Shown here: positions 1 to 64,000 of the stretch, one piece after another | Layout of the letters: the number at the start of each line of letters is the position of its first letter | How positions within the stretch are numbered: position 1 is the first letter of the stretch | Assembly: GCA_000002435.2 (NCBI GenBank) | Contig: CM018792.1 | Direction: 5' to 3' (one strand) | Length of the DNA: 64,000 bases | Source: Giardia intestinalis | Lineage: Eukaryota | The notes under the pieces: model-generated | What the model was told of the DNA's origin: nothing | Database searches by the model: none | What the model saw: only the letters and a program-made list of their open reading frames with translations | Made by a program: the position numbers and the translations under genes

Positions 1-500
1 GGTGTGTGTGGCAGACAGACAGGGAGCGCGGAAAGAGAAGAGTGAGGTCGTGCAGGAAGGTCCGAGGGGCCGCCGGAGGACACGTGCACGCCCACGGCCG
101 GGTCTTCCTCGTGCAGAGGGACGCCCGTGTGTGCCGCACAGCACCGCTGGGAGGCCGTCGGGGGAGACCGCTGCGGAGAGGGCAGCAGAGCAGCCAGGAG
201 GCCCCAGAGGCGGTGCAGGGTGGCTGTGTCACCCTGCCAGAGGGTGGAGGCAGGGGGCACACGGGGGAGGGGCGCAGAGAGGGCGCGGAGGGGCGCGTGG
301 ACGGAGCCCTGCAGGGGACACGGGGGCAGCCACCGAGGATCCCTCGAGCACTCCGGTCTCTCCTGTGGCCTCCTGCTCCCCCGTGCCCCCGCTGTAGCCA
401 GGCGCGCACCCCGCACCCGGGACAGCCACCTGAAAGAGCTGTGTACACCGGGACAGAGAGGGTGACCAAGGAGAGTCAAGCAGTCCTGTCATGAGGGTGC
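1..500. other. GC-rich (about 68% GC), purine-skewed non-coding segment at the window edge. The small ORFs here look like compositional artefacts.
   Basis: The composition differs sharply from the flanking DNA. There are G/A-rich runs such as gggggagggg and agggagcgcgg, no A-rich initiator, and no recognisable protein motif in any frame. Confidence 0.3.
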
Positions 501-1059
501 ACCGGTAGGCCCTTGTCCAGCACACATCATACGATATTCGGAGGTCATGAAGTGCGTATTCGGTGCGTCTATCAGACGTCAATACGGCTGGATTAGCCGT
601 CCTATTGCCAGGTTGTGCCGCCTCGAGTTAGCAGAGAGCTATGCTCCACCCTCTGCAGGCTGCTCTCTCAGTCGCGGCTCAGCCCTTGTCCCGGAATTCC
701 GATACCATTCAGGCTCTGCCTCGTCCGCCCGCTGCACTGTAGAGTAGGAGCGCAGGCCTCGGTCCACACTTCAGTGTTACCCATTCCCATAGTGCAATCC
801 GTCACATTAGAAGATCAAGGATGTTTTAGCTTAGTCTTTGCAACCATCTATGAAGAGTGCTTCGCAAAGGAAAGAACATGACAAAACTTTATTGGGACTT
901 TGTCCAGCACTCTTCTAAGCCTAGAATCCGCATTGCCAACGACTAGGGAAGTATCGAATGTTCTAGGAAACCGCTTGGAAGCACAGCCCACGATATGTTG
1001 CCCTGCAAGAGCCTTTCCCTTTAACTCGGCGCATTCAGCCATGCACTCCCACCTCTATA

Positions 1060-1919
1060 GAATTCCGAGACGTCTGCTTTTCCTACAAGACGGGCTGCGA
1101 TATTCTACATGGCTTGACCCTGTTTGTTCATCCCGGTCAGAAGGTTGCTATCGTGGGAGGTCTGGGATCGGCAAGTCCACGATCATCAACCTCTTGACGC
1201 GGCTATACACCACACCCCAGCCTCAGGACACTTCGTCGCCCGGAATCTATCTCAATGGCAGGGCTATAGGGTCCATTCCACGCGAGGAGCTGCGGCGGCT
1301 TATAACAGTCGTCCCGCAGGATAACATACTCATCAGGGGCTCTGCCACGGACAACATCGCCTATGGACAGCCCCGCAAGCTCCTGGGCTCCCACGCAGAA
1401 AAGGAGCAGAGGCGCTACATCCGAGAAGTCATTCGGCTATGCTACGAGGCTTCCCGTGTTGCTACTGCTGAAGAGCTCCTGGGAGACGCACCGTACAGTG
1501 GAACCCTGCAGGGCCTTTCTGGGGGACAACGCCAACGGGTAGGAATTGCCAGAGCTGTCGCACGTGGAGGCAGCGTTCTTGTGCTCGACGAGGCGACGTC
1601 GGCACTCGACGAAGAGACAGAGAAGCGGGTCCTCCAACAGCTATTCCGCTCACTGGACCCCAACCAGAGCGTCGTCATTATCAGTCACAGACTCTCCACT
1701 CTCCGGTATGTCGACCTGATTTATGTCCTAGATAATCCAGATGGCAGTGGAGCGCGCGTGGTAGAGTCAGGCTCGTACGACTGGTTCGTTGCCGAAAGCC
1801 AATATCTGAAGGATGCAGGCCAGGATATCTCTGACCTTGTGAGTAACTGTGGCTGTAGCAGCGCAGGTGTTACCCCAGGCTTCTCCCATGCAACTCTTGA
1901 TGCAAAGGGGGATCCGTAG
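1060..1919 (+). pseudogene. C-terminal nucleotide-binding domain of an ABC transporter (ABCB/ABCC-like half). It has an internal +1/-1 frameshift near 1158-1163 and no upstream transmembrane domain. It is probably a pseudogene fragment.
   Basis: One frame gives EFRDVCFSYKTGCDILHGLTLFVHPGQKVAIVGG. The reading then switches frame to give a Walker A motif (GRSGIGKSTIINLL), the ABC signature LSGGQRQRVGIARA, a Walker B motif (VLVLDEATSALD) and an H-loop (ISHRLST). The sequence gtgggaggtctgggatc is one base short of the expected GG-SG-IGKST. The upstream 1 kb has no TMD-coding frame. Confidence 0.6.
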
Positions 1920-2046
1920 AAACAAAGCACGCCTGGTGGCAAAGACAAATAAGACCAACCAAAACCGCCGAATCAGCAGTCAGTGAATACCTTATAAAGT
2001 CACCTCCTAGTAGTGCTAATTTACTAACCACAAAGTCTGCTGCCGC

Positions 2047-5000
2047 TTAAGCTTCCAGAAGCCGTTTGAATTTCAATTGTAAGGTTTGACTAACAAGCTC
2101 AAGAGTGCTTTGAATCTCAGAAACTTCATTACATGACTCTAGCATCTCCCTGTTGGAGAAGACCTTGAACAAAAAGTTGAAGATTAACACGAAGCTAATA
2201 TAATTTGTTTCCTTCAAGAGTGGCAGAACATCACACGTACAATACTTCAAGTATGAAACCATGCGCTCTCGGACGCCCAACCACATAGAGGAGCAGTCGA
2301 TGAGTTTGTTCTGTACCAACTTATTCTTGATTCTAGAAACGGCCACCAGAACATTATGTAAGCATCCAACTGAGAAGATTTGATTTATAAGAGGAGTGAA
2401 TTCAATAGACCCCGGATTAACTATCGTTTCAGTTGCTTCTTTGTGAAGAGCAGCCGCCACTCTTTGATTTAGAGAAGAGTATGTCACGCCAGAGAGAGCA
2501 ATACTTTTAGGCTTCCGTATATCAAGCACCAACTCATCAATTTCACTGAAAACACTATACAGTAGAAACTCTAGGTAACACTCTGTGGCTGTGTTAAGAA
2601 CCAAAAAGGTCGACTGACAAGCTCTGAAAAATGCACCAGATTCATCAAACGAATATAGATTTGCATAGTCTGCAGGCTTGTTTTCTGCTGAAAAACAATT
2701 TCTAGCAAAAGCATAGGACTGGCGTGTCTTGTGCAAAGAGAAATCTACAAGCTGCGACGTGTCTAGCTCTGAGCGAATCTCCATGATAGCGTCTGCAGAA
2801 TAGTATGAGCTAGCGGTTTCAATGGAATATTGTAGCTCGTCAAGAAGCGAAACCCCTAGGAATAACTGGCCTAGAAGAGACGCGCTGGCGGAAAGCTCTA
2901 TATTGATATCAAACTTCGATGCTAGAAGAGGGAGAAGATTTCTTTGGACAATAAAACTATCAGTAATGAGCTGCTGAAGAGAAGCTTCTATACTTTGAGC
3001 CGTATGCTGGGCAAATAGCTTTCTATAAAAAGACTTATCAAGTGCCTCAAAGTTCAACGAGTGAAGCGAATTGTTAGACTGATTAGGCTGCTGTGCATCG
3101 GAAAGTACACCTATCCGAGTCTTGCCCAGCTCAAAACTGGAGGTCTTCGACTGGTATTCGTTCAGTAGATGGAGGCTAAAGATAGCCCCACCCATATATC
3201 CCTGGATTATAGTCAAAAAGGCCCTTATCAGATCTTCCACGGTTGAGCTTTTCATTCTGGACACAAAGAGCGTAGCATGTTCCAAAAGAGATAGAATCGC
3301 GAGTATGCACAGCGAAATGGACTGTTCAGATATATGGTTATTAGAGGCACGTTGATCCCATTGCTTTATTATAGCTCCAGTATAAATGGAATAGACATGC
3401 CTAAGAATTCCATAATCATATGCTAAGTAGGCTGCATCATTGCGTACAGTTGTTGCTAAGGGAATAAATGCATTGCCTTTAATGTCTGAGGCTACATCTG
3501 CTGAGAAAGACTGTCCTTTAGCCATTTTTAGAGTAGGAGAAAGACTCATCATCTGGGGGGTCTGCTCGGGAGAATCTACAGAGCATACTGGAAGCGTACC
3601 CTCACGAAGAATTGTCGACGGATTGACGACTGAACATGTCCCGATAGATCTAGCAACAGATTGCGCAGTGAATAGATAGGACTTCAATACAGATGCCTCT
3701 AGGCTAGAGATAAATTGAAAAGCTCCTTTGCTGATTCTCGAATACCCTGCTCCCAGTGTACCGAGAACATCTAGAAGATGATATCCAGCATTTAGCGCAT
3801 CAAGGCAAATGGAATTGAAGATTATTATGTCTGTTCTGCGTGTAGTAACAAATTGAGCAATCTGCTTCAGAAGCAGATTGACGATGTATGCTACAATGCC
3901 TTGGGTCAGTCCGGGGATTGTTCGGACAAGAAATCCCAATCCATCGATGAAATACCGCATTGTTGCAAAATAAAAGTCGACGGGCTTTTGAAGCTTGCTT
4001 GCTAGTAAGGTTGAGATGGGTGAGCTCATATGAAGCAATTGCAAAATAAGACTAGAGAATGAAGAGTCCCCAATTTGCTCGAATAATGGAAGCTCCTTTG
4101 CAAATGGAATCTGGATCTGCTTCTGATCTAAGATCGGTCCAATATAACACATGTTCTGGGTACGGATGAGCTCTTTTGGCCTTAGTCCGACGTACAGTAA
4201 AAAATCGGACCAACAATATATATTCTGCTGTGTCCCACCTGGCGAGACAAGAGAACTAGAGAGTTGTTTCGGTATCGGGCTTGGCTCGCTAGAGATTAGG
4301 CCTGACTTAATAGCGGAAATGGAAGATCCTGCATTCGATAGGGGAGACATTGGAGGGCGCTGTGGAGAGTCAAGAGTCGATTGAGCAGAGTCTGGTGGTG
4401 AACGGAGGGTAGGCTCTACGTCATCAAGAGTGCACTCAATGCATATGTAATTAAGGGAAAAAACAAACACAATCTGGTTGTAGATAATAAGAAGGATGAG
4501 ACGCAGTATTTCCTCGCTCAAAAGACCGGCCATTCCTGTAAAGGAAATACGTTGCACCAAGCCATACCTTACGTCCCAAGGTAGCGCAGTTGTCAGAGAC
4601 AGAGAAAAGGGAAAGACATCAGAGACAATCGCGTCACTAAAGACATCCTTAAAGTTTCCGGAGAATGTATAACCATAGCTACATAGCTTTCCAAAGGTGC
4701 TTAAAGAAATCTTTGGATCAAACGCTATTTCTTCCGTAACTATAAATTTGTAGAGTAAGGTCTCGAATCGTGGAGCAAAGTCCATTAGCTTCTTATTCAG
4801 GATTTGAGAGTTTTCTGGAACGAGCTTCGTCGCAACTGCGTTTTGACCAAAGATCGAAGATATGTTGGAGTCTTCTAGCTTCTTTATATCTATCCGTGTC
4901 AAGAACATATTTAGATTTTCTCCAAGAATAGCATTCTGTTGTCCCAATTGAGTCAATACCGTTGAGAGAAGTTCTACCTTGCTAGCTGCCTTCATATCGA

Positions 5001-5454
5001 GATAGAAGTACTTATTCTTGAGGGAGATGAGATATTGCAAGTACATCCTCAAGTCCTCTTGGTTAGCAGAAGCGATATAATCAACCAGGGATATGCAGCT
5101 CGCCATTTCGTCTGATAGTTTAAAGAAATCGGCGTGCTGCATAGCCTGATCGTACTTGAGTTGAAGCTGGTCTCTAGCCTTGCAGCGCGCAATCACATCC
5201 GAAAAAACTCCCATTGACTTTTCCGTGAGAGCACTAAACTTCTCGCTATGAAAGTCGATGGACTTCGTAAGAGATATCATTCTGTTAATGCACGTGAGGA
5301 GAGAGGAGAAGTCAACGAATTTCTCCTGAACATCTCGGGCTGCCTCTTCTGCGTTGCCTCGCTTCTTCTGCTTCAGTTGGTTAAGCTGGTCGTTCACACT
5401 ATCTCTGGACCCATCACATCCCAGTGCCTTCAGCTTCTGAACGACTGGATCCAT
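2047..5454 (-). CDS. Large hypothetical protein of 1135 aa. No domain recognised.
   Basis: The ORF is an uninterrupted 3.4 kb. The ATG at 5454 is preceded on the coding strand by the A-rich initiator caaattaaaaacagg...ATG. Codon usage matches the neighbouring genes. Confidence 0.75.
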   Translation of the reverse strand: MDPVVQKLKALGCDGSRDSVNDQLNQLKQKKRGNAEEAARDVQEKFVDFSSLLTCINRMISLTKSIDFHSEKFSALTEKSMGVFSDVIARCKARDQLQLKYDQAMQHADFFKLSDEMASCISLVDYIASANQEDLRMYLQYLISLKNKYFYLDMKAASKVELLSTVLTQLGQQNAILGENLNMFLTRIDIKKLEDSNISSIFGQNAVATKLVPENSQILNKKLMDFAPRFETLLYKFIVTEEIAFDPKISLSTFGKLCSYGYTFSGNFKDVFSDAIVSDVFPFSLSLTTALPWDVRYGLVQRISFTGMAGLLSEEILRLILLIIYNQIVFVFSLNYICIECTLDDVEPTLRSPPDSAQSTLDSPQRPPMSPLSNAGSSISAIKSGLISSEPSPIPKQLSSSLVSPGGTQQNIYCWSDFLLYVGLRPKELIRTQNMCYIGPILDQKQIQIPFAKELPLFEQIGDSSFSSLILQLLHMSSPISTLLASKLQKPVDFYFATMRYFIDGLGFLVRTIPGLTQGIVAYIVNLLLKQIAQFVTTRRTDIIIFNSICLDALNAGYHLLDVLGTLGAGYSRISKGAFQFISSLEASVLKSYLFTAQSVARSIGTCSVVNPSTILREGTLPVCSVDSPEQTPQMMSLSPTLKMAKGQSFSADVASDIKGNAFIPLATTVRNDAAYLAYDYGILRHVYSIYTGAIIKQWDQRASNNHISEQSISLCILAILSLLEHATLFVSRMKSSTVEDLIRAFLTIIQGYMGGAIFSLHLLNEYQSKTSSFELGKTRIGVLSDAQQPNQSNNSLHSLNFEALDKSFYRKLFAQHTAQSIEASLQQLITDSFIVQRNLLPLLASKFDINIELSASASLLGQLFLGVSLLDELQYSIETASSYYSADAIMEIRSELDTSQLVDFSLHKTRQSYAFARNCFSAENKPADYANLYSFDESGAFFRACQSTFLVLNTATECYLEFLLYSVFSEIDELVLDIRKPKSIALSGVTYSSLNQRVAAALHKEATETIVNPGSIEFTPLINQIFSVGCLHNVLVAVSRIKNKLVQNKLIDCSSMWLGVRERMVSYLKYCTCDVLPLLKETNYISFVLIFNFLFKVFSNREMLESCNEVSEIQSTLELVSQTLQLKFKRLLEA

Positions 5455-5553
5455 AGAAAGGGCCTGTTTTTAATTTGTTCAAGACTGCAGGAACAAAGTA
5501 CTTTATTCACTAGGCTAGATATGACATAGACATCAGTTACCAGATGGTAGTGC

Positions 5554-7872
5554 CTAGTTTGCTTCCATTGCCTTAAGCGTCTCATCTGGAAGACCGGTGA
5601 ATATCTGAACTTCGGGTTCCTTGATATTCTTGAGACTTTTCTGATGAAGCATGGTCTTTTTAAACTTCCCTATTTCTTCAGCGTGTCCTGGTACGTTTTT
5701 GAAGGAGGATGCGCTCGAAGCGTGTGAGTGAGCAACAGGGGTAACCTTCCTTTGCTCATGCGTAGCATCTGCCTCTAGGGAAGACTTTCCATCTAGTTTT
5801 GCTGCTCGCCGTGCGTCCCGCTGATATTGGGAGACATCAGAACCAGTGTTTCGTGCCACCCTTATTCGTGCATCATGTGCCGCCTTTTCCCTGGCAATTG
5901 CCTCTGCATTCAGACCTCCATGAAGAGCATCTCCACATTTTCCTGCCCCAGCCGCTAAGCCCAGGGCCTGACCATTGTTACTGTTGCCACTGCTGCCGAT
6001 AGCTGCAGGCTTTGATTGACTCCCAGAGCTGGCGGCCGTTGGTCTCTGCTCGCTTAAGATAGCAGCCACCTTAGCGGCAGCTGAGTTTGATTCTACTTTC
6101 TTGAGAGAGGGATTAGTCTTCCGCTTCTGGCGGGTATCTTCTTGTCTATCACGGTGGTTGTTGCTGGAAGTCGCATATTGTTCCTTATATTCGCGACCGC
6201 GACTTACGTGCGACCGTTGATTAACTGATGGAGCTGGAGCAGGTATACCACTGTTTAAAACATCAGTTAAAGGCGGCTGAAGGATTTGCTTTGCCCCGTC
6301 AGTTGTATCGTATTCGTGGTCCTGGCCAGGCTCAGAAGAGCGAGACTCTATGCGTGAATGGCCTCGAGAGGAGTGGCGAGAAAGACTATCTAGACCTATC
6401 TTGTAAACCCCGTCGTGGAAGTCAATGAACACAAACTGAGTAAGTAATGAGCGTGATATCTTTCGCATAACACGAACGTTAGGGTCCCTCTTATCTTCTC
6501 TTGCATTGGTGCTTACGCTCCTACTCTCAGGATTACTAAATAACTCACTGGGAGAACGAGGCCGTCGCAACCCCTTCCGCTCTTCAAATTCCTTCTGAAG
6601 TCTCATGCCGACGCCAGCTCCAATCAATCCTACCTCTGCCAGTGATGAGGCTGGTCGCGGTGCACTCCTCCCCCTCTCCCGCTCCAACTCAGACATGGCT
6701 GTAATGGATGCTAGAGACGACTTTGTGCTGTCAGAGCGACGAAGAGACTTGGTCGGAAGCCGCGGCTCAGAGACACTTCGTGTCGGTGTGCCGACATTGT
6801 TCATAGCTAAAGTGAGAACAGATTCACGATCCCTGCTGCCTTTCTCATTGATGGTAATGCGATCTCTGGATGCACCACTACGCTGCTTTTCAGCGTCTCC
6901 CCACCTAATAGTGTTGCCACCAGTAGCGCCAGCAAACATATGTGGCGGTGAGCGCACAAAGCTAGCTACATTCAATAACCCCTTAAGGATGTCATCACAG
7001 CTAGGACGCTTATTGGGAAGCTTTGATAAGGTTCGTTCTAAAATCGCTGTCAACACAACAGAGTGCTCGTGCTCATGGTATTGTTTAATTATGTTACGAC
7101 TATCGGTAAAAGACTCGTATTTCTGAATCTTATTCATTATAGCGAAAAAGTTGCCACCAGAAAAAAGCGGATTGAAAGTTAATATTTCGTAAAGAACACA
7201 CCCTAACGACCAGATGTCTATCTTGTTGTCATATCCCTCCTCATTGAAAACCTCTGGCGCCATGGTCTGAATGGTGCCAATTGCTGTATGATCCATGTTG
7301 ACGAGTTTGGGATCGATGTGCTTGCATGTGCCAAAATCCGCTAGTTTGACCATCATAATTTGGCTCAAGGGGTCCCTGGGAGACTTCAGCATCACTAGAA
7401 TATTCTTTGCGGAGATATCCCTATGGATGAGGTTGAACGCATGGAGATATGCAACCCCTGAGACTATTTGTACAAATAAACTAAAGGCCTCCTCTATGCG
7501 AAAATATGCTCCCTTTTCTTTACGGTGCATTATAATTTGATCTAATGAACTATCAGCAAGATCCATCACTATGATCATGGTATCCGACCCATTGCCGAGA
7601 CCCATATCGTTAGGGGCATGCATAAAGGACTCTCTGAACTTGATGATATAATTGTTCTTGAAAGTAGAATGTAGCTCCACCTCTTTGGCCGCGTGCTTCT
7701 TCTCTTTAGCTGTGTATTGCTCATAGAAGATTTCCTTTATACAAACCTTTTCAGTGCTTCCTTCTAGATTTGCGCTCCAGCACCGAGCGTATGTCCCCGA
7801 CCCAATGTCTTCAATTAAACGATATGTCTTTCCAGTGTTGGGAGAGGTGATGGCACATCCCGCCTCAAGCAT
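5554..7872 (-). CDS. Ser/Thr protein kinase, NEK-like, 772 aa. The kinase domain is N-terminal and is followed by a long Ser/Arg-rich low-complexity tail.
   Basis: Kinase motifs are present: a glycine loop IGSGTYARCW, VCIKEI with the catalytic Lys, HRDISAKNILV, DFGTCK and GTIQTMAPEV. The initiator is aaatttaaaATG. An AGTGAAT signal lies downstream of the stop. Giardia is known to have a large NEK expansion. The family assignment is from motifs only. Confidence 0.75.
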   Translation of the reverse strand: MLEAGCAITSPNTGKTYRLIEDIGSGTYARCWSANLEGSTEKVCIKEIFYEQYTAKEKKHAAKEVELHSTFKNNYIIKFRESFMHAPNDMGLGNGSDTMIIVMDLADSSLDQIIMHRKEKGAYFRIEEAFSLFVQIVSGVAYLHAFNLIHRDISAKNILVMLKSPRDPLSQIMMVKLADFGTCKHIDPKLVNMDHTAIGTIQTMAPEVFNEEGYDNKIDIWSLGCVLYEILTFNPLFSGGNFFAIMNKIQKYESFTDSRNIIKQYHEHEHSVVLTAILERTLSKLPNKRPSCDDILKGLLNVASFVRSPPHMFAGATGGNTIRWGDAEKQRSGASRDRITINEKGSRDRESVLTLAMNNVGTPTRSVSEPRLPTKSLRRSDSTKSSLASITAMSELERERGRSAPRPASSLAEVGLIGAGVGMRLQKEFEERKGLRRPRSPSELFSNPESRSVSTNAREDKRDPNVRVMRKISRSLLTQFVFIDFHDGVYKIGLDSLSRHSSRGHSRIESRSSEPGQDHEYDTTDGAKQILQPPLTDVLNSGIPAPAPSVNQRSHVSRGREYKEQYATSSNNHRDRQEDTRQKRKTNPSLKKVESNSAAAKVAAILSEQRPTAASSGSQSKPAAIGSSGNSNNGQALGLAAGAGKCGDALHGGLNAEAIAREKAAHDARIRVARNTGSDVSQYQRDARRAAKLDGKSSLEADATHEQRKVTPVAHSHASSASSFKNVPGHAEEIGKFKKTMLHQKSLKNIKEPEVQIFTGLPDETLKAMEAN

Positions 7873-7983
7873 TTTAAATTTTCCGTCAAAATAAAGTTAC
7901 TACACGGTCCATTGCCAAGGACACAAGGAGCCTTGCAGCCACACAGGATCTAGATCTTGGTAACTAACCTGTAGTACTATAAC

Positions 7984-8613
7984 ATGGCCATAAAGAATCC
8001 TTTGCCATACTACACTGCAGTTTTCACAGTACTGAAATTGGTCAAAGATGAGAAGCACCTTTACAGTCTCAGACTTCATGCCAACTCAGTCGGTTTACTC
8101 TGCTTAGGCCCGGACCATCCTCTTCTGTCTCTCCCCGATGACTGGGTCATCACCAAGGCTAGCTATTCTGATGGTGCGCACCAAGCCTTGGTTACAATGT
8201 CTGGCAGACGGAAGAAGGGGGCGGGGGTTCTCTTTCCACCGGCCCCGCTATTGACAGTTACCCTCGCTCGTGTTCGCAGCCCTGATAGCAGCGATGATGT
8301 CACCCCTAACACCCTGTCGGTGGTAATTTACTTGCCAATACGATTGAAGTTGATCGAGATCAATGATTCTTTGGAACGCTTCCCTTGGCTACTGAAGACT
8401 TGCTACACTAATCGCGGATTCCTGGCCATCGGGCTATTGCGATACGACTATGCCCAGGCATTGGCAGCGACCCTGCCGATTCAAAGCTACAGGTTAATTG
8501 ATTATGAAAATCTACCACCAGAGGAGAAGGAAAGGGCTCCTACAGAGGAGCAGAGTGCTGCTACTGCCAGGGCGGTCATGATTAAGCTAGACCCATGTCC
8601 GCTAGCTACCTAG
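7984..8613 (+). CDS. Hypothetical protein of 209 aa.
   Basis: The ORF starts with ATG and runs divergently from the kinase gene, with a 111-bp spacer. No motif was recognised. Confidence 0.4.
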   Translation: MAIKNPLPYYTAVFTVLKLVKDEKHLYSLRLHANSVGLLCLGPDHPLLSLPDDWVITKASYSDGAHQALVTMSGRRKKGAGVLFPPAPLLTVTLARVRSPDSSDDVTPNTLSVVIYLPIRLKLIEINDSLERFPWLLKTCYTNRGFLAIGLLRYDYAQALAATLPIQSYRLIDYENLPPEEKERAPTEEQSAATARAVMIKLDPCPLAT

Positions 8614-9590
8614 GCTACCAGAGTTACCGTTTTCCCAGGAGACTTTATGTTCATCCCAGTTACAGAGACAGGGTTAAACATTACACGTGGGGGCTCTTGA
8701 GTACTAGATAAATTAAAGTACTGACGGAAGTATACACCACAAGCAAATGTACTCCACGGTCCCCACAGCTCTATCGCGTTATTGTCAGCTGCCGTCGCAT
8801 GTTTTGCCACAACAATAATTTTAGAACCTTCTGAGTCATGGTCGTTGCAAAGATACAGTGTAAATGGCGGCAGAGAAGTGCGAGACTCTACAACCAATAT
8901 CTTCCTTTGTGTATTGTCCTGTGCGGTAATGCGACTCATCCCGTACAATCTGTGGTATGGTCCTGTGCACGGTATAGTAAGGGCTCTTGCTATTCTTTCT
9001 TCGTTCTCAACCTTCTTTTTCCACGATAACGATAGTTCTCTCATTACTTTGCTCTGCAATGGATTGGCACTACATAAAGATGAATGCAGTCCAATACGTG
9101 ATGACTCCCCGGCTTTCAAGTCGGACAATTGTAAGTCAGAATCTTCTTCTGCTTTTTCAGGGCACCCAGTCACGGCCTTCCTTCTCATATGGGCGGAGGA
9201 TAATGAAGAGCTTTGTAAATCAAAGCAGTCAGAGGGCTCCTCACCTTGCATCTCATCCTTTTTAGTGAGGAAACCGCACGACTGGTGACCATGATCACTG
9301 TTCGAGCTTGGAGACGATGTTAGCGCACATAACTGAATGGGATCCTGTGTGCATACAGATCCTGAAAACAGCTCACTTTGACTCCTATCTGTACTTAAAT
9401 CAGAGCATGTGTGTGATTGCGGAGTAGATGTGATACTGTAGACATCTGGGTGGTGGCGCCCCTTTTGAATCGTAGGATTCGAGATAGACGAAATAGACGT
9501 TTCGTTGGGGTCACGAGGAGGCCTGGCGGCTCCAGTACAGCCAGACCTAGTCGATAAATCACTTGTCACACTCTTTATGTCATCAGACAT
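8610..9590 (-). CDS. Hypothetical Ser-rich protein, about 326 aa from the first ATG. The track ORF begins at a GTG at 9650.
   Basis: The first in-frame ATG is MSDDIKSV at 9588-9590. The ORF is long and open. No recognised domain. Confidence 0.5.
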   Translation of the reverse strand: MSDDIKSVTSDLSTRSGCTGAARPPRDPNETSISSISNPTIQKGRHHPDVYSITSTPQSHTCSDLSTDRSQSELFSGSVCTQDPIQLCALTSSPSSNSDHGHQSCGFLTKKDEMQGEEPSDCFDLQSSSLSSAHMRRKAVTGCPEKAEEDSDLQLSDLKAGESSRIGLHSSLCSANPLQSKVMRELSLSWKKKVENEERIARALTIPCTGPYHRLYGMSRITAQDNTQRKILVVESRTSLPPFTLYLCNDHDSEGSKIIVVAKHATAADNNAIELWGPWSTFACGVYFRQYFNLSSTQEPPRVMFNPVSVTGMNIKSPGKTVTLVA

Positions 9591-9649
9591 CACTACAGGG
9601 AAATACCCTGGCAGAAAAGTCAAGTTTAGTATACCTACCCTACAGTACA

Positions 9650-10348
9650 CTACATTCTATTTCGGGCTGCAAACTGCGCCTCCAGCCTAAGAGCACGCTG
9701 GTACTGTTCAGCCAATTCAACCTTTGCTAGTTCAAGCTCCCGGATTTCTCCTTGCACATCTTGAAGCTTAATGCGCAGGTCCTCGAGAGCCCGCCTTGTC
9801 TTCTCGCCATTATTACTTATGATCTCTCTCCTACGTTCATCTAGCGTAGCAATTTCTCTCTTAAGTCTCTCCTCTTCAGAGACCCACTGTGCTTTGAAGA
9901 ATTGTGCTCTCTGCTCCATTTCTGCCGTTCGTGCTTGTGCGCCTGCAAGCTTTTGGAGAATTAGCGATCTTCGCCTCTCTAACGAGGCTTTTATTCCCTC
10001 AGTTGCCTTATCATATTCGTCCTTAGCCTTCTCGTGAGCCTCTTGGACCGCAGCCATTAGCTTTTCCGTCACGGACGCTTCCTGCTGCGCAGTAGAGATG
10101 GCATCTGCAAGTCTTGTCTGCTTTTCTCGCAGGCGCACCTTCGCCGTATGCTGATCTTTGTCAAGTGCTTCTCTTTCCTTAAGAAGGTCTCCCTCTAACT
10201 TGGCTCGCAAGTCTAGCTCAGCATCTGTCATCTCCCCTTCCCACTGGGCTTGCCGTTCTCGTCTCCACATCTCAAAGCTCCATGTTATGATGTTTTGTAT
10301 AGCTGTGCGCCGCAGGTTAAACTCTTCGATTTCATTGAGATCTGCCAT
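9650..10348 (-). CDS. Coiled-coil protein of 232 aa.
   Basis: Heptad-like charged repeats rich in E/K/R/L/A/Q run throughout. The start codon is an ATG. Confidence 0.6.
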   Translation of the reverse strand: MADLNEIEEFNLRRTAIQNIITWSFEMWRRERQAQWEGEMTDAELDLRAKLEGDLLKEREALDKDQHTAKVRLREKQTRLADAISTAQQEASVTEKLMAAVQEAHEKAKDEYDKATEGIKASLERRRSLILQKLAGAQARTAEMEQRAQFFKAQWVSEEERLKREIATLDERRREIISNNGEKTRRALEDLRIKLQDVQGEIRELELAKVELAEQYQRALRLEAQFAARNRM

Positions 10349-10636
10349 TATAAACGGTTTACGAAACCCTAAATTTTAGATCCACGACCTTCTATTTCAA
10401 TTACTTATCGTAGATCAGGGTCCATTCGCTGGGGAATGCTGTCCGTGACGTGGATAATGTTGGTATTGAAGACCTAGACCAGTGAGCAGCCACGGCTCAC
10501 TATCGCCTGTGGTCATCACCTTGCAGTAAATAGAAAACATACTTCTTGTTTCGAAGTGGTAGACAACCATGTCCTTAGTGCAGAGCCTTAGTTAATCGGG
10601 GTAGTTAAAAGTACATACTTTTACTGTTTACTGTTA

Positions 10637-10683
10637 AAGTAATATTACTTATTTTAACAAGTGTTGTGATCAGTAATATTACT
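10637..10683. repeat. Two copies of the perfect palindrome AGTAATATTACT, about 35 bp apart, in the divergent promoter between the coiled-coil gene and the PUF gene.
   Basis: AAGTAATATTACTT lies at 10637-10650 and AGTAATATTACT at 10672-10683. Both were read directly. The direct repeat tttactgtttactgtt sits next to them. Confidence 0.55.
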
Positions 10684-10792
10684 CCGCTCTACCTTATCAC
10701 GCTCAGGGTAGTAGTCTCTAGCTATGGTGCTGCAACTAATGTTTTGCGTTCTGGGCAAACACTTTTCAATCAAAAAAAAGTGTTCAAAAAAA

Positions 10793-12613
10793 ATGGCGGA
10801 TGGCATAGAAGATCTCCCAGAGATCAAGTTCTCTCGGATGCATCAAGAGGAAGTACCGCCTATTTATCCAGGTGCAGACTACTTGCTTTCTGGCCACCCT
10901 ATTAGTTCTACTCAGTCTGTGCATTTTGTGCCTCCGGGGCTTATTCCTATCAATGGCCAGTCTGGTCTCGATCCCTCGCCTATTCATCAAGCTGTGCCGT
11001 ACTACTCCCCCTCTCACGCACATGCTCTGTCTCCTGTGACGGGCTCGTTGACTAGTAGTACTGCAGCGCTGGCCACTGCACCCCTTGATGGCTCTATGCC
11101 GTCTAGCGTCGGTTTAGACTTCCCGCCTCCAGATATGGCGCATCGCCCTGCTTGCACAGCAACTCCAGTGTCGTCAGTGACCTCTGGCGTGTCTCCTCCA
11201 CACAACCTCTCCTTAAACCCTAACCCGGTCACTGTTCCTATGTCGATACCCGTACAGATGGCACCCGTTGCTTCCTCTCCATCGCTACTATGTGCCATGC
11301 AGTATCCTACTCAGCATCAGTATCCTAGCAGTTTTCCGTCCCTAGCCCATGGTAACCCTGGCCATCCATACTACTTCTCCTGTCCTCCATTCCCCTACTC
11401 GGCAGGCTCCTTGCACAGTCAGCCACCCGTACATTCGCACTCTCCCGTTGCAGGGCCAGTTCCGTTCTACTTTACACCTCATACTGCACCTCAGCTGGCT
11501 TATTCACAACCAGTACTCTCTACTCAGACTTTTGCACCACTTACAGTACCCCCTGTACCCGTCCCCAGTGGTGGACAGAGCTCTTTGACAGCCGTAGCTG
11601 CAACCACAGCGGCAACTACAATAGCTGTTCGTAGGACCGGTGGCAAGGACCGTCCATCTATCTTCCAAGAGCGAGCGAGGGTAAGCGTATCTACGAGACG
11701 GGGTGAACCCCCTGAGGTGTCCTCCAAGGACGCTGCTGAGGCAAAGAAAGCCGAACTGATGCAAGCAGGCCCACGGGCTGCAATAGCATATATGAGGGAA
11801 AATGAAAAGCACATAGAGGTGCTTATGATGTCTCCTTGTGGAAATCATCTGCTCCAGGCCCTCGTTAAGCTTTCTCCAGATGTTGTAGGGTCCATTATAC
11901 TCAACAGTACAACATATAATGAGGACATCTTCAGGATGATTATTAAGGGGAAATGTAGCTGCTGGGTTTTACAGGCTATATTTAGTTGTGGATACGTTCA
12001 CGACAAGACTTTTGAGGATTTACTGATCAAGCATCACGAGGAGATTGCAAAAAGTGAGTATGGAAACTTTGTCCTTCAAAGGGCTATAGAGTGCCCACAG
12101 TTTCAGTTTTTTGATACTTTGTCCGAACATCTCCTGCTAAGCTTTCAATCTATATGCGGCTGTAAGTACGGTTCTCACGTGGCAGAGTGTCTCATCAAGA
12201 CCCTTTCTGCAAGATCTAAGCTTGATGCCGCTGCATACTGGCTGTTCACTCAACCATATTTTTATGGCCTAATAATTGACCAGCACGGATGCTTTGTAGT
12301 AGAGAAGATAGCAGAGGTTGCAACAGGAGAAGTGAAGACATGCTGCTTACGTATTGTTAAGTATGTGATTAGTCTTTTCGCCCCCGGCAGCCAGCCTCAC
12401 GAAGCGGCAGAGCTATTGGGTATTACTCAGCAGATTACCCCTAATCTAGTTGAAAACATCAATAGTATTCTTTATTCTGTTAAATTGAGATGTAGAACCA
12501 TCAATAAATCCTTTGAGTCCATGGTTCCAATGTCTCAAAAAGATCTTCATGCATTTCTTAAGGACCGCAATATTTCGGTAGTAGGTCCTATGGGCTGCTC
12601 GGACGCTATGTAA
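10793..12613 (+). CDS. PUF/Pumilio-family RNA-binding protein with a Pro/Ser-rich N-terminus.
   Basis: The C-terminal half contains tandem Pumilio-like repeats: GNHLLQALVKL, CSCWVLQAIF, GNFVLQRAIE, KYGSHVAECLIK and QHGCFVVEKIAE. The start is taken at MADGIEDL, preceded by caaaaaaaATG. The track ORF starts 69 nt earlier. Confidence 0.6.
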   Translation: MADGIEDLPEIKFSRMHQEEVPPIYPGADYLLSGHPISSTQSVHFVPPGLIPINGQSGLDPSPIHQAVPYYSPSHAHALSPVTGSLTSSTAALATAPLDGSMPSSVGLDFPPPDMAHRPACTATPVSSVTSGVSPPHNLSLNPNPVTVPMSIPVQMAPVASSPSLLCAMQYPTQHQYPSSFPSLAHGNPGHPYYFSCPPFPYSAGSLHSQPPVHSHSPVAGPVPFYFTPHTAPQLAYSQPVLSTQTFAPLTVPPVPVPSGGQSSLTAVAATTAATTIAVRRTGGKDRPSIFQERARVSVSTRRGEPPEVSSKDAAEAKKAELMQAGPRAAIAYMRENEKHIEVLMMSPCGNHLLQALVKLSPDVVGSIILNSTTYNEDIFRMIIKGKCSCWVLQAIFSCGYVHDKTFEDLLIKHHEEIAKSEYGNFVLQRAIECPQFQFFDTLSEHLLLSFQSICGCKYGSHVAECLIKTLSARSKLDAAAYWLFTQPYFYGLIIDQHGCFVVEKIAEVATGEVKTCCLRIVKYVISLFAPGSQPHEAAELLGITQQITPNLVENINSILYSVKLRCRTINKSFESMVPMSQKDLHAFLKDRNISVVGPMGCSDAM

Positions 12614-12625
12614 ATGCAATGTCTC

Positions 12626-14068
12626 TTAGTCATCCTCCACATCTTTTTCGTCATCGTCCACTGTGAGCTTGTGCTGCTTGCGGGAGGGAACATCCAGACG
12701 TATGTTAAAGACATCCTGGATGGGTGTGGCAAGAGACCAGCCAAATGGCTGTAATATATATGCAGTCGAGTTAGAGCTTCCAACGGCCAAACTGAGGGAG
12801 TCCTCCCCAGTGCACCAAGCAAGAGAGAACACGGAAAACTCAACTGGCTCCACATGCAGCACCGTTAATGAGTCCGCTACATATGCGCACAAGGCTATTC
12901 CAGGAATCTCTGGGCCACCGACTGCAATAAGACCCTTGACTGCGGGATGCACTGAGAGGCCCGTTAACGGCGCCTTGCCAGGAGAGAGGTCGATGGATAC
13001 AGCATATTCTGCTAGGGGGAAAATAGATCCCACAACTGCTGACTGAGGATCTTTTTTAATATCCAACACAAGTAGTTCGCCCATTTCGGTAGTGCAGCAC
13101 AGCAAGTCTTCTGTTAACCAATCTAATTGCTCCGGATCTGCCTTCAGAACGGTAAGGATCTTAGGGGCCGGAGAGGGATCCATCACAGATATCACAGCAA
13201 CCTTCCGATCTCCAATACAGGTAGATGCCAGTAGGCCTGGACAAAATGGATTGAAAAGTACACAGGAAACAGGCCCGCCACTATGTACATTAGAGAATGT
13301 AGCAATGCATTTGGCTGTGTTAAGATCCCAAAGCTTGATTGTCTCGTCTGCAGAGCCTGAGGCAAGTATGTTACGATGCAAAGATGACCATGAAAGCGTG
13401 AGCACATGATCTTTGTGGGAGCCCGGTAGAGGGACCTGCTTAGTTCGTTTGTTCTTTAAGTAATGATTGTACGGTGCTGACTTCTTTGGCTTTAGACCCA
13501 CCTCTTGGAAGCCACCCAATGTAAGCACTGGTGAAATGGTATCAAGAGTGTCTAAATCCCATATTTCAATCTCTGTGGAGCAAGTTGATACTGCACAATA
13601 GTTGCCAGAGGCACCGTTTCCAAGCGGAGAAAAGTCTAGATATACGGTACAAAGGGGGATAGAGGTGATGAGTATATTGTGGTGGAAAAAGAAATCGTCC
13701 GTTTGTCCATTATAAACAAGACAGTCAACAAACCCTAGCTCTGCAGAGCGCGCGCATATAAGCATATTGTCACTATTAACTAGTTGGAATTGGTCTCGCT
13801 GCTCCTCATCGTCATCATCTACGATATTCTCTGGAGCGTGTGCCCCCTCCTGAATAGCAGGGGCTTCCCTCTGAGGTTCTTCAGGGCACCCTTCTGGCTG
13901 CTCTTCATCTGACTGGGAATCGTATTCCTCTGGCTCATCCGGCACCACTCCTGCCTTTAGTTCCTCCATAAGCGCTCGCGCCGCCTTCTCGTCAGCTTCT
14001 GTTGGCTGATACTTAAGTGGATTGTGCAGCAAGCGCCCACGCGGCACCCATGCCATGGAGGAAAACAT
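12626..14068 (-). CDS. PWP1: Periodic tryptophan protein 1 (PWP1) homolog, a WD40 ribosome-biogenesis factor.
   Basis: The N-terminus has WVPRG, an acidic stretch follows, then the diagnostic block FFFHHNILITS...SGNYCAV...EIEIWDLDTLDTISPVLTLGG...HKDHVLTLSWSS...LASGSADETIKLWDL, which is collinear with PWP1. The start is taken at the ATG preceded by attaaaATG; the alternative ATG at 14056 gives MAWVPRG. Confidence 0.8.
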   Translation of the reverse strand: MFSSMAWVPRGRLLHNPLKYQPTEADEKAARALMEELKAGVVPDEPEEYDSQSDEEQPEGCPEEPQREAPAIQEGAHAPENIVDDDDEEQRDQFQLVNSDNMLICARSAELGFVDCLVYNGQTDDFFFHHNILITSIPLCTVYLDFSPLGNGASGNYCAVSTCSTEIEIWDLDTLDTISPVLTLGGFQEVGLKPKKSAPYNHYLKNKRTKQVPLPGSHKDHVLTLSWSSLHRNILASGSADETIKLWDLNTAKCIATFSNVHSGGPVSCVLFNPFCPGLLASTCIGDRKVAVISVMDPSPAPKILTVLKADPEQLDWLTEDLLCCTTEMGELLVLDIKKDPQSAVVGSIFPLAEYAVSIDLSPGKAPLTGLSVHPAVKGLIAVGGPEIPGIALCAYVADSLTVLHVEPVEFSVFSLAWCTGEDSLSLAVGSSNSTAYILQPFGWSLATPIQDVFNIRLDVPSRKQHKLTVDDDEKDVEDD

Positions 14069-14090
14069 TTTAATTGTAATCCAGAAGCCG

Positions 14091-15965
14091 ATGGAGCATA
14101 CTTCTATCGATGAGGTACGCGCATCAATGAAAGCGTTCATTGAGTCCGCAGATGGAAGGACACCCTCCAGGGATGATGCCCTTGTCTGGTGTGGTGCCGT
14201 GGGGAGCAACGATTCGACCTCAGATGATGTTACCCTGCTTCTCCAAGTAATACGGAAAATGTACTCCTCTGTAACTGCTTCAGAGCAGACTACTCAACTT
14301 TCTGAACCCTTTCTGCTTGGCTTTCCTCAGGCAGCTGTGTCGATTATTTACGAAAGATTTCCGAAACACGACGCTCTGATGGCAGAGCTTATTACTGTCC
14401 TTAATGTGACAGCCACGTCTGTTGCTTCTCTTACCATATGTTTAACTACATCACTGGAGGCGTTACTCCTAAACTTAGTTCTATCTAATGTTGACTTTAT
14501 TGACACAATTGCAGGAACGGTTGTCATGCTAGATCTTCTCGACTTGCTAGCTAAGCTATCACACGTGGAGACTGCGCGAAAGAGAGTCTTTTCTGACTCA
14601 CGATTTACTCGCTTTATAAACTATGTCTCAGCTTCTATTATTGAGGAGATATCGACAACAAATACATTCGTAGATCTGCTCTTTGAAGAGCAATCCAAAG
14701 ATCCCCAAGACTCCCGTGATTTGGCTGATTTCCAATCTGTGTTTCTGCACAACACAGATGCACAATACAAGCTTCTGACATATCAACGCTTGTGTGGATG
14801 TGCATATGTCGTTTCTCTTTCTTCTGATAAAGTTGCAAATATAATTGCTAGTACACGCATCCCGGCGCTTTCTTTTGAACTGGTGAGCAAGATTATAGAG
14901 ATATCTTCGCTTGGCGTCATGCAAGTCAGCAAAGAATTGGCAGGGCCTTTGCACTCACTGAATAAAACGCTGGCTGGAGCGCTTGCAGTTGTAATTTCAT
15001 TGCTTCGTTCCAAGCACAATCTGAAGGTCATGAGGCACTATGATTTTCTCCCTCTCGTGGTCGAACTATTGAGACTTTATAGCCATGATGAGCACGAGTC
15101 GATCATATCTAATGAAATCTGTTCGTTTTCATGTATGTTGCTATCGTCGCTTTCTGCTTTTTCCAAGCAATTTGCAGAAAGAATGTACCAGATGCATGTT
15201 CTTTCATTACTAGTGGACGTCATTTCAATCTGTGTTATAGATGAACTGGTGGTCGTTTTCCGCTCTGCTATGTCCTCTCTTGTTGATCTTTCCAACACAC
15301 TTCGGGGGACATTTGGATTCTCCAGAATGAAGCCTTTGATCGAGGATCTGCAAGCACATACAGTTCCTCCGTGTACCGATATCACTGATTTAGTTAATAA
15401 GTTAGTAGATTCCTTCAGTCACTACGTTGATGATGATGAATCTGTTCTCTATTTTGCTGAGTTTGTGCAACTATATACCTCCGGATCTGTAGCCTATGAC
15501 TTTGTTCGCCATGCTATGCTTGCAGCCAATGTCTCGCAGCTTCTACTCGATTCTTGTTCATCTGACAAGCTAGTCATTGCGGTAAAAACACGGTGCATGC
15601 ACGCCCTTGCCAAGTTACTCCGCGTAAAGACTCCAAGTGCAGATGAACTCTTGGTGCTGATCCCGAAGGTTCTCTCGTTTACGCCCACTTTCATGAAGAC
15701 ATGCGTTAAAAAGGCGGAGGACCCATATACAGATCTGACCAATGAGCACAGGTCTTCTATTCCCATGCGCAACCTCCCGTATGAGTATCGCAAATGTGTA
15801 TCTGCTTGCAAAGAAGTCCTTGAAGTTCTTGGGCATGCTGAGGGAAGGAATAAGATTAAGTATACAATGTATAGCATGTTATTCACCGGCACCGTCTTCA
15901 TGATCGTCTACGTGATTGTCCTGCTCTTTCCTAACACGTTCAAGCGCCCATATTTTGACCAGTAG
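14091..15965 (+). CDS. Hypothetical protein of about 625 aa with a C-terminal transmembrane helix.
   Basis: The ORF is open for 1.9 kb. The start is placed at the ATG preceded by aaaacattttaattgtaatccagaagccg; an alternative ATG lies at 14055. The C-terminus FTGTVFMIVYVIVLLF is hydrophobic. Confidence 0.6.
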   Translation: MEHTSIDEVRASMKAFIESADGRTPSRDDALVWCGAVGSNDSTSDDVTLLLQVIRKMYSSVTASEQTTQLSEPFLLGFPQAAVSIIYERFPKHDALMAELITVLNVTATSVASLTICLTTSLEALLLNLVLSNVDFIDTIAGTVVMLDLLDLLAKLSHVETARKRVFSDSRFTRFINYVSASIIEEISTTNTFVDLLFEEQSKDPQDSRDLADFQSVFLHNTDAQYKLLTYQRLCGCAYVVSLSSDKVANIIASTRIPALSFELVSKIIEISSLGVMQVSKELAGPLHSLNKTLAGALAVVISLLRSKHNLKVMRHYDFLPLVVELLRLYSHDEHESIISNEICSFSCMLLSSLSAFSKQFAERMYQMHVLSLLVDVISICVIDELVVVFRSAMSSLVDLSNTLRGTFGFSRMKPLIEDLQAHTVPPCTDITDLVNKLVDSFSHYVDDDESVLYFAEFVQLYTSGSVAYDFVRHAMLAANVSQLLLDSCSSDKLVIAVKTRCMHALAKLLRVKTPSADELLVLIPKVLSFTPTFMKTCVKKAEDPYTDLTNEHRSSIPMRNLPYEYRKCVSACKEVLEVLGHAEGRNKIKYTMYSMLFTGTVFMIVYVIVLLFPNTFKRPYFDQ

Positions 15966-15973
15966 ATGGAACC

Positions 15974-17920
15974 CTACTCGTCCGCCCAATCCGAGAGGAT
16001 ACTACTTTCGCTTTTTTCTACTTTTGCTTTTGGAAAGACAGGCATTTGTGTCACAGAGTCAATAGGTATCTTTCTATCTGAGCATCCAGAAATTTTCAAG
16101 TAATTAAGAATCGAGTATTGATATGCATCAATGTACATTGTACTCAAGCCGATTGTTTCTGCACATATTGGACAATTCCACTTGTCTGTTTCACAAGCAT
16201 AAGTAACAAACGTCTCCAGATCAAAGCAAGCCGGGTGCTTACAGGTGCATCCTCGCACTGGGATCCTGATTCTGGCTCTGCTTATCGGGTCTTCCAAGCT
16301 GACGTATTCTCTTGACATATTTGTGGCTTGTTCTTCTGATACTGTGCCTTTGAGGAACTGCTCCTCTGATAGTCCCTGTGCTTGGCTGATGCCTCTGATT
16401 AACTGAAGCTCTATACTGATGAAGAGTCTGTTTATTTTGGTGAATTCAACCTGTGGATGCCGTTGTTTAACTAAGCTTATGAACTTCTCTGGGGTGTACT
16501 GCTCAGTGGCAATCCGTGAGTAAAACTCTTCAGGATTGTCAACAGTGGCGTAGAGATCGTCAATGTCATTGAATGAGATGTCGTCGAGAGCGCAGCCGTC
16601 AATTAGGCGGAGGTATAAGTAAGCCTTAGTAAATGCAGCAGAGTATTTGATGATGGTGGCGTAGGGGAGACTATTGGTTAGATGCAGTCTGTAGATAGAT
16701 TGATCGCAAAATAGTTTAGAACTATCTCTTGACTTGAACTCGTTGCAAATCCCTTGAGAGCTCAGACCGCGGCGTTTCTCAGCCACGAAGCAGATGGAGT
16801 TTAAATTAAGGGTGTTCTTATTTTGGTGAGTAAAAAAGTGGCAAACCATTGGAATCGTCCTGAGGTTACTGACTCTTATTTCTTCTGTTGCTGCAAGTAG
16901 CATTGGAGGAGTGTCCAGAACCATATTGATGACTCGTGCAATCCAACAGAAAATCGCAGGATGTGTATGTGCATCCCGAATGAGCATCTCCGTCAACGAA
17001 AGGAAAACTGTGTCTGGAGCATTGACAAGCGTCCTACCATCCACTTCGATGGGCTGCTTATACGTATATATGGCCCGTTGTGTTTCGGGAATGAATCCAA
17101 TCTTAATCATCAGGCATTCTATAGGAAGAATGTGCCTTGCAGTATCCAATGTCTTCGCTAAGCAGAAGAATGTCTCGTGATCATCTAGCTGTAGTTCTAT
17201 ACTGCGAGTAAGGGCTTGTTTGAGGAGACGTCGAGCATGTTTGAGATCATATTGATTGAAGTTAACAGAATGCTGTTTGGAAAATATGGAATAGAGTGTT
17301 GGAGATAGAAGCCTCTTTATCAGTTGAGGGCCAACCACGAGGATAAGAGGGGAAGCAGACTTGAGTGGGCTAGAGGATAAAATAGCGCGTACATTTAGGC
17401 ACGGATGAAATAACAATTTAGAGGTTTTAGCTGAATATTTATTGTTTCGTGTTATCAAGTAGAGTATTTGATTATTAAAAGTTTGTGTTTCGTCGTAGAT
17501 ATACTTATAGTATGGACTGACGGTTATAGTTATTGGAAGGCCTATGGCATTCAGGTCTGCCAAAAGCTGCGATAAAATGCTTTGAAACAGCATCAGGCGA
17601 CAAGAGCAGAGCACCAGTTTGTTGGGTAGAGTGTTGTAGAGTATGTGGTACACCTTCAGTGCTTCACTAAACTTCTTCTGCTGATTCCATAGCCTGTGGA
17701 AGCGGTGTGTTGTCAGCAGCTCTATCCAATCTATAAACTGTGGATAGCACTCCTTTGGGATGTCCTCAGGGGCACCTGCAGTAATCACCTTTACATAGTG
17801 TGTGAGGAACTGCTGCCACTTAGTTATGTCTGGGGTTGACTCTGGTGAAGCCCAGATGTTACACCTTATATCCTTGTCAATGGTGTATAGGTCTAATATG
17901 GTATTGAACTTGGCGCTCAT
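15974..17920 (-). CDS. SP-RING (MIZ-type zinc finger) protein, a PIAS-like SUMO E3 ligase candidate.
   Basis: Near the C-terminus RIRIPVRGCTCKHPACFDLETFVTYACETDKWNCPICAETI matches the SP-RING C-x-C-x-H...C-P-x-C pattern. The initiator is gtaaaaataaATG. Confidence 0.7.
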   Translation of the reverse strand: MSAKFNTILDLYTIDKDIRCNIWASPESTPDITKWQQFLTHYVKVITAGAPEDIPKECYPQFIDWIELLTTHRFHRLWNQQKKFSEALKVYHILYNTLPNKLVLCSCRLMLFQSILSQLLADLNAIGLPITITVSPYYKYIYDETQTFNNQILYLITRNNKYSAKTSKLLFHPCLNVRAILSSSPLKSASPLILVVGPQLIKRLLSPTLYSIFSKQHSVNFNQYDLKHARRLLKQALTRSIELQLDDHETFFCLAKTLDTARHILPIECLMIKIGFIPETQRAIYTYKQPIEVDGRTLVNAPDTVFLSLTEMLIRDAHTHPAIFCWIARVINMVLDTPPMLLAATEEIRVSNLRTIPMVCHFFTHQNKNTLNLNSICFVAEKRRGLSSQGICNEFKSRDSSKLFCDQSIYRLHLTNSLPYATIIKYSAAFTKAYLYLRLIDGCALDDISFNDIDDLYATVDNPEEFYSRIATEQYTPEKFISLVKQRHPQVEFTKINRLFISIELQLIRGISQAQGLSEEQFLKGTVSEEQATNMSREYVSLEDPISRARIRIPVRGCTCKHPACFDLETFVTYACETDKWNCPICAETIGLSTMYIDAYQYSILNYLKISGCSDRKIPIDSVTQMPVFPKAKVEKSESSILSDWADE

Positions 17921-17955
17921 TTATTTTTACCGACACTGTTTACTGCTGATGACGG

Positions 17956-18654
17956 CTACATAACATTCCTAATCACAACGGGCAAATCAGTGGGAAGGAC
18001 GTCGCAATACTTTGCATCTGCGGTATCGATGAATGCCGCCATATCTAGCAGCTTGAGAGATACTTTCCCAAGGCTAAGCTCTGGGACATTTAAATTAGCA
18101 TTTTTAATAGCAAGATAAAGGAAGTGATAGAACTTTTTGCTTTTTAATGTCAGATTGTTTTTCATGGCACCCATTAAAGCAAGTTCGTATTGCATGATAT
18201 TTTGCGCCGACACTCCCGTATTTGCTACTGCACATGCATCACCGAGATGTAGCATGCTCTCACCATACATCTTACACCCCAGAGCCAAGGAGGCTATCAT
18301 CGGCCCGAGGGTGTAGTAGGTCGTCTCAGAAAATAACTTATACGCCAGCATCCGTTCATAGTACATCAGGGCGGCAATTAGAATAACACGCTCTTCTTTG
18401 CAAGACGCGATCAGGAGACGAAGACGCTTTACAAGGCTGTCATCGGTGAGGAGGTGTGAGCGCTGGTACTTCACCTTCAGAAGGACGTCCAGAATGCAAA
18501 CGAAGAAATTCTGAAACTCCCTTTCTGACATCCTGTCAATGAGCTGAAGAAAATCATAGTGTGAGATGGCATCACTGTGCGCATCGTCATCAAGAAAGGA
18601 GAGGTATGACATTTTTAAAATGCCGCGCACGATGAGCTTTATAAGCTGAGCCAA
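17956..18654 (-). CDS. Cyclin-like protein of the PHO80/Pcl-type cyclin-box family.
   Basis: ILIAALMYYERM...LGCKMYGE...NIMQYELALMGAMKNNL follows the cyclin-box pattern of Pho85-type cyclins. The assignment rests on the motif only. Confidence 0.45.
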   Translation of the reverse strand: MAQLIKLIVRGILKMSYLSFLDDDAHSDAISHYDFLQLIDRMSEREFQNFFVCILDVLLKVKYQRSHLLTDDSLVKRLRLLIASCKEERVILIAALMYYERMLAYKLFSETTYYTLGPMIASLALGCKMYGESMLHLGDACAVANTGVSAQNIMQYELALMGAMKNNLTLKSKKFYHFLYLAIKNANLNVPELSLGKVSLKLLDMAAFIDTADAKYCDVLPTDLPVVIRNVM

Positions 18655-18763
18655 TCAACAGATGAACCATCTTGATGCATGTAAACATTTTGGCACAATT
18701 TTGCCGCTAGACTGCACGTAAAATCCTCAGCCAAAATTCCCAAAAAGGCCACGACGTAAATTA

Positions 18764-21700
18764 ATGACACATGCGTGCACGTCATGGTCACATGCATTGG
18801 ACCTTGCGGCTCAGAAATTCGACGTAGTGTCCTGGGGTCGTGAGTTGGACAGAGGAAAACCGACGGGCACCTTACGGCTATCCACTTCGTGCCTCAAGGA
18901 CAGACACATAAGAGCAATCATTTATGCCATTGAACTGGGCTATGAGCATATCACTGAGCTATCAGTACATTTCTGTAGTGACTATTCTACAGATAAGGGT
19001 ACAGAGCGGCAGGATCCATTTTCTTCCGAAGGTTGTCACTCAACGTATCTGCAGTGGCTTGGTATGACCACCAGTCTTTCACGCCCTGATTCTGAAAAGA
19101 AATCTGTCTACGACAGGCTCTCTGCAGGCACCAGTCTTTCGAGTCGTGACAACTACCCCAAAGATACAACTAAGGGCGTTGATGAGCGAGCGCTGGACAT
19201 GACAGTTGAGAGCAAGAAGCGGCTGCAAAGCATGGCGACATTGTTTCGGTTGTTAATTAGGTACTGTCCTCTCATGCAGCATCTGAAGCTGATCTCTTTT
19301 TACGGCATTTGCCCAGGGTTTCTGAGCAAGTCAACAATAACTAGTTTATTCAGTGCAATGGCACGGAACTCTGGGATGTATAAACAGCTAGACGGAATAA
19401 TAGTCAGAAACTGTCCTCTGGGCGATGATATGTTGAAATCGGCAATTCTCAACCTTTCTACGGCACTATCTATCAGGCTGCTTGTTTTACACACCTGTGG
19501 CCTGACAGATGAGTTGGCTGGCGTCCTCGGGGCAATACTTACTGCACACAAGAATGCAAGAGATAACAGGTTATGGGAGCTATGTTTAAGGAAATATGGG
19601 CCAACACTAAGGGAATCTGGCAATTCTGCAGTCCGAGAAGGTCACTTTACGTTTGCACAGTTGCAGAAGATCAGATGTATGCACGAGCTAAAAGGATTAA
19701 CATATCTTGACTTAGGGTATAATAGCTTTGGAAATGAACTATGCACAGAGCTTCTAGACAGTTTGAAGGACGACACTTATGTTCATTCTATCAGCCTAGA
19801 TGGAAACAAGGGTGTGAAGCTCTCCACATCTATTATGATACCTACATATGACAATGGAGACTTAGACTATATCTATGATAACCTCATTACCATAGTGAAG
19901 AACAACGAGGACAATTCTGCGGAGAATTTTCATTGTAGTCACGATGCAGAGTTCAAGAACAAGAATTTGCCTATTCGAATGGCAGAGCGCATTTCAGAGA
20001 TAGAGAATGGGGACTCTCGTGCATGTACCGCGCGGTCGAGAGCCGAGCAGATAGTGCTCCAATCTATCTGTCCTGACTACGAGCCCTCCACCAAATCTAA
20101 CGTAATTTCATATCTAGCCTCATATGCACGTAGCACAGACGACCTGAAAACTTTGATGACTCTTAAAGCACACCCTCTTGTGCAATTGCTGTTACAGAAC
20201 ACCACTATACTACACCTGTTACTGGACAGCTCCACAACCCCGACGCTGTTAAGGTTTGTTCATAGTCGTTTATCAGCAAACCGGAAACTGGCGAATAAGC
20301 ATCTACTAGAGAATGCTGATAAAGTTCTAACACATGAGCGGGATCTTGAGGAGGCTGTAGAAGAGCTGCGCGAGCAGGAAAATCTCCAAGGCATGATTAA
20401 AAAGCTCAAACTAGCTGCAGACCCAATCAATTTTCTTGCAGCTGAAAAACCTGTTGCTTTAGAATACGATAATTTAACACCTAGGCGCCGCAGCCGTCGA
20501 GGGAAGTCTATCTCACGGATAATAAACACAAAGCACAAACTTAAAGACCTAGAACAGCTTGATAATGATATTTCAGGACAGACCACCCCACCACTTGACA
20601 AAGATGTGTATCCTCTCTGCTCGTCTCGAGAAAAAGCATCTAACTACACCCAGTCACGTCCGCAAAGTGCTAGTAAAGTACAGCAAGCTAAGACTACACG
20701 GCGCACAGCCAAGCGACCCATTTCCGCTGAAGCACAGGCGACTCAGCGCCTCAAGGAAAATCAAAAAGAGAATATATATTACTCTAACGCATCTTCTGGC
20801 TTTTCTAACTATTCTAAAGGACCACTTCCATTTGATGTTGCAAGGAAGCCTCGTCAGCGTGCGTTATCTGCCGGGAAAAATGCTTGTAAAGAAGACTCAG
20901 ATGATGTGCCTGCATTCAGAAGAAACAAGCCCGATCCATTTGCCAGTAGGCAGACACAGCAACGATCTGTATCACAGGGCAAGGTAGGCAATACCACCAA
21001 GAATGCAATAGCTTTTACACCTGGGAAGGAGACAGGACGTTCCCTGAAAAAGCAAATCAGCGTGGAAAAACTGACCTCAACCAAGCAGAATGTAGCGATT
21101 CCGCGACAGACACGCCCCAATCAACAGCAGACTCATCGTCCAGCCACATCTACACGGTGGGAATCTCCTGTTTTATCCCGACATAACGACCATGCGTCGG
21201 TGAGTAGTGATGATGAGGCAAGGTACAGCGTTATTCACTCTCCGCGGAGACCTATTTCAACAAGCAAAAGTACGTCCCTGGTTCGTCTAAGCCAGGGAAT
21301 TCCATCGACTGAACCTCTGCGCACATCTCCACACACAAAGAAGAAGACTTCTCGACAAGAGCTACCTGTTTATGCCCCGGTTGACGCATCTGCTCTTTCA
21401 GAAATAGAACCCGTACGATCAAGCAATAGCCCGATCAACAAACCGGATAACCACGGGAGTGGTATAGAGCAATCCGATGTTAACGATATTGCCCTTAATC
21501 GCAACACTGAAGGCTCGCGTGATTCGTTTAGTAAGGCACTGCACGATAATATAGACACGATACGACTGGAGCACTACGCTCCCCCCGTTCTCACTGAACC
21601 ATCGTCTGTATATATAACTCAGGAAGACAAAAATAAGTTATATATACGGCTACTACAAGACATGGCGTCTTCTCAACAAGCTAGCAGTGAGTATGATGAT

Positions 21701-31576: not shown

Positions 31577-31607
31577 TTATATCTTTGAAAAGTTATATCT
31601 TTGAAAA
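31577..31607. repeat. Direct tandem repeat of 2 x 16 bp, ttatatctttgaaaa(g/a), in the deoxyhypusine synthase 5' region.
   Basis: Copy 1 is at 31577-31591 and copy 2 at 31593-31607. Both were read directly. They lie 8-40 nt upstream of the DHS ATG on the opposite strand. Confidence 0.6.
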
Positions 31608-32268
31608 ACAGTGATTTAAAAACAGAGACATACAAATATACAAGCACCTCTGTGCTCCACCGCCAGCTCTCCCCGTGCTGGGGGGCTTGGCCTTGTCAGA
31701 GCAGGATCCCTTGCTTCCAAGGCACTACGTATATTCCGGGAAATTCCTTAGGGACGGCCAAAAGAGCAGCCTTGCCGTCACGAGTCTTCTTTCCCAGTCT
31801 ATCAACAAGGAAACGAAAATTCGGCACGAGAATGCTGTCCGATTAAGCCTGGGAACGTCTGCTATACGACAGCTACCAGCGGTACATCATCAGCCCAAGG
31901 ACCTCTCACTCCCCGCCCTGAATACAAAGACCTCTCGTCGCTTCACGCAAACAAGAAGTGTTTCCCCGGAAAGGTCCCTGCAGGAGGGCATTTATCTGTC
32001 CCCAGAGGCTTCTGAATCTATCACTACCTCAATGGCCCATTCATGCGATGCAAACGCCATGTGTGAGGACTCTCAATACTTTCTTGCCACAACTATGAGA
32101 CAAAGGCAGAGACACCGCCAGTGGAGCGTGTCTGGAACTGAGGATTGCGACTCGGAGGCCCTTATTCAGAGTATCCGGTGTCCCCTTCCTGTACTAAAGG
32201 ACACCGCTCGTGCCAGCAAAGCCAAAAATAGCAAGCAGAATCTTCCACGGTTATTCTAATCCTTTTAA

Positions 32269-33414
32269 TCAGTTGTGTTCCAGTCCAGCACATCCATATT
32301 CTTCATATAGTTGTCTCGTTATTCTAGAACGGAAGTACTCTGTAGTTTCAGCATAAGCTTGCATTCCATCGTAGACAGATGTTTGCGGATTGGGTAGTAC
32401 GACTACATTGTCAACAGTAGTATTCGTCAATAAGGCATCTTTCAATATTTCTGTCAGTGGTGAAATCTTGGCTAGTCCTCCACATAGAAAAACGTTCGCT
32501 TGTGAAAGGGCTTGTAACTCAGTTGGCAGGCTTTGGATGCATGTGGTAATTACGTTAGGGATATGGGCTACGATTTGCTCTAGTATGTTCTGCATGACAT
32601 CTTCAGTGTTTCTGATATCTAGGACGTATCTGTCTTCATCGCCGCCCGGTGCTGGCAGTGAATCTAGAATGGGCTTGACAGAGTAGTTCTTCTTCTCGGG
32701 GCAAAACGTAATTTCGATCTGTGAGTTTCCAGCTGCATCGAAGAAGCAATTTCGCAAAGACTCTACCAGCAAGCAGCGCTTTCTGATGTCAACCAGAAAC
32801 CCTGGATCTATTGTCTCCTGTAACAGTTCAGTAAATAAATTATCTAATAGACTGCCCCCGCAATCTACGAAGGTGTGACTGTACAAGATTGGATTGGTGT
32901 ACAAAAAGGCAGTGGTGTACACCCCCGCGTACCCCATGTCCAGCATGATTCCAGTAGTGGCATTGGCGAGTAGGGGATGCCTGGTTAGGTAAGCTTGTGG
33001 GGGCTGTGCAACCACAGAAGCAAACTGCATAGTCTCGAAGCAATATTCCAAGAGCTGCCTCCGTGCGGCTGGGTGTGCATCGATAGACGTCGTTGTGATC
33101 AGATCGAGATCAGAACAAGCAGGAACAAGGCTGTGTAAACAATTGGACAGCTTGCAATCCGAGTCTTGATATAATTGCAGAAGAGCGTCTCTCCAAATAG
33201 AACCTTCCAGGCTCCACTCATATATTTCACCAGCTTTACACACAGACGTCTTATATCCCTCTGTAATGAGTGGAAGTCCGTGGAGATAGCTCCCGTACAG
33301 AGGGATATTTGAATCACCGATACGGAGGGCATAGTTAGGGAAAATTCGTGGAGGCTCTCCAGCTAGCCCCATCTTGAGGGTGTGAGACCCATTGTCTAGT
33401 AGTATAGTTGGCAT
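32269..33414 (-). CDS. Actin-related protein (divergent actin fold), 381 aa.
   Basis: The N-terminal ILLDNGSHTLKMGLAGEPPRIFPN matches the actin phosphate-1 loop ([24 protein letters not shown]). Later blocks MLDMGYAGVYT and VFLCGGLAKISP fit the actin fold. Confidence 0.7.
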   Translation of the reverse strand: MPTILLDNGSHTLKMGLAGEPPRIFPNYALRIGDSNIPLYGSYLHGLPLITEGYKTSVCKAGEIYEWSLEGSIWRDALLQLYQDSDCKLSNCLHSLVPACSDLDLITTTSIDAHPAARRQLLEYCFETMQFASVVAQPPQAYLTRHPLLANATTGIMLDMGYAGVYTTAFLYTNPILYSHTFVDCGGSLLDNLFTELLQETIDPGFLVDIRKRCLLVESLRNCFFDAAGNSQIEITFCPEKKNYSVKPILDSLPAPGGDEDRYVLDIRNTEDVMQNILEQIVAHIPNVITTCIQSLPTELQALSQANVFLCGGLAKISPLTEILKDALLTNTTVDNVVVLPNPQTSVYDGMQAYAETTEYFRSRITRQLYEEYGCAGLEHN

Positions 33415-33472
33415 GAAAGTATTTGAGCTCTATCTGGTAAAATTTATCCCTAAAACTGTTCGTTTACGCGTC

Positions 33473-34492
33473 ATGCTTCAATCGAAAAGCCTCTTGAGAG
33501 TCCTCTCCTGGTTATGGGCAACGAACAAGGCCTACTGTGCCGTATTTTTAGCAAGCCTTCCAATTCAGCAAGTTCACCTTTTGCTTCTAGCAGCTCCAGC
33601 AACAACGAAGAAGATATACGAAATGACAGGAGTTCAGCTTCCTGCGCTCCCACCACTACTGACAAATATTCTTGCTCCGAGTAATTTGGACGCCGCACCA
33701 GTTGATCTTAATTTCGGAGGTAGCATCTGTCAATTACAATCTGTCAGCGAAGACACACGCAGTGTTAAATTAGGAACTACCAATCTCTTCTGTGACGGAG
33801 ACTTCGACCAGCGTTCACGCAAGCCATACTTTTCAACCCTAGAGATTCTTTCGGCAGAGCAGTGGCAGGCAGACGTTGACCTTTTCATCAATCGTCTTCT
33901 CAACCAACTGAGCAACGGACCCTACAGCAGTATTGCAATAGACTTTCCTGTAATTACCAGGGTCAGCCGAGAAGGTCAGACTCACCCCCACAACACAGAC
34001 TGGCCCATTTCATATCCTAATGTCGGCAAATGGCGCCGAAAATCAACCTGGAATAAGCTCTACACAGCCACACGAGATAGCTTTCGGCGACAGTGGTTTA
34101 AGTCGAACACTAATACTTACTCCGGTACTACTTCATACATTATCAAGACCACAGAGCATACCAGGAAAAACCCTCTTCTCCAGCTATTGCACACTATAAC
34201 TCTGTTCACTAAGGAGTCCAAGACACGATTGAAGTACTCACTCAGTCAAATAGAGCTCCTCGCGGTAGTGCTCAACACCATATCTGTCTATCAATGGCCC
34301 ATATCCAGGCAGTCTTTTGTTCAGCTTCTAGAGCACTGTACATCGTGTGCCTGCGAGGTATTCTCACTACTCAATCAGCAGGCCTTGCTCACTGTGGCTA
34401 CAAATACGTCTTCTTTAAATCATCCCGGGACACACTTTTACGCCGCACAATTATTGGCTCGAGCCTGCGAAAAGAGATGTGAGCATCATTGA
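33473..34492 (+). CDS. Hypothetical protein. The start is uncertain; candidates are 33413, 33473 and 33623.
   Basis: The frame is open for 1.1 kb with only short antisense ORFs opposite. The first ATG (33413) overlaps the Arp start codon as CATG, so a downstream start is more plausible. The ATG at 33623 has an A-rich context, aagatatacgaaATG. Confidence 0.4.
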   Translation: MLQSKSLLRVLSWLWATNKAYCAVFLASLPIQQVHLLLLAAPATTKKIYEMTGVQLPALPPLLTNILAPSNLDAAPVDLNFGGSICQLQSVSEDTRSVKLGTTNLFCDGDFDQRSRKPYFSTLEILSAEQWQADVDLFINRLLNQLSNGPYSSIAIDFPVITRVSREGQTHPHNTDWPISYPNVGKWRRKSTWNKLYTATRDSFRRQWFKSNTNTYSGTTSYIIKTTEHTRKNPLLQLLHTITLFTKESKTRLKYSLSQIELLAVVLNTISVYQWPISRQSFVQLLEHCTSCACEVFSLLNQQALLTVATNTSSLNHPGTHFYAAQLLARACEKRCEHH

Positions 34493-34749
34493 TGAGCCGA
34501 GCATTCAGGAGAGGCTGTTACCCACACTCACACAGAAGCAAAGAAGCGATTCGGATCACAGGATAAACTGACAGGCAAGTAACGAGAAGTAGGCTTAAGT
34601 AAAGGACTGTATGACTGCTAATCACCCAGATCGCTCTGGGAACTCAACCAGTCGCGCTCTAGCCGGCCTCTGACGCGCCTGTGCACACAGACGTAACTCA
34701 GCTGGCATTTTTAACTTGGCAAAAAGAAAAGAACCCCCTATCAAACTGG

Positions 34750-35097
34750 ATGGCGTACGCACACATCACTCTGAGTCATGAGTTCCCAGCCGTAGAGATG
34801 GAGGACTTTGTTAAATGCACAACCCAAGCAATATGCGATGCAACCGGAAAGCCGGAGGCATACATACTGGTTACTGCGTCCCGAGAAAACCTCATTGTCG
34901 GCCTCCTTCCCCAAAGCCAGGTCTTCGTGCAGCTCACCATAATCGGCATCGACGACCCCTTTCGATCCGAGCAGATATCGAAGTTTATCTGCCGACGTTT
35001 ACTATTATATAAAAGGGAGCTCGCCTCATCGCAGGTGAACATAGTGATAAATTACAAGCAACGGGGGACACTGTGCGTTTGCGGCAACCAAATCTGA
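34750..35097 (+). CDS. MIF / D-dopachrome tautomerase-like small protein of about 115 aa.
   Basis: ICDATGKPEAYILVTASRENLIVGLL...TIIGIDDP...NIVINY is collinear with MIF: ATGKP lies about 30 residues from the start, followed by a beta-strand YI.V motif and a C-terminal I.YYD-like segment. The start is taken at the ATG preceded by A-rich gcaaaaagaaaagaacc. Confidence 0.5.
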   Translation: MAYAHITLSHEFPAVEMEDFVKCTTQAICDATGKPEAYILVTASRENLIVGLLPQSQVFVQLTIIGIDDPFRSEQISKFICRRLLLYKRELASSQVNIVINYKQRGTLCVCGNQI

Positions 35098-35124
35098 GCA
35101 TCGTGGGTTGCTAGATCGGCTCGG

Positions 35125-36138
35125 CTAGTCGCTCTCCTCCTCGTATTCCTCTTCATCGTACTCCTCGTCACCTTGTTTTTCGAGCCAATCTAGGAAAGGC
35201 CCCGCAGCCTCTACAACGCGTTCGTGGTACTCAACTGGAACCACTGGAATTGTTACGTCAGTGATCCAGGCGTTGACGGCGTTCTTATCAATGAGCTCGG
35301 ATCTATACAGCTCTAACAAGATAGCAGACAGAAGGTTTGTTTTAGAGTTCAGCATCTCCTCTTCGTACTTCCTCGTAATGCAGTCCAGTGAATGAAGAAT
35401 GCTAAGCCCGTCGTCTTTCGTGAGGATTTCTCGCAGAACGGGTACGCACTCTTTTACATAGCTGAGGGCAGGCTTGTCCACGTCGAAGAGGGCAGCCATA
35501 TAGAAGAAAACAATCTCATCTTCCCGGAGTATACGGTTCTTCATCGCTTCATCAGCGATCTCCTGTAGCTCTCCGGCCTTTGCAGATGGTGCGATGTCAT
35601 ACCTCATAACCTTCCTAATCCGCGGATAGAGGATGACAGGAGACTTTACACGGCTGGCATCGGGGCGATCTGATGCCCCTGTCTTTCCCTGCTCTGCACG
35701 GACTTTTTGCTCCATGACCTTTGTAACGTATTTTGTGAACCTGTCGGCTGCAAGAGGCCTTGCCTGCCCACACGCGGCGCAGACCATGGAAAGGCCCTTC
35801 TCCTTAAGAATGTATGATGTCTCAGGGTTAGAACAGGCCTGGCATAAGACATGTGTGAACACGTAATCCTTGAGAACCCTGCTTGCCTCAGCAATGGTGG
35901 CGCTGCCAGTAAAAGTCACGGATCCCTCACTTGGGTTGTAGCGCCCGAAGTTTCCAAACCCTAGCTGAAAAAACTTGGTTATTTCCTCTGGGGACCGATG
36001 AAGGGCGAGAGCGACATCCTTCAAGTTTTCGATGACAAACTGTGCTCCATTGCCACGACCCTGGGAGCGGACCTCCATGACCGGCATCTTGTAACGATAA
36101 TTGGGATCATCGGTAAAATTGATATTGATGCGTTTCAT
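35125..36138 (-). CDS. EIF5: Translation initiation factor eIF5, with an N-terminal eIF2beta/eIF5 zinc-ribbon domain and a C-terminal W2 domain ending in an acidic tail.
   Basis: KRININFTDDPNYRYKMPVMEVRSQGRGNGAQFVIENLKDVALALHRSPEEITKFF, followed by VLCQACSNPETSYIL...CAACG, matches the eIF5 N-terminus (RYKMP, C-x2-C...C-x2-C). The acidic tail is EEYDEEEYEEESD. The first ATG is MKRININ; the track start is a TTG. Confidence 0.8.
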   Translation of the reverse strand: MKRININFTDDPNYRYKMPVMEVRSQGRGNGAQFVIENLKDVALALHRSPEEITKFFQLGFGNFGRYNPSEGSVTFTGSATIAEASRVLKDYVFTHVLCQACSNPETSYILKEKGLSMVCAACGQARPLAADRFTKYVTKVMEQKVRAEQGKTGASDRPDASRVKSPVILYPRIRKVMRYDIAPSAKAGELQEIADEAMKNRILREDEIVFFYMAALFDVDKPALSYVKECVPVLREILTKDDGLSILHSLDCITRKYEEEMLNSKTNLLSAILLELYRSELIDKNAVNAWITDVTIPVVPVEYHERVVEAAGPFLDWLEKQGDEEYDEEEYEEESD

Positions 36139-36256
36139 CCGTCCTCTTTCTCGGAAGGTGAGAATGCCCAAAAGTAAGTGCTTCCCGCAATCAAGTTAAA
36201 ATAAAAACAATTTTAATTTGGAATCTCACTGGATTTAAGAGCACCCTCCGAGAAGC

Positions 36257-36796
36257 ATGGGTATCGATCTAAAGACGGGGATCAAGAAGCGCAAGGTGGA
36301 GCGTAAGGAGCCGAAATCGCCGAACCCATACATCCGTCTACTGCATAACGCATTCAAAGTTGTGTACGAGAACACGGGAGAGGATTTCACCAAGGTCCTG
36401 ACGAAGCGCCTCTGTCTTTCCAAGACAAACAGGCCCGTCCTTTCGGTGAGCCGCCTTGCACACCTGATGCATAAGAGAGAAGACAAGATCGCCGTAGTTG
36501 CGTCCACAGTCACTAACGACGAGCGCCTTGTCACAATCCCGAGGATGACCATCTGCGCCCTGAAGTTCTCTGCGACCGCGCGCTCTCGCATAGAAAAGGC
36601 GGGTGGAAGATGCATGTCCTTCGATGAGCTTCTCGCAGAGAAGCCCACTGGGGACAACTGCGTCCTTCTACAGGGCCGTCGCTCGTGCCGCGCAGTCTGC
36701 AAGAAGTTCGGCTCCCCAGGTAGGCCAAACTCCCATGTCAAGCCCAAGGGAGAGCACAAGGGCCGCAGAGGTGCCCGTGGCCGTCACTCGTGGTAA
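36257..36796 (+). CDS. RPL18: 60S ribosomal protein L18 (eL18).
   Basis: MGIDL...KSPNPYIRLLHNAFKVV...VLTKRLCLSKTNRPVLSVSRL matches the conserved eL18 N-terminus. The C-terminus is basic. An AGTAAAC signal lies 12 nt after the stop. Confidence 0.85.
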   Translation: MGIDLKTGIKKRKVERKEPKSPNPYIRLLHNAFKVVYENTGEDFTKVLTKRLCLSKTNRPVLSVSRLAHLMHKREDKIAVVASTVTNDERLVTIPRMTICALKFSATARSRIEKAGGRCMSFDELLAEKPTGDNCVLLQGRRSCRAVCKKFGSPGRPNSHVKPKGEHKGRRGARGRHSW

Positions 36797-36808
36797 TCTC
36801 GTGGTTCA

Positions 36809-36815
36809 AGTAAAC
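36809..36815 (+). promoter_or_regulatory. Putative polyadenylation signal AGTAAAC for the RPL18 gene.
   Basis: This is a Giardia AGTRAAY-type motif. It lies 12 nt downstream of the TAA stop at 36794-36796. Confidence 0.5.
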
Positions 36816-37323
36816 CGTGCCGCTTTTTCGTTACTAACGGACATGGCACACTCGTCAACTGAACGCCGGCTACGGATTCTCAGATGTCAATGATCAGATT
36901 AGGCTAAATCGGTCACCAACAGCAAAAAAGTCCGTCAAGTCCGCTTCACACCTGTCCCGGGGCCATTACTAATGCACCTCGGGGGCGCAGATTTGGGTGG
37001 ACCGGGCAGAGACCTATACGAACCTAAGGAGTAAGTATTTATATGCCTCTGTTGCGAGATATAATCCGTTCCCCTGCTAATGGAGCAGTTCGAGGATAAG
37101 CTATAGGGGTTGTCGGATTGCTTAGCAGATATTCTGCTAGCGCCTATCATCTTTGACACTCTGACATGCAAATAGTCCACATTTGACCGGCCATGGCTGC
37201 AGATGGCTCCTCCGGCGCGTGAGTGTCCATGAATTCCATACTGATAGACGCTTCCGCCACACGAATAATTCGGGGACGACGTATATGGGGTCGACCGTGA
37301 ACGCTGTGGAGCACGTCCATCAG

Positions 37324-38739
37324 TCATTGTTTTTTGGATCGCCGAATGCTGTTCTTCTGAGATCCATTCTTTAGAGACTCGGTCTTGTAAGGTTGATTGT
37401 TCAGTAAGAGACGTACTTCACTTATATATTCGTCGTCATCCAGTATCGTTATCTGAAAGACCTTGCTACGTGCACCAAAGAAGTAGACGTTAGAAGAGAG
37501 AACAGAAAGAGGTATATACGCACGGATCCACGAGAACTTCATCTGCTTGAGGAGACAGCGTGAGGTTATTGCATATTGGTATGCGCTGACTGTTTGGGCC
37601 AGCACAGCGTTGACGAAAATTAGGCCTAGAATACAGCGGTTTCTATTTGTTGTCTGAAGGTCAAGAGACATTTCTGTTAGAATAGGAGGTGCTAAAAGCC
37701 CCATGATCGGCGAAATGAACCTTTGAGGGAGGTAAGGAGTATAGCAGAGTACATCAGCCATGTAGGCAGATTTGTCTGGGAATAAAAGAAAGTATGACTC
37801 AATAAGAAATATAACATACGATGCATCGTTAGTCGATGGCGGATTAGAGCAGTCTTGATCTACCTGGCATTGGACTTCTGGGAAGACAAGACTCTCTGTG
37901 TTTAGGAGGTCATCAGAAGCATCTGTACACATGCTGGCCATTAATAGGAGACTCTTAGTAGGCAGGAGCTTGTGCGAAAAAAGGGGATTTTGAAAACAAG
38001 AACTGAGGGATTGCATGCGAGTAGTTTCAGTAGGCAAAGAAGCAGAAGTAGGTGCTAGTTCAGAGCAAGAATCTGGGTCCTGAGCATATGTGTAGCTTTT
38101 TATAGTCTCAGCGAGTCGTGAAGAATATCTATGAAACGCGCAAAAAGCTAGCCATGTGAAATACTCATCATCGGGAGTTGGAGTAGAATCTGTCCGGTGA
38201 ACATCTGCAACACGGTCAATGATCACGGATAACAGATCTACAATGGATTTCAGGTCACTGTCGTCAGTGCTACCTTCACTGCAAGTAGGACCAGGAGAGG
38301 ACATCAGAGAAGAAGCAAGCGAGACATGATCCTGTCTGTGTATAAGTGCTGCGTGCAACCGTAAGAGAAAAATGAGTCCAAGAGCATATGGATTGGACCA
38401 AAGTACTTTTATTTTAATCATGTCAATAAAGATGCAATCCTCCAATCCAACCATTCGCAAATTTAAAGGGCTAATTACTGACCGTGCACCTAACAATAAA
38501 ACACCAAGTAATGACATTAAAACGAGCAGGGCCGTACGGGAATACCGGGTGCCAGAAGAGTCTTTTGCTGCCTCTATTAGCTGCCTAAGCGCTTGATGGA
38601 TTTCTATACGGTGACTGGGGAATTCTCCGTAGCCAATAGTCTCTGCAATGGACGCAAAGACATTCAATATATGAGTTACGTTCCACTCGTCAATGGGCCC
38701 GTCAAGAACACAAGTTACATAGGCAAAGCCGGATAGCAT
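37324..38739 (-). CDS. Hypothetical protein of 471 aa with hydrophobic segments.
   Basis: The ORF is long and starts with ATG. No motif was recognised. Confidence 0.6.
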   Translation of the reverse strand: MLSGFAYVTCVLDGPIDEWNVTHILNVFASIAETIGYGEFPSHRIEIHQALRQLIEAAKDSSGTRYSRTALLVLMSLLGVLLLGARSVISPLNLRMVGLEDCIFIDMIKIKVLWSNPYALGLIFLLRLHAALIHRQDHVSLASSLMSSPGPTCSEGSTDDSDLKSIVDLLSVIIDRVADVHRTDSTPTPDDEYFTWLAFCAFHRYSSRLAETIKSYTYAQDPDSCSELAPTSASLPTETTRMQSLSSCFQNPLFSHKLLPTKSLLLMASMCTDASDDLLNTESLVFPEVQCQVDQDCSNPPSTNDASYVIFLIESYFLLFPDKSAYMADVLCYTPYLPQRFISPIMGLLAPPILTEMSLDLQTTNRNRCILGLIFVNAVLAQTVSAYQYAITSRCLLKQMKFSWIRAYIPLSVLSSNVYFFGARSKVFQITILDDDEYISEVRLLLNNQPYKTESLKNGSQKNSIRRSKKQ

Positions 38740-38812
38740 GCAAGTTGAGGATTATCAATTGAAGTCTGGGAGAGTCGGTTATTCAAAATAATTTTAAAGG
38801 AGGGAGTCCCTG

Positions 38813-41800
38813 ATGGTCTACGCGCAGCTTAACCTACAGACAGAGCGCGTCAAGTGCGTGGTTTTTCACCCAAAGCGTCCATGGGTTATTTTTTCGTGCC
38901 AAAACGGCGTTGTCGAGCTTTGGGATTATGTGACCAAGGCTCTCATCGACAAGTTCCGTGCCCACAACTCTCCTGTTCGCTGCATCGACTTTCACCCAAC
39001 TCAACCACTCTTTGTTACGGGAGGAGATGATGCGACGATTAAGCTCTGGTCGTTGAGCGATCGTAAGCTTCTCTATGTCTTCACGGGTCACACAGACTAC
39101 GTTCGCAGCGTGTTTTTCCACCCAGACATCCATCCGTACATTCTCTCTGCATCAGACGACAACACTGCGCGAATTTGGAACTGGCAGAGTCGCCAAAGAG
39201 TTGCAGACCTAGTTGGTCACCGCGACTTGGTCATGTGCGCCCGCTGGCATCCCACAGAAGACCTAATTGTTACTGCGTCTATGGATGCCACCGTCCGTGT
39301 GTGGGACATTAGCTCTATTCGAACGAAGGGGGCTACAGGCAGATTCCAGCAGCTAGCAATGCAAGCTCTCTCCTTGCCTCATACCATAATTAGTAGTTCT
39401 GTGGTAGGCACAGGCCATGGCAGAGGCGTTAACTGGGTCTCATGGATGCCAGACGCCGGCAACTACTTCCTTTCGGGGTCTGACGATACTAAGTGCAAGC
39501 TTTGGCATCTGACTCGTGGCAGCTCTACTGGCCTTTCATTGCTGGGACCTGATGCTCTTCTTTATTGCTCCTCTACCATAGAAAAGCACACGGGTAACGT
39601 TTCTGTAGTTGAACCATCAGTAAGGAACGTCATTCTTACTGCCGGTGTCGATGGTAGGCTTTGTCTCTTCTCATTGTCCAATCGTGCTTATATAGGTAGC
39701 ATTACGGTGCACGACCTGGATCCGACAGCAACCGTATCAAGCCTCGCCCCATCTGATCATAAGATGTTACGCTGGTGGTCCCTTCGAGAACATCCGACCA
39801 TCAATATGTGGGCCGCAGGACATGACGGTGGCTTATGCATATTCTCCACACAACTGGAAGAGTCAGTAGGAACAGTGGAGGGGGACACATGTTACTTCAT
39901 CGATTCTCATAAGCTCATCTCGACAAATCTGAAAGCCATTGTCGCTGATGCTAGCACAAAGCCAACTGTCAAGGTTGAGGCTTCTCTTATCAAACAAACT
40001 GCCAGGAGCGGTGCATTCGGCTCATCTGTCGTTGTGGTAGAGCCAGTGGATATCATAGTTATGGGAAACCCGTTTCCCTTCATAGTCTCGTACTGGGACG
40101 GAAAGAACAGGTTCATTGTGCCGTACGCAACCTTGAAAGACTGCTCTCCAAGCAGCTATGATCCGAAAAATGTTATAGAAGTCTCTAGCAATGTGGCCAG
40201 ACTATCTGCCTCACACGTGGCGTGGATACAACGGTCTAGTGAAGGCCTAGTTCTCGCTGTTGCCTTTGTGGGTACAGGGGGGCTGACAATTAAGACTATG
40301 CACCCTGTTTCTTCCACAGTCCTCTCTGTCTTCCCAGGAAGAACGGAGTCTGAAGTTATCATTTCCTCTCCAACGAAGCTATCTCTTTACACCTTGAGCA
40401 ATCTTTCGACAAACCAGCCTATTGTCCTACTCAAGTCGCTATCTGTTCCTCAGTTAATTCAGCACGCTTACTACTCTAATGACCAACAATATCTCGCAGT
40501 GGTAGCTCACGAGTTCGTGGCTCTTATCAATATGGATACGTTTACTATTAATACGTCTCAAATGTCGCATACTGCGATAAGTCGCGGGGTATGGGGGCTT
40601 ATTGGCCGTGGACTGGAGGAGTCTGAGCAGCGCACCGCCAATGCTTTTATCTACTCCACCTATACGCACATATGTTATATGTTGCCATTCATCTCACCAA
40701 CTGCTTCGGAAGCAAATCGACTAGCCGCCCATACTCAAAAGATATCTAGGGTGACTAAGCCTATTGCTGGGATTCTGACGTCGCTCAATAGGCCTATTTG
40801 CATAGTCTCTGCATCCGGCCAGGTCATTGTTTACTTGGATAGGCACGAAGGGCTAAAGTGCATTGAGTTTGACTCCAGGGTTGCAGGACTGGTCCAGGCT
40901 GTTGCGTCTGGCAGAGCGGACGACGCCTCGATCATGCTGGCTCGGTTACAGAACACTCCCCTGGGGCTGTCTCTCTCAAAGACTTTGCTGGATATGAATA
41001 GGCCTGACTTGGCTCTCGCCGCGCTCCCTAAAGATGAGATACAGATCCGTGACGAGCTTGCTCTTAACTTGGGTCTTCTGGACCATGTCTGTCATGACAC
41101 AAAGTCTCAATCTGCCAATAGCTACCACATTTGGCTTCGTATTTTTGCAGAGTCTCTTGCCCAAGGACAGGGCCTCATCGCCAGGGACGCCCTTCTAAAA
41201 ATAGCTCGCATAGACCTCTTAGGCTTTCTGCTGTCTCTATATAATACTACGCTATCTGGGTCGCTAAGCAAGCTGGACTATAGTCGCCTATCTACTTCTT
41301 CGAGCATTCAAGAATGTCTGAACGCTGCAGTATTAGTAGGGGACAAATCCCTGTTCCACTCGACTCTGCTTCGCGCCGGGCTCTCAATTCCTGCTAAGAT
41401 ATTTGGGGAGGCTAATGGGATAGACACTCCCGTGGAGCAGGCGAGCGCACCACCTGTTTCCCCAACAAAGACGATTTCTATAGGCAAAAAGATCACCGTG
41501 CCCTTACGCAAGGGAAGCTTGCGAAACTACCCCACCACCTCTTTACTTAATACATACGAGTCTCTTATGCGAGAGATTGCCTCTGCCGCCGAGCATGAAC
41601 TTCCAGCTGAAGGAAAGCGCTACCAAGGATGGGGCAGTGACGATGACGACGTTGACTGCGTGTTGCCGGCTGAGCCGGTTAAGGGCTCCGTACAGATGAC
41701 TTCGGGACCATCTGAGCCACTGGATGCAACTCAGGCATCTGAGGCAGCTGCCGATTCTGCAATTGTAGTTCCTTCTCATGGAGTCAACGTAGTTTCAAAG

Positions 41801-42646
41801 CATCCTCTTCTTGGCAGCAATAGTGAAAAGGAGGAATTCCTTGCCTCCAATGGCATTTTGTCAGAGAAGTCGCTATCCATTCTAAAGCCTCATATTGACA
41901 AGCTTGCTTCGCATAACAAGAGGCTGCAAGAGGTCACCCCCATGAAGGGACTATCTATAGTTGTTCCCATCTCAGATTCATTGAGTAGTGTAGACACGAT
42001 AGATACTATGCAGCGAGAATTTAGCTCGATAATGGAAAAGGTTGATACAGGTGCATTCGCAGATGCACTGGCTCCTCTGAGGTCGCTCCTACAACGAGCT
42101 CTTCTAGCCTGCACCTTTGCAGGGCCAAATGACCACGATGACCTTTCTACCCTTGTGCTCAATAGCACGCTGTATATATTGGCGTTATCCTGTGAGCTGG
42201 AGCGGCGCGCAACCGAGAAGGTTGCTACTCCGGAGCGTGTGTGCGAACTTTATGTGCTTTTCTCCCTTCAGAATATGAAGACAAACCACGCGCTGTTGGC
42301 ATTGCGCTTGGCTATAAGCGGTACAAAGCGGTACGGCGCGTATTCGCACTGCAAACAGCTAGCCCAACGATTCATTCAATTAAGCCAGCTTCCTGAGGCG
42401 CGTTCTCTGGATGTCTGCCAATCCTACTTACCCAAGGCAAAGAAGATGGCTGCATTAGAGGATGAGGATGTGGTGCAACTGAGCTTCAGTGCTGCCGATC
42501 AGGACACGGTCATGCTCTGCGCCGTTTCATACAAAAGCATCAAGGGACCCCACTGTATTTGTAGCGCCTGTAAGACGTGTGCATGCGATCAATATCTAAA
42601 GGCCAGTTGCCCTGTCTGCGAGCTTGGCACCTTTGTGAAGGCCTAA
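38813..42646 (+). CDS. COPA: Coatomer (COPI) alpha subunit.
   Basis: The N-terminal WD40 block [69 protein letters not shown]...[18 protein letters not shown]...[26 protein letters not shown] is collinear with the alpha-COP N-terminus. The protein is 1277 aa, a typical length. The C-terminus is Cys-rich: [12 protein letters not shown]...CPVCE. Confidence 0.9.
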   Translation: [1277 protein letters not shown]

Positions 42647-42808
42647 GCCCTCCTCCTTACACCCATTACCCCATCAAGGACAGGAGCATTTACTTCAAAC
42701 AGCCCTGGACAGGCTGAAGTGAGGTTGCTGAGCAGCTAAGATCGTCTGGTTGTGCCAACGTGCCAGACCTGTGTAGCGGGAAGCCAGATAAGGAATGCGC
42801 CAGAGTCA

Positions 42809-43003
42809 TTAGTCGCTAGACTCGCCGTCTCCGTGCTGCTTATCAAATTTGCGCATCTCCTCAGAGGCGTAGTTGGTGGAGTAAATTCCATCTTGGTCTG
42901 CTTCTGTTCCATCTGTGACAGGATTTTCATCGACGTCCACGTCTTCAGTGGCAGTTTCGGGTTTTTGCGTGGGCTTCGACCTCGGTTTCGGCTTCGACGC
43001 CAT
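42809..43003 (-). CDS. Small acidic protein of about 64 aa from the internal ATG, a paralog of the adjacent small gene. C-terminal motif ...KFDKQHGDGESSD.
   Basis: The track ORF (90 aa) begins at an ATG placed directly after the upstream gene's TAA. The first 26 codons are AT-rich and promoter-like (attaaagttccatgtaattattcc), so the start is more likely MASKPKP. Confidence 0.45.
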   Translation of the reverse strand: MASKPKPRSKPTQKPETATEDVDVDENPVTDGTEADQDGIYSTNYASEEMRKFDKQHGDGESSD

Positions 43004-43081
43004 TGAGAATTTAGGACTAGACTTTATGGTTGGAATAATTACATGGAACTTTAATATTCCATGTCTAATTGGCACAAACAT

Positions 43082-43393
43082 TTAATCACTGCTCTCGCTG
43101 GAGGTGTGCTGCTTACGAATTGTTTTATCATGAGTGTTCATTCGCTCTTGAAAAAGCAGGAGCTCCTCGTTGGAAAAAGAGGCCCGATCTACATCATAGC
43201 GAACTGGTGTACTTAGGGCGATGACGTCCATTGCCTTCCTCTGCTCTTCTTCCATCATTTTGGTGCGGGCAAAGGGGGTGGCAAGAGACCGCTCCAACTC
43301 TGCGCGACGTTGTGCTGCTATGTAGAGTTGTCTGCGCCGCTCCATACGCGCCTCGTAATGGCGATATTGGTCAGCATTGAGATCGTTGTCCAT
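43082..43393 (-). CDS. Small charged protein of 103 aa with C-terminal motif ...DKTIRKQHTSSESSD.
   Basis: The initiator is caaattaaaATG. The C-terminal 20 residues share the pattern E-x-M-...-DK-...-KQH-...-ESSD with the downstream small ORF. Confidence 0.55.
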   Translation of the reverse strand: MDNDLNADQYRHYEARMERRRQLYIAAQRRAELERSLATPFARTKMMEEEQRKAMDVIALSTPVRYDVDRASFSNEELLLFQERMNTHDKTIRKQHTSSESSD

Positions 43394-43554
43394 TTTAATT
43401 TGGGCCTCTAACTTTCGTTAATTGAAGCCAGATTTAAAGCTAGGAATAAGCGTTGCTAAAATATTTCCATGACAGATGCTCCTGTTTCTGCAAGCGTCTT
43501 TAGCTGGTCAGAAGTGTTTTTGCTTCTGCAGCTGTTAAACTTGAAAGTTAAAAA

Positions 43555-46500
43555 ATGACCGAAAGCGTTGTCCTACTGTCTCGTACTCTTCCGTTGTTCG
43601 TAGAAAGAGAGAATAAGGTGATCGATACAACCTTTAAGCTGGTCACGCATCTTGATGATTCACTTTTTATTGAAATCATCAAGGCCAATACGCTGTGGCG
43701 AGCCATTCCATATGCTCGTGTCACTCACCTATTGCTTTCAGAAGACACTGAGTCTGTCCAGCCATACTATAAAGCGCGCGAAAATACTCCGTTGTTCTTC
43801 TTTACGCTTTCGACGGATTCTGATGCTTTACATTATATTATTTCAAACAGCCACGATGACATCAATTTCCTCATTGAGCTTCTGCAACTACTTCATACCC
43901 TTCCTTACCCCGGCCTCCCCCGAGCCTTGTTTGAAGCAGCTATTAGAAATCTTTCACCAGGCGTTTCAGATATCTACGATCCACAGCGTCTGCCCGACGT
44001 TTCCATGTCGCCAACACAGGGATATAGTCAACTAATAAGCTCGTTTAAGCAAAGCTTTTATTTTCAACAGATTGTCTATCAGTATGGATCTGGGCAACCC
44101 ACTGCACAAGCCCTGAAATACATCTCCTATTGGCCCGTTATTGCCATCTTCATGGCAAGCTGCCTGGTCCTGCTCGCCACGGGTCCCTATTCAAATCAAT
44201 CTTACACCATCCTGCACCTTTTGTCGATGAGAACCCAGAACTTTAACTTTCTTCTATCTCACATCAATACAATAGTATTTTACACTGCACCTGATGAGAC
44301 ACTGGGCTATATCGAAGTCATACAAAGCTCTTCTCTTTACAAGGATCAGGCCATTGTATTACACCTTAATATGTCGTATGTAATTAACTACATGCTCCAG
44401 TTTAAGGAATTGTCACGCTTCCCGCCAAGCTACAGAGTCCCCGACCTTCTATCAGTACCGCTATTTGCAAGGAACAGAGTGGATGTCCAAGAATCGTCTC
44501 TATTTTCTTTATACACAAAAGGCGTGTTTTGCTCCCTCAAGGGTAGGCTCAGTGACATACTCACAGAATTATCTGATACTATTCCTGCGTATTTGGCAGC
44601 ATTGGAGCCACTCTCTATTCTCATACGATCCTCAGTACTGCGTGGGTTTACTCTTGTCCCCGACAAGATCCCCTCTCTATGCCTTTCGAATATCCTGCAG
44701 GTTATGGAGACAATCTTGAACACCTTGACTTCACGCTATATGAAACTGACAGGCCACACGGAACATACCTCACCGCCCAGTGGTGGGCTTGACGACCACG
44801 AGGAGGGCCGCATTTCTATCGTCTTCACTCCCGGCCTGTACGAGGGAGACATCTCGCACCTTATTATCAGCGACGAGTACTCCAAGGCACTTGTCCTTCA
44901 GCACATTCTAAGTTCGCTGTTCCTACCCTCACACCAAAAGGAGATGCCGGTATATTACAGAAAAGCCCCACTACTACCCTCTATCATTAAATATATAAAT
45001 CCCGACGGGACGCTCTCAGACCCATATCGCCTTGATATGACCAAGACATCGAGCGACATACTAGATGGCATTCCGCTGTCGCCGCTCATCAAGGGATCCA
45101 TTCTTTATTTTATTATTAAGGCAGTGGCAGAGATCATAATGTCGCCGTCGCCAAATGTGCCTGATGCAGTTAAGATGTTACTGGCCAAGGCGACTGTCTC
45201 TGTTCGAATAAACTACGGCCAGCCATCTGAAACAGCCAGTGGTCACGACAATATATTAACAGAATTTGTTCTCTCACCCGATAATTCCGGTGGAGGGGAT
45301 GCATCCTTGTTCCTGGACGCTCCTGGAACTCTCTGCCCCCTTCTGCACTTCCTCGTCGCTTCTCAGAATATCAACGAGGAGTATGGGTTGTTAAGCGTTT
45401 TTGAGTATTGGACGCGGATTGGTATCAAGGGCTATCCTCCTGCAGTGGCCCTGGCTCCGGATTTCTTTGCACAAGCAGCACAGAGGAACTACCTTCAACA
45501 GACACAGAATCTTCTTGATGATATTAACCAGATGGTCAGCTTCTCTTCTACCGTTGAAGAAGATTCGGCATATAGGTATGTACCGCCCGCTCCAGTTATC
45601 TTGCTCGACATTAATGTCCTACCCAGCAGCAGACAAGCCTTCATAAACCTCGGGCAGGACATGACGTCAATTCGAACGGAGAATGAGCGCTGCATCAAAG
45701 AATATTATGCAAAGCACGCAGATACCCGCAGAGAGGAATCCATTGAGGATCTTATCAACATATCTGACATGTTCTATTATTTCATTCAAACCAATTCTAT
45801 TGATGACGTGTTGAAGAGAGGGGCACTTTGTGACATCTCTTCTTTAAACGCAGATTCTGCTCAGCTTGCTGCTCCATCCAGCGCTGACGGCACGGATCTT
45901 AAGCAGAAGTTCACACCGGTCCTGCACAAGGTGTCTCATGATCTTATACATTTTACTGAAGCAGCAGCTTATATCTCAGAGATAGACATCCACAGCAACA
46001 TAGGCGTGCTAGACACCACGGGGCGATATTTGGGCACAGATATAGAAGTGCAGACACCTGCAGATTCTGTACGGGACCAGGCTCCCCTGTCGATGAGCCT
46101 CACTGACCAACAAGACACAGCTACTCAGGCCAACTCCCTGCTTAGACCCATCATTCCCTCCCTATCTCTTACTGAGACATCCTTTGCCAATGTTCTGGAA
46201 GTCATTACCGTTGCAGGCTTACTCAGATCGATTCTCCAGCATCTTACTGGGTTTGCACGATACTTTATCTCTTTAACCCTCAACGTCTTCTACCTCAAGC
46301 TGCAGTCTCTTAGCCTTCATCCGCTGATAGACGTCGAAAAAACTCTACGCTTTGCGGCCAGCTACTTTGCATCGGTTGCCCCGGATGCCCTTCCCCAGGA
46401 CTATCTAGATTCTCTCAGTCATGATGTCTTTGCTTTGGTACAGGGACGCATTAATTTCAAGGACACAAATGTGCCCGTTTCACGTCGCCAAAGCGAAATC

Positions 46501-49500
46501 TTTAATGCCTCCAAGGGCGATGATCTTAAGCCCAATCTGCTCACCAAGCAGATTTCTTCAACATTCAATCTTGATATCGATCTACTAAAAAAGCAATCAA
46601 TATTTTTTGATGTGCAATATGGGATTGAAAATCGGGATAGCTTTTACGAAAACCCCCGTCTCCTCATCGTACCGCACTATCGCATCATGCTTGGTATTTC
46701 TAAATATGTATTTGATCATCAGAACGCCCCAGAGCGTCTCAACGATGTGGAAATCGACAAGCTACTCTCCAAATATATCAACGAAGAAATGCTCAAATAC
46801 GTTAAGAGGAGCGATCATACATATAGTGCTACTACCAATGTCAAATTATTTGAGAAAACGCTTGAGGGTTTGCTGAAAACCGCATACAATTGCGTGATAG
46901 ATAATGGGATCATGCATCTTTTCAGATACGATTTTGATAGCAACGCGCGCCTGCCCAGCCGGCGCTATGTATCCCCAGACCTCATCCACTCTGTTCGAGG
47001 GGTTAAGGTTCCTTGGACAACCTTGCGGAGCATGTACCCAGAATTTATTTCCATACCGAATGCCGGTATCCATGTACCAGTTAACAAAGAGGTGGCGGAC
47101 ATGATCACACTGGATCTTGGGTTTGTGCCGCATCACGGACGCGCCTCTCTGATGGCCTTCTATATGTCCATCCTTCCTAGCTACATTTCCCAGCTTCGAA
47201 ACAAGTATGTTAATGTGCTCATACAGCCATCTGTTGATAGCATTGAGCACCCCTTCTATCCCTGTGGAGAGCCGAGTACATACAAGAAAAACCAGCTCCC
47301 TAAGAGCTATGAGCTAGGTGGGATTTGGCTTTCATCTATTCTGCACCATATTTTCAACATATCTCGCATCCTAATAACATCAGCAGCATACAACGAGCCC
47401 GTAGTGTCCATCGCGCCCCTCGATAGAGATGAAAAGTGTTTGATACTCCGCTGTATTGAAGTGTCCTTCAGTCACGTTGATTCAGATAAACTGCTTGGCT
47501 TGCCAGATACCCGGTCGATACGAGAAGATAATGATACTGTTAATGCACCTCTCAATTGCTCCCCAGAGATCTCTCTCGTCATCTCCGAAGTCCTAACGCC
47601 CGGCCTCGTCTGCGAAATCATGTCGTTGATGGGTGATTCAGAATCCCCTGGTCTCCCACGCTCGGCTCGCTACACAAATCCATTCCATTCCCTGTTTACC
47701 TTTAGGATACTTTCGGTTGAAGCTCTTTTTGGCCACATCTGCACCAAGCTAAAGCTTCATACTTTACTGCCAGTCATCACCTTCTTACGGAACACTCAGT
47801 ATGCTTTAACAAATAGAAACTCAGCTGAGGTGGAACTAGAAGTGCCTTCTGTATTTGCTCTAAATGCCCACGACTCTCTAGATTTGTTTGCCAAGGTGTG
47901 TATTAGTGTGCTACGAGCAGAGTTTACAAATATCCCAGATCTGAGTGCGTCAACAAGGCGCCACTTGATCCGCACCATCAACTCCTGCCCTTTTTTGGTC
48001 ATTGGATCTGAAGCGAAAACTGAAGCACTTGTTTGTGCTGGAAAGGAAAACAGGAACCCGGTCAGTGGCAGGGTGTGCTTCAACATAGGCACGTCTAAAG
48101 CTAACAGAGATATCTATAAACGTGTGCGCGCTCTGTCACAGACGAGTCAAGATCGGTTTGTGATGCTGAACACGTTCTTGGCGGAAAAGCCTCTTTCTCA
48201 CTACAGTATAACACTCTTTACAAAGGTACCACTAGACAATGGCTATTGTATAGGATTTGGTTACATAGTGGATAAAAGCATTAGCGACGTGTTCGTTATT
48301 GACACTCCGATCTTGATGTGCATTATTATTCCCGATAACTTTGACTGTACTGCCCCTGAGCTATTCGACAAGAGCCGCTGCCTCATTAACGCCCCCGTTG
48401 TTGTCACGTCTAGTCCCTCATTTATTGAAAATACGACCTTCTACGTCTCTATTTCACAGGAAGACATCAGAAAGGCTAACGAAAGCATCACTGCGGAGCT
48501 ATCGTACCCCATAGCCAATGTAGACGGAACGATCTCTCAGCTTAGATACTTGGAGTCTAGAGTGCTTTCCTCAATTGCTGAATCCATCCAGGCACTGCCT
48601 GCAAGGCTCCAGGCCCTGAGGTATAGCTGCAGTGACATACAGAGACGTCTGGGGGGCGAGATTGACGTGTCCCTCCTTCCTATGTCCTTCTCCCTCGGTC
48701 AATTCAGTACCAAAAAATACGTTGAGACAGCATCCATGCTTAGCTTCACGGAAACTCTTGCGTCCTCTCTCTTTGCTGCAAATGTCCTCCCAATCAGCAT
48801 AAATTACGCCCTCTACCTCACTAATCAAGAGAAGATCCGGTTCCAGAAGAAGCCAGACAATACAAATAGAAAGCATATTCCTATCAATCTGATGCTTCTT
48901 GGACCAGAGGAATGCATACTGCCAGAATCTATCTCACCACTTGTGTTCATAATCAAATTGCTAAAAACGGAGCCTCTCGAGAAGCTTGTACAGATGATAG
49001 ACAAAGATAATACGGGCAAAATTCTCTTAGCACTAGTGCCCATACTCTTGGTAGATAAGTTCAGCCTCCAATTTTCTAATGACTCTTTAGAAGTCAGCGA
49101 GAAAATTAAACAGCAGGCCGAAATCGAGAAGCAAAACAGACTAGCTGAGACCACGTACTCCCTCTTTGATATGTCAATAATTGAGGAGCATGTCAGGAAT
49201 ACGGTGAACGAGGTATTCGGTAAAAACTTTGGCCCCACAAAAAGTACAGATGCGGCAGCAGACGAGCGTGTCTATGGTCCATATCTATATTTAGGATGCG
49301 ACCCCACGATATGGAAGCGGCTATATGATGCAATCCAGCGCAGTGCTCACAAGGCAGCCTTTAATTCGCTGGTCACAACATGCAATCCAGCGACGATTGA
49401 GAAGGGTATGTCGAGCAACAAAATGGTTGCGTCTATGAGTCTTCTGATTGGGGCCAGGTTGAGGTATGACATGTCTTTGGGGAAGGATGGCCTGATAGAC

Positions 49501-49554
49501 TACATTAACTGGAAGAAATCGTACTGCAAGCCTATGGAGAACGCTACATATTGA
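43555..49554 (+). CDS. Very large hypothetical protein of 1999 aa.
   Basis: The ORF is 6 kb uninterrupted. The initiator is gaaagttaaaaaATG. No family motif was recognised. Only short antisense ORFs overlap it. Confidence 0.75.
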   Translation: MTESVVLLSRTLPLFVERENKVIDTTFKLVTHLDDSLFIEIIKANTLWRAIPYARVTHLLLSEDTESVQPYYKARENTPLFFFTLSTDSDALHYIISNSHDDINFLIELLQLLHTLPYPGLPRALFEAAIRNLSPGVSDIYDPQRLPDVSMSPTQGYSQLISSFKQSFYFQQIVYQYGSGQPTAQALKYISYWPVIAIFMASCLVLLATGPYSNQSYTILHLLSMRTQNFNFLLSHINTIVFYTAPDETLGYIEVIQSSSLYKDQAIVLHLNMSYVINYMLQFKELSRFPPSYRVPDLLSVPLFARNRVDVQESSLFSLYTKGVFCSLKGRLSDILTELSDTIPAYLAALEPLSILIRSSVLRGFTLVPDKIPSLCLSNILQVMETILNTLTSRYMKLTGHTEHTSPPSGGLDDHEEGRISIVFTPGLYEGDISHLIISDEYSKALVLQHILSSLFLPSHQKEMPVYYRKAPLLPSIIKYINPDGTLSDPYRLDMTKTSSDILDGIPLSPLIKGSILYFIIKAVAEIIMSPSPNVPDAVKMLLAKATVSVRINYGQPSETASGHDNILTEFVLSPDNSGGGDASLFLDAPGTLCPLLHFLVASQNINEEYGLLSVFEYWTRIGIKGYPPAVALAPDFFAQAAQRNYLQQTQNLLDDINQMVSFSSTVEEDSAYRYVPPAPVILLDINVLPSSRQAFINLGQDMTSIRTENERCIKEYYAKHADTRREESIEDLINISDMFYYFIQTNSIDDVLKRGALCDISSLNADSAQLAAPSSADGTDLKQKFTPVLHKVSHDLIHFTEAAAYISEIDIHSNIGVLDTTGRYLGTDIEVQTPADSVRDQAPLSMSLTDQQDTATQANSLLRPIIPSLSLTETSFANVLEVITVAGLLRSILQHLTGFARYFISLTLNVFYLKLQSLSLHPLIDVEKTLRFAASYFASVAPDALPQDYLDSLSHDVFALVQGRINFKDTNVPVSRRQSEIFNASKGDDLKPNLLTKQISSTFNLDIDLLKKQSIFFDVQYGIENRDSFYENPRLLIVPHYRIMLGISKYVFDHQNAPERLNDVEIDKLLSKYINEEMLKYVKRSDHTYSATTNVKLFEKTLEGLLKTAYNCVIDNGIMHLFRYDFDSNARLPSRRYVSPDLIHSVRGVKVPWTTLRSMYPEFISIPNAGIHVPVNKEVADMITLDLGFVPHHGRASLMAFYMSILPSYISQLRNKYVNVLIQPSVDSIEHPFYPCGEPSTYKKNQLPKSYELGGIWLSSILHHIFNISRILITSAAYNEPVVSIAPLDRDEKCLILRCIEVSFSHVDSDKLLGLPDTRSIREDNDTVNAPLNCSPEISLVISEVLTPGLVCEIMSLMGDSESPGLPRSARYTNPFHSLFTFRILSVEALFGHICTKLKLHTLLPVITFLRNTQYALTNRNSAEVELEVPSVFALNAHDSLDLFAKVCISVLRAEFTNIPDLSASTRRHLIRTINSCPFLVIGSEAKTEALVCAGKENRNPVSGRVCFNIGTSKANRDIYKRVRALSQTSQDRFVMLNTFLAEKPLSHYSITLFTKVPLDNGYCIGFGYIVDKSISDVFVIDTPILMCIIIPDNFDCTAPELFDKSRCLINAPVVVTSSPSFIENTTFYVSISQEDIRKANESITAELSYPIANVDGTISQLRYLESRVLSSIAESIQALPARLQALRYSCSDIQRRLGGEIDVSLLPMSFSLGQFSTKKYVETASMLSFTETLASSLFAANVLPISINYALYLTNQEKIRFQKKPDNTNRKHIPINLMLLGPEECILPESISPLVFIIKLLKTEPLEKLVQMIDKDNTGKILLALVPILLVDKFSLQFSNDSLEVSEKIKQQAEIEKQNRLAETTYSLFDMSIIEEHVRNTVNEVFGKNFGPTKSTDAAADERVYGPYLYLGCDPTIWKRLYDAIQRSAHKAAFNSLVTTCNPATIEKGMSSNKMVASMSLLIGARLRYDMSLGKDGLIDYINWKKSYCKPMENATY

Positions 49555-49600
49555 CAAATAATGGGCAGAGCAAGTGCCTAATCATTGTGTTCCGGCATTA

Positions 49601-51130
49601 TCACATACTCTCGTGACGCATCCTCACCAGTTCAATTAATGTCGATACGCTCGCATAGACAGCCATATTAGGGAAGTCGTGGGCAGAGAGATAACACTCA
49701 TAAAGGACGTCAGTAGAAAGCGTGCTCATTACGGGCTCTTCGAGTGTAGTGCCACGAGATAGCTCCATCATTTGGTGCAAGATTCGAAAGCATCTCCCAG
49801 TGAACTTGGTTGTGCACGACACTGTCCGCTTAATCAAGGCATTTTGAAGATAGTGGGCGAGCGCGGCCACGAGGCCGGCGGCAAAAAACTCTTCCCACGC
49901 TTCGGCGACGGTGATGGAAATAATATTGATAGACGAGTTAACCACAATATGTGTTACTGAATACAGATTGTCGACGAGGACCTTAATGAGACTGCTTTCT
50001 CTAAAGGTTTTTCGATATGGCGGCCACTGAGCGAATAGTACCTCAATAGTGAGCGCAACATCAACATATGCATTGTGGATACCGGTTGCAAGAATAGATG
50101 AGAGAATGTCAGAAAACTCTAGTGTGGCTATGTCATTAAAGACATCATTATTAACGGAGGTAGAAGCAACATTAGCGATGAAGCAAAGTAATTGCTTGGT
50201 CATGTCTCTGTAAATCTTGATTAGCTGAATGCATAGCCTCCATGCGTGGAAGCCTCCAAGCAGCGTTCCAAAGTCTTGATGCATACAGAAATTGTTCAGC
50301 CCTAAAAGCAGATCATTCCCGACTCTCCGCCATTCGTCAGATCTGGAAAACAGTGGGGTGATAGCAAAGAAGAAAAATAGCATTTGACGTAGATAGGCGA
50401 AAACCTCTCCATCAAAGTCATAGCTACAATTGGCCAAGAATGCACCGAGAAAACTACCCAGTGGCTGTAAGATGGGAGCAGGGACAATGCTCAATAGAGA
50501 GAAATAGTTAGATGCATCATGAAGCATCGCGTCTTCACGCTCTTCTTCACAAGAATCAAGCTGAAGTAACAGAGATATCGGTCTCAGAAGCTCGTCTGCA
50601 GACGCATAGAGTAAGAGCTGTTGCCGCCCGTGAAGCTCATAGCTGGCGGAGTGAGTATAAAACATTAGTACCCCTATGAGAAGCTCAGGACTTTCTGCGA
50701 TCATGGATGTGATATTGGATAGATAGGGAAGGCCAGCCCGCACTGACAGCTCAGTCATTTCTGCACCTGCATCAGCAAATTGATCAAGCATAGAGAAGAT
50801 AAGGAATGCAATTTGTGTGGACGTATACGGTTGCAAGTGCTGTGCAAGGGCATCAATTAACTTTGCAAGACGGGGGTCACGAACTAGCTCTGTTACGGCA
50901 TCTCCCTTTACGCAAGAATACAGAGCTAGTAGCTGCGATTCTAAGCTATCAGCCATGGTGTCCAAACTGTGTTTCTTGAGGTCTTGCGTTAGGAAGTACT
51001 CCAGAACTTGATCGAGCCTCTCTTTCCCGTTAAGGTCTGCAGCATTCACTAGAGAGGAAGACAGCTTTACGCGGGAGCTGCAGTCTTTCATAGCACGAGA
51101 ATCATCCAAAAAGATAGTCCGTCGCTGCAT
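49601..51130 (-). CDS. Hypothetical protein of 509 aa, possibly alpha-helical repeat.
   Basis: The ORF is long, starts with ATG, and is Leu-rich and helical in character. No motif was recognised. Confidence 0.65.
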   Translation of the reverse strand: MQRRTIFLDDSRAMKDCSSRVKLSSSLVNAADLNGKERLDQVLEYFLTQDLKKHSLDTMADSLESQLLALYSCVKGDAVTELVRDPRLAKLIDALAQHLQPYTSTQIAFLIFSMLDQFADAGAEMTELSVRAGLPYLSNITSMIAESPELLIGVLMFYTHSASYELHGRQQLLLYASADELLRPISLLLQLDSCEEEREDAMLHDASNYFSLLSIVPAPILQPLGSFLGAFLANCSYDFDGEVFAYLRQMLFFFFAITPLFSRSDEWRRVGNDLLLGLNNFCMHQDFGTLLGGFHAWRLCIQLIKIYRDMTKQLLCFIANVASTSVNNDVFNDIATLEFSDILSSILATGIHNAYVDVALTIEVLFAQWPPYRKTFRESSLIKVLVDNLYSVTHIVVNSSINIISITVAEAWEEFFAAGLVAALAHYLQNALIKRTVSCTTKFTGRCFRILHQMMELSRGTTLEEPVMSTLSTDVLYECYLSAHDFPNMAVYASVSTLIELVRMRHESM

Positions 51131-51207
51131 TATTTTGAATGCTCATAGATTTACGGTTTACCTGACTCCAGCTCACGCGGTGGATATCAGAACTAGTTAC
51201 CGATGTG

Positions 51208-51678
51208 CTAATTTTCCGTCCTTATGTCAGCCACATCTGTGACCAGCATTTTCAATCCTAGAAGCGCAGCTGGATATGCAAGAAGAAGGGCCTCTGCGTC
51301 TTCAGGGTGTGCCCCGATAAAGTGCCGAAAGGAAAGAATGATGGCATCCTGTTGGTCTGGGCGCAAAGCTTTCACGGCAGAATAAACAGCTTGTAACTGT
51401 CGCTTCTTCTCCCTTTCGTTATCTGTCTCGACCATTTTGCATTGTAGATTTTCTCCTGACGGAATGTTCACAGCAGAAAACTGCTCTACTGCAAGCTGGG
51501 CCATGTCTGAACTATTGAAGTGGGCATCTACGTAGTATAGCGTCTTGTTCTTGTGGATTGTTGCGCCTCCCAGCTTGGATAATCTGTGTACTATCTCGTC
51601 ATATATTTCGTCTCCGGCGTGTGGCGGAATGCCTATAACGCGTACGTGGGTTGATGTTGATGACTTCGCCCTGGACAT
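51208..51678 (-). CDS. Hypothetical protein of 156 aa. It may have an RRM-like N-terminal half and a CstF64-hinge-like C-terminal helix, both speculative.
   Basis: HVRVIGIPPHAGDEIYDEIVHRLSKLGG has a beta-alpha-beta pattern. RPDQQDAIILSF...PEDAEALLLAYPAALLGL loosely resembles a CstF-64 hinge. Support is weak. Confidence 0.45.
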   Translation of the reverse strand: MSRAKSSTSTHVRVIGIPPHAGDEIYDEIVHRLSKLGGATIHKNKTLYYVDAHFNSSDMAQLAVEQFSAVNIPSGENLQCKMVETDNEREKKRQLQAVYSAVKALRPDQQDAIILSFRHFIGAHPEDAEALLLAYPAALLGLKMLVTDVADIRTEN

Positions 51679-52172
51679 TTTTTGTCTGACATTTCGTTTG
51701 AGTGGATTGTATTGGCGAAGTAAGGCAAGGTATACTGTGGTTTTGCTCTACATACTAAGACTTGTGCACTGCAGGCGTGGAAGGCATGCGTGCTTTAGGT
51801 ATGCACTTGGCAAAATCTCTACTCTCTGAAGATCCAGTTTAGCTACTCCTCAACAGACCTGACGCCATAATGGAAAGGCACCGATGTCGGCTTAAATGCA
51901 AGATTCAACACGGTCAGTTGGGCATTAGCTTGTAAATTGTTGCGTCGCCATTTACTTCTTCTGGTTGATTAATAACTTACTAAGTGATAGCCATCCGCCT
52001 ATCTAGACATTACTTTGCACCTTGTGCACTACTCCAATGGACTAGTAACTCTCCCAGCTTCTTGTTATACATCTGGCAAATCACTTCTTCATAGGTGCTC
52101 CCATAATATGTACTATTAGTAAATGCGAACACAATCTACAGGGTTTATGTTTTTTAAATTGATTGTCATTCG

Positions 52173-54710
52173 TTAAAAAACCAGAGTTGAAAGTTTATCG
52201 CAAGATGTGATTAGCTGGTCAAAAAGTGCAAACTGACAAGGAATGTTAGTAACAAGAGATGCACGTGACAAGAGCACGTGATTAGATAGGTCTGTGTGCA
52301 CATATATTTTGACCTCTCTTTGATCATCGGATGCATCTGCGATATCTACCAAGTTTAAAGCCTCTTTTGCTTCTTCCAGCGAGATGATCAGAAGTTTCGA
52401 GGTAGTTTCAGCCCTCTTCTTGACCTCTGGTTCCGTTTCCGAAGGGCTCTCAAGGTAATTGATCAGGTCGTTAAAAATGGATGTAAGACACGAGAGCTTG
52501 GACGACTGAGGAATTATAAGCCTCATTGCGTTGCTTCCGTAGTGTTTAGAAGCAAGCCTGTACAGTGCAAGAGGGTAGAGGAGGATAGCTGCGTCAGTCG
52601 GTGATTGAAGGAAAACGTGCACCGGATGTCTTATCACTGAGTTACTGCGCAGCAAGACGTGGAAAATAAACATTAGCAGGAAACAGATAAATATAGGCGG
52701 TGACTGGTTGGATGTCTTTCTTCGCGCCTTTACTTCTGCAATACCCTTGCTTTCCATCAACGGTTTCCTTATTTTTTCATAAAGATGGGTTATCTCTTTT
52801 CCAAGCTTATCTTTTACCTTCGTTGCTTCACTAGAGTCTTGTCGATGCCTAAATCTTGAAAGCGTATTAATCATATCAGTAAATACACTAGTGCATTTGG
52901 AATTGATCCCAAAATAGCTTAGAAGCTCCAGGTAAATAGACATTATTCTCTGAGAATCAATTGCAAGGGGTCTTGTTACCAGTCCAAGCAAGTATCCAAT
53001 CAAATTACTCGAGTCCAAGTAGTCTCCAGGATAATAATTAGCAAGGCCGGGATCAGCCTTCGTCAAATTGATAGATTGCTTCAGAAGGAACGCCGGCTCT
53101 AGTTTAAATGGCACTTCGTTTCTAGAGACTAAACCCATAGTAGCTAACTGCAGAAGTGAGCTACGTAAAAAGAGGTTCACGGTACCCCAGTCCCCTATGT
53201 ACTTGTCCAGTTTTTCCAAGATAGATGACTGATAGGCAGATGCGTGACACTCACCTAAGGACTCCTTCAGCCAAGTTTTAGTGTGCCCAAGGAGAGAAGC
53301 ACCTAATGAGAGGAGGATGCCATGATGTGTTGACATGGTTGATGAGGAAGCATGCTGGTTCGTTGTCAAAGTGCCGCTTTGTGCCTCACAGTATTGACGT
53401 ATGAAAAGACAGGCCATGGTGAAAGTGCAAACATTGTACATCCGGTCAAGGCTCGGTAAGCGGAACGGTTGCTCCAAGACAGGAAGCCGTATGGTGTGTA
53501 CAGCATAGAATTCCAAGAATATAACCTCGACAATACCCCGGACGATCCACGGTATGCTTTCAGTGTATTGTGCCATCAGCCTTCTATCTTCTAAGAATTT
53601 ATAACACGGTTCCAGCGGAACGATGGTAAAGGGAGCAGGGCGAGAACTCACCAATTCATCGGACCGTGGATAGATCTTTTTAAGCGCAGAATAAATGTTT
53701 GCGTGACGCTCGTTACTTATTGAGTCGCAGACTAAAGCTGATAGAAGCCTAATGGTATGGTTAACAAGCACAGCAGATGAAGGAGGGGTTAACAGCGCGT
53801 GGCAAAACTTTGCTTCTCCAGTGCTTCTCACATCAGCGATACCATTGGTCAGCAACCTTACAAATTTTGTCTGACACTGCTCTGGTTGATAACTAGATGC
53901 CGGATTAACATCGTGTAGCAAATCTGAAAAGTACCTAGAATCAGCTAGCAATAGGCTTACGATAATTGGAACCAACTCCAGCACAATGCGAAGTGGAATG
54001 TCTTGCGGCCTGTGGATTCCTGCGCTTTGCAACGAACTTTTGGCATATGATTTGCCTAGATCTAATAGTTTCACAAAGACCGAAGGGACCATTAGCCGCC
54101 CTATCAGACATAGCTCAGCGGACTCTTCATAGTCAACCTTGAAAGATGCTCTAGCATAGGAAAAGGGTGCTCCAACTGACGAGGTGCCATTGTCTGAAGC
54201 TTGCAGATGTAAGCCAGATTGCTCAGCGCTGATCAACTGATTGTTTTCAGCGTTCTTAGATCCTGCCAATAAGTCAATAGGAGCGACGTCAGCACTGTCC
54301 TCTATCAGGTCTAGATCATCATGTAGAGTCTGTTGTATAGAGTTCTGTGAAGAATTGTGATTGGAGGTGGGAGAGGTATCGTCACTATTATCAGTCGCGT
54401 AAGTTGATTCGTTGGATCTCGCGTCTTCTTCGCTAGGTGTCAAATTCACCGGTGTCAATTCGGGAGTTAGTTCTTGGATGATTCCACTTACATGGTAGTA
54501 CTTTGATGGTGCAAGAACTATCGGTACATGGGTTTCGTTATCCTCAAAGCTAATAAAGCTCTTTTCGCATGCATCCTCAATTCGACGAGCTATAAGACTG
54601 GGCTCAGCACGCATCCCGTGTGAAGTAATGTGTCGAATGGGATCACAATTGTTATGAACTCTGTGGATGTCATGCCGTCCCAGCACATACCTAATCATCC
54701 GGGGCTGCAT
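52173..54710 (-). CDS. Hypothetical protein of 845 aa.
   Basis: The ORF is long and starts with ATG. No motif was recognised. Confidence 0.7.
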   Translation of the reverse strand: MQPRMIRYVLGRHDIHRVHNNCDPIRHITSHGMRAEPSLIARRIEDACEKSFISFEDNETHVPIVLAPSKYYHVSGIIQELTPELTPVNLTPSEEDARSNESTYATDNSDDTSPTSNHNSSQNSIQQTLHDDLDLIEDSADVAPIDLLAGSKNAENNQLISAEQSGLHLQASDNGTSSVGAPFSYARASFKVDYEESAELCLIGRLMVPSVFVKLLDLGKSYAKSSLQSAGIHRPQDIPLRIVLELVPIIVSLLLADSRYFSDLLHDVNPASSYQPEQCQTKFVRLLTNGIADVRSTGEAKFCHALLTPPSSAVLVNHTIRLLSALVCDSISNERHANIYSALKKIYPRSDELVSSRPAPFTIVPLEPCYKFLEDRRLMAQYTESIPWIVRGIVEVIFLEFYAVHTIRLPVLEQPFRLPSLDRMYNVCTFTMACLFIRQYCEAQSGTLTTNQHASSSTMSTHHGILLSLGASLLGHTKTWLKESLGECHASAYQSSILEKLDKYIGDWGTVNLFLRSSLLQLATMGLVSRNEVPFKLEPAFLLKQSINLTKADPGLANYYPGDYLDSSNLIGYLLGLVTRPLAIDSQRIMSIYLELLSYFGINSKCTSVFTDMINTLSRFRHRQDSSEATKVKDKLGKEITHLYEKIRKPLMESKGIAEVKARRKTSNQSPPIFICFLLMFIFHVLLRSNSVIRHPVHVFLQSPTDAAILLYPLALYRLASKHYGSNAMRLIIPQSSKLSCLTSIFNDLINYLESPSETEPEVKKRAETTSKLLIISLEEAKEALNLVDIADASDDQREVKIYVHTDLSNHVLLSRASLVTNIPCQFALFDQLITSCDKLSTLVF

Positions 54711-54838
54711 AGTCTGGGTTGGGACAATTAATTTTTATGCTGAGGTAAAGACGAAGCTGCGCAGTAGCGGTAAGGGCTTAGTTTCTGTGTTTCAAGAGTC
54801 TCTCTGACCACGCTAGTGAGAAAAACTAGTTTTTAAAA

Positions 54839-55477
54839 ATGGCGACTATCGATCCGCTGAGCGATGCCGACTTTGATGGATATGTGATACCTACGCATGC
54901 CCTCTTTTTATCCATGGCTCTTCATCATCTGCAGCCCTGGACAGAGATTTTCACGGTGACTGCTCGCATCGTTTTATACTTTGTCATGCCTTTGGCATGG
55001 GTAACGACTCAGTCAAGAAGAACCGCTACGTGGTTGCCGTACTTTATGCTCATGCTGCCCTGGCTGATTAAATGCACGACAGAAAGCATTCCCTCCATAG
55101 ATATCTATTGTAACCTATCCGCTATGATGTCCATCCTACCCACTTACTTATTTGTCTTGCAACGCATCTTTTGCAGAACCAGGTTCTCAACCTGCCGGGA
55201 GAAAATCTGCAGTTGTTTGCTGGTAGTGTGTGGGATTCTTTTAGCGTCTCTTTATGCTATGGAGAAACAACAGGTGCATGCCATCCAGCAATCTGCTCCG
55301 TTTGTGGGCGTGTGGAAGGCTTTTGGCTTAGATGTGGCCAAAAGAGTGGTACGCGATGGAACGTATACATGCACTCAAAAAGCCATCTACATATTCTTTG
55401 CGGTGATTGTCTTCCCCCTTACAAGCCATCTGTACCTAATTCTTACTCTGTTACTACTAAGGATGATATTCACATGA
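54839..55477 (+). CDS. Hypothetical multi-pass membrane protein of 212 aa.
   Basis: There are 4-5 hydrophobic helices. The initiator is tttttaaaaATG. Confidence 0.55.
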   Translation: MATIDPLSDADFDGYVIPTHALFLSMALHHLQPWTEIFTVTARIVLYFVMPLAWVTTQSRRTATWLPYFMLMLPWLIKCTTESIPSIDIYCNLSAMMSILPTYLFVLQRIFCRTRFSTCREKICSCLLVVCGILLASLYAMEKQQVHAIQQSAPFVGVWKAFGLDVAKRVVRDGTYTCTQKAIYIFFAVIVFPLTSHLYLILTLLLLRMIFT

Positions 55478-55522
55478 AGATGTTTACAGATATACTGCAA
55501 CAATCAGTGAAAAGCTCCTTCT

Positions 55523-55672
55523 GATGTATAATCATGGCTTTATCTTATACTGCTCTAGGTGTGATGAAGCACGGGTGCCCGTCAACGGAGGCTGCATTCG
55601 GGACTTTCTCTTCTACAGGGGCGGGTGCTACTCTGTCAACGGCCCCCTCACCCAGGCCATCTGTACGACTAA
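55523..55672 (+). pseudogene. HCMP/VSP-like cysteine-motif fragment of 49 codons. It is below the ORF-track cutoff.
   Basis: A manual frame-3 translation gives MYNHGFILYCSRCDEARVPVNGGCIRDFLFYRGGCYSVNGPLTQAICTTKN*. The CxxC and FLFYxGGCY motifs are the same as in the HCMP at 24435. Confidence 0.45.
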
Positions 55673-56088
55673 GAATTAAATTTACTTCGGAGGCAGAGCC
55701 TTTTGCAATTATCGTCCTGGCAACTGATAACTTCGCCCGCGGACTCGACCTTCCTGCGGTTCGCTCGGTGGTCAACTTCGAGCTTCCAGAGTCGCTGGCC
55801 ACCCTCACCCACCGCGTGGGAAGGTGCGCGCGCGGCCTGAACAGCGGGGTCGCTATCTCAGTGCGGCGGAGCGAGGTCGAGTACAAGTTCGACACGCTGG
55901 CCAACTTCGATCCGAGCCGGGTCGTCTCCATAGACGAGGAGAGCCTCTGCGACTACCGGAGCACAGAGGGGCCGCGGCTGTCCGACTTCTCCGTCGAGGA
56001 CAGCGACGTGCGGGAGATCTCACGGAGGTTCAGCGAGAACATGGACATCTACCTGACCACCCTCTACGACGGGGAGTTCGGGCGCTAG
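55534..56088 (+). pseudogene. C-terminal fragment of a DEAD-box RNA helicase (motifs V-VI) with no helicase N-terminal core. A gene fragment.
   Basis: IIVLATDNFARGLDLPAVRSVVNFELPESLATLTHRVGRCARGLNSGVAISV matches the helicase-C pattern (LV)ATDVAARGLD(IV)..V..VIN(FY)DLP....YVHRIGRTGR.G..G.AI. There are no Walker A/B or DEAD motifs upstream. The region is GC-rich. Confidence 0.55.
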
Positions 56089-56091
56089 GCG

Positions 56092-58005
56092 CTACACGCC
56101 CTTGTGCGGAAGGTTCAGGTTGAGCGGGCTGTGGAAGATGTACTCCGGCGCGCAGAAGTAGTACTGCATGCAGTACCGGCCGAGGAAGAAGATGACGATG
56201 GCCAGGGCCCCCACCAGGACGTAGTTCCACGCGCTGACCTCGAGAGCCTCGCACATCGTGCCTCCGTGCGCGTCGACCGTGTCCAGCCCGTTCACGCACC
56301 GCTTGACCTTGTTGTTGAACGGGGAGGCGCGGACGGCGTCTGCGATGGCGACCTTCTGGGCCTCGTCGGGCGCGGAGAGGAAGAGCGGGTGGACGCCGTC
56401 GCGGTCGGGCCCGTAGAAGCGGGGCATCGTGTACTCGACGGTCAGCTCGTGGCAGAGCGAGTTGGAGCCGCGGCCGATGTAGTAGTAGCCCGAGACGCCC
56501 CAGCCGGTCCCCCACGAGTTGCGCAGGATCCAGACGGGCCGGCCCTTGTAGGCCCCGTAGCCGACGAGCATGACCTGGTGGTTCGTGGTCGCGCGCACGC
56601 ACTTGACGTCGGGGAAGACGCCGCCCTTGTAGAGGTTGAACGTCAGCGCAGAGGCGACGACGGACTCGTAGTCCTTGTCGATCGACGTGTCGACGCCGGA
56701 CTCTGTGTGCATGGCCGCCGCGACCCCGACCCCGCGGGCCAGGACGTTCATGACGTTCCGCTCCCACTCGGCGAACTTCCCCTTGTCCATCTCCTCGATG
56801 ATGAGCCCCGAGGCCGGCACGCCCTCGTTCCGCAGGATCTGGTAGACGCCGAACTTCTTGGGGGTGCCTGAGCCACCATTGACATCATACTCGTATTCAT
56901 CGCTACCTGCAGCCCCAGAATTAGAAGAGCTGCCCTTCTTCTTCATCGGCATGGAGACGAAGGCAGGGTTGAAGTCTCCTATGTTGGTGTCCTGACACTT
57001 AGTACCATCGTCTGGGGCGGCCTTCTCGGGCGTCGCGTACTCCCTGTAGATGCACTCGGACTCCTTCGCGAGCTTGCTCAGCTTGTTAACGAAGTCTGCG
57101 ATGGCGCGGAAGTAGTTCCCCCCGTTGCAGTAGTTCCCGCCGATGAGGTTGTCGAGGAGGAACTGGACGGAGAGGCGCAGGGTGGACGCGCTGTAGGACT
57201 TCCAGTTCTCGGGGATGTCGGTATAGTCCTGTTCGGTGCGATTTGTAACAGTTATTAGTCCTGTGGTGCAGTCAGTACTCTTCTGGTCCCCGTCCTGACT
57301 CGCAGGGGCCGAGCAGTTGCAGAAGTAGTTCGACGGAAAGGGCTGGGGATCGAGGTACTTCCCCCTCGTGTAGAGGTCTGCGTCGACGAGCATCAGGTTC
57401 TCGAGGACCTCGATGGTCGTGAACTCGTAGCAGGAGCCGCACAGGCCCTGGTCCTTCGCGCGGGTCACGAGGCCCACCTCGCGGAGGTCGACGGAGTGGG
57501 GGAGCGTCCGCTGCCTGCCGTTGACGTTCATGTCCCGCACGTCGACGAGGAAGAAGCTGTCCTGCTTCTTGCTCTTATCGTCAGCGTTGGCACTCTGTGA
57601 ATTAGCTTGAGTGTCTCCCTTCAGGTCCGGCCCCAGCTCGTAGGCATCGACGTTGCAGTTGGTGTACTTATTCGATTTGCTATCTCGTGTGCACGTACTC
57701 GTGGCTGCGCTCCACTCGCCACCCCCCAGCGACCGGGGCGGGAGGAGGCCGGCGCGCGGGTGGCGGTCCATCCGGGACGTGATCCCGAAGGTGACGTGCT
57801 CGTGGCCCTCCCGGCGGAGCCTGCGGAGGTGCTCGAGGTGCATGCAGAAGTTCCGCTCCGCCTCCAGCCGGTCCCCGGGCGTGTCGTAGGCCTTCCCGTA
57901 GAGGCCGACGAAGCGCTCGAAGGCATGCTCGCACGCCATATGGATGCTGAACGGGTCCCGCTCGGCCGACGCCGCGCAGAGGAAAGACAAAGTAAGCAGC
58001 AACAT
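56092..58005 (-). CDS. Papain-family (C1) cysteine protease, cathepsin-like. It has a signal peptide, an I29-type propeptide, a large insertion of about 250 aa between the catalytic Cys and His, and a C-terminal transmembrane helix.
   Basis: The signal peptide is MLLLTLSFLCAASA. The propeptide is FERFVGLYGKAYDTPGDRLEAERNF. The catalytic Cys block is DLREVGLVTRAKDQGLCGSCYEFTTIEV. The His block is NHQVMLVGYG, followed by WILRNSWGTGWGVSGYYYI. The C-terminus WNYVLVGALAIVIFFLG is hydrophobic. The initiator is cccaaaaaaggatcggATG. Confidence 0.75.
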   Translation of the reverse strand: MLLLTLSFLCAASAERDPFSIHMACEHAFERFVGLYGKAYDTPGDRLEAERNFCMHLEHLRRLRREGHEHVTFGITSRMDRHPRAGLLPPRSLGGGEWSAATSTCTRDSKSNKYTNCNVDAYELGPDLKGDTQANSQSANADDKSKKQDSFFLVDVRDMNVNGRQRTLPHSVDLREVGLVTRAKDQGLCGSCYEFTTIEVLENLMLVDADLYTRGKYLDPQPFPSNYFCNCSAPASQDGDQKSTDCTTGLITVTNRTEQDYTDIPENWKSYSASTLRLSVQFLLDNLIGGNYCNGGNYFRAIADFVNKLSKLAKESECIYREYATPEKAAPDDGTKCQDTNIGDFNPAFVSMPMKKKGSSSNSGAAGSDEYEYDVNGGSGTPKKFGVYQILRNEGVPASGLIIEEMDKGKFAEWERNVMNVLARGVGVAAAMHTESGVDTSIDKDYESVVASALTFNLYKGGVFPDVKCVRATTNHQVMLVGYGAYKGRPVWILRNSWGTGWGVSGYYYIGRGSNSLCHELTVEYTMPRFYGPDRDGVHPLFLSAPDEAQKVAIADAVRASPFNNKVKRCVNGLDTVDAHGGTMCEALEVSAWNYVLVGALAIVIFFLGRYCMQYYFCAPEYIFHSPLNLNLPHKGV

Positions 58006-58058
58006 CCGATCCTTTTTTGGGCCGCGGATAGGTTAGCCGTGTGCGGGACTTGTACACC

Positions 58059-58542
58059 CTACCGAGTCGCAGACAGGAAGAGGAGCCCGAAGAAGACGGC
58101 CGTGCTCGCCGTCACCCCCGCCACGGCCCCGATGTTCCTCACACGACAGTCACACAGACTCCCGTGGTAGCCCTCGGCACAGACACAGGCGTCCTTGTAG
58201 CACTCCCCGTGTCCTGTGCACACGCTGGCGTACAGACGCCGGTGCCTCATCGTGGAGTGGTCCAGCCGGCAGAGCAGGGAGCTCGTCAGGTTTGCCACGA
58301 AGCCGCTTCCCGACGACGCACTCGGCCGGATAGCACAGCCCTCCAGGGGAGAGTAGTCCAGGCAGGTGCCTGCGGGCTGTCTTGGTTGTCGGCTTCGGCT
58401 GCTGCCCTCGAGAGAACCCTGCGCTGCAACGCACTGCCACTTCCCGAGGATCCCTATGCGGTGCCTACTTCCTCGTGGGTAGAGCGGGCACGGAGGCGCG
58501 GTCCCGCCGCAGGATCCAGTGGATGCTCGGAGACAGGTGACT
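58059..58542 (-). pseudogene. Open frame of 161 codons with no ATG that ends in an EGF-like module plus a transmembrane helix. Likely a remnant of a tenascin/EGF-like membrane protein, or a tiny 63-aa EGF-TM gene from the internal Met.
   Basis: Manual reverse-strand translation gives ...CTGHGECYKDACVCAEGYHGSLCDCRVRNIGAVAGVTASTAVFFGLLFLSATR*. The only in-frame ATG is at MRHRR. The track ORF starts at a GTG. Confidence 0.35.
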
Positions 58543-58898
58543 CAATGACTTCATAGAATAGCGCCCCAGATGCCATGGAGCGAGCAGATGCAGTATGACG
58601 CATTTACTACCGAGACGCCCTGCCCCTGCAGGCGGGCCCAGTGATACAGTGACAGCAATGTACAGGAGTGCACCCAAACAATCATTCCACAAGAGAGGTG
58701 CGTTCTGAGTCTGGCCATCACTCATCCTGTTCCTATCGAAGTCAGGGGGAACCGCACTGTCAGCCGGCCTCCGGTGGGCGTGCTCCTATCTCGTTCTTCT
58801 CCAGTCCAACTGATCAAGGGAGCAAGAGCGGCTGCCTCTCACTGCTCGCGGCAACACACCAGCCTGACAGAAGAGCAGTGGCATACGAACTCCCGCTA

Positions 58899-61800
58899 AT
58901 GTTGGTAGGATTTCTCCTAGTTTGTGCAACAGTGCTGGCCAAGTACAGCGGGAAGACCAGCAGCGAGGCGGTTGCCAACACAAACTGCGCACAAGAGCTG
59001 CAGAATGCGGGCTGCAAGACGTGCGGCCCCAACGACCAGACGTGCCTGGACTGCAAGACTCCTGGCGAGAACGTGCAGCTCGATAAAAGAAGCTGCGGCC
59101 CCACCTGCCCGCAGAACTCCTCCCCCAACCAAAACGTCTGCGAGTGCAACCCGGGATTCAACCTGAACGATAGAAAAGACGCGTGCGAGGCGGTTGCCAA
59201 CACAAACTGCGCACAAGAGCTGCAGAATGCGGGCTGCAAGACGTGCGGCCCCAACGACCAGACGTGCCTGGACTGCAAGACTCCTGGCGAGAACGTGCAG
59301 CTCGATAAAAGAAGCTGCGGCCCCACCTGCCCGCAGAACTCCTCCCCCAACCAAAACGTCTGCGAGTGCAACCCGGGATTCAACCTGAACGATAGAAAAG
59401 ACGCGTGCGAGGCGGTTGCCAACACAAACTGCGCACAAGAGCTGCAGAATGCGGGCTGCAAGACGTGCGGCCCCAACGACCAGACGTGCCTGGACTGCAA
59501 GACTCCTGGCGAGAACGTGCAGCTCGATAAAAGAAGCTGCGGCCCCACCTGCCCGCAGAACTCCTCCCCCAACCAAAACGTCTGCGAGTGCAACCCGGGA
59601 TTCAACCTGAACGATAGAAAAGACGCGTGCGAGGCGGTTGCCAACACAAACTGCGCACAAGAGCTGCAGAATGCGGGCTGCAAGACGTGCGGCCCCAACG
59701 ACCAGACGTGCCTGGACTGCAAGACTCCTGGCGAGAACGTGCAGCTCGATAAAAGAAGCTGCGGCCCCACCTGCCCGCAGAACTCCTCCCCCAACCAAAA
59801 CGTCTGCGAGTGCAACCCGGGATTCAACCTGAACGATAGAAAAGACGCGTGCGAGGCGGTTGCCAACACAAACTGCGCACAAGAGCTGCAGAATGCGGGC
59901 TGCAAGACGTGCGGCCCCAACGACCAGACGTGCCTGGACTGCAAGACTCCTGGCGAGAACGTGCAGCTCGATAAAAGAAGCTGCGGCCCCACCTGCCCGC
60001 AGAACTCCTCCCCCAACCAAAACGTCTGCGAGTGCAACCCGGGATTCAACCTGAACGATAGAAAAGACGCGTGCGAGGCGGTTGCCAACACAAACTGCGC
60101 ACAAGAGCTGCAGAATGCGGGCTGCAAGACGTGCGGCCCCAACGACCAGACGTGCCTGGACTGCAAGACTCCTGGCGAGAACGTGCAGCTCGATAAAAGA
60201 AGCTGCGGCCCCACCTGCCCGCAGAACTCCTCCCCCAACCAAAACGTCTGCGAGTGCAACCCGGGATTCAACCTGAACGATAGAAAAGACGCGTGCGAGG
60301 CGGTTGCCAACACAAACTGCGCACAAGAGCTGCAGAATGCGGGCTGCAAGACGTGCGGCCCCAACGACCAGACGTGCCTGGACTGCAAGACTCCTGGCGA
60401 GAACGTGCAGCTCGATAAAAGAAGCTGCGGCCCCACCTGCCCGCAGAACTCCTCCCCCAACCAAAACGTCTGCGAGTGCAACCCGGGATTCAACCTGAAC
60501 GATAGAAAAGACGCGTGCGAGGCGGTTGCCAACACAAACTGCGCACAAGAGCTGCAGAATGCGGGCTGCAAGACGTGCGGCCCCAACGACCAGACGTGCC
60601 TGGACTGCAAGACTCCTGGCGAGAACGTGCAGCTCGATAAAAGAAGCTGCGGCCCCACCTGCCCGCAGAACTCCTCCCCCAACCAAAACGTCTGCGAGTG
60701 CAACCCGGGATTCAACCTGAACGATAGAAAAGACGCGTGCGAGGCGGTTGCCAACACAAACTGCGCACAAGAGCTGCAGAATGCGGGCTGCAAGACGTGC
60801 GGCCCCAACGACCAGACGTGCCTGGACTGCAAGACTCCTGGCGAGAACGTGCAGCTCGATAAAAGAAGCTGCGGCCCCACCTGCCCGCAGAACTCCTCCC
60901 CCAACCAAAACGTCTGCGAGTGCAACCCGGGATTCAACCTGAACGATAGAAAAGACGCGTGCGAGGCGGTTGCCAACACAAACTGCGCACAAGAGCTGCA
61001 GAATGCGGGCTGCAAGACGTGCGGCCCCAACGACCAGACGTGCCTGGACTGCAAGACTCCTGGCGAGAACGTGCAGCTCGATAAAAGAAGCTGCGGCCCC
61101 ACCTGCCCGCAGAACTCCTCCCCCAACCAAAACGTCTGCGAGTGCAACCCGGGATTCAACCTGAACGATAGAAAAGACGCGTGCGAGGCGGTTGCCAACA
61201 CAAACTGCGCACAAGAGCTGCAGAATGCGGGCTGCAAGACGTGCGGCCCCAACGACCAGACGTGCCTGGACTGCAAGACTCCTGGCGAGAACGTGCAGCT
61301 CGATAAAAGAAGCTGCGGCCCCACCTGCCCGCAGAACTCCTCCCCCAACCAAAACGTCTGCGAGTGCAACCCGGGATTCAACCTGAACGATAGAAAAGAC
61401 GCGTGCGAGGCGGTTGCCAACACAAACTGCGCACAAGAGCTGCAGAATGCGGGCTGCAAGACGTGCGGCCCCAACGACCAGACGTGCCTGGACTGCAAGA
61501 CTCCTGGCGAGAACGTGCAGCTCGATAAAAGAAGCTGCGGCCCCACCTGCCCGCAGAACTCCTCCCCCAACCAAAACGTCTGCGAGTGCAACCCGGGATT
61601 CAACCTGAACGATAGAAAAGACGCGTGCGAGGCGGTTGCCAACACAAACTGCGCACAAGAGCTGCAGAATGCGGGCTGCAAGACGTGCGGCCCCAACGAC
61701 CAGACGTGCCTGGACTGCAAGACTCCTGGCGAGAACGTGCAGCTCGATAAAAGAAGCTGCGGCCCCACCTGCCCGCAGAACTCCTCCCCCAACCAAAACG

Positions 61801-64000: not shown

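What the first reader, a model, noticed from the sequence alone, without database searches (positions are those of the whole stretch)
1..1919. Window opens with a GC-rich purine-skewed block followed by a frameshifted, 5'-truncated ABC-transporter nucleotide-binding domain
The ABC signature, Walker A and Walker B motifs are all present, so the homology is unambiguous. However, the reading frame switches at about 1158-1163 (gtgggaggtctgggatc, where GG-SG-IGKST is expected), and there is no transmembrane-domain coding sequence upstream. In its place is 500 bp of about 68% GC purine-rich sequence. This is either a decaying pseudogene or a sequencing or assembly error in a real transporter whose 5' part lies outside or was misjoined. 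Such fragments mark rearrangement breakpoints.
Basis: partly seen in the sequence, partly recalled or inferred. Interest (0 to 1): 0.5.

Follow-up and report, generated by a model that had tools for sequence, protein, structure and literature searches.

The report
Truncated duplicate of ABC transporter gene
The window opens with a real but ordinary gene relic: a copy of only the last third of a Giardia ABC-transporter gene that is intact elsewhere in the genome, disabled by a one-base deletion and belonging to a small repeat family that sits at points where Giardia isolates differ in gene order.

Summary
Bases 1-480 are 71% G+C and purine-rich. Bases ~1001-1946 are an ABC nucleotide-binding domain with every motif. 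The frame breaks at 1154-1156, where GGGG has become GGG. No membrane domain lies upstream.

It is not a sequencing or assembly error. The parent gene (XP_001710177, 867-944 aa depending on the gene model) is intact at another locus. The window holds a 946-bp copy of its last ~305 codons plus 27 nt, 96.5% identical. The same GGG allele occurs in about ten independent Illumina assemblies. The whole arrangement (GC block, fragment, 1135-aa gene) recurs in the independent DH (assemblage AII) assembly, where the fragment is still in frame.

The fragment belongs to a 1.47-kb unit (478-1946) present at two truncated loci. These copies and the intact gene share variants in a mosaic pattern, which suggests gene conversion. 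Unit boundaries coincide with differences in gene order among WB-like, DH and P15 genomes.

The GC block remains unidentified. It shows no rRNA, telomere repeat, IGS primer site or protein match. Its first 286 bases are hypervariable with indels that are not multiples of three, so it is noncoding.

Verdict: an ordinary partial-duplicate pseudogene, of low interest.

The parts
1..286 (.). GC-rich block, purine-rich on the + strand, hypervariable part. Noncoding. Identity not established.
   Evidence: G+C is 70-74.5%. Identity to the orthologous DH sequence is only 81.5%, with 45 gap columns. The largest insertions or deletions are 17 and 19 nt, not multiples of three. No Rfam, telomere-repeat, IGS-primer or protein match.
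253..297 (+). Cluster of G4-G5 runs, including a 10-nt tandem motif GGAGGGGCGC x3. This is a G-quadruplex-type motif sitting at the boundary between the hypervariable and the invariant parts of the GC block.
   Evidence: Tandem repeat at 266-297. G-run positions. A 19-nt indel against DH falls here. G-quadruplex potential is an inference and was not tested.
287..477 (.). GC-rich left flank specific to this locus (copy B). It is not shared with the other truncated copy.
   Evidence: 100% identical to DH contig AHGT01000035. Absent from the nine Logan contigs L017-L025 and from L026 and L027, all of which diverge from the window left of about 478.
478..1946 (+). 1.47-kb repeat unit shared by the two truncated loci (copy B here, copy C elsewhere).
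   Evidence: L027 aligns to 478-1946 at 98.8% and DH copy C (L026) at 95%. WB-versus-DH divergence inside the unit is 3-6%, against 0-0.8% in the flanks.
478..1000 (.). Non-ABC part of the unit. It has stops in all frames and no detectable homology to anything else.
   Evidence: Six-frame protein search. blastn and tblastx against the ABC loci of WB, DH and P15.
1001..1946 (+). Duplicate of the 3' end of the ABC transporter gene: the last ~305 codons plus 27 nt after the stop codon.
   Evidence: 96.5% identical to L011-L016, with 32 mismatches and 1 gap. 84.5% identical to the P15 orthologue.
1154..1156 (+). GGG run where all intact copies and both DH truncated copies have GGGG. This is the -1 frameshift.
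   Evidence: The same GGG is seen in L017-L020 and L022-L025, in L027, and in ORFs P0084 and P0087.
1041..1919 (+). 292-codon ATG-initiated ORF created by the frameshift. It reads 38 out-of-frame residues, then Walker A to the native stop.
   Evidence: ORFs of equal length (292 aa) that differ at 2 (P0084) or about 6 (P0087) residues were called in Logan assemblies. Pfam ABC_tran covers profile positions 18-137 only.
1155..1694 (+). ABC motifs: Walker A 1155-1181, Q-loop 1308-1322, signature 1515-1538, Walker B 1575-1592, D-loop 1599-1610, H-loop 1680-1694.
   Evidence: Closest solved structures are ABCB1-type nucleotide-binding domains, E=7e-66.
1947..2046 (.). Unique spacer between the unit and the neighbouring gene. 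The first ~6 nt still resemble the parent gene's AGTAAA region.
   Evidence: 100% identical to DH. Homology to locus A is lost at about 1946-1953.
2047..5454 (-). Neighbouring 1135-aa gene with no Pfam domain, convergent with the fragment. It anchors the locus.
   Evidence: Exact product found in 106 collection blocks of Giardia assemblies. Contigs coming from this side stop at window 1885-1908, where k-mers become shared with the intact gene.

Best explanation
Bases ~1001-1946 are a non-functional partial duplicate (an unprocessed-type pseudogene) of the 3' third of a Giardia intestinalis assemblage-A ABCB-like transporter gene. That gene (XP_001710177) is intact at another locus.

The fragment retains the nucleotide-binding domain from just before its first beta-strand to the stop codon, plus 27 nt. 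It has no membrane domain, no promoter-proximal part and no ATG in its native frame. In WB-like isolates it also carries a 1-nt contraction of a G4 run just before Walker A.

It is embedded in a 1.47-kb unit (478-1946) that exists at two truncated loci:
- Copy B is here, between a GC-rich noncoding block and the 1135-aa gene.
- Copy C has a different left flank and keeps about 124 nt more of the sequence downstream of the ABC gene.

Inferred history:
1. A duplication of the ABC 3' end and its downstream sequence created copy C.
2. The 478-1946 segment of C was then copied to locus B. This happened before assemblages AI and AII split.
3. The three ABC 3' segments have since exchanged sequence by gene conversion. 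That exchange spread the GGG allele between B and C in the AI lineage.
4. The segments have also served as homology for ectopic crossover. As a result, what follows the intact gene differs between WB-like genomes on one side and DH and P15 on the other.

Shown here: homology, boundaries, the frameshift, conservation in DH, the multi-copy state, mosaic variant sharing, and differing flanks.
Inferred: the order of events, gene conversion and crossover as the mechanisms, and non-expression.

The GC block is a locus-specific, noncoding, partly hypervariable flank. Beyond it both assemblies appear to stop. Its identity is unknown.
For: Parent gene intact elsewhere. The best database hit is P0001, XP_001710177.1. 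It lies in the context 501aa-ABC-198aa-256aa-NEK...MCM in six Logan contigs.

Extent of the copy. Window 1001-1946 is 96.5% identical to it, with a single gap. The gap is GGGG to GGG. tblastn finds no other part of the gene in the window.

The arrangement is real.
- The end of DH contig AHGT01000035 aligns to window 1-2406, including the GC block. It carries a 271-codon in-frame fragment (ESU37035.1) next to the 1135-aa gene.
- Logan contigs approaching from the 1135-aa gene stop at 1885-1908. That is 30 nt before the first B-versus-A difference at 1915, as expected for k=31 graphs when both copies exist.

The frameshift is real. GGG is present in eight of the nine junction contigs L017-L025 (L021 stops short of the site). 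They come from runs in several accession series. It is also in L027 and in the 292-aa ORFs P0084 and P0087.

A second truncated copy exists. Those contigs, L026 (DH) and L027 share 478-1946 but diverge from the window left of 478. L026 and L027 run on into the 198-aa gene.

Mosaic variant sharing. WIN_B differs from L027_C at 10 sites and DH-A from DH-C at 18, while all other pairs differ at 26-36. Many derived variants are shared between intact and truncated copies. The unit is 3-6% diverged between WB and DH, while its flanks are 100% identical and neighbouring genes about 99.2%.

Gene-order differences. The sequence downstream of the DH intact gene is collinear with P15. The sequence downstream of the WB-like intact gene is the same as that downstream of copy C.

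No ATG in the native frame. The DH ORFs start at TTG.

Background from the literature. The WB reference has 306 annotated pseudogenes and 6.9% duplicated sequence (PMC7000408). An ABC transporter gene showed excess read depth in an assemblage A isolate (PMC4570179).
Against: - The GGG allele was confirmed in contigs that carry the copy-C left flank, not the GC-block flank. For copy B itself the only evidence is this window, so mis-polishing from copy C cannot be formally excluded.
- Changes private to the truncated copies are mostly synonymous: 16 synonymous to 8 non-synonymous, 15 of 24 at third codon positions, p=0.003. That is not what free decay predicts. I attribute it to conversion from functional alleles, but past or present constraint is an alternative.
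- Some contigs that cross the repeat (L005, L027) may be assembly chimeras. The crossover part of the story therefore rests mainly on DH and P15 against the L011-L016 contigs.
- Expression was not tested.
Confidence: 0.85

Rival explanations
1. Artefact. The gene is intact in the organism, and both the frameshift and the missing 5' part come from a long-read homopolymer error and a contig-end misjoin.
For: The lesion is in a homopolymer. The WB PacBio assembly is reported to have had homopolymer frameshifts before Illumina polishing (PMC7000408). The region lies at the very start of the window, and the DH contig ends only 200 nt further out.
Against: The same GGG allele is present in Illumina-only assemblies from many runs. 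The same truncated arrangement with the same left breakpoint occurs in the independent DH assembly. The intact gene sits elsewhere with different neighbours. Contig breaks at 1885-1908 require two copies.
Confidence: 0.03
2. The fragment is a functional gene for a stand-alone ABC ATPase. That gene would be the 292-codon ATG ORF at 1041-1919 in WB-like isolates, or the 271-codon ORFs annotated in DH. On this reading the -1 shift is adaptive, because it brings the only available ATG into frame with Walker A onward.
For: All catalytic motifs are intact, and none of the four truncated copies has an in-frame stop despite 3-4% divergence. Private changes are biased toward synonymous and third-position sites. 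The frameshift allele is shared by both truncated loci in WB-like isolates. The native frame has no ATG, whereas the shifted ORF starts with one.
Against: The ORF lacks the N-terminal roughly 17 profile positions of the domain, which are the beta-strands and A-loop before Walker A. It has no membrane partner domain. No AT-rich initiator-like sequence precedes ATG 1041 (the expectation rests on my own knowledge of Giardia promoters). With about 30 substitutions, the absence of a stop codon is expected by chance about 30% of the time (my estimate). The synonymous bias is equally explained by gene conversion from the functional gene. The DH versions have no ATG.
Confidence: 0.07
3. Alternative origin for copy B. 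It is a retrocopy of a transcript of copy C, running from a start near 478 to the ABC polyadenylation site, inserted by a Giardia non-LTR reverse transcriptase rather than by DNA-level duplication.
For: The right boundary of B (1946-1953) coincides with the parent gene's AGTAAA-like signal 28-33 nt after the stop (the polyadenylation consensus is from my own knowledge). Copy C continues about 124 nt further. The next 20 nt are A-rich (AAGACCAACCAAAACC). A near-repeat TCA(A)GCAGTC lies at 476-485 and 1973-1981.
Against: There is no clean poly(A) tract. The putative target-site duplication is imperfect and offset from the boundaries, and a 7-9-nt match within such windows is plausible by chance. 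No precedent was found in the papers searched.
Confidence: 0.2
4. The GC-rich block (1-477) is the inner edge of a subtelomeric rDNA or retroposon array. The locus would then be a healed chromosome end where a break inside an ABC gene was capped.
For: G+C of 70-80% resembles Giardia rDNA (my own knowledge). rRNA genes lie at most WB chromosome ends (PMC7000408). The DH contig stops within 200 nt, and the window's first base coincides with the end of a G12 run. Bases 1-286 are hypervariable.
Against: No rRNA match even at E<=10, in the window or in the DH extension. No TAGGG repeats and no IGS primer sites. No reverse-transcriptase or other protein similarity in six frames. The ABC breakpoint at ~1001 is separated from the GC block by 523 bp that also flank the other truncated copy, so the GC block is not what truncated the gene.
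Confidence: 0.3

Closest known systems
Giardia intestinalis WB ABC transporter XP_001710177 (KAE8303138.1; 'Multidrug resistance ABC transporter ATP-binding and permease protein')
   Same: This is the parent gene. Window 1001-1946 is 96.5% identical at the nucleotide level to its last ~305 codons plus 27 nt, with the same motifs and the same stop position.
   Different: The window copy lacks codons 1 to about 626 (the membrane part), has the GGGG to GGG frameshift, ends ...GDP instead of ...GDL, and has different neighbours on both sides.
Giardia DH (assemblage AII) 'Transporter' ESU37035.1 (271 aa, contig AHGT01000035) and ESU36688.1 (271 aa, contig AHGT01000041)
   Same: ESU37035.1 is the positional orthologue. 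It has the same GC block, the same 478-1000 segment, the same breakpoint and the same 1135-aa neighbour. ESU36688.1 is the second truncated copy, C.
   Different: Both DH copies keep GGGG and are in frame. They are annotated as proteins from a TTG start. They are 3-6% diverged from the window inside the unit.
ABCB1 / P-glycoprotein-type nucleotide-binding domains (e.g. PDB 6qex, 4m1m)
   Same: These are the best solved-structure matches to the repaired domain, E=7e-66 over residues 20-267, and all motifs are shared.
   Different: The match is a domain-level relationship only. The Giardia parent is a half-transporter with a divergent membrane part that has no Pfam ABC_membrane hit. The window copy has no membrane part at all.
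Low-copy repeats and partial-gene duplicates that undergo interlocus gene conversion and non-allelic homologous recombination, as described for subtelomeric and segmental duplications in many eukaryotes (general knowledge)
   Same: A unit of about 1-1.5 kb at 95-99% identity sits at three loci. Variants are shared in a mosaic, and flanks are exchanged between isolates.
   Different: Recombination was not observed directly. Some of the evidence rests on short-read contigs that could be chimeric.

Membership tests
ABC transporter nucleotide-binding domain (Pfam PF00005, ABCB-like) | Walker A, Q-loop, LSGGQ signature, Walker B, D-loop and H-loop in the canonical order | tested here: met
   All motifs located at 1155-1694. 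PF00005 E=4.9e-18. ABCB1 nucleotide-binding domains E=7e-66.
ABC transporter nucleotide-binding domain (Pfam PF00005, ABCB-like) | A complete domain in one reading frame, including the strands and A-loop before Walker A | tested here: not met
   The raw ORF covers profile positions 18-137 only. The full profile 1-137 is covered only after one G is inserted at 1154.
Functional ABC exporter (half-transporter: membrane domain plus nucleotide-binding domain) | A transmembrane domain encoded upstream in the same gene | tested here: not met
   Homology to the 944-aa protein starts at about residue 624-627. Stops occur in all frames upstream, and there is no other hit in the 64 kb.
Partial-duplicate (unprocessed-type) pseudogene | A closely related intact parent gene elsewhere in the same genome | tested here: met
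   P0001 and P0078 lie at a locus with different neighbours. Both copies are inferred in the same samples from the contig breaks.
Partial-duplicate (unprocessed-type) pseudogene | A disabling lesion (truncation, frameshift, no start codon) that is real rather than a sequencing error | tested here: met
   The truncation is conserved in DH. GGG is present in about ten Illumina assemblies. There is no ATG in the native frame. Caveat: GGG was confirmed on contigs carrying the copy-C flank.
Partial-duplicate (unprocessed-type) pseudogene | Not expressed as protein; evolving without constraint | tested here: inconclusive
   No expression data are available here. Private substitutions are 16 synonymous to 8 non-synonymous, which does not look neutral but is explainable by gene conversion.
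Retrocopy (processed pseudogene) | A 3' poly(A) tract and flanking target-site duplication | tested here: inconclusive
   The boundary falls at the AGTAAA-like signal and an A-rich stretch follows. There is no clean poly(A), and only an imperfect, offset 8-9-nt repeat.
Giardia subtelomeric unit (rDNA, TAGGG telomere repeat, GilM/GilT retroposons) | rRNA gene sequence, telomere repeats or a reverse-transcriptase ORF in or next to bases 1-500 | tested here: not met
   Rfam finds nothing at E<=1 in the window and only three chance-level miRNA/snoRNA matches at E 3-9 in the DH extension. No TAGGG x3 and no IGS primer sites. The six-frame protein search returns only the ABC gene. The rDNA spacer and retroposon untranslated regions could not be compared for lack of reference sequences.
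Low-copy repeat that mediates ectopic recombination | Two or more dispersed copies over 1 kb and over 95% identical, with flanks exchanged between genomes | tested here: met
   The 478-1946 unit is at two loci and the ABC part at three. The intact gene's downstream flank differs between WB-like contigs and DH or P15. The recombination event itself is inferred.

The most novel reading that the evidence does not exclude
The 1.47-kb unit may be an active recombination substrate that repeatedly reshuffles chromosome segments among assemblage-A isolates and also feeds amino-acid variants into the nucleotide-binding domain of the functional ABC gene by gene conversion. Hints of reshuffling: WB-like genomes differ from DH and P15 in what follows the intact gene, and contigs L005 and L027 look like reciprocal recombinant junctions. 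In WB-like isolates the -1 shift, which brings the only ATG into frame with Walker A onward, might even yield an expressed ATPase fragment.
Probability: 0.12. Interest if true: 0.45.

Novelty: new member of a known kind. Interest (0 to 1): 0.2.

Why it matters
Mostly this is housekeeping. The fragment should be annotated as a pseudogene or partial duplicate, not as a transporter and not as an assembly error.

It has practical consequences for Giardia genomics. Short reads from three 95-99%-identical copies will mis-map. That inflates read depth and creates false variants in the nucleotide-binding domain of an ABC gene that carries a 'multidrug resistance' annotation. An excess-depth ABC gene has already been reported in an assemblage A isolate (PMC4570179).

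The unit also breaks short-read assemblies at predictable points, and it marks a place where gene order differs between isolates. It is therefore a convenient PCR-testable marker for structural polymorphism in assemblage A.

Tried and rejected
- Rfam scans of window 1-3000 and of the DH extension found no credible RNA match — nothing at E<=1 in the window and only three chance-level miRNA/snoRNA hits (E 3-9) in the DH extension — so the GC block is not recognisable rRNA.
- A six-frame translation of 1-1165, searched as one concatenated query against 5.8 billion proteins, matched only the ABC gene. Neither the GC block nor 478-1000 encodes anything known.
- Exact-product look-ups of ORFs 900-1919, 1041-1919, 615-881 and 229-582(-), plus six further small ORFs, were not on record. 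Only the 64-aa ORF 848-1042(-), which spans the left breakpoint, was found, and it gave the nine junction contigs.
- Two exact-pattern scans of JGI metagenome contigs with conserved GC-block 33-37-mers returned 0 hits.
- Published Giardia IGS primers and (TAGGG)3 were searched with up to 3 mismatches in the window and all loci. No relevant hit.
- blastn (word size 7) and tblastx of 1-1000 and of the copy-C left flank against the WB, DH and P15 ABC loci and the whole window showed no hidden homology.
- The Prabhu 2007 subtelomere paper and Arkhipova & Morrison 2001 are not held in the library, so published subtelomere maps could not be compared.
- I first read L005 (intact ABC next to the 1135-aa gene) as showing an intact gene at this locus in another isolate. 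I rejected that because the contig switches from A-type to B-type variants inside a 187-bp stretch identical in both copies. It is therefore either a k=31 chimera or a recombinant.
- I considered treating the GC content as an outlier. It is the maximum in the window, but only marginally.
Full report
ORGANISM AND SETTING. The window is from Giardia intestinalis assemblage A. It contains the Giardia snoRNA GlsR20. The 1135-aa ORF at 2047-5454(-) is found, residue for residue, in over a hundred collection blocks of Giardia read-set assemblies. One of these contigs (L001, DRR745022) is 100% identical to window 1885-15454.

CHECKING THE OBSERVATION. Bases 1-480 are 71% G+C, and 200-nt windows reach 70-74.5%. 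Purines make up 66% of the + strand over 1-340. This is the highest-GC 480-nt stretch in the window, but only narrowly: 0.715 against 0.69 for Cys-rich genes further along.

From 1155 to 1694 the long frame-3 ORF carries Walker A, the Q-loop, the LSGGQ signature, Walker B, the D-loop and the H-loop. It hits Pfam ABC_tran at E=4.9e-18, but only from profile position 18. The first part of the domain (…IEFRDVCFSYKTGCDILHGLTLFVHPGQKVAIVG) lies in frame 1.

Comparison with an intact copy shows that the switch is a single missing G in a G4 run. The intact gene reads ATCGTGGGGAGGTCT (IVGRS), whereas the window reads ATCGTGGGAGGTCT at 1154-1156. With the G restored, the domain covers the full Pfam profile (E=9.9e-24). 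Its best solved relatives are ABCB1-type nucleotide-binding domains (E=7e-66).

Upstream of about 1000 all three frames contain stops. A tblastn of the 944-aa protein finds nothing else in the 64 kb.

WHAT THE FRAGMENT IS. The full-length gene exists. The best database match is XP_001710177 (the WB 'multidrug resistance ABC transporter'), with a P15 orthologue at 83% identity. The different gene models put it at 867, 933 or 944 aa. In six independent contigs it lies between a 501-aa gene and a block 198aa-256aa-NEK kinase…MCM, which is not next to the 1135-aa gene.

Window 1001-1946 is 96.5% identical to the last ~305 codons of that gene plus 27 nt beyond the stop, with 32 mismatches and the one gap. 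Similarity vanishes on both sides. The window therefore holds a partial duplicate of a gene that is intact elsewhere. It is not a damaged only copy.

IS IT AN ARTEFACT? Three lines of evidence say no.

First, the independent DH (assemblage AII) assembly has the same arrangement. The end of contig AHGT01000035 aligns to window 1-2406, GC block included. It carries a 271-codon ABC fragment (ESU37035.1) with the same left breakpoint next to the 1135-aa gene.

Second, contigs that enter from the 1135-aa gene stop at 1885-1908. That is about 30 nt before the first base that distinguishes this copy from the intact one (1915). A k=31 graph does exactly this when both copies are present in a sample.

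Third, the 64-aa ORF at 848-1042(-), which spans the left breakpoint, is on record in nine Illumina-based contigs. Eight of them reach the site and show GGG. Two called ORFs of 292 aa (P0084, P0087) begin with the same out-of-frame peptide, MHSHLYRIPRRLLFLQDGL….

The WB PacBio assembly did suffer homopolymer frameshifts before polishing (PMC7000408), but this one is a genuine allele. One caveat remains. Those nine contigs carry a different left flank (see below), so for the copy next to the GC block the window itself is the only direct evidence of GGG.

A SMALL REPEAT FAMILY. The nine junction contigs, a further contig (L027) and DH contig AHGT01000041 (L026) match the window from about 478 rightwards. 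To the left of 478 they carry an unrelated 63%-GC sequence instead of the GC block. L026 and L027 continue on the right into the 198-aa gene.

There are thus two truncated loci that share a 1.47-kb unit (478-1946). The unit consists of 523 bp of non-ABC sequence and then the ABC 3' end, with the identical breakpoint. Copy B is the window's copy. Copy C keeps about 124 nt more of the sequence that follows the ABC gene in its ancestral context.

The simplest order of events has two steps. A duplication of the ABC 3' end plus its downstream sequence made copy C. The 478-1946 segment of C was then copied to locus B. Both truncated copies are present in WB-like samples and in DH, so these events predate the AI/AII split. 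This ordering is an inference.

SEQUENCE EXCHANGE. Across seven copies the variable sites do not sort by locus. The window's copy B and L027's copy C differ at only 10 sites and share GGG. DH-A and DH-C differ at 18. All other pairs differ at 26-36. When the changes are polarised with P15, 33 derived changes are shared between intact and truncated copies in varying combinations.

Between WB-like and DH genomes the unit is 3-6% diverged. Its immediate flanks (287-477 and 1947-2046) are 100% identical, and neighbouring genes are about 99.2% identical. The jump in divergence falls exactly at the unit's boundaries. This pattern is what interlocus gene conversion produces.

Changes private to the truncated copies are 16 synonymous to 8 non-synonymous, with 15 of 24 at third codon positions (p=0.003). 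Free decay does not predict this. I read it as variation imported from functional alleles, but constraint on the fragments cannot be excluded.

REARRANGEMENT. In P15 the intact gene lies mid-contig and is followed by a 109-aa gene, a sulfatase and a DUF676 gene. The DH intact gene is followed by sequence collinear with P15 over 2 kb, to the end of the contig. In WB-like contigs the intact gene is instead followed by the 198-aa block, which in DH follows copy C.

The WB-like arrangement therefore looks like the product of an exchange between the intact gene and copy C within the shared ABC 3' segment. Two short-read contigs join flanks in further combinations. L005 joins the intact gene to the 1135-aa flank, and L027 joins the C flank to the 198-aa flank in an AI-like sample. 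They may be chimeras or real polymorphic recombinants, and I could not decide between these.

FUNCTION. In its native frame the retained segment has no ATG at all, and the DH 'Transporter' ORFs are annotated from a TTG. In WB-like copies the -1 shift happens to bring ATG 1041 into frame with Walker A onward. This gives a 292-codon ORF, but it lacks the strands before Walker A and any membrane domain. No AT-rich initiator-like sequence precedes it (the expectation comes from my own knowledge of Giardia promoters).

I therefore regard the fragment as non-functional, with about a 7% chance that it is expressed as something.

THE GC BLOCK. It is conserved in position in DH. Bases 287-477 are identical between the two assemblies. 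Bases 1-286 are only 81.5% identical and differ by several insertions or deletions, the largest 17 and 19 nt, so this part is not coding.

A cluster of G4-G5 runs and a 10-nt tandem motif sit at the boundary between the two parts. The DH contig ends 200 nt further out, in about 80%-GC sequence. The window's first two bases align with the end of a G12 run there. This hints that the source contig also starts here.

The block has no rRNA match, no telomere repeat or IGS primer site, and no protein similarity in any frame. It has no match in the metagenome scans.

It did not truncate the ABC gene. The 523 bp between it and the breakpoint also flank the other truncated copy. Its identity remains open, because I could not obtain a Giardia rDNA spacer or retroposon UTR for comparison.

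AN ALTERNATIVE ORIGIN FOR COPY B. Its right boundary (1946-1953) coincides with the parent gene's AGTAAA-like signal, followed by an A-rich stretch. An imperfect repeat, TCA(A)GCAGTC, lies at 476-485 and 1973-1981. A retrocopy of a transcript of copy C is conceivable (about 20%), but the hallmarks are weak.

VERDICT. This is a real partial-duplicate pseudogene of an ABCB-like transporter. It has barely decayed and belongs to a three-member repeat family that exchanges sequence and marks differences in gene order among Giardia isolates. Its kind is well known: the WB reference already lists 306 pseudogenes and 6.9% duplicated sequence. The DH counterparts are already in GenBank as 'Transporter'. 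The interest is low and mainly practical.

Noticed in passing
window 58963-61871 (within ORF 58668-61988 +): 13.1 copies of a 222-bp tandem repeat, reported at 100% identity, lie inside a Cys-rich ORF with VSP and cEGF-like matches. Long ORFs are open on both strands across the array, and the region has a strong A-over-T skew.
   Followed up: partly
window 34606-34712 (-): The Giardia H/ACA snoRNA GlsR20 scores 128 bits. It is the only Rfam family above gathering score in the 64 kb.
   Followed up: no
window 24435-26852 (+) and 56092-58005 (-): A VSP-domain ORF (E=3.6e-38) and a papain-family cysteine protease ORF (E=2e-30). These account for the other high-GC stretches of the window.
   Followed up: no
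L005 (SRR10662890 contig 486) and L027 (SRR12825854 contig 5109): These short-read contigs cross the ABC 3' repeat with 'recombinant' flanks. L005 joins the intact ABC gene to the 1135-aa gene. L027 joins the copy-C left flank and the GGG unit to the 198-aa gene. They are either k=31 chimeras through a 187-bp stretch that is identical in both copies, or real polymorphic crossover products.
   Followed up: partly
L011-L016 versus L028 (DH) and L030 (P15), downstream of the intact ABC gene: Gene order after the intact ABC gene differs. WB-like contigs continue into 198aa-256aa-NEK…MCM. DH and P15 continue into a 109-aa gene and a sulfatase. The synteny break falls exactly at the end of the repeat unit.
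   Followed up: partly
window 1001-1916 compared with six other copies: Derived substitutions private to the truncated copies are biased toward synonymous and third-position changes (16 synonymous to 8 non-synonymous; 15 of 24 at third positions, p=0.003). This is unexpected for a freely decaying pseudogene.
   Followed up: partly
window 1-2 and L029 189-202: The first two bases of the window align with the last two G of a G12 homopolymer in DH contig AHGT01000035, and that contig ends 200 nt further out. This suggests both assemblies stop at the same hard-to-assemble GC-rich sequence.
   Followed up: no
window 476-485 and 1973-1981: An imperfect direct repeat, TCA(A)GCAGTC, lies near the two ends of the 1.47-kb unit. 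It could be microhomology or a target-site duplication, or it could be chance.
   Followed up: no
window 2047-5454 (-): The 1135-aa neighbouring gene is perfectly conserved across many assemblage-A read sets but has no Pfam domain.
   Followed up: no

Follow-up and report, generated by a model that had tools for sequence, protein, structure and literature searches.

Two adjacent, genus-restricted microprotein genes of Giardia with a shared C-terminal module

Analysis of a 64,000-nucleotide stretch of the genome of Giardia intestinalis WB (assemblage A), hereafter the window, identified a pair of real, conserved and genus-restricted microprotein genes whose products share a C-terminal module. 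The first of these, GL50803_11956 (gene 1; minus strand, 43082..43393), was present in the list of open reading frames (ORFs), specifies 103 amino acids followed by TAA, and is an exact match to XP_001709694. The second, GL50803_11955 (gene 2), is annotated as a 90-aa ORF (minus strand, 43081..42809) identical to XP_001709693; comparison between lineages establishes that its product is one of 64 aa rather than the annotated 90 aa, specified together with its TAA by positions 42809..43003 of the minus strand. The gene models themselves are held with high confidence, and the overall explanation, which combines two genus-restricted genes, a 64-aa gene 2 and a shared C-terminal module, is considered likely. 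The pair constitutes an ordinary finding with modest new detail and no bearing on a long-standing open question, the new points being the correction of the WB gene model, the recognition in G. muris of an overlapping ortholog that lacks annotation, the assignment of GMRT_jh012 as ortholog of GL50803_11956, and a redefined shared motif.

The gene pair and its relatives within the genus

The C-terminal end of the 103-aa ORF reads ...RMNTHDKTIRKQHTSSESSD and is followed by TAA, the next triplet after which is the ATG (43081) that opens the 90-aa ORF; the latter ends ...EMRKFDKQHGDGESSD and is likewise followed by TAA. The first-pass annotation of this DNA had described the two C-termini, the TAA and succeeding ATG and the relevant coordinates in these terms, and on re-checking its description proved exact. 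Coatomer alpha (plus strand, 38813..42646) is the left neighbour and convergent to the gene pair, while the divergent right neighbour (plus strand, 43555..49554) codes for a 1999-aa protein, for the orthologous loci of which no Pfam hit is on record. GL50803_11956 and GL50803_11955 are both annotated as 'hypothetical protein', and the records of these genes or their orthologs among the annotated hypothetical proteins of Giardia (additionally GLP15_88 and GLP15_87 in P15, GL50581_329 in assemblage B, and GMRT_jh012 in G. muris) assign them neither a function nor a family and do not relate gene 1 to gene 2. A literature search found no paper in which either gene is named, and neither was among the entries examined in the supplementary tables of a long-read 3'-end study and an encystation atlas.

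The locus was gathered and aligned from WB and four further lineages of the G. intestinalis complex (P15 and three others). Across these five lineages, dN/dS was 0.02–0.09 for gene 1 and 0.01–0.09 for the 64-aa part of gene 2, values for which dS was near-saturated, and the comparative evidence establishes both ORFs as genuine, separate protein-coding genes under strong purifying selection.

Word-index protein searches conducted with both genes returned Giardia sequences only. When 1.8 billion representatives were searched exhaustively with a gene-1 profile, one real additional relative emerged, the 127-aa GMRT_jh012 of G. muris (E 5e-5), which is newly assigned here as the ortholog of GL50803_11956; a second G. 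muris-like gene-1 sequence, 79% identical, was recovered from a Logan assembly. A 4583-aa trypanosomatid repeat protein from Porcisia hertigi, 30 stretches of which were matched to gene-1 residues 2–49, was rejected as reflecting charged coiled-coil bias, not homology. None of five sequences had a Pfam match at E up to 10, PDB sequence and profile searches gave no credible match, Foldseek comparison of the gene-1 model with the PDB gave no fold match, and two JGI metagenome scans, one per family profile, returned zero relatives. By these database comparisons, which for gene 2 comprise the word-index search and the two metagenome scans, both genes are established as confined to the genus Giardia.

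In G. muris, GMRT_jh012 adjoins coatomer alpha, synteny thus being retained, and the +1 frame contains an ORF ending ...GGIYSANYAAEELNRFDQQHDGNSSSD whose orthology with gene 2 is plain; gene 1 and gene 2 are arranged alike in the second G. muris-like genome. In every genome compared, namely the five G. intestinalis lineages and the two of G. muris type, the genes lie head-to-tail in the same orientation, and they have been neighbours adjoining coatomer alpha since before the split between G. intestinalis and G. muris. They thereby provide a clean example of lineage-restricted microproteins kept adjacent through the whole history of a genus.

The G. muris gene 2 is 51 aa long and shares 56 nt with the end of gene 1. 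No gene is recorded between GMRT_jh012 and coatomer alpha, and the 51-aa protein is absent from the protein collection and is therefore unannotated. Comparison of the two G. muris-type genomes gave a pN/pS of 0.06 for the non-overlapping part of gene 2 and of 3.4 for the 41 codons upstream of its ATG when read in the same frame; the upstream extension is consequently not coding in that frame, and gene 2 starts at the ATG that gives 51 aa. The DNA of those same 41 codons read in the gene-1 frame gave a pN/pS of 0.06. Within the 56-nt overlap, pS was reduced in both frames from about 0.6 to about 0.25, as would be predicted of dual coding. The start of gene 2 thus lies inside gene 1, with AAAAAAAAAGTAC before the ATG; the A/T-rich stretch immediately upstream of this ATG reads AAAAAAAAAGTACATG.

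Overlap with a neighbour, by 1–327 bp, has been reported for 9.5% of G. muris genes, as has an A-rich initiator ahead of start codons (Xu et al. 2020, PMC7641422). Since overlapping neighbours are so common in that genome, the overlap of gene 1 and gene 2 is typical of it, and both the 56 nt and AAAAAAAAAGTAC fit its pattern; the present case differs in that the downstream partner is unannotated, the overlap exceeds the 21-bp average, and constraint is measurable in both frames. GMRT_jh012 itself is expressed in vivo (FPKM values in Table S1b of PMC7641422). The unannotated 51-aa gene that overlaps it, and that is under selection by the substitution data, is a new point, and the pair offers an example of genome compaction in which a 78-nt spacer in WB corresponds to a 56-nt dual-coding overlap in G. 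muris.

Candidate transcription signals around the pair

Gene 1 is immediately preceded by an A/T-rich context, CAAATTAAA (minus strand, 43394..43405), that may act as an initiator, and CAAAT[TA]AAAATG at its start is conserved in five lineages. Conserved A/T-rich stretches occur just upstream of the ATG of each gene (CAAATTAAAATG for gene 1 and CAAATTCTCAATG for gene 2), A-rich stretches of up to 13 nt before start codons being a general promoter feature in Giardia (PMC7641422).

The sole canonical poly(A) signal downstream of the gene-1 start is AGTAAA (minus strand, 42689..42694), 114 nt past the gene-2 stop codon. It is conserved in the five G. intestinalis lineages at 104–117 nt from the first base of that stop codon, and in the same five lineages no AGTRAA occurs from the gene-1 start to the gene-2 stop; in both G. 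muris-type genomes the only such signal is AGTGAA, 5–9 nt past gene 2. All seven genomes therefore conform to one pattern, with no canonical AGTRAA between the genes and one after gene 2. The poly(A) signal of Giardia is AGURAA, with cleavage most often occurring 13–15 nt after its first A, and AGUAAA or AGUGAA is used by only ~60% of Giardia genes (Bilodeau et al. 2022, PMC9014877). The canonical signal after gene 2 in every genome agrees with that description, as does the Logan contig L019, whose end at 42679 is separated by 15 nt from the first A of AGTAAA and so falls in the 13–15 nt range. Measured against the same norm (PMC9014877), gene 1 is unusual in having no canonical signal of its own, and the ~130 nt predicted for the 3' UTR of gene 2 in G. 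intestinalis exceed the median of 59 nt.

On the basis of these motifs we infer the promoter and poly(A) assignments for the pair, according to which gene 2 would be expressed from its own cap-proximal start, and the gene-1 mRNA would either end at a non-canonical signal at its stop, where AGTGATTAAA is invariant, or continue to the shared AGTAAA. Ribosomes in Giardia initiate next to the cap.

The latter outcome for gene 1 would amount to a single transcription unit, in which its mRNA extends across gene 2 as far as the shared AGTRAA and long and short 3'-co-terminal mRNAs result in coupled expression. This is a reasonable possibility, albeit one that falls short of an even chance. Its principal support comes from the placement of canonical signals, missing between the gene-1 and gene-2 stops in 7 genomes and conserved after gene 2, to which may be added that in G. 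muris any gene-1 mRNA contains the start of gene 2, this being located within gene 1, and that Logan contigs from ten runs cover both genes, with one of them stopping exactly 15 nt beyond the initial A of AGTAAA. Against this, ~40% of Giardia genes use other signals (PMC9014877), such that AGTGATTAAA may be a variant signal generating a very short 3' UTR for gene 1; the lack of the hexamer from 78 nt corresponds to chance expectation; and the Logan contigs also cross the divergent intergenic region, and hence are no proof of mRNA structure. A single unit of this kind would bear on expression alone and would not conflict with the explanation preferred here of two genus-restricted genes with a shared module. 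Co-terminal transcription, with the same less than even standing, is the only part of an earlier suggestion of coupling between the two ORFs to survive, and does so for a different reason.

The C-terminal module common to both proteins

The two proteins have no common fold in prediction. The AF2 model of gene 1 (mean pLDDT 77) consists of three helices (residues 3–36, 40–61 and 75–96) plus a disordered acidic serine tail, whereas that of gene 2 is mostly disordered with a single C-terminal helix (residues 45–57), the layout of the latter protein being a Lys/Pro-rich N-terminus, an acidic disordered middle, the C-terminal helix and an ESSD terminus. Nor was any whole-protein homology detected between gene 1 and gene 2: the N-terminal two thirds are unrelated, and only a C-terminal module aligns.

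In WB, 7/10 of the last 10 residues are identical between the two proteins (BLASTP E 0.013 in a single comparison). The window contains 122 ATG-ORFs with a length of 60 aa or more, and of the 7381 pairs that these form no other has above 5/10 C-anchored identities or a C-terminal 4-mer in common; because the pair is unique in this respect the resemblance in WB is beyond chance. On the aligned lineages, however, the 7/10 figure is partly specific to WB and P15 and overstates the conserved similarity: gene 1 of other lineages has KLH, NSH or KSH in place of KQH, together with DSSD, which leaves 4–6/10 matches with gene 2, and the KQH..ESSD match in gene 1 is limited to assemblages A and E.

Profile comparisons located the conserved similarity elsewhere. 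Using G. intestinalis profiles alone, hhalign aligned only the last 10 residues (E 0.064, probability 0.9%); with G. muris included it gave E 0.003 and a probability of 10% over ASFSNEELLLFQE / TNYASEEMRKFDK, pairing gene-1 residues 71–83 with gene-2 residues 43–55. Direct comparison of gene 1 and gene 2 of G. muris gave a BLASTP E of 5e-4, and a column-shuffle test of the two family alignments gave p 0.004 for ungapped and 0/1000 (<0.001) for gapped alignment. The best ungapped profile–profile segment, also identified as the shared helix motif with hhalign, comprises residues 71–84 of gene 1 (ASFSNEELLLFQER, or VRYAARELECFDRR in G. muris; minus strand, 43142..43183) and residues 43–56 of gene 2 (TNYASEEMRKFDKQ, or ANYAAEELNRFDQQ in G. 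muris; minus strand, 42836..42877), the latter inside the only predicted helix of that protein. It takes the form [FY][SA]x[ER]E[LM]xxF[DQ] followed by an acidic serine cluster, and in both models falls within a predicted helix with hydrophobic positions at i, i+5 and i+8.

The distance from motif to acidic serine cluster in G. intestinalis is 14 residues in gene 1 and 4 in gene 2. The gene-1 tail (TSSESSD; minus strand, 43085..43105) is conserved as [ED]SSD in the G. intestinalis lineages, and that of gene 2 (minus strand, 42812..42823) is ESSD-COOH, or SSSD-COOH in G. muris. In G. muris gene 1 the equivalent cluster, EESSESD, is internal and followed by 23 more residues, which is where the overlap with gene 2 lies. 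What is conserved in common between the two proteins, as judged from the aligned families, is thus the helix motif plus acidic serines and not DK..KQH..ESSD-COOH.

These results modify the first-pass annotation, in which the genes had been presented as tandem paralogues sharing a C-terminal DK..KQH..ESSD motif with conserved ESSD termini. Of that proposal, significant similarity over a short C-terminal module is upheld once G. muris is added; paralogy in the sense of whole-protein homology is not, and the DK..KQH register gives way to FSNEELLLFQ/YASEEMRKFD. The conserved terminus, similarly, holds for gene 2 throughout the genus but fails for gene 1 of G. muris with its internal ESSESD and 23 residues beyond.

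The resemblance might alternatively be discounted altogether, gene 1 and gene 2 being regarded as unrelated orphans with no shared function whose C-terminal likeness reflects chance, or convergence of acidic serine tails and a generic amphipathic helix. This view, which is unlikely though far from negligible, is favoured by the low hhalign probabilities, 0.9% over 10 residues for G. intestinalis alone and just 10% even with G. muris, by the modest extent of the module (~14 residues plus a low-complexity tail), by the variation of the KQH part among lineages, by the unrelatedness of the remainder of the proteins, and by the non-terminal position of the gene-1 cluster in G. muris. It is countered by the finding of only one such pair in 7381, by the independent recurrence of the aromatic-[SA]-x-x-E-[LM]-x-x-F-[DQ] register in the G. 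muris pair, by the outcome of the column shuffles, and by the direct adjacency of the two genes, as tandem duplication would predict. With a shared module accepted, as is preferred here, it would have arisen most economically through an ancient tandem duplication confined to the 3' end of one gene; convergent evolution of a short linear motif is possible.

As to what the module may do, the shared helix would serve as a docking helix and the acidic tail as a phospho-acidic tail of the casein-kinase-2 (CK2) type, both microproteins thereby binding the same partner. In the CK2 consensus, an acidic residue stands at +3 (or +1) from a Ser/Thr within acidic surroundings. By inspection, both tails contain Ser/Thr residues so placed: D/E occupies +3 relative to T97 in TSSE (gene 1, WB), to the second S of SSESD (G. 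muris gene 1) and to the first S of SSSD (G. muris gene 2), and the serines of ESSD have D at +1 or +2. Partner docking through the helix and a phosphorylated tail is advanced tentatively, as a proposal with clearly less than even prospects; were the module a real docking module, it would provide a handle on the partner of two anonymous parasite proteins.

In size, acidity, disorder and possession of a single conserved amphipathic helix near the C-terminus, the proteins are similar to the small disordered helix-docking regulators 4E-BP and DSS1/Sem1. The Y-x-x-x-x-[LM] of gene 2 superficially recalls the eIF4E-binding YxxxxL-phi motif, and F-S-N-E-E-L recalls the DSS1 helix F-S-N-Q-L, each being of use as a lead only. 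Both candidates were rejected. For 4E-BP (PF05456), the four Giardia sequences concerned are YASEEMR, YAAEELN, YAARELE and FSNEELL, in three of which the phi position is R, N or E, while the one with a hydrophobic phi is without Tyr; there was no Pfam hit. For DSS1/Sem1 (PF05160), there was no Pfam hit at E up to 10 with five sequences, a PDB profile search at E up to 10 contained no DSS1/Sem1 chain, and the Trp-acidic motifs are absent, gene 2 having no Trp.

A more elaborate scheme would combine these elements into a two-microprotein module whose members compete or cooperate for one partner by way of the shared helix and phospho-acidic tail and are expressed from nested 3'-co-terminal mRNAs, with the gene-2 promoter in the spacer or, in G. 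muris, within gene 1. It is regarded as rather improbable; if true, it would represent operon-like coupling in a eukaryote with cap-proximal initiation.

The spacer and the start of gene 2

Between the stop of gene 1 and the 64-aa gene 2 lie 78 nt (minus strand, 43004..43081) that are annotated in WB as codons 1–26 of GL50803_11955 and begin with an ATG found only in WB. This spacer is 69% AT as compared with 48–49% in the ORFs, and between WB and P15 has a pN/pS of 0.51 as compared with 0.07–0.09 in the ORFs. Across lineages it measures 77, 78 or 99 nt and carries indels of 1 and 21 nt; in L001–L004 a 1-nt indel offsets the frames of gene 1 and gene 2 by 2 and is accompanied by extra stops, and in L005 the spacer contains an in-frame stop. 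Taken together, the inter-lineage comparisons establish it as non-coding, and it is probably the promoter/initiator region of gene 2. The prior proposal that the first 26 codons of the 90-aa ORF are AT-rich, non-coding and promoter-like is accordingly borne out by base composition and by the indels, frameshift and in-frame stop of other lineages.

The same observations bear on the juxtaposition of TAA and ATG, which had been thought to leave room for stop-codon readthrough or coupling. TAAATG occurs in WB only, other lineages having TAAATA, TAAATT or TAAAGA, and the abutment is a WB-specific accident without mechanistic meaning. A fused polypeptide or translationally coupled ORFs, whether arising by readthrough, by termination–reinitiation at TAA-ATG or by frameshifting, is extremely improbable. 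It is true that in WB, P15 and L006 the two ORFs are in one frame with the gene-1 stop codon as the sole stop, and that G. muris has an A9 run just upstream of the gene-2 ATG from which removal of one A would fuse the frames. Nevertheless, TAAATG is restricted to a single lineage, the frame is broken in L001–L005 as above and in G. muris, where gene 2 is in the +1 frame, and the spacer evolves near-neutrally, with indels, at 69% AT. As the spacer is non-coding, TAAATG is confined to WB and the frame is not kept, conserved readthrough or reinitiation at TAA-ATG is excluded at the level of sequence comparison. Frameshifting or transcriptional slippage at the A9 run is likewise unsupported: the second G. 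muris-like genome has only A6, and that interrupted, and the constraint on both frames of the G. muris overlap fits two separate products.

Two other interpretations of the spacer were considered and rejected. A hairpin formed by ACATGGAA/TTCCATGT, assessed as a possible conserved element in RNA or DNA, gave a z of -1.97 in WB only and values of ~0 or positive in four other lineages, and by eye there was no Giardia-type GTATGT ... CTRAC..AG of the kind expected of an intron joining the ORFs, the spacer varying, moreover, in length and frame.

The ATG of the 64-aa gene 2 and its context, AAATTYTYAATG, are invariant across lineages, as is the start ATGGCGTC; the context of this internal ATG, CAAATTYTYAATGGCG, is conserved and resembles CAAATTAAAATG ahead of gene 1. 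A strain-specific N-terminal extension, making gene 2 truly 90 aa in WB, can be put aside as highly improbable, for although the ATG at 43081 is the first in an open frame and the ORF is called in some assemblies in variants of 88 aa, the extension lacks a conserved start, is hydrophobic and rich in AT, is not kept as protein, and could be translated only from a transcription start within or right at the end of gene 1, while the internal ATG is marked by the conserved context AAATTCTCAATG. The non-coding behaviour of the spacer, the conservation of the internal ATG and its context, and existing annotation in P15 and assemblage B are the grounds for a 64-aa gene 2, and they vindicate the model preferred at first pass, in which the genes are small and separate, at 103 and 64 aa; the start is invariant and the spacer is broken elsewhere. 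By this comparative evidence the 90-aa model in WB is established as a longest-ORF annotation artefact, 26 codons too long. The practical yield is therefore one of annotation, in that GL50803_11955 should be given as 64 aa; assemblage B already has gene 2 annotated at that length, and P15 at 60 aa.

Start and end of gene 1

Gene callers had lengthened gene 1 (GL50803_11956) in two other lineages of the G. intestinalis complex, to 132 aa in L005 (283..681) and to 137 aa in L006 (3001..3414), and neither N-terminal extension was conserved; the conserved start, CAAAT[TA]AAAATG, yields a protein of 103 aa. At the opposite end of the gene, the element CAGTGATTAAA (window 43082..43092, minus strand), which covers the final codons and stop, showed no nucleotide difference among the five G. 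intestinalis lineages, although third positions around it vary, and could be a non-canonical poly(A) signal of the AGUGAU or AUUAAA type.

Inverted repeat and convergent 3' ends

The AT-rich spacer separating gene 1 from gene 2 (GL50803_11955) contains a perfect 8-bp inverted repeat, ACATGGAA-N8-TTCCATGT (window ~43038..43062, minus strand), in which a single compensatory change was recorded in the P15 lineage; the corresponding fold outperformed shuffled sequences in WB only (z = −1.97), and was not kept in the remaining lineages.

Downstream, gene 2 converges on the coatomer-alpha gene across an intergenic stretch at 42647..42808. No canonical AGTRAA signal was found on the plus strand past coatomer-alpha before that at 42880, which lies antisense within gene 2, only an AGTGAG, at 42718, preceding it. 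With the poly(A) signal of gene 2 located at 42694..42689 on the minus strand, the positions of these motifs indicate that the 3' UTRs of the two genes would almost certainly overlap in antisense.

Arrangement in G. muris

In G. muris (L020), a 219-aa ankyrin-repeat gene (5235..5894) is interposed between the gene 1 ortholog, GMRT_jh012, and the large upstream gene, whereas in G. intestinalis gene 1 directly adjoins the divergent 1999-aa gene, a difference which indicates a local rearrangement. The 3'-terminal 56 nt of GMRT_jh012 are overlapped, in the +1 frame, by an unannotated 51-aa ortholog of GL50803_11955 (L020 6329..6484, plus strand; CM016925.1, ~614,835-614,990), and synonymous divergence within the overlap was lower in each of the two frames. 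The same overlap, again with a 51-aa ortholog, was present in a second, G. muris-like genome (L021 569..724). The 51-aa protein of the latter locus (P0030) shared its 90%-identity cluster with Parabacteroides AsmA-like proteins of 1072 aa only, a grouping which looks like a clustering artefact of the protein collection.

Follow-up and report, generated by a model that had tools for sequence, protein, structure and literature searches.

Helicase and HCMP Group 2 remnants beside a Giardia intestinalis cysteine protease gene probably mark a dispersed, segmentally duplicated block

The stretch of DNA analyzed here (‘the window’) comprises 64,000 nucleotides of Giardia intestinalis WB, contig CM018792.1, and includes the flank genes GL50803_0017593 and GL50803_0011965. 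GC content is 0.58-0.69 from approximately position 55500 to 62000, versus 0.40-0.47 in the flanks, in keeping with an earlier description of a GC-rich patch at this site; GC-rich islands harboring VSP and HCMP genes are on record (PMC3091692). Several gene fragments lie within the island, and only the protease and the VSP gene appear functional. An Rfam search of positions 54500-59500 returned no family.

The papain-family cysteine protease gene occupies positions 56092-58005 on the reverse strand and encodes 637 amino acids (XP_001709702.1 / KAE8303775.1). The original prediction of an intact, membrane-anchored cathepsin is well founded: the product matches Peptidase_C1 (PF00112, E=2e-30), the contexts of the catalytic Cys, His and Asn are legible in the translation (CGSCY, NHQVMLVGYG and RNSWGTGWG, respectively), and the protein carries a signal-like segment at its N-terminus and a hydrophobic anchor at its C-terminus. 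The open reading frame (ORF) is intact and conserved among assemblage A, E and B-like sequences, and WB has four copies of the gene, at least 90% identical to one another. Downstream in the window, ORF, repeat and alignment analyses place a VSP gene of 1029 amino acids with a CRGKA tail on the forward strand (58899-61988); it contains 13.1 perfect copies of a 222-bp repeat, spanning 58963-61871.

On the other side of the protease gene, RefSeq annotates a forward 184-codon ORF (55534-56088) as ‘Helicase conserved C-terminal domain-containing protein’ (XP_037901960.1 / KAE8303774.1; the ORF translation is identical to XP_037901960.1). Pfam and blastn boundaries delimit within it the 3′ fragment of a DEAD-like helicase pseudogene (55690-56088, forward strand), consisting of motifs V and VI and a C-terminal extension. 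In the frame ending at 56088, motif V reads LATDNFARGLD and motif VI reads HRVGRCARG. The Pfam Helicase_C match (E=2.3e-10) is confined to profile positions 67-108 of 110. With the initial two thirds absent, the fragment falls short of a complete RecA2 domain, which has motifs IV, V and VI. A search upstream of the fragment found none of motifs Q, I, Ia, Ib, II and III, which agrees with the earlier reading of motifs V and VI standing without an upstream helicase core.

An intact relative is a DEAD-like ‘Superfamily II DNA and RNA helicase’ of G. muris (TNJ28390.1, 525 amino acids), to which the fragment aligns at residues ∼384-521 with 39% identity; the two share motifs V and VI and a family-specific C-terminal extension, but the window keeps only about one quarter of the protein and none of motifs Q, I, Ia, Ib, II and III. 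Motif I (Walker A, GSGKT), motif Q and motif Ia, absent from the window, are present in G. muris (ASATGSGKT, TPTQHL) and in GS, while motifs II (DEAD) and III (SAT), likewise absent from the window copy, occur in DH L015 and L016 and in P15 P0012. Helicase copies elsewhere form ORFs of 263-393 codons, compared with 127 homologous codons in the window. Motifs Q, I and Ia are missing from the assemblage A and E copies; those of P15 additionally lack motif Ib, and one of these (L003) has an in-frame stop. The GS helicase carries two frameshifts, which may be artifacts of the 454 data, in which case assemblage B would still possess a gene of nearly full length; degenerate, frameshifted traces of the upstream helicase remain in situ in P15 and DH. 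These observations indicate that the diplomonad helicase has been lost in assemblages A and E.

DNA homology between the window fragment and the other copies begins at 55704-55711, and homology at the protein level begins at residue 55-58 of the 184-codon ORF; the ∼55 codons before that point read through a VSP-like relic out of frame. A WB-DH comparison of the N-terminal 57 codons gives sd 4 and nd 8. Most likely, the RefSeq ‘helicase C-terminal domain’ gene is a chimeric pseudogene ORF, even if it is unbroken in WB, DH and further assemblage A isolates.

The relic itself (ORF51; 55524-55679, forward strand) comprises 51 codons plus a stop and corresponds to an old gene model (GL50803_11966, XP_001709701.1). 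The original prediction had placed a 49-codon ORF at 55523-55672; the ORF is real but longer, and the two motifs attributed to it, a CxxC (CSRC) and FLFYRGGCY, are both present. Its likeness to HCMP/VSP proteins depends on the method: a Pfam search gave no family at E≤1, and a word-indexed search of 5.8 billion proteins, which depended on shared 5-residue words, matched ORF51 only to itself. Local alignments to VSP/HCMP proteins, in contrast, score 62-68, whereas 500 composition-preserving shuffles of ORF51 score 37.5±4.9 with a maximum of 56, none reaching 68. Since the real scores exceed those of all 500 shuffles, the order of the CxxC and GGCY modules resembles that of VSP/HCMP proteins beyond mere cysteine content, and on the basis of this shuffle-controlled alignment the segment looks like a derivative of a VSP/HCMP gene. 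In DH it contains an in-frame stop and GRCY in place of GGCY; that is, the reading frame is not conserved.

The third fragment lies between the protease and VSP genes. A reverse-strand frame at 58059-58542 had been described as open for 161 codons, ATG-less, and ending in an EGF-like module and a transmembrane (TM) helix. The open frame and its terminal features hold, with weak Pfam EGF matches (E about 2e-4 to 1e-3) followed by a hydrophobic tail, but the frame (58541-58062) is 160 codons long and includes one in-frame ATG (58250-58248). The portion at 58062-58404 (reverse strand) is the 5′-truncated, internally deleted 3′ remnant of an HCMP Group 2 (HCMP2) gene. Its last 55-60 residues, which include an EGF-like module (CTGHGECYKDACVCAEGYHG) and the TM helix, are nearly identical to those of XP_001704954.1 / KAE8302843.1 (1374 amino acids), and three more collinear patches match the same protein. 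At the nucleotide level, four collinear patches from within its last ∼1.1 kb are all that remains of the WB HCMP2 gene, which they match with 85-94% identity; this match (contigs L006-L009) runs on into a second protease copy. BLASTP of the remnant against P0048 gives E=2e-34. Relative to the full-length protein, with its N-terminal signal, EGF array and C-terminal TM, the remnant is without ∼1,200 N-terminal residues, has internal deletions, and reaches a premature stop seven codons early. The WB and DH versions differ by a frame change and a 21-nt indel.

The parental genes that the earlier reading proposed to look for are therefore identified as the diplomonad DEAD-like helicase and HCMP Group 2, and support is found for its view of the pieces as truncated remnants of non-functional appearance, lying in a GC-rich island that is associated with a VSP and prone to recombination. 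Its suggestion that they might encode small non-canonical products finds no support, given the ORF51 stop in DH and the differing frames of the EGF remnant in WB and DH.

Comparison by blastn with DH L016, L015 and L004 and with P15 L001-L003 defines the boundaries of a duplicated block, or ‘duplicon’, that spans at least 55704-59592 and takes in the helicase 3′ end, the protease, the HCMP2 remnant and the 5′ part of the VSP gene. Window positions 55704-58226 align to every copy with 88-95% identity. The longest alignment (55711-59592, to DH L016, 91.3% identity) extends through the spacer and VSP upstream region (58405-58898) and the first ∼700 nt of the VSP gene, and this DH copy has the EGF/TM remnant, the same internal HCMP2 deletions and the VSP junction in common with the window. 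The other copies start ∼1,020 nt further into the helicase than the window copy does. The block thus qualifies as a segmental duplication in the sense of a sequence above 1 kb that recurs, about 90% or more identical, in different genomic contexts; the GC island coincides with it.

Four protease copies were found in WB, distributed over three chromosomes (one adjoins HCMP2, another lies near a Notch-like gene), a count and contexts that rest on protein accessions and contig sizes. DH also has four (L004, L015, L016 and ESU35928), and P15 has at least three (L001-L003). The arrangement seen in the window is found in synteny in DH (assemblage A2), and P15 has equivalent copies of the duplicon; the fragments are thus not isolate-specific. 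A tblastx comparison of the left flank of the window copy with the three P15 copies showed it to be shared by none of them, so that no positional orthologue emerged from P15 on that side. Draft assemblies join the flanks differently (Notch...HCMP2 in DH, ank...HCMP2 in P15), so that at least one flank assignment is uncertain.

The source of the block emerges from gene order in other genomes. In G. muris (L014), an intact helicase (525 amino acids) is followed by an EGF protein (1118 amino acids), AspRS and an aminotransferase; the helicase lies tail-to-tail with the EGF protein, the HCMP2 orthologue (38% identical over ∼1190 amino acids, TM tail included), with no protease between them. In GS (L013) and P15 (L001), the order is helicase, Peptidase_C1, HCMP2 (1374-1376 amino acids), AspRS and aminotransferase. 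These arrangements show an ancestral locus in which a tail-to-tail pair of helicase and HCMP2 orthologue preceded AspRS and the aminotransferase; they also show that in G. intestinalis a papain-family protease sits between helicase and HCMP2.

We consider it very probable that this part of the window represents a copy of a segmental duplication with dispersed members, centered on the cysteine-protease gene. The ancestral helicase/HCMP2 locus would have received the protease gene between its two genes in G. intestinalis, and the segment running from the already decaying helicase, via the protease, to the 3′ end of HCMP2 would then have been copied elsewhere. One such copy may have become fused to a VSP gene, and the larger unit (helicase remnant, protease, HCMP2 remnant and VSP start) would have undergone a second duplication; this order of events, from parent to VSP-joined copy to re-duplication, is read from shared breakpoints only. 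The window copy probably shed a further ∼1 kb of helicase at its left edge, which now adjoins the VSP/HCMP-like relic along with GL50803_17593 and GL50803_11965, the unique genes of the flank. The helicase and EGF/TM pieces would accordingly be passenger portions of the neighbors of the protease, cut by duplication and deletion breakpoints.

Copies of the block also appear to exchange sequence. The WB window protease differs at 13 residues from the WB chromosome 5 copy, compared with 47 from its syntenic DH orthologue, and such greater similarity of within-strain copies than of positional orthologues argues for gene conversion, which may also keep the fragments close to their paralogues. Divergence between WB and DH is uneven, with up to 12% per 200 nt in the block versus 0-3% in the flank. 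Third codon positions in the block show W-to-S changes of 0.22-0.37 and S-to-W changes of 0.05-0.11, whereas in flanking single-copy genes both are about 0.25-0.28; the GC bias is present at third codon positions and absent at positions 1+2 of the helicase remnant, which counts against GC-biased conversion. Conversion and GC-favoring third-position substitution would accompany the GC-rich island, and a link between conversion and GC richness is plausible. Within-strain similarity of paralogues and mosaic divergence are also features of concerted evolution in multi-copy surface and virulence families of parasites; here, in contrast to surface-family conversion, exchange would include the protease and its dead neighbors rather than antigen genes alone. 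A further proposal, to which we give little credence, is that selection, or conversion from a copy under constraint, preserves the helicase remnants of assemblages A and E as RecA2-only polypeptides, and that biased conversion may also maintain the protease/VSP duplicon as a GC-rich cassette; third codon positions of the helicase remnants do still evolve unlike first and second positions.

The original prediction portrayed the locus as a graveyard of illegitimately recombined segments, in which the three pieces would be unrelated fragments accumulated independently around the VSP locus. Part of this picture stands, as the left junction does join the VSP/HCMP-like relic to the helicase tail; left breakpoints also vary among copies, and VSP regions are known synteny breakpoints (PMC3091692). 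In the ancestral locus of GS, P15 and DH, however, the protease lies between the helicase and HCMP2 tails with order and orientation unchanged, G. muris keeps the helicase-HCMP2 order minus the protease, and remnants built in the same way turn up in other copies. The helicase tail and the EGF/TM remnant are hence collinear ancestral neighbors of the protease rather than unrelated segments, and independent accumulation of all three is very unlikely. It is very unlikely, too, that the helicase remnant or its longer 263-393-codon versions represent a functional truncated protein (RecA2 plus C-terminal extension) and the 184-amino-acid ORF a real gene. The persistence of that ORF in assemblage A isolates would fit such a protein, as would an NG86 omega of 0.25-0.42 in the helicase frame, versus about 0.8-1.0 in shifted frames, and W-to-S changes that are 4-5 times commoner at third positions than at positions 1+2. 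Yet ORF51, despite its stop codon in DH, gives an even lower omega (0.11), which implies that omega is biased in GC3-rich relics; we therefore rejected dN/dS alone as proof of function. G/C sites change equally at all codon positions (0.104 vs. 0.117, p=0.63), and the ratio of rates at positions 1+2 to position 3 is 0.62, compared with 0.13-0.25 in neighboring real genes. Structure likewise argues against function: the window keeps the last ∼40 of 110 Helicase_C positions and no ATP-binding motifs, the N-terminus is the out-of-frame VSP relic, and lesions are copy-specific (the motif Ib deletion of P15, the L003 stop, the GS frameshifts in 454 data).

Giardia trans-splices a few split genes, and the helicase begins abruptly in mid-domain, which in theory leaves room for its other half to be encoded at another site. 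A cis- or trans-spliced gene with the fragments as its exons is nonetheless extremely unlikely. The intron 3′ motif CTRACNCNCAG occurs once in the 64 kb (at 57295; 1.2 expected) and nowhere upstream of the fragment, left ends of the other copies share no conserved motif, and the frameshifted upstream-helicase traces lie in situ in P15 and DH. With the search for the motif beside the fragments negative, the notion of a spliced multi-exon gene was dropped.

A copy of a duplicated block, the preferred reading, accords with what is known of this genome, 6.9% of which is duplicated, with multi-gene blocks of up to 20 kb that often include members of multi-gene families (Xu et al. 2020, PMC7000408). 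The present block resembles those segmental duplications in being multi-copy, at least 3.9 kb long, and 88-96% identical, and in carrying a VSP within an island that is GC-rich and lacks synteny. Cysteine-rich pseudogenes are abundant near VSPs (10.1101/2022.03.07.483299), and the HCMP2 remnant and ORF51 resemble the pseudo-VSP and pCRMP sequences described (10.1101/2022.03.07.483299; PMC7000408) in being Cys-rich, without a signal peptide, and situated beside a VSP; the HCMP2 remnant differs in its origin, which is not a VSP array: it marks where a copied non-VSP locus was cut, and its deleted form is common to a second copy. Literature searches, including those by gene and protein identifiers, found no description of the duplicon, its source locus or its truncated passenger genes.

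Edges of duplicated blocks are ordinary in the variable GC-rich regions of Giardia, and the present case is a worked example that leaves the general understanding unchanged. It corrects the RefSeq helicase C-terminal annotation, names the parental genes of the fragments, and offers a reconstruction of how one variable island may have been built up, from the ancestral helicase/HCMP2 locus through protease insertion and dispersed duplication to VSP joining. It also indicates concerted evolution of a four-copy cysteine-protease family, which diverges strongly between A1 and A2 isolates that are otherwise nearly identical, a divergence relevant to the use of these proteases as markers or virulence candidates.

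GC content rises in the window from ~0.45 to 0.58-0.69 across roughly 55500-62000, bearing out the GC-rich patch of the original prediction, in which three pieces of gene debris surround a protease. The cysteine protease is indeed intact (56092-58005, minus strand; Pfam Peptidase_C1, E=2e-30), and the helicase tail is present as described, including motifs V and VI (Pfam Helicase_C, E=2.3e-10), within a 184-codon helicase-annotated open reading frame (ORF; 55534-56088, plus strand) identical to XP_037901960.1/KAE8303774.1, which is carried by the 2.76 Mb chromosome of isolate WB (assemblage A1). The small frame with CSRC and FLFYRGGCY motifs exists, with coordinates slightly off: it occupies 55524-55679 (plus strand; 51 codons, hereafter ORF51). 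The reverse frame is open for 160 codons (58541-58062) and ends, as predicted, in an EGF-like module and hydrophobic tail; it is not ATG-less, having a single in-frame ATG at 58250-58248. GL50803_0017593 and GL50803_0011965 flank the block on the left. A VSP gene begins at 58899 (ATG; 1029 amino acids; CRGKA tail), and nearly its whole ectodomain consists of a 222-bp (74-aa) unit repeated 13.1 times with 100% identity (58963-61871).

Relatives of the window helicase ORF led to corresponding loci in DH (assemblage A2), P15 (assemblage E), GS (assemblage B) and G. muris. A P15 locus (ACVC01000133) contains, in order, a helicase remnant (391-aa ORF), a Peptidase_C1 protein on the opposite strand (634 aa), High cysteine membrane protein Group 2 (HCMP2; 1374 aa), AspRS and an aminotransferase, and the GS locus has the same order. 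In G. muris an intact 525-aa helicase (TNJ28390.1) lies tail-to-tail with an 1118-aa EGF protein, followed by AspRS and the aminotransferase, with no protease between helicase and EGF gene. This EGF protein, 38% identical to HCMP2 over ~1190 residues including the transmembrane tail, is its orthologue. The shared gene order indicates that helicase and HCMP2 are ancestral neighbours, between which the protease lies in G. intestinalis. Helicase and protease stops face each other tail-to-tail, 3 nt apart in the window (56086-56094) and 4 nt apart in P15, and the G. muris helicase and EGF genes overlap by 4 nt (11575-11578 of the locus); given the window gap and the G. muris overlap, 3' processing signals must sit within the partner gene's coding sequence.

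The EGF/transmembrane fragment is an HCMP2 pseudogene remnant. It matches WB HCMP2 (XP_001704954.1; BLASTP E=2e-34), and at 58062-58404 (minus strand) comprises four collinear patches of that gene's last ~1.1 kb at 85-94% nucleotide identity. It has a premature stop, and it differs from DH in reading frame and by a 21-nt indel.

The block is a dispersed duplicon. WB has four proteases at least 90% identical to one another: the window's own KAE8303775, a second one on that chromosome (KAE8303844), KAE8302842 adjoining HCMP2 (KAE8302843) on the 1.97 Mb chromosome, and KAE8305602 near a Notch-like gene on the 4.02 Mb chromosome; DH has four copies and P15 at least three. DNA homology to all other copies runs from 55704-55711 through the protease up to 58226. 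Against one DH copy (AHGT01000029) it reaches 59592 (91.3% identity), taking in ~700 nt of the VSP as well as the HCMP2 remnant and spacer. The VSP start belongs to the duplicon, and since the same internally deleted remnant occurs in both the window and this DH copy, the remnant-VSP junction is older than their split. That DH copy is arranged UTP20-ank-helicase-protease-HCMP2 remnant-VSP and another (AHGT01000004) HECT-Notch-helicase-protease-HCMP2-AspRS; in P15 the orders are UTP20-ank-helicase-protease-HCMP2-AspRS (ACVC01000133) and HECT-Notch-helicase-protease to the contig end (ACVC01000211). Either one of the draft assemblies has been misjoined through the repeat, or duplicons recombined between lineages.

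ORF51 is confined to the window and the syntenic DH copy, where it contains a stop codon. It has no Pfam family and no database relative, and scores 68 against VSP/HCMP modules (37.5 +/- 4.9 for its own shuffles). Its best match within the window is a separate 820-codon Cys-rich frame (24390-26849, plus strand; 24 CxxC motifs; C-terminal end WFICRGKRRYYR) that looks like an HCMP-type gene. The 2007 gene model for ORF51, GL50803_11966, survives under its old accession only; in the 184-aa model that has replaced it, the first ~55 codons are this relic read out of frame. A Logan contig (1411 nt; public short-read assembly) encodes a 271-aa ORF matching 54839-55680, which links GL50803_11965 to the relic across the intergenic region, with several indels relative to the window. 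It may stem from a variant strain or from read-through transcription.

Contigs of WB-like isolates in short-read assemblies end at the block edges; such breaks are expected of a repeat. DH shows the same arrangement independently, which excludes an assembly artefact. A spliced gene is not supported: no Giardia intron 3' motif was found close to the fragments or where the other copies begin on the left. No Rfam family was found in 54500-59500. The "graveyard" of separate pieces originally envisaged is not upheld, because the helicase and EGF/transmembrane fragments belong together, being neighbours in the P15, GS and G. muris loci.

The helicase copies show progressive, copy-specific decay of a gene intact in G. 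muris. The window retains only codons aligned to G. muris residues ~384-521, and its Helicase_C match spans only positions 67-108 of the 110-position profile. The remaining copies in assemblages A and E start ~1,020 nt earlier, keeping motifs Ib to VI without Q, I and Ia; P15 copies also lack Ib, and one has an in-frame stop. GS has a nearly complete helicase with two frameshifts, possibly 454 sequencing errors; it runs from G. muris residue 34 across three frames (locus positions 10001-11500), including GSGKT, DEAD and SAT. The GS protein (ESU44482.1) is deposited as 'Cysteine protease', apparently a mislabel borrowed from the neighbouring gene. In a B-like metagenome version (P0233) one frameshift is read through, but an internal deletion removes SAT.

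Selective constraint was assessed from NG86 omega, which is 0.25-0.42 in the helicase frame only, a sign of function weakened by the value of 0.11 for ORF51, dead in DH. With GS as outgroup, helicase substitution rates at G/C sites are equal (0.104 at codon positions 1+2, 0.117 at position 3; p=0.63), the difference being confined to A/T sites (0.082 vs 0.367). Overall, dividing the rate at positions 1+2 by that at position 3 gives 0.62 for the helicase, whereas the protease gives 0.45, HCMP2 0.25 and AspRS 0.13. We read this as a strong relaxation of constraint, with an unexplained codon-position signal left over. Longer copies elsewhere may function; the window's 127-codon piece cannot yield even a full RecA2 domain.

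Protease copies within a strain are closer than positional orthologues: the window protease differs at 13 residues from the WB chr5 copy and at 47 from the syntenic DH copy, and P15 proteases differ at 18-34 residues among themselves and 52-68 from assemblage A copies. WB-DH divergence per 200 nt is 0-3% in the flank and patchy, up to 12%, in the block, where the non-syntenic DH copy (AHGT01000029) differs from the window at 108 nucleotides and the syntenic one at 148. Gene conversion between copies leaves this pattern. Cysteine proteases had already been listed, in a published survey, among the 'orthologues' that diverge unusually strongly within assemblage A (PMC4570179). Among the window copy, WB P0236, P0239 and P0241 and three DH copies (L004, L015, L016), otherwise near-identical genes contain short hypervariable patches (~56900-57050, 57200-57350, 57500-57800). 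Each copy carries one or the other of two versions, in a shuffled distribution (e.g. TSTCTRDSKS vs ADACNWTNKT), which points to mosaic gene conversion and perhaps to diversifying loops.

At third positions in the block, W-to-S changes well exceed S-to-W changes; in flanking single-copy genes the two are about equal. This agrees with a GC-favouring process maintaining the island, but the helicase remnant shows no such process at its positions 1+2, and GC-biased conversion is therefore something we infer. Duplicon GC3 is ~0.86-0.89, and A-E third-position divergence is 0.09-0.15 in duplicon genes and 0.26-0.27 in adjacent single-copy HCMP2 and AspRS (L015, L001, L013).

A search of the literature and of gene and protein identifiers found no published description of this duplicon or its origin. 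GC-rich VSP/HCMP islands are known at synteny breaks (PMC3091692), duplications make up 6.9% of the WB genome (PMC7000408), and Cys-rich pseudogenes are plentiful beside VSPs (10.1101/2022.03.07.483299). The block is a real but ordinary feature of the Giardia genome, a well-resolved example of known processes.
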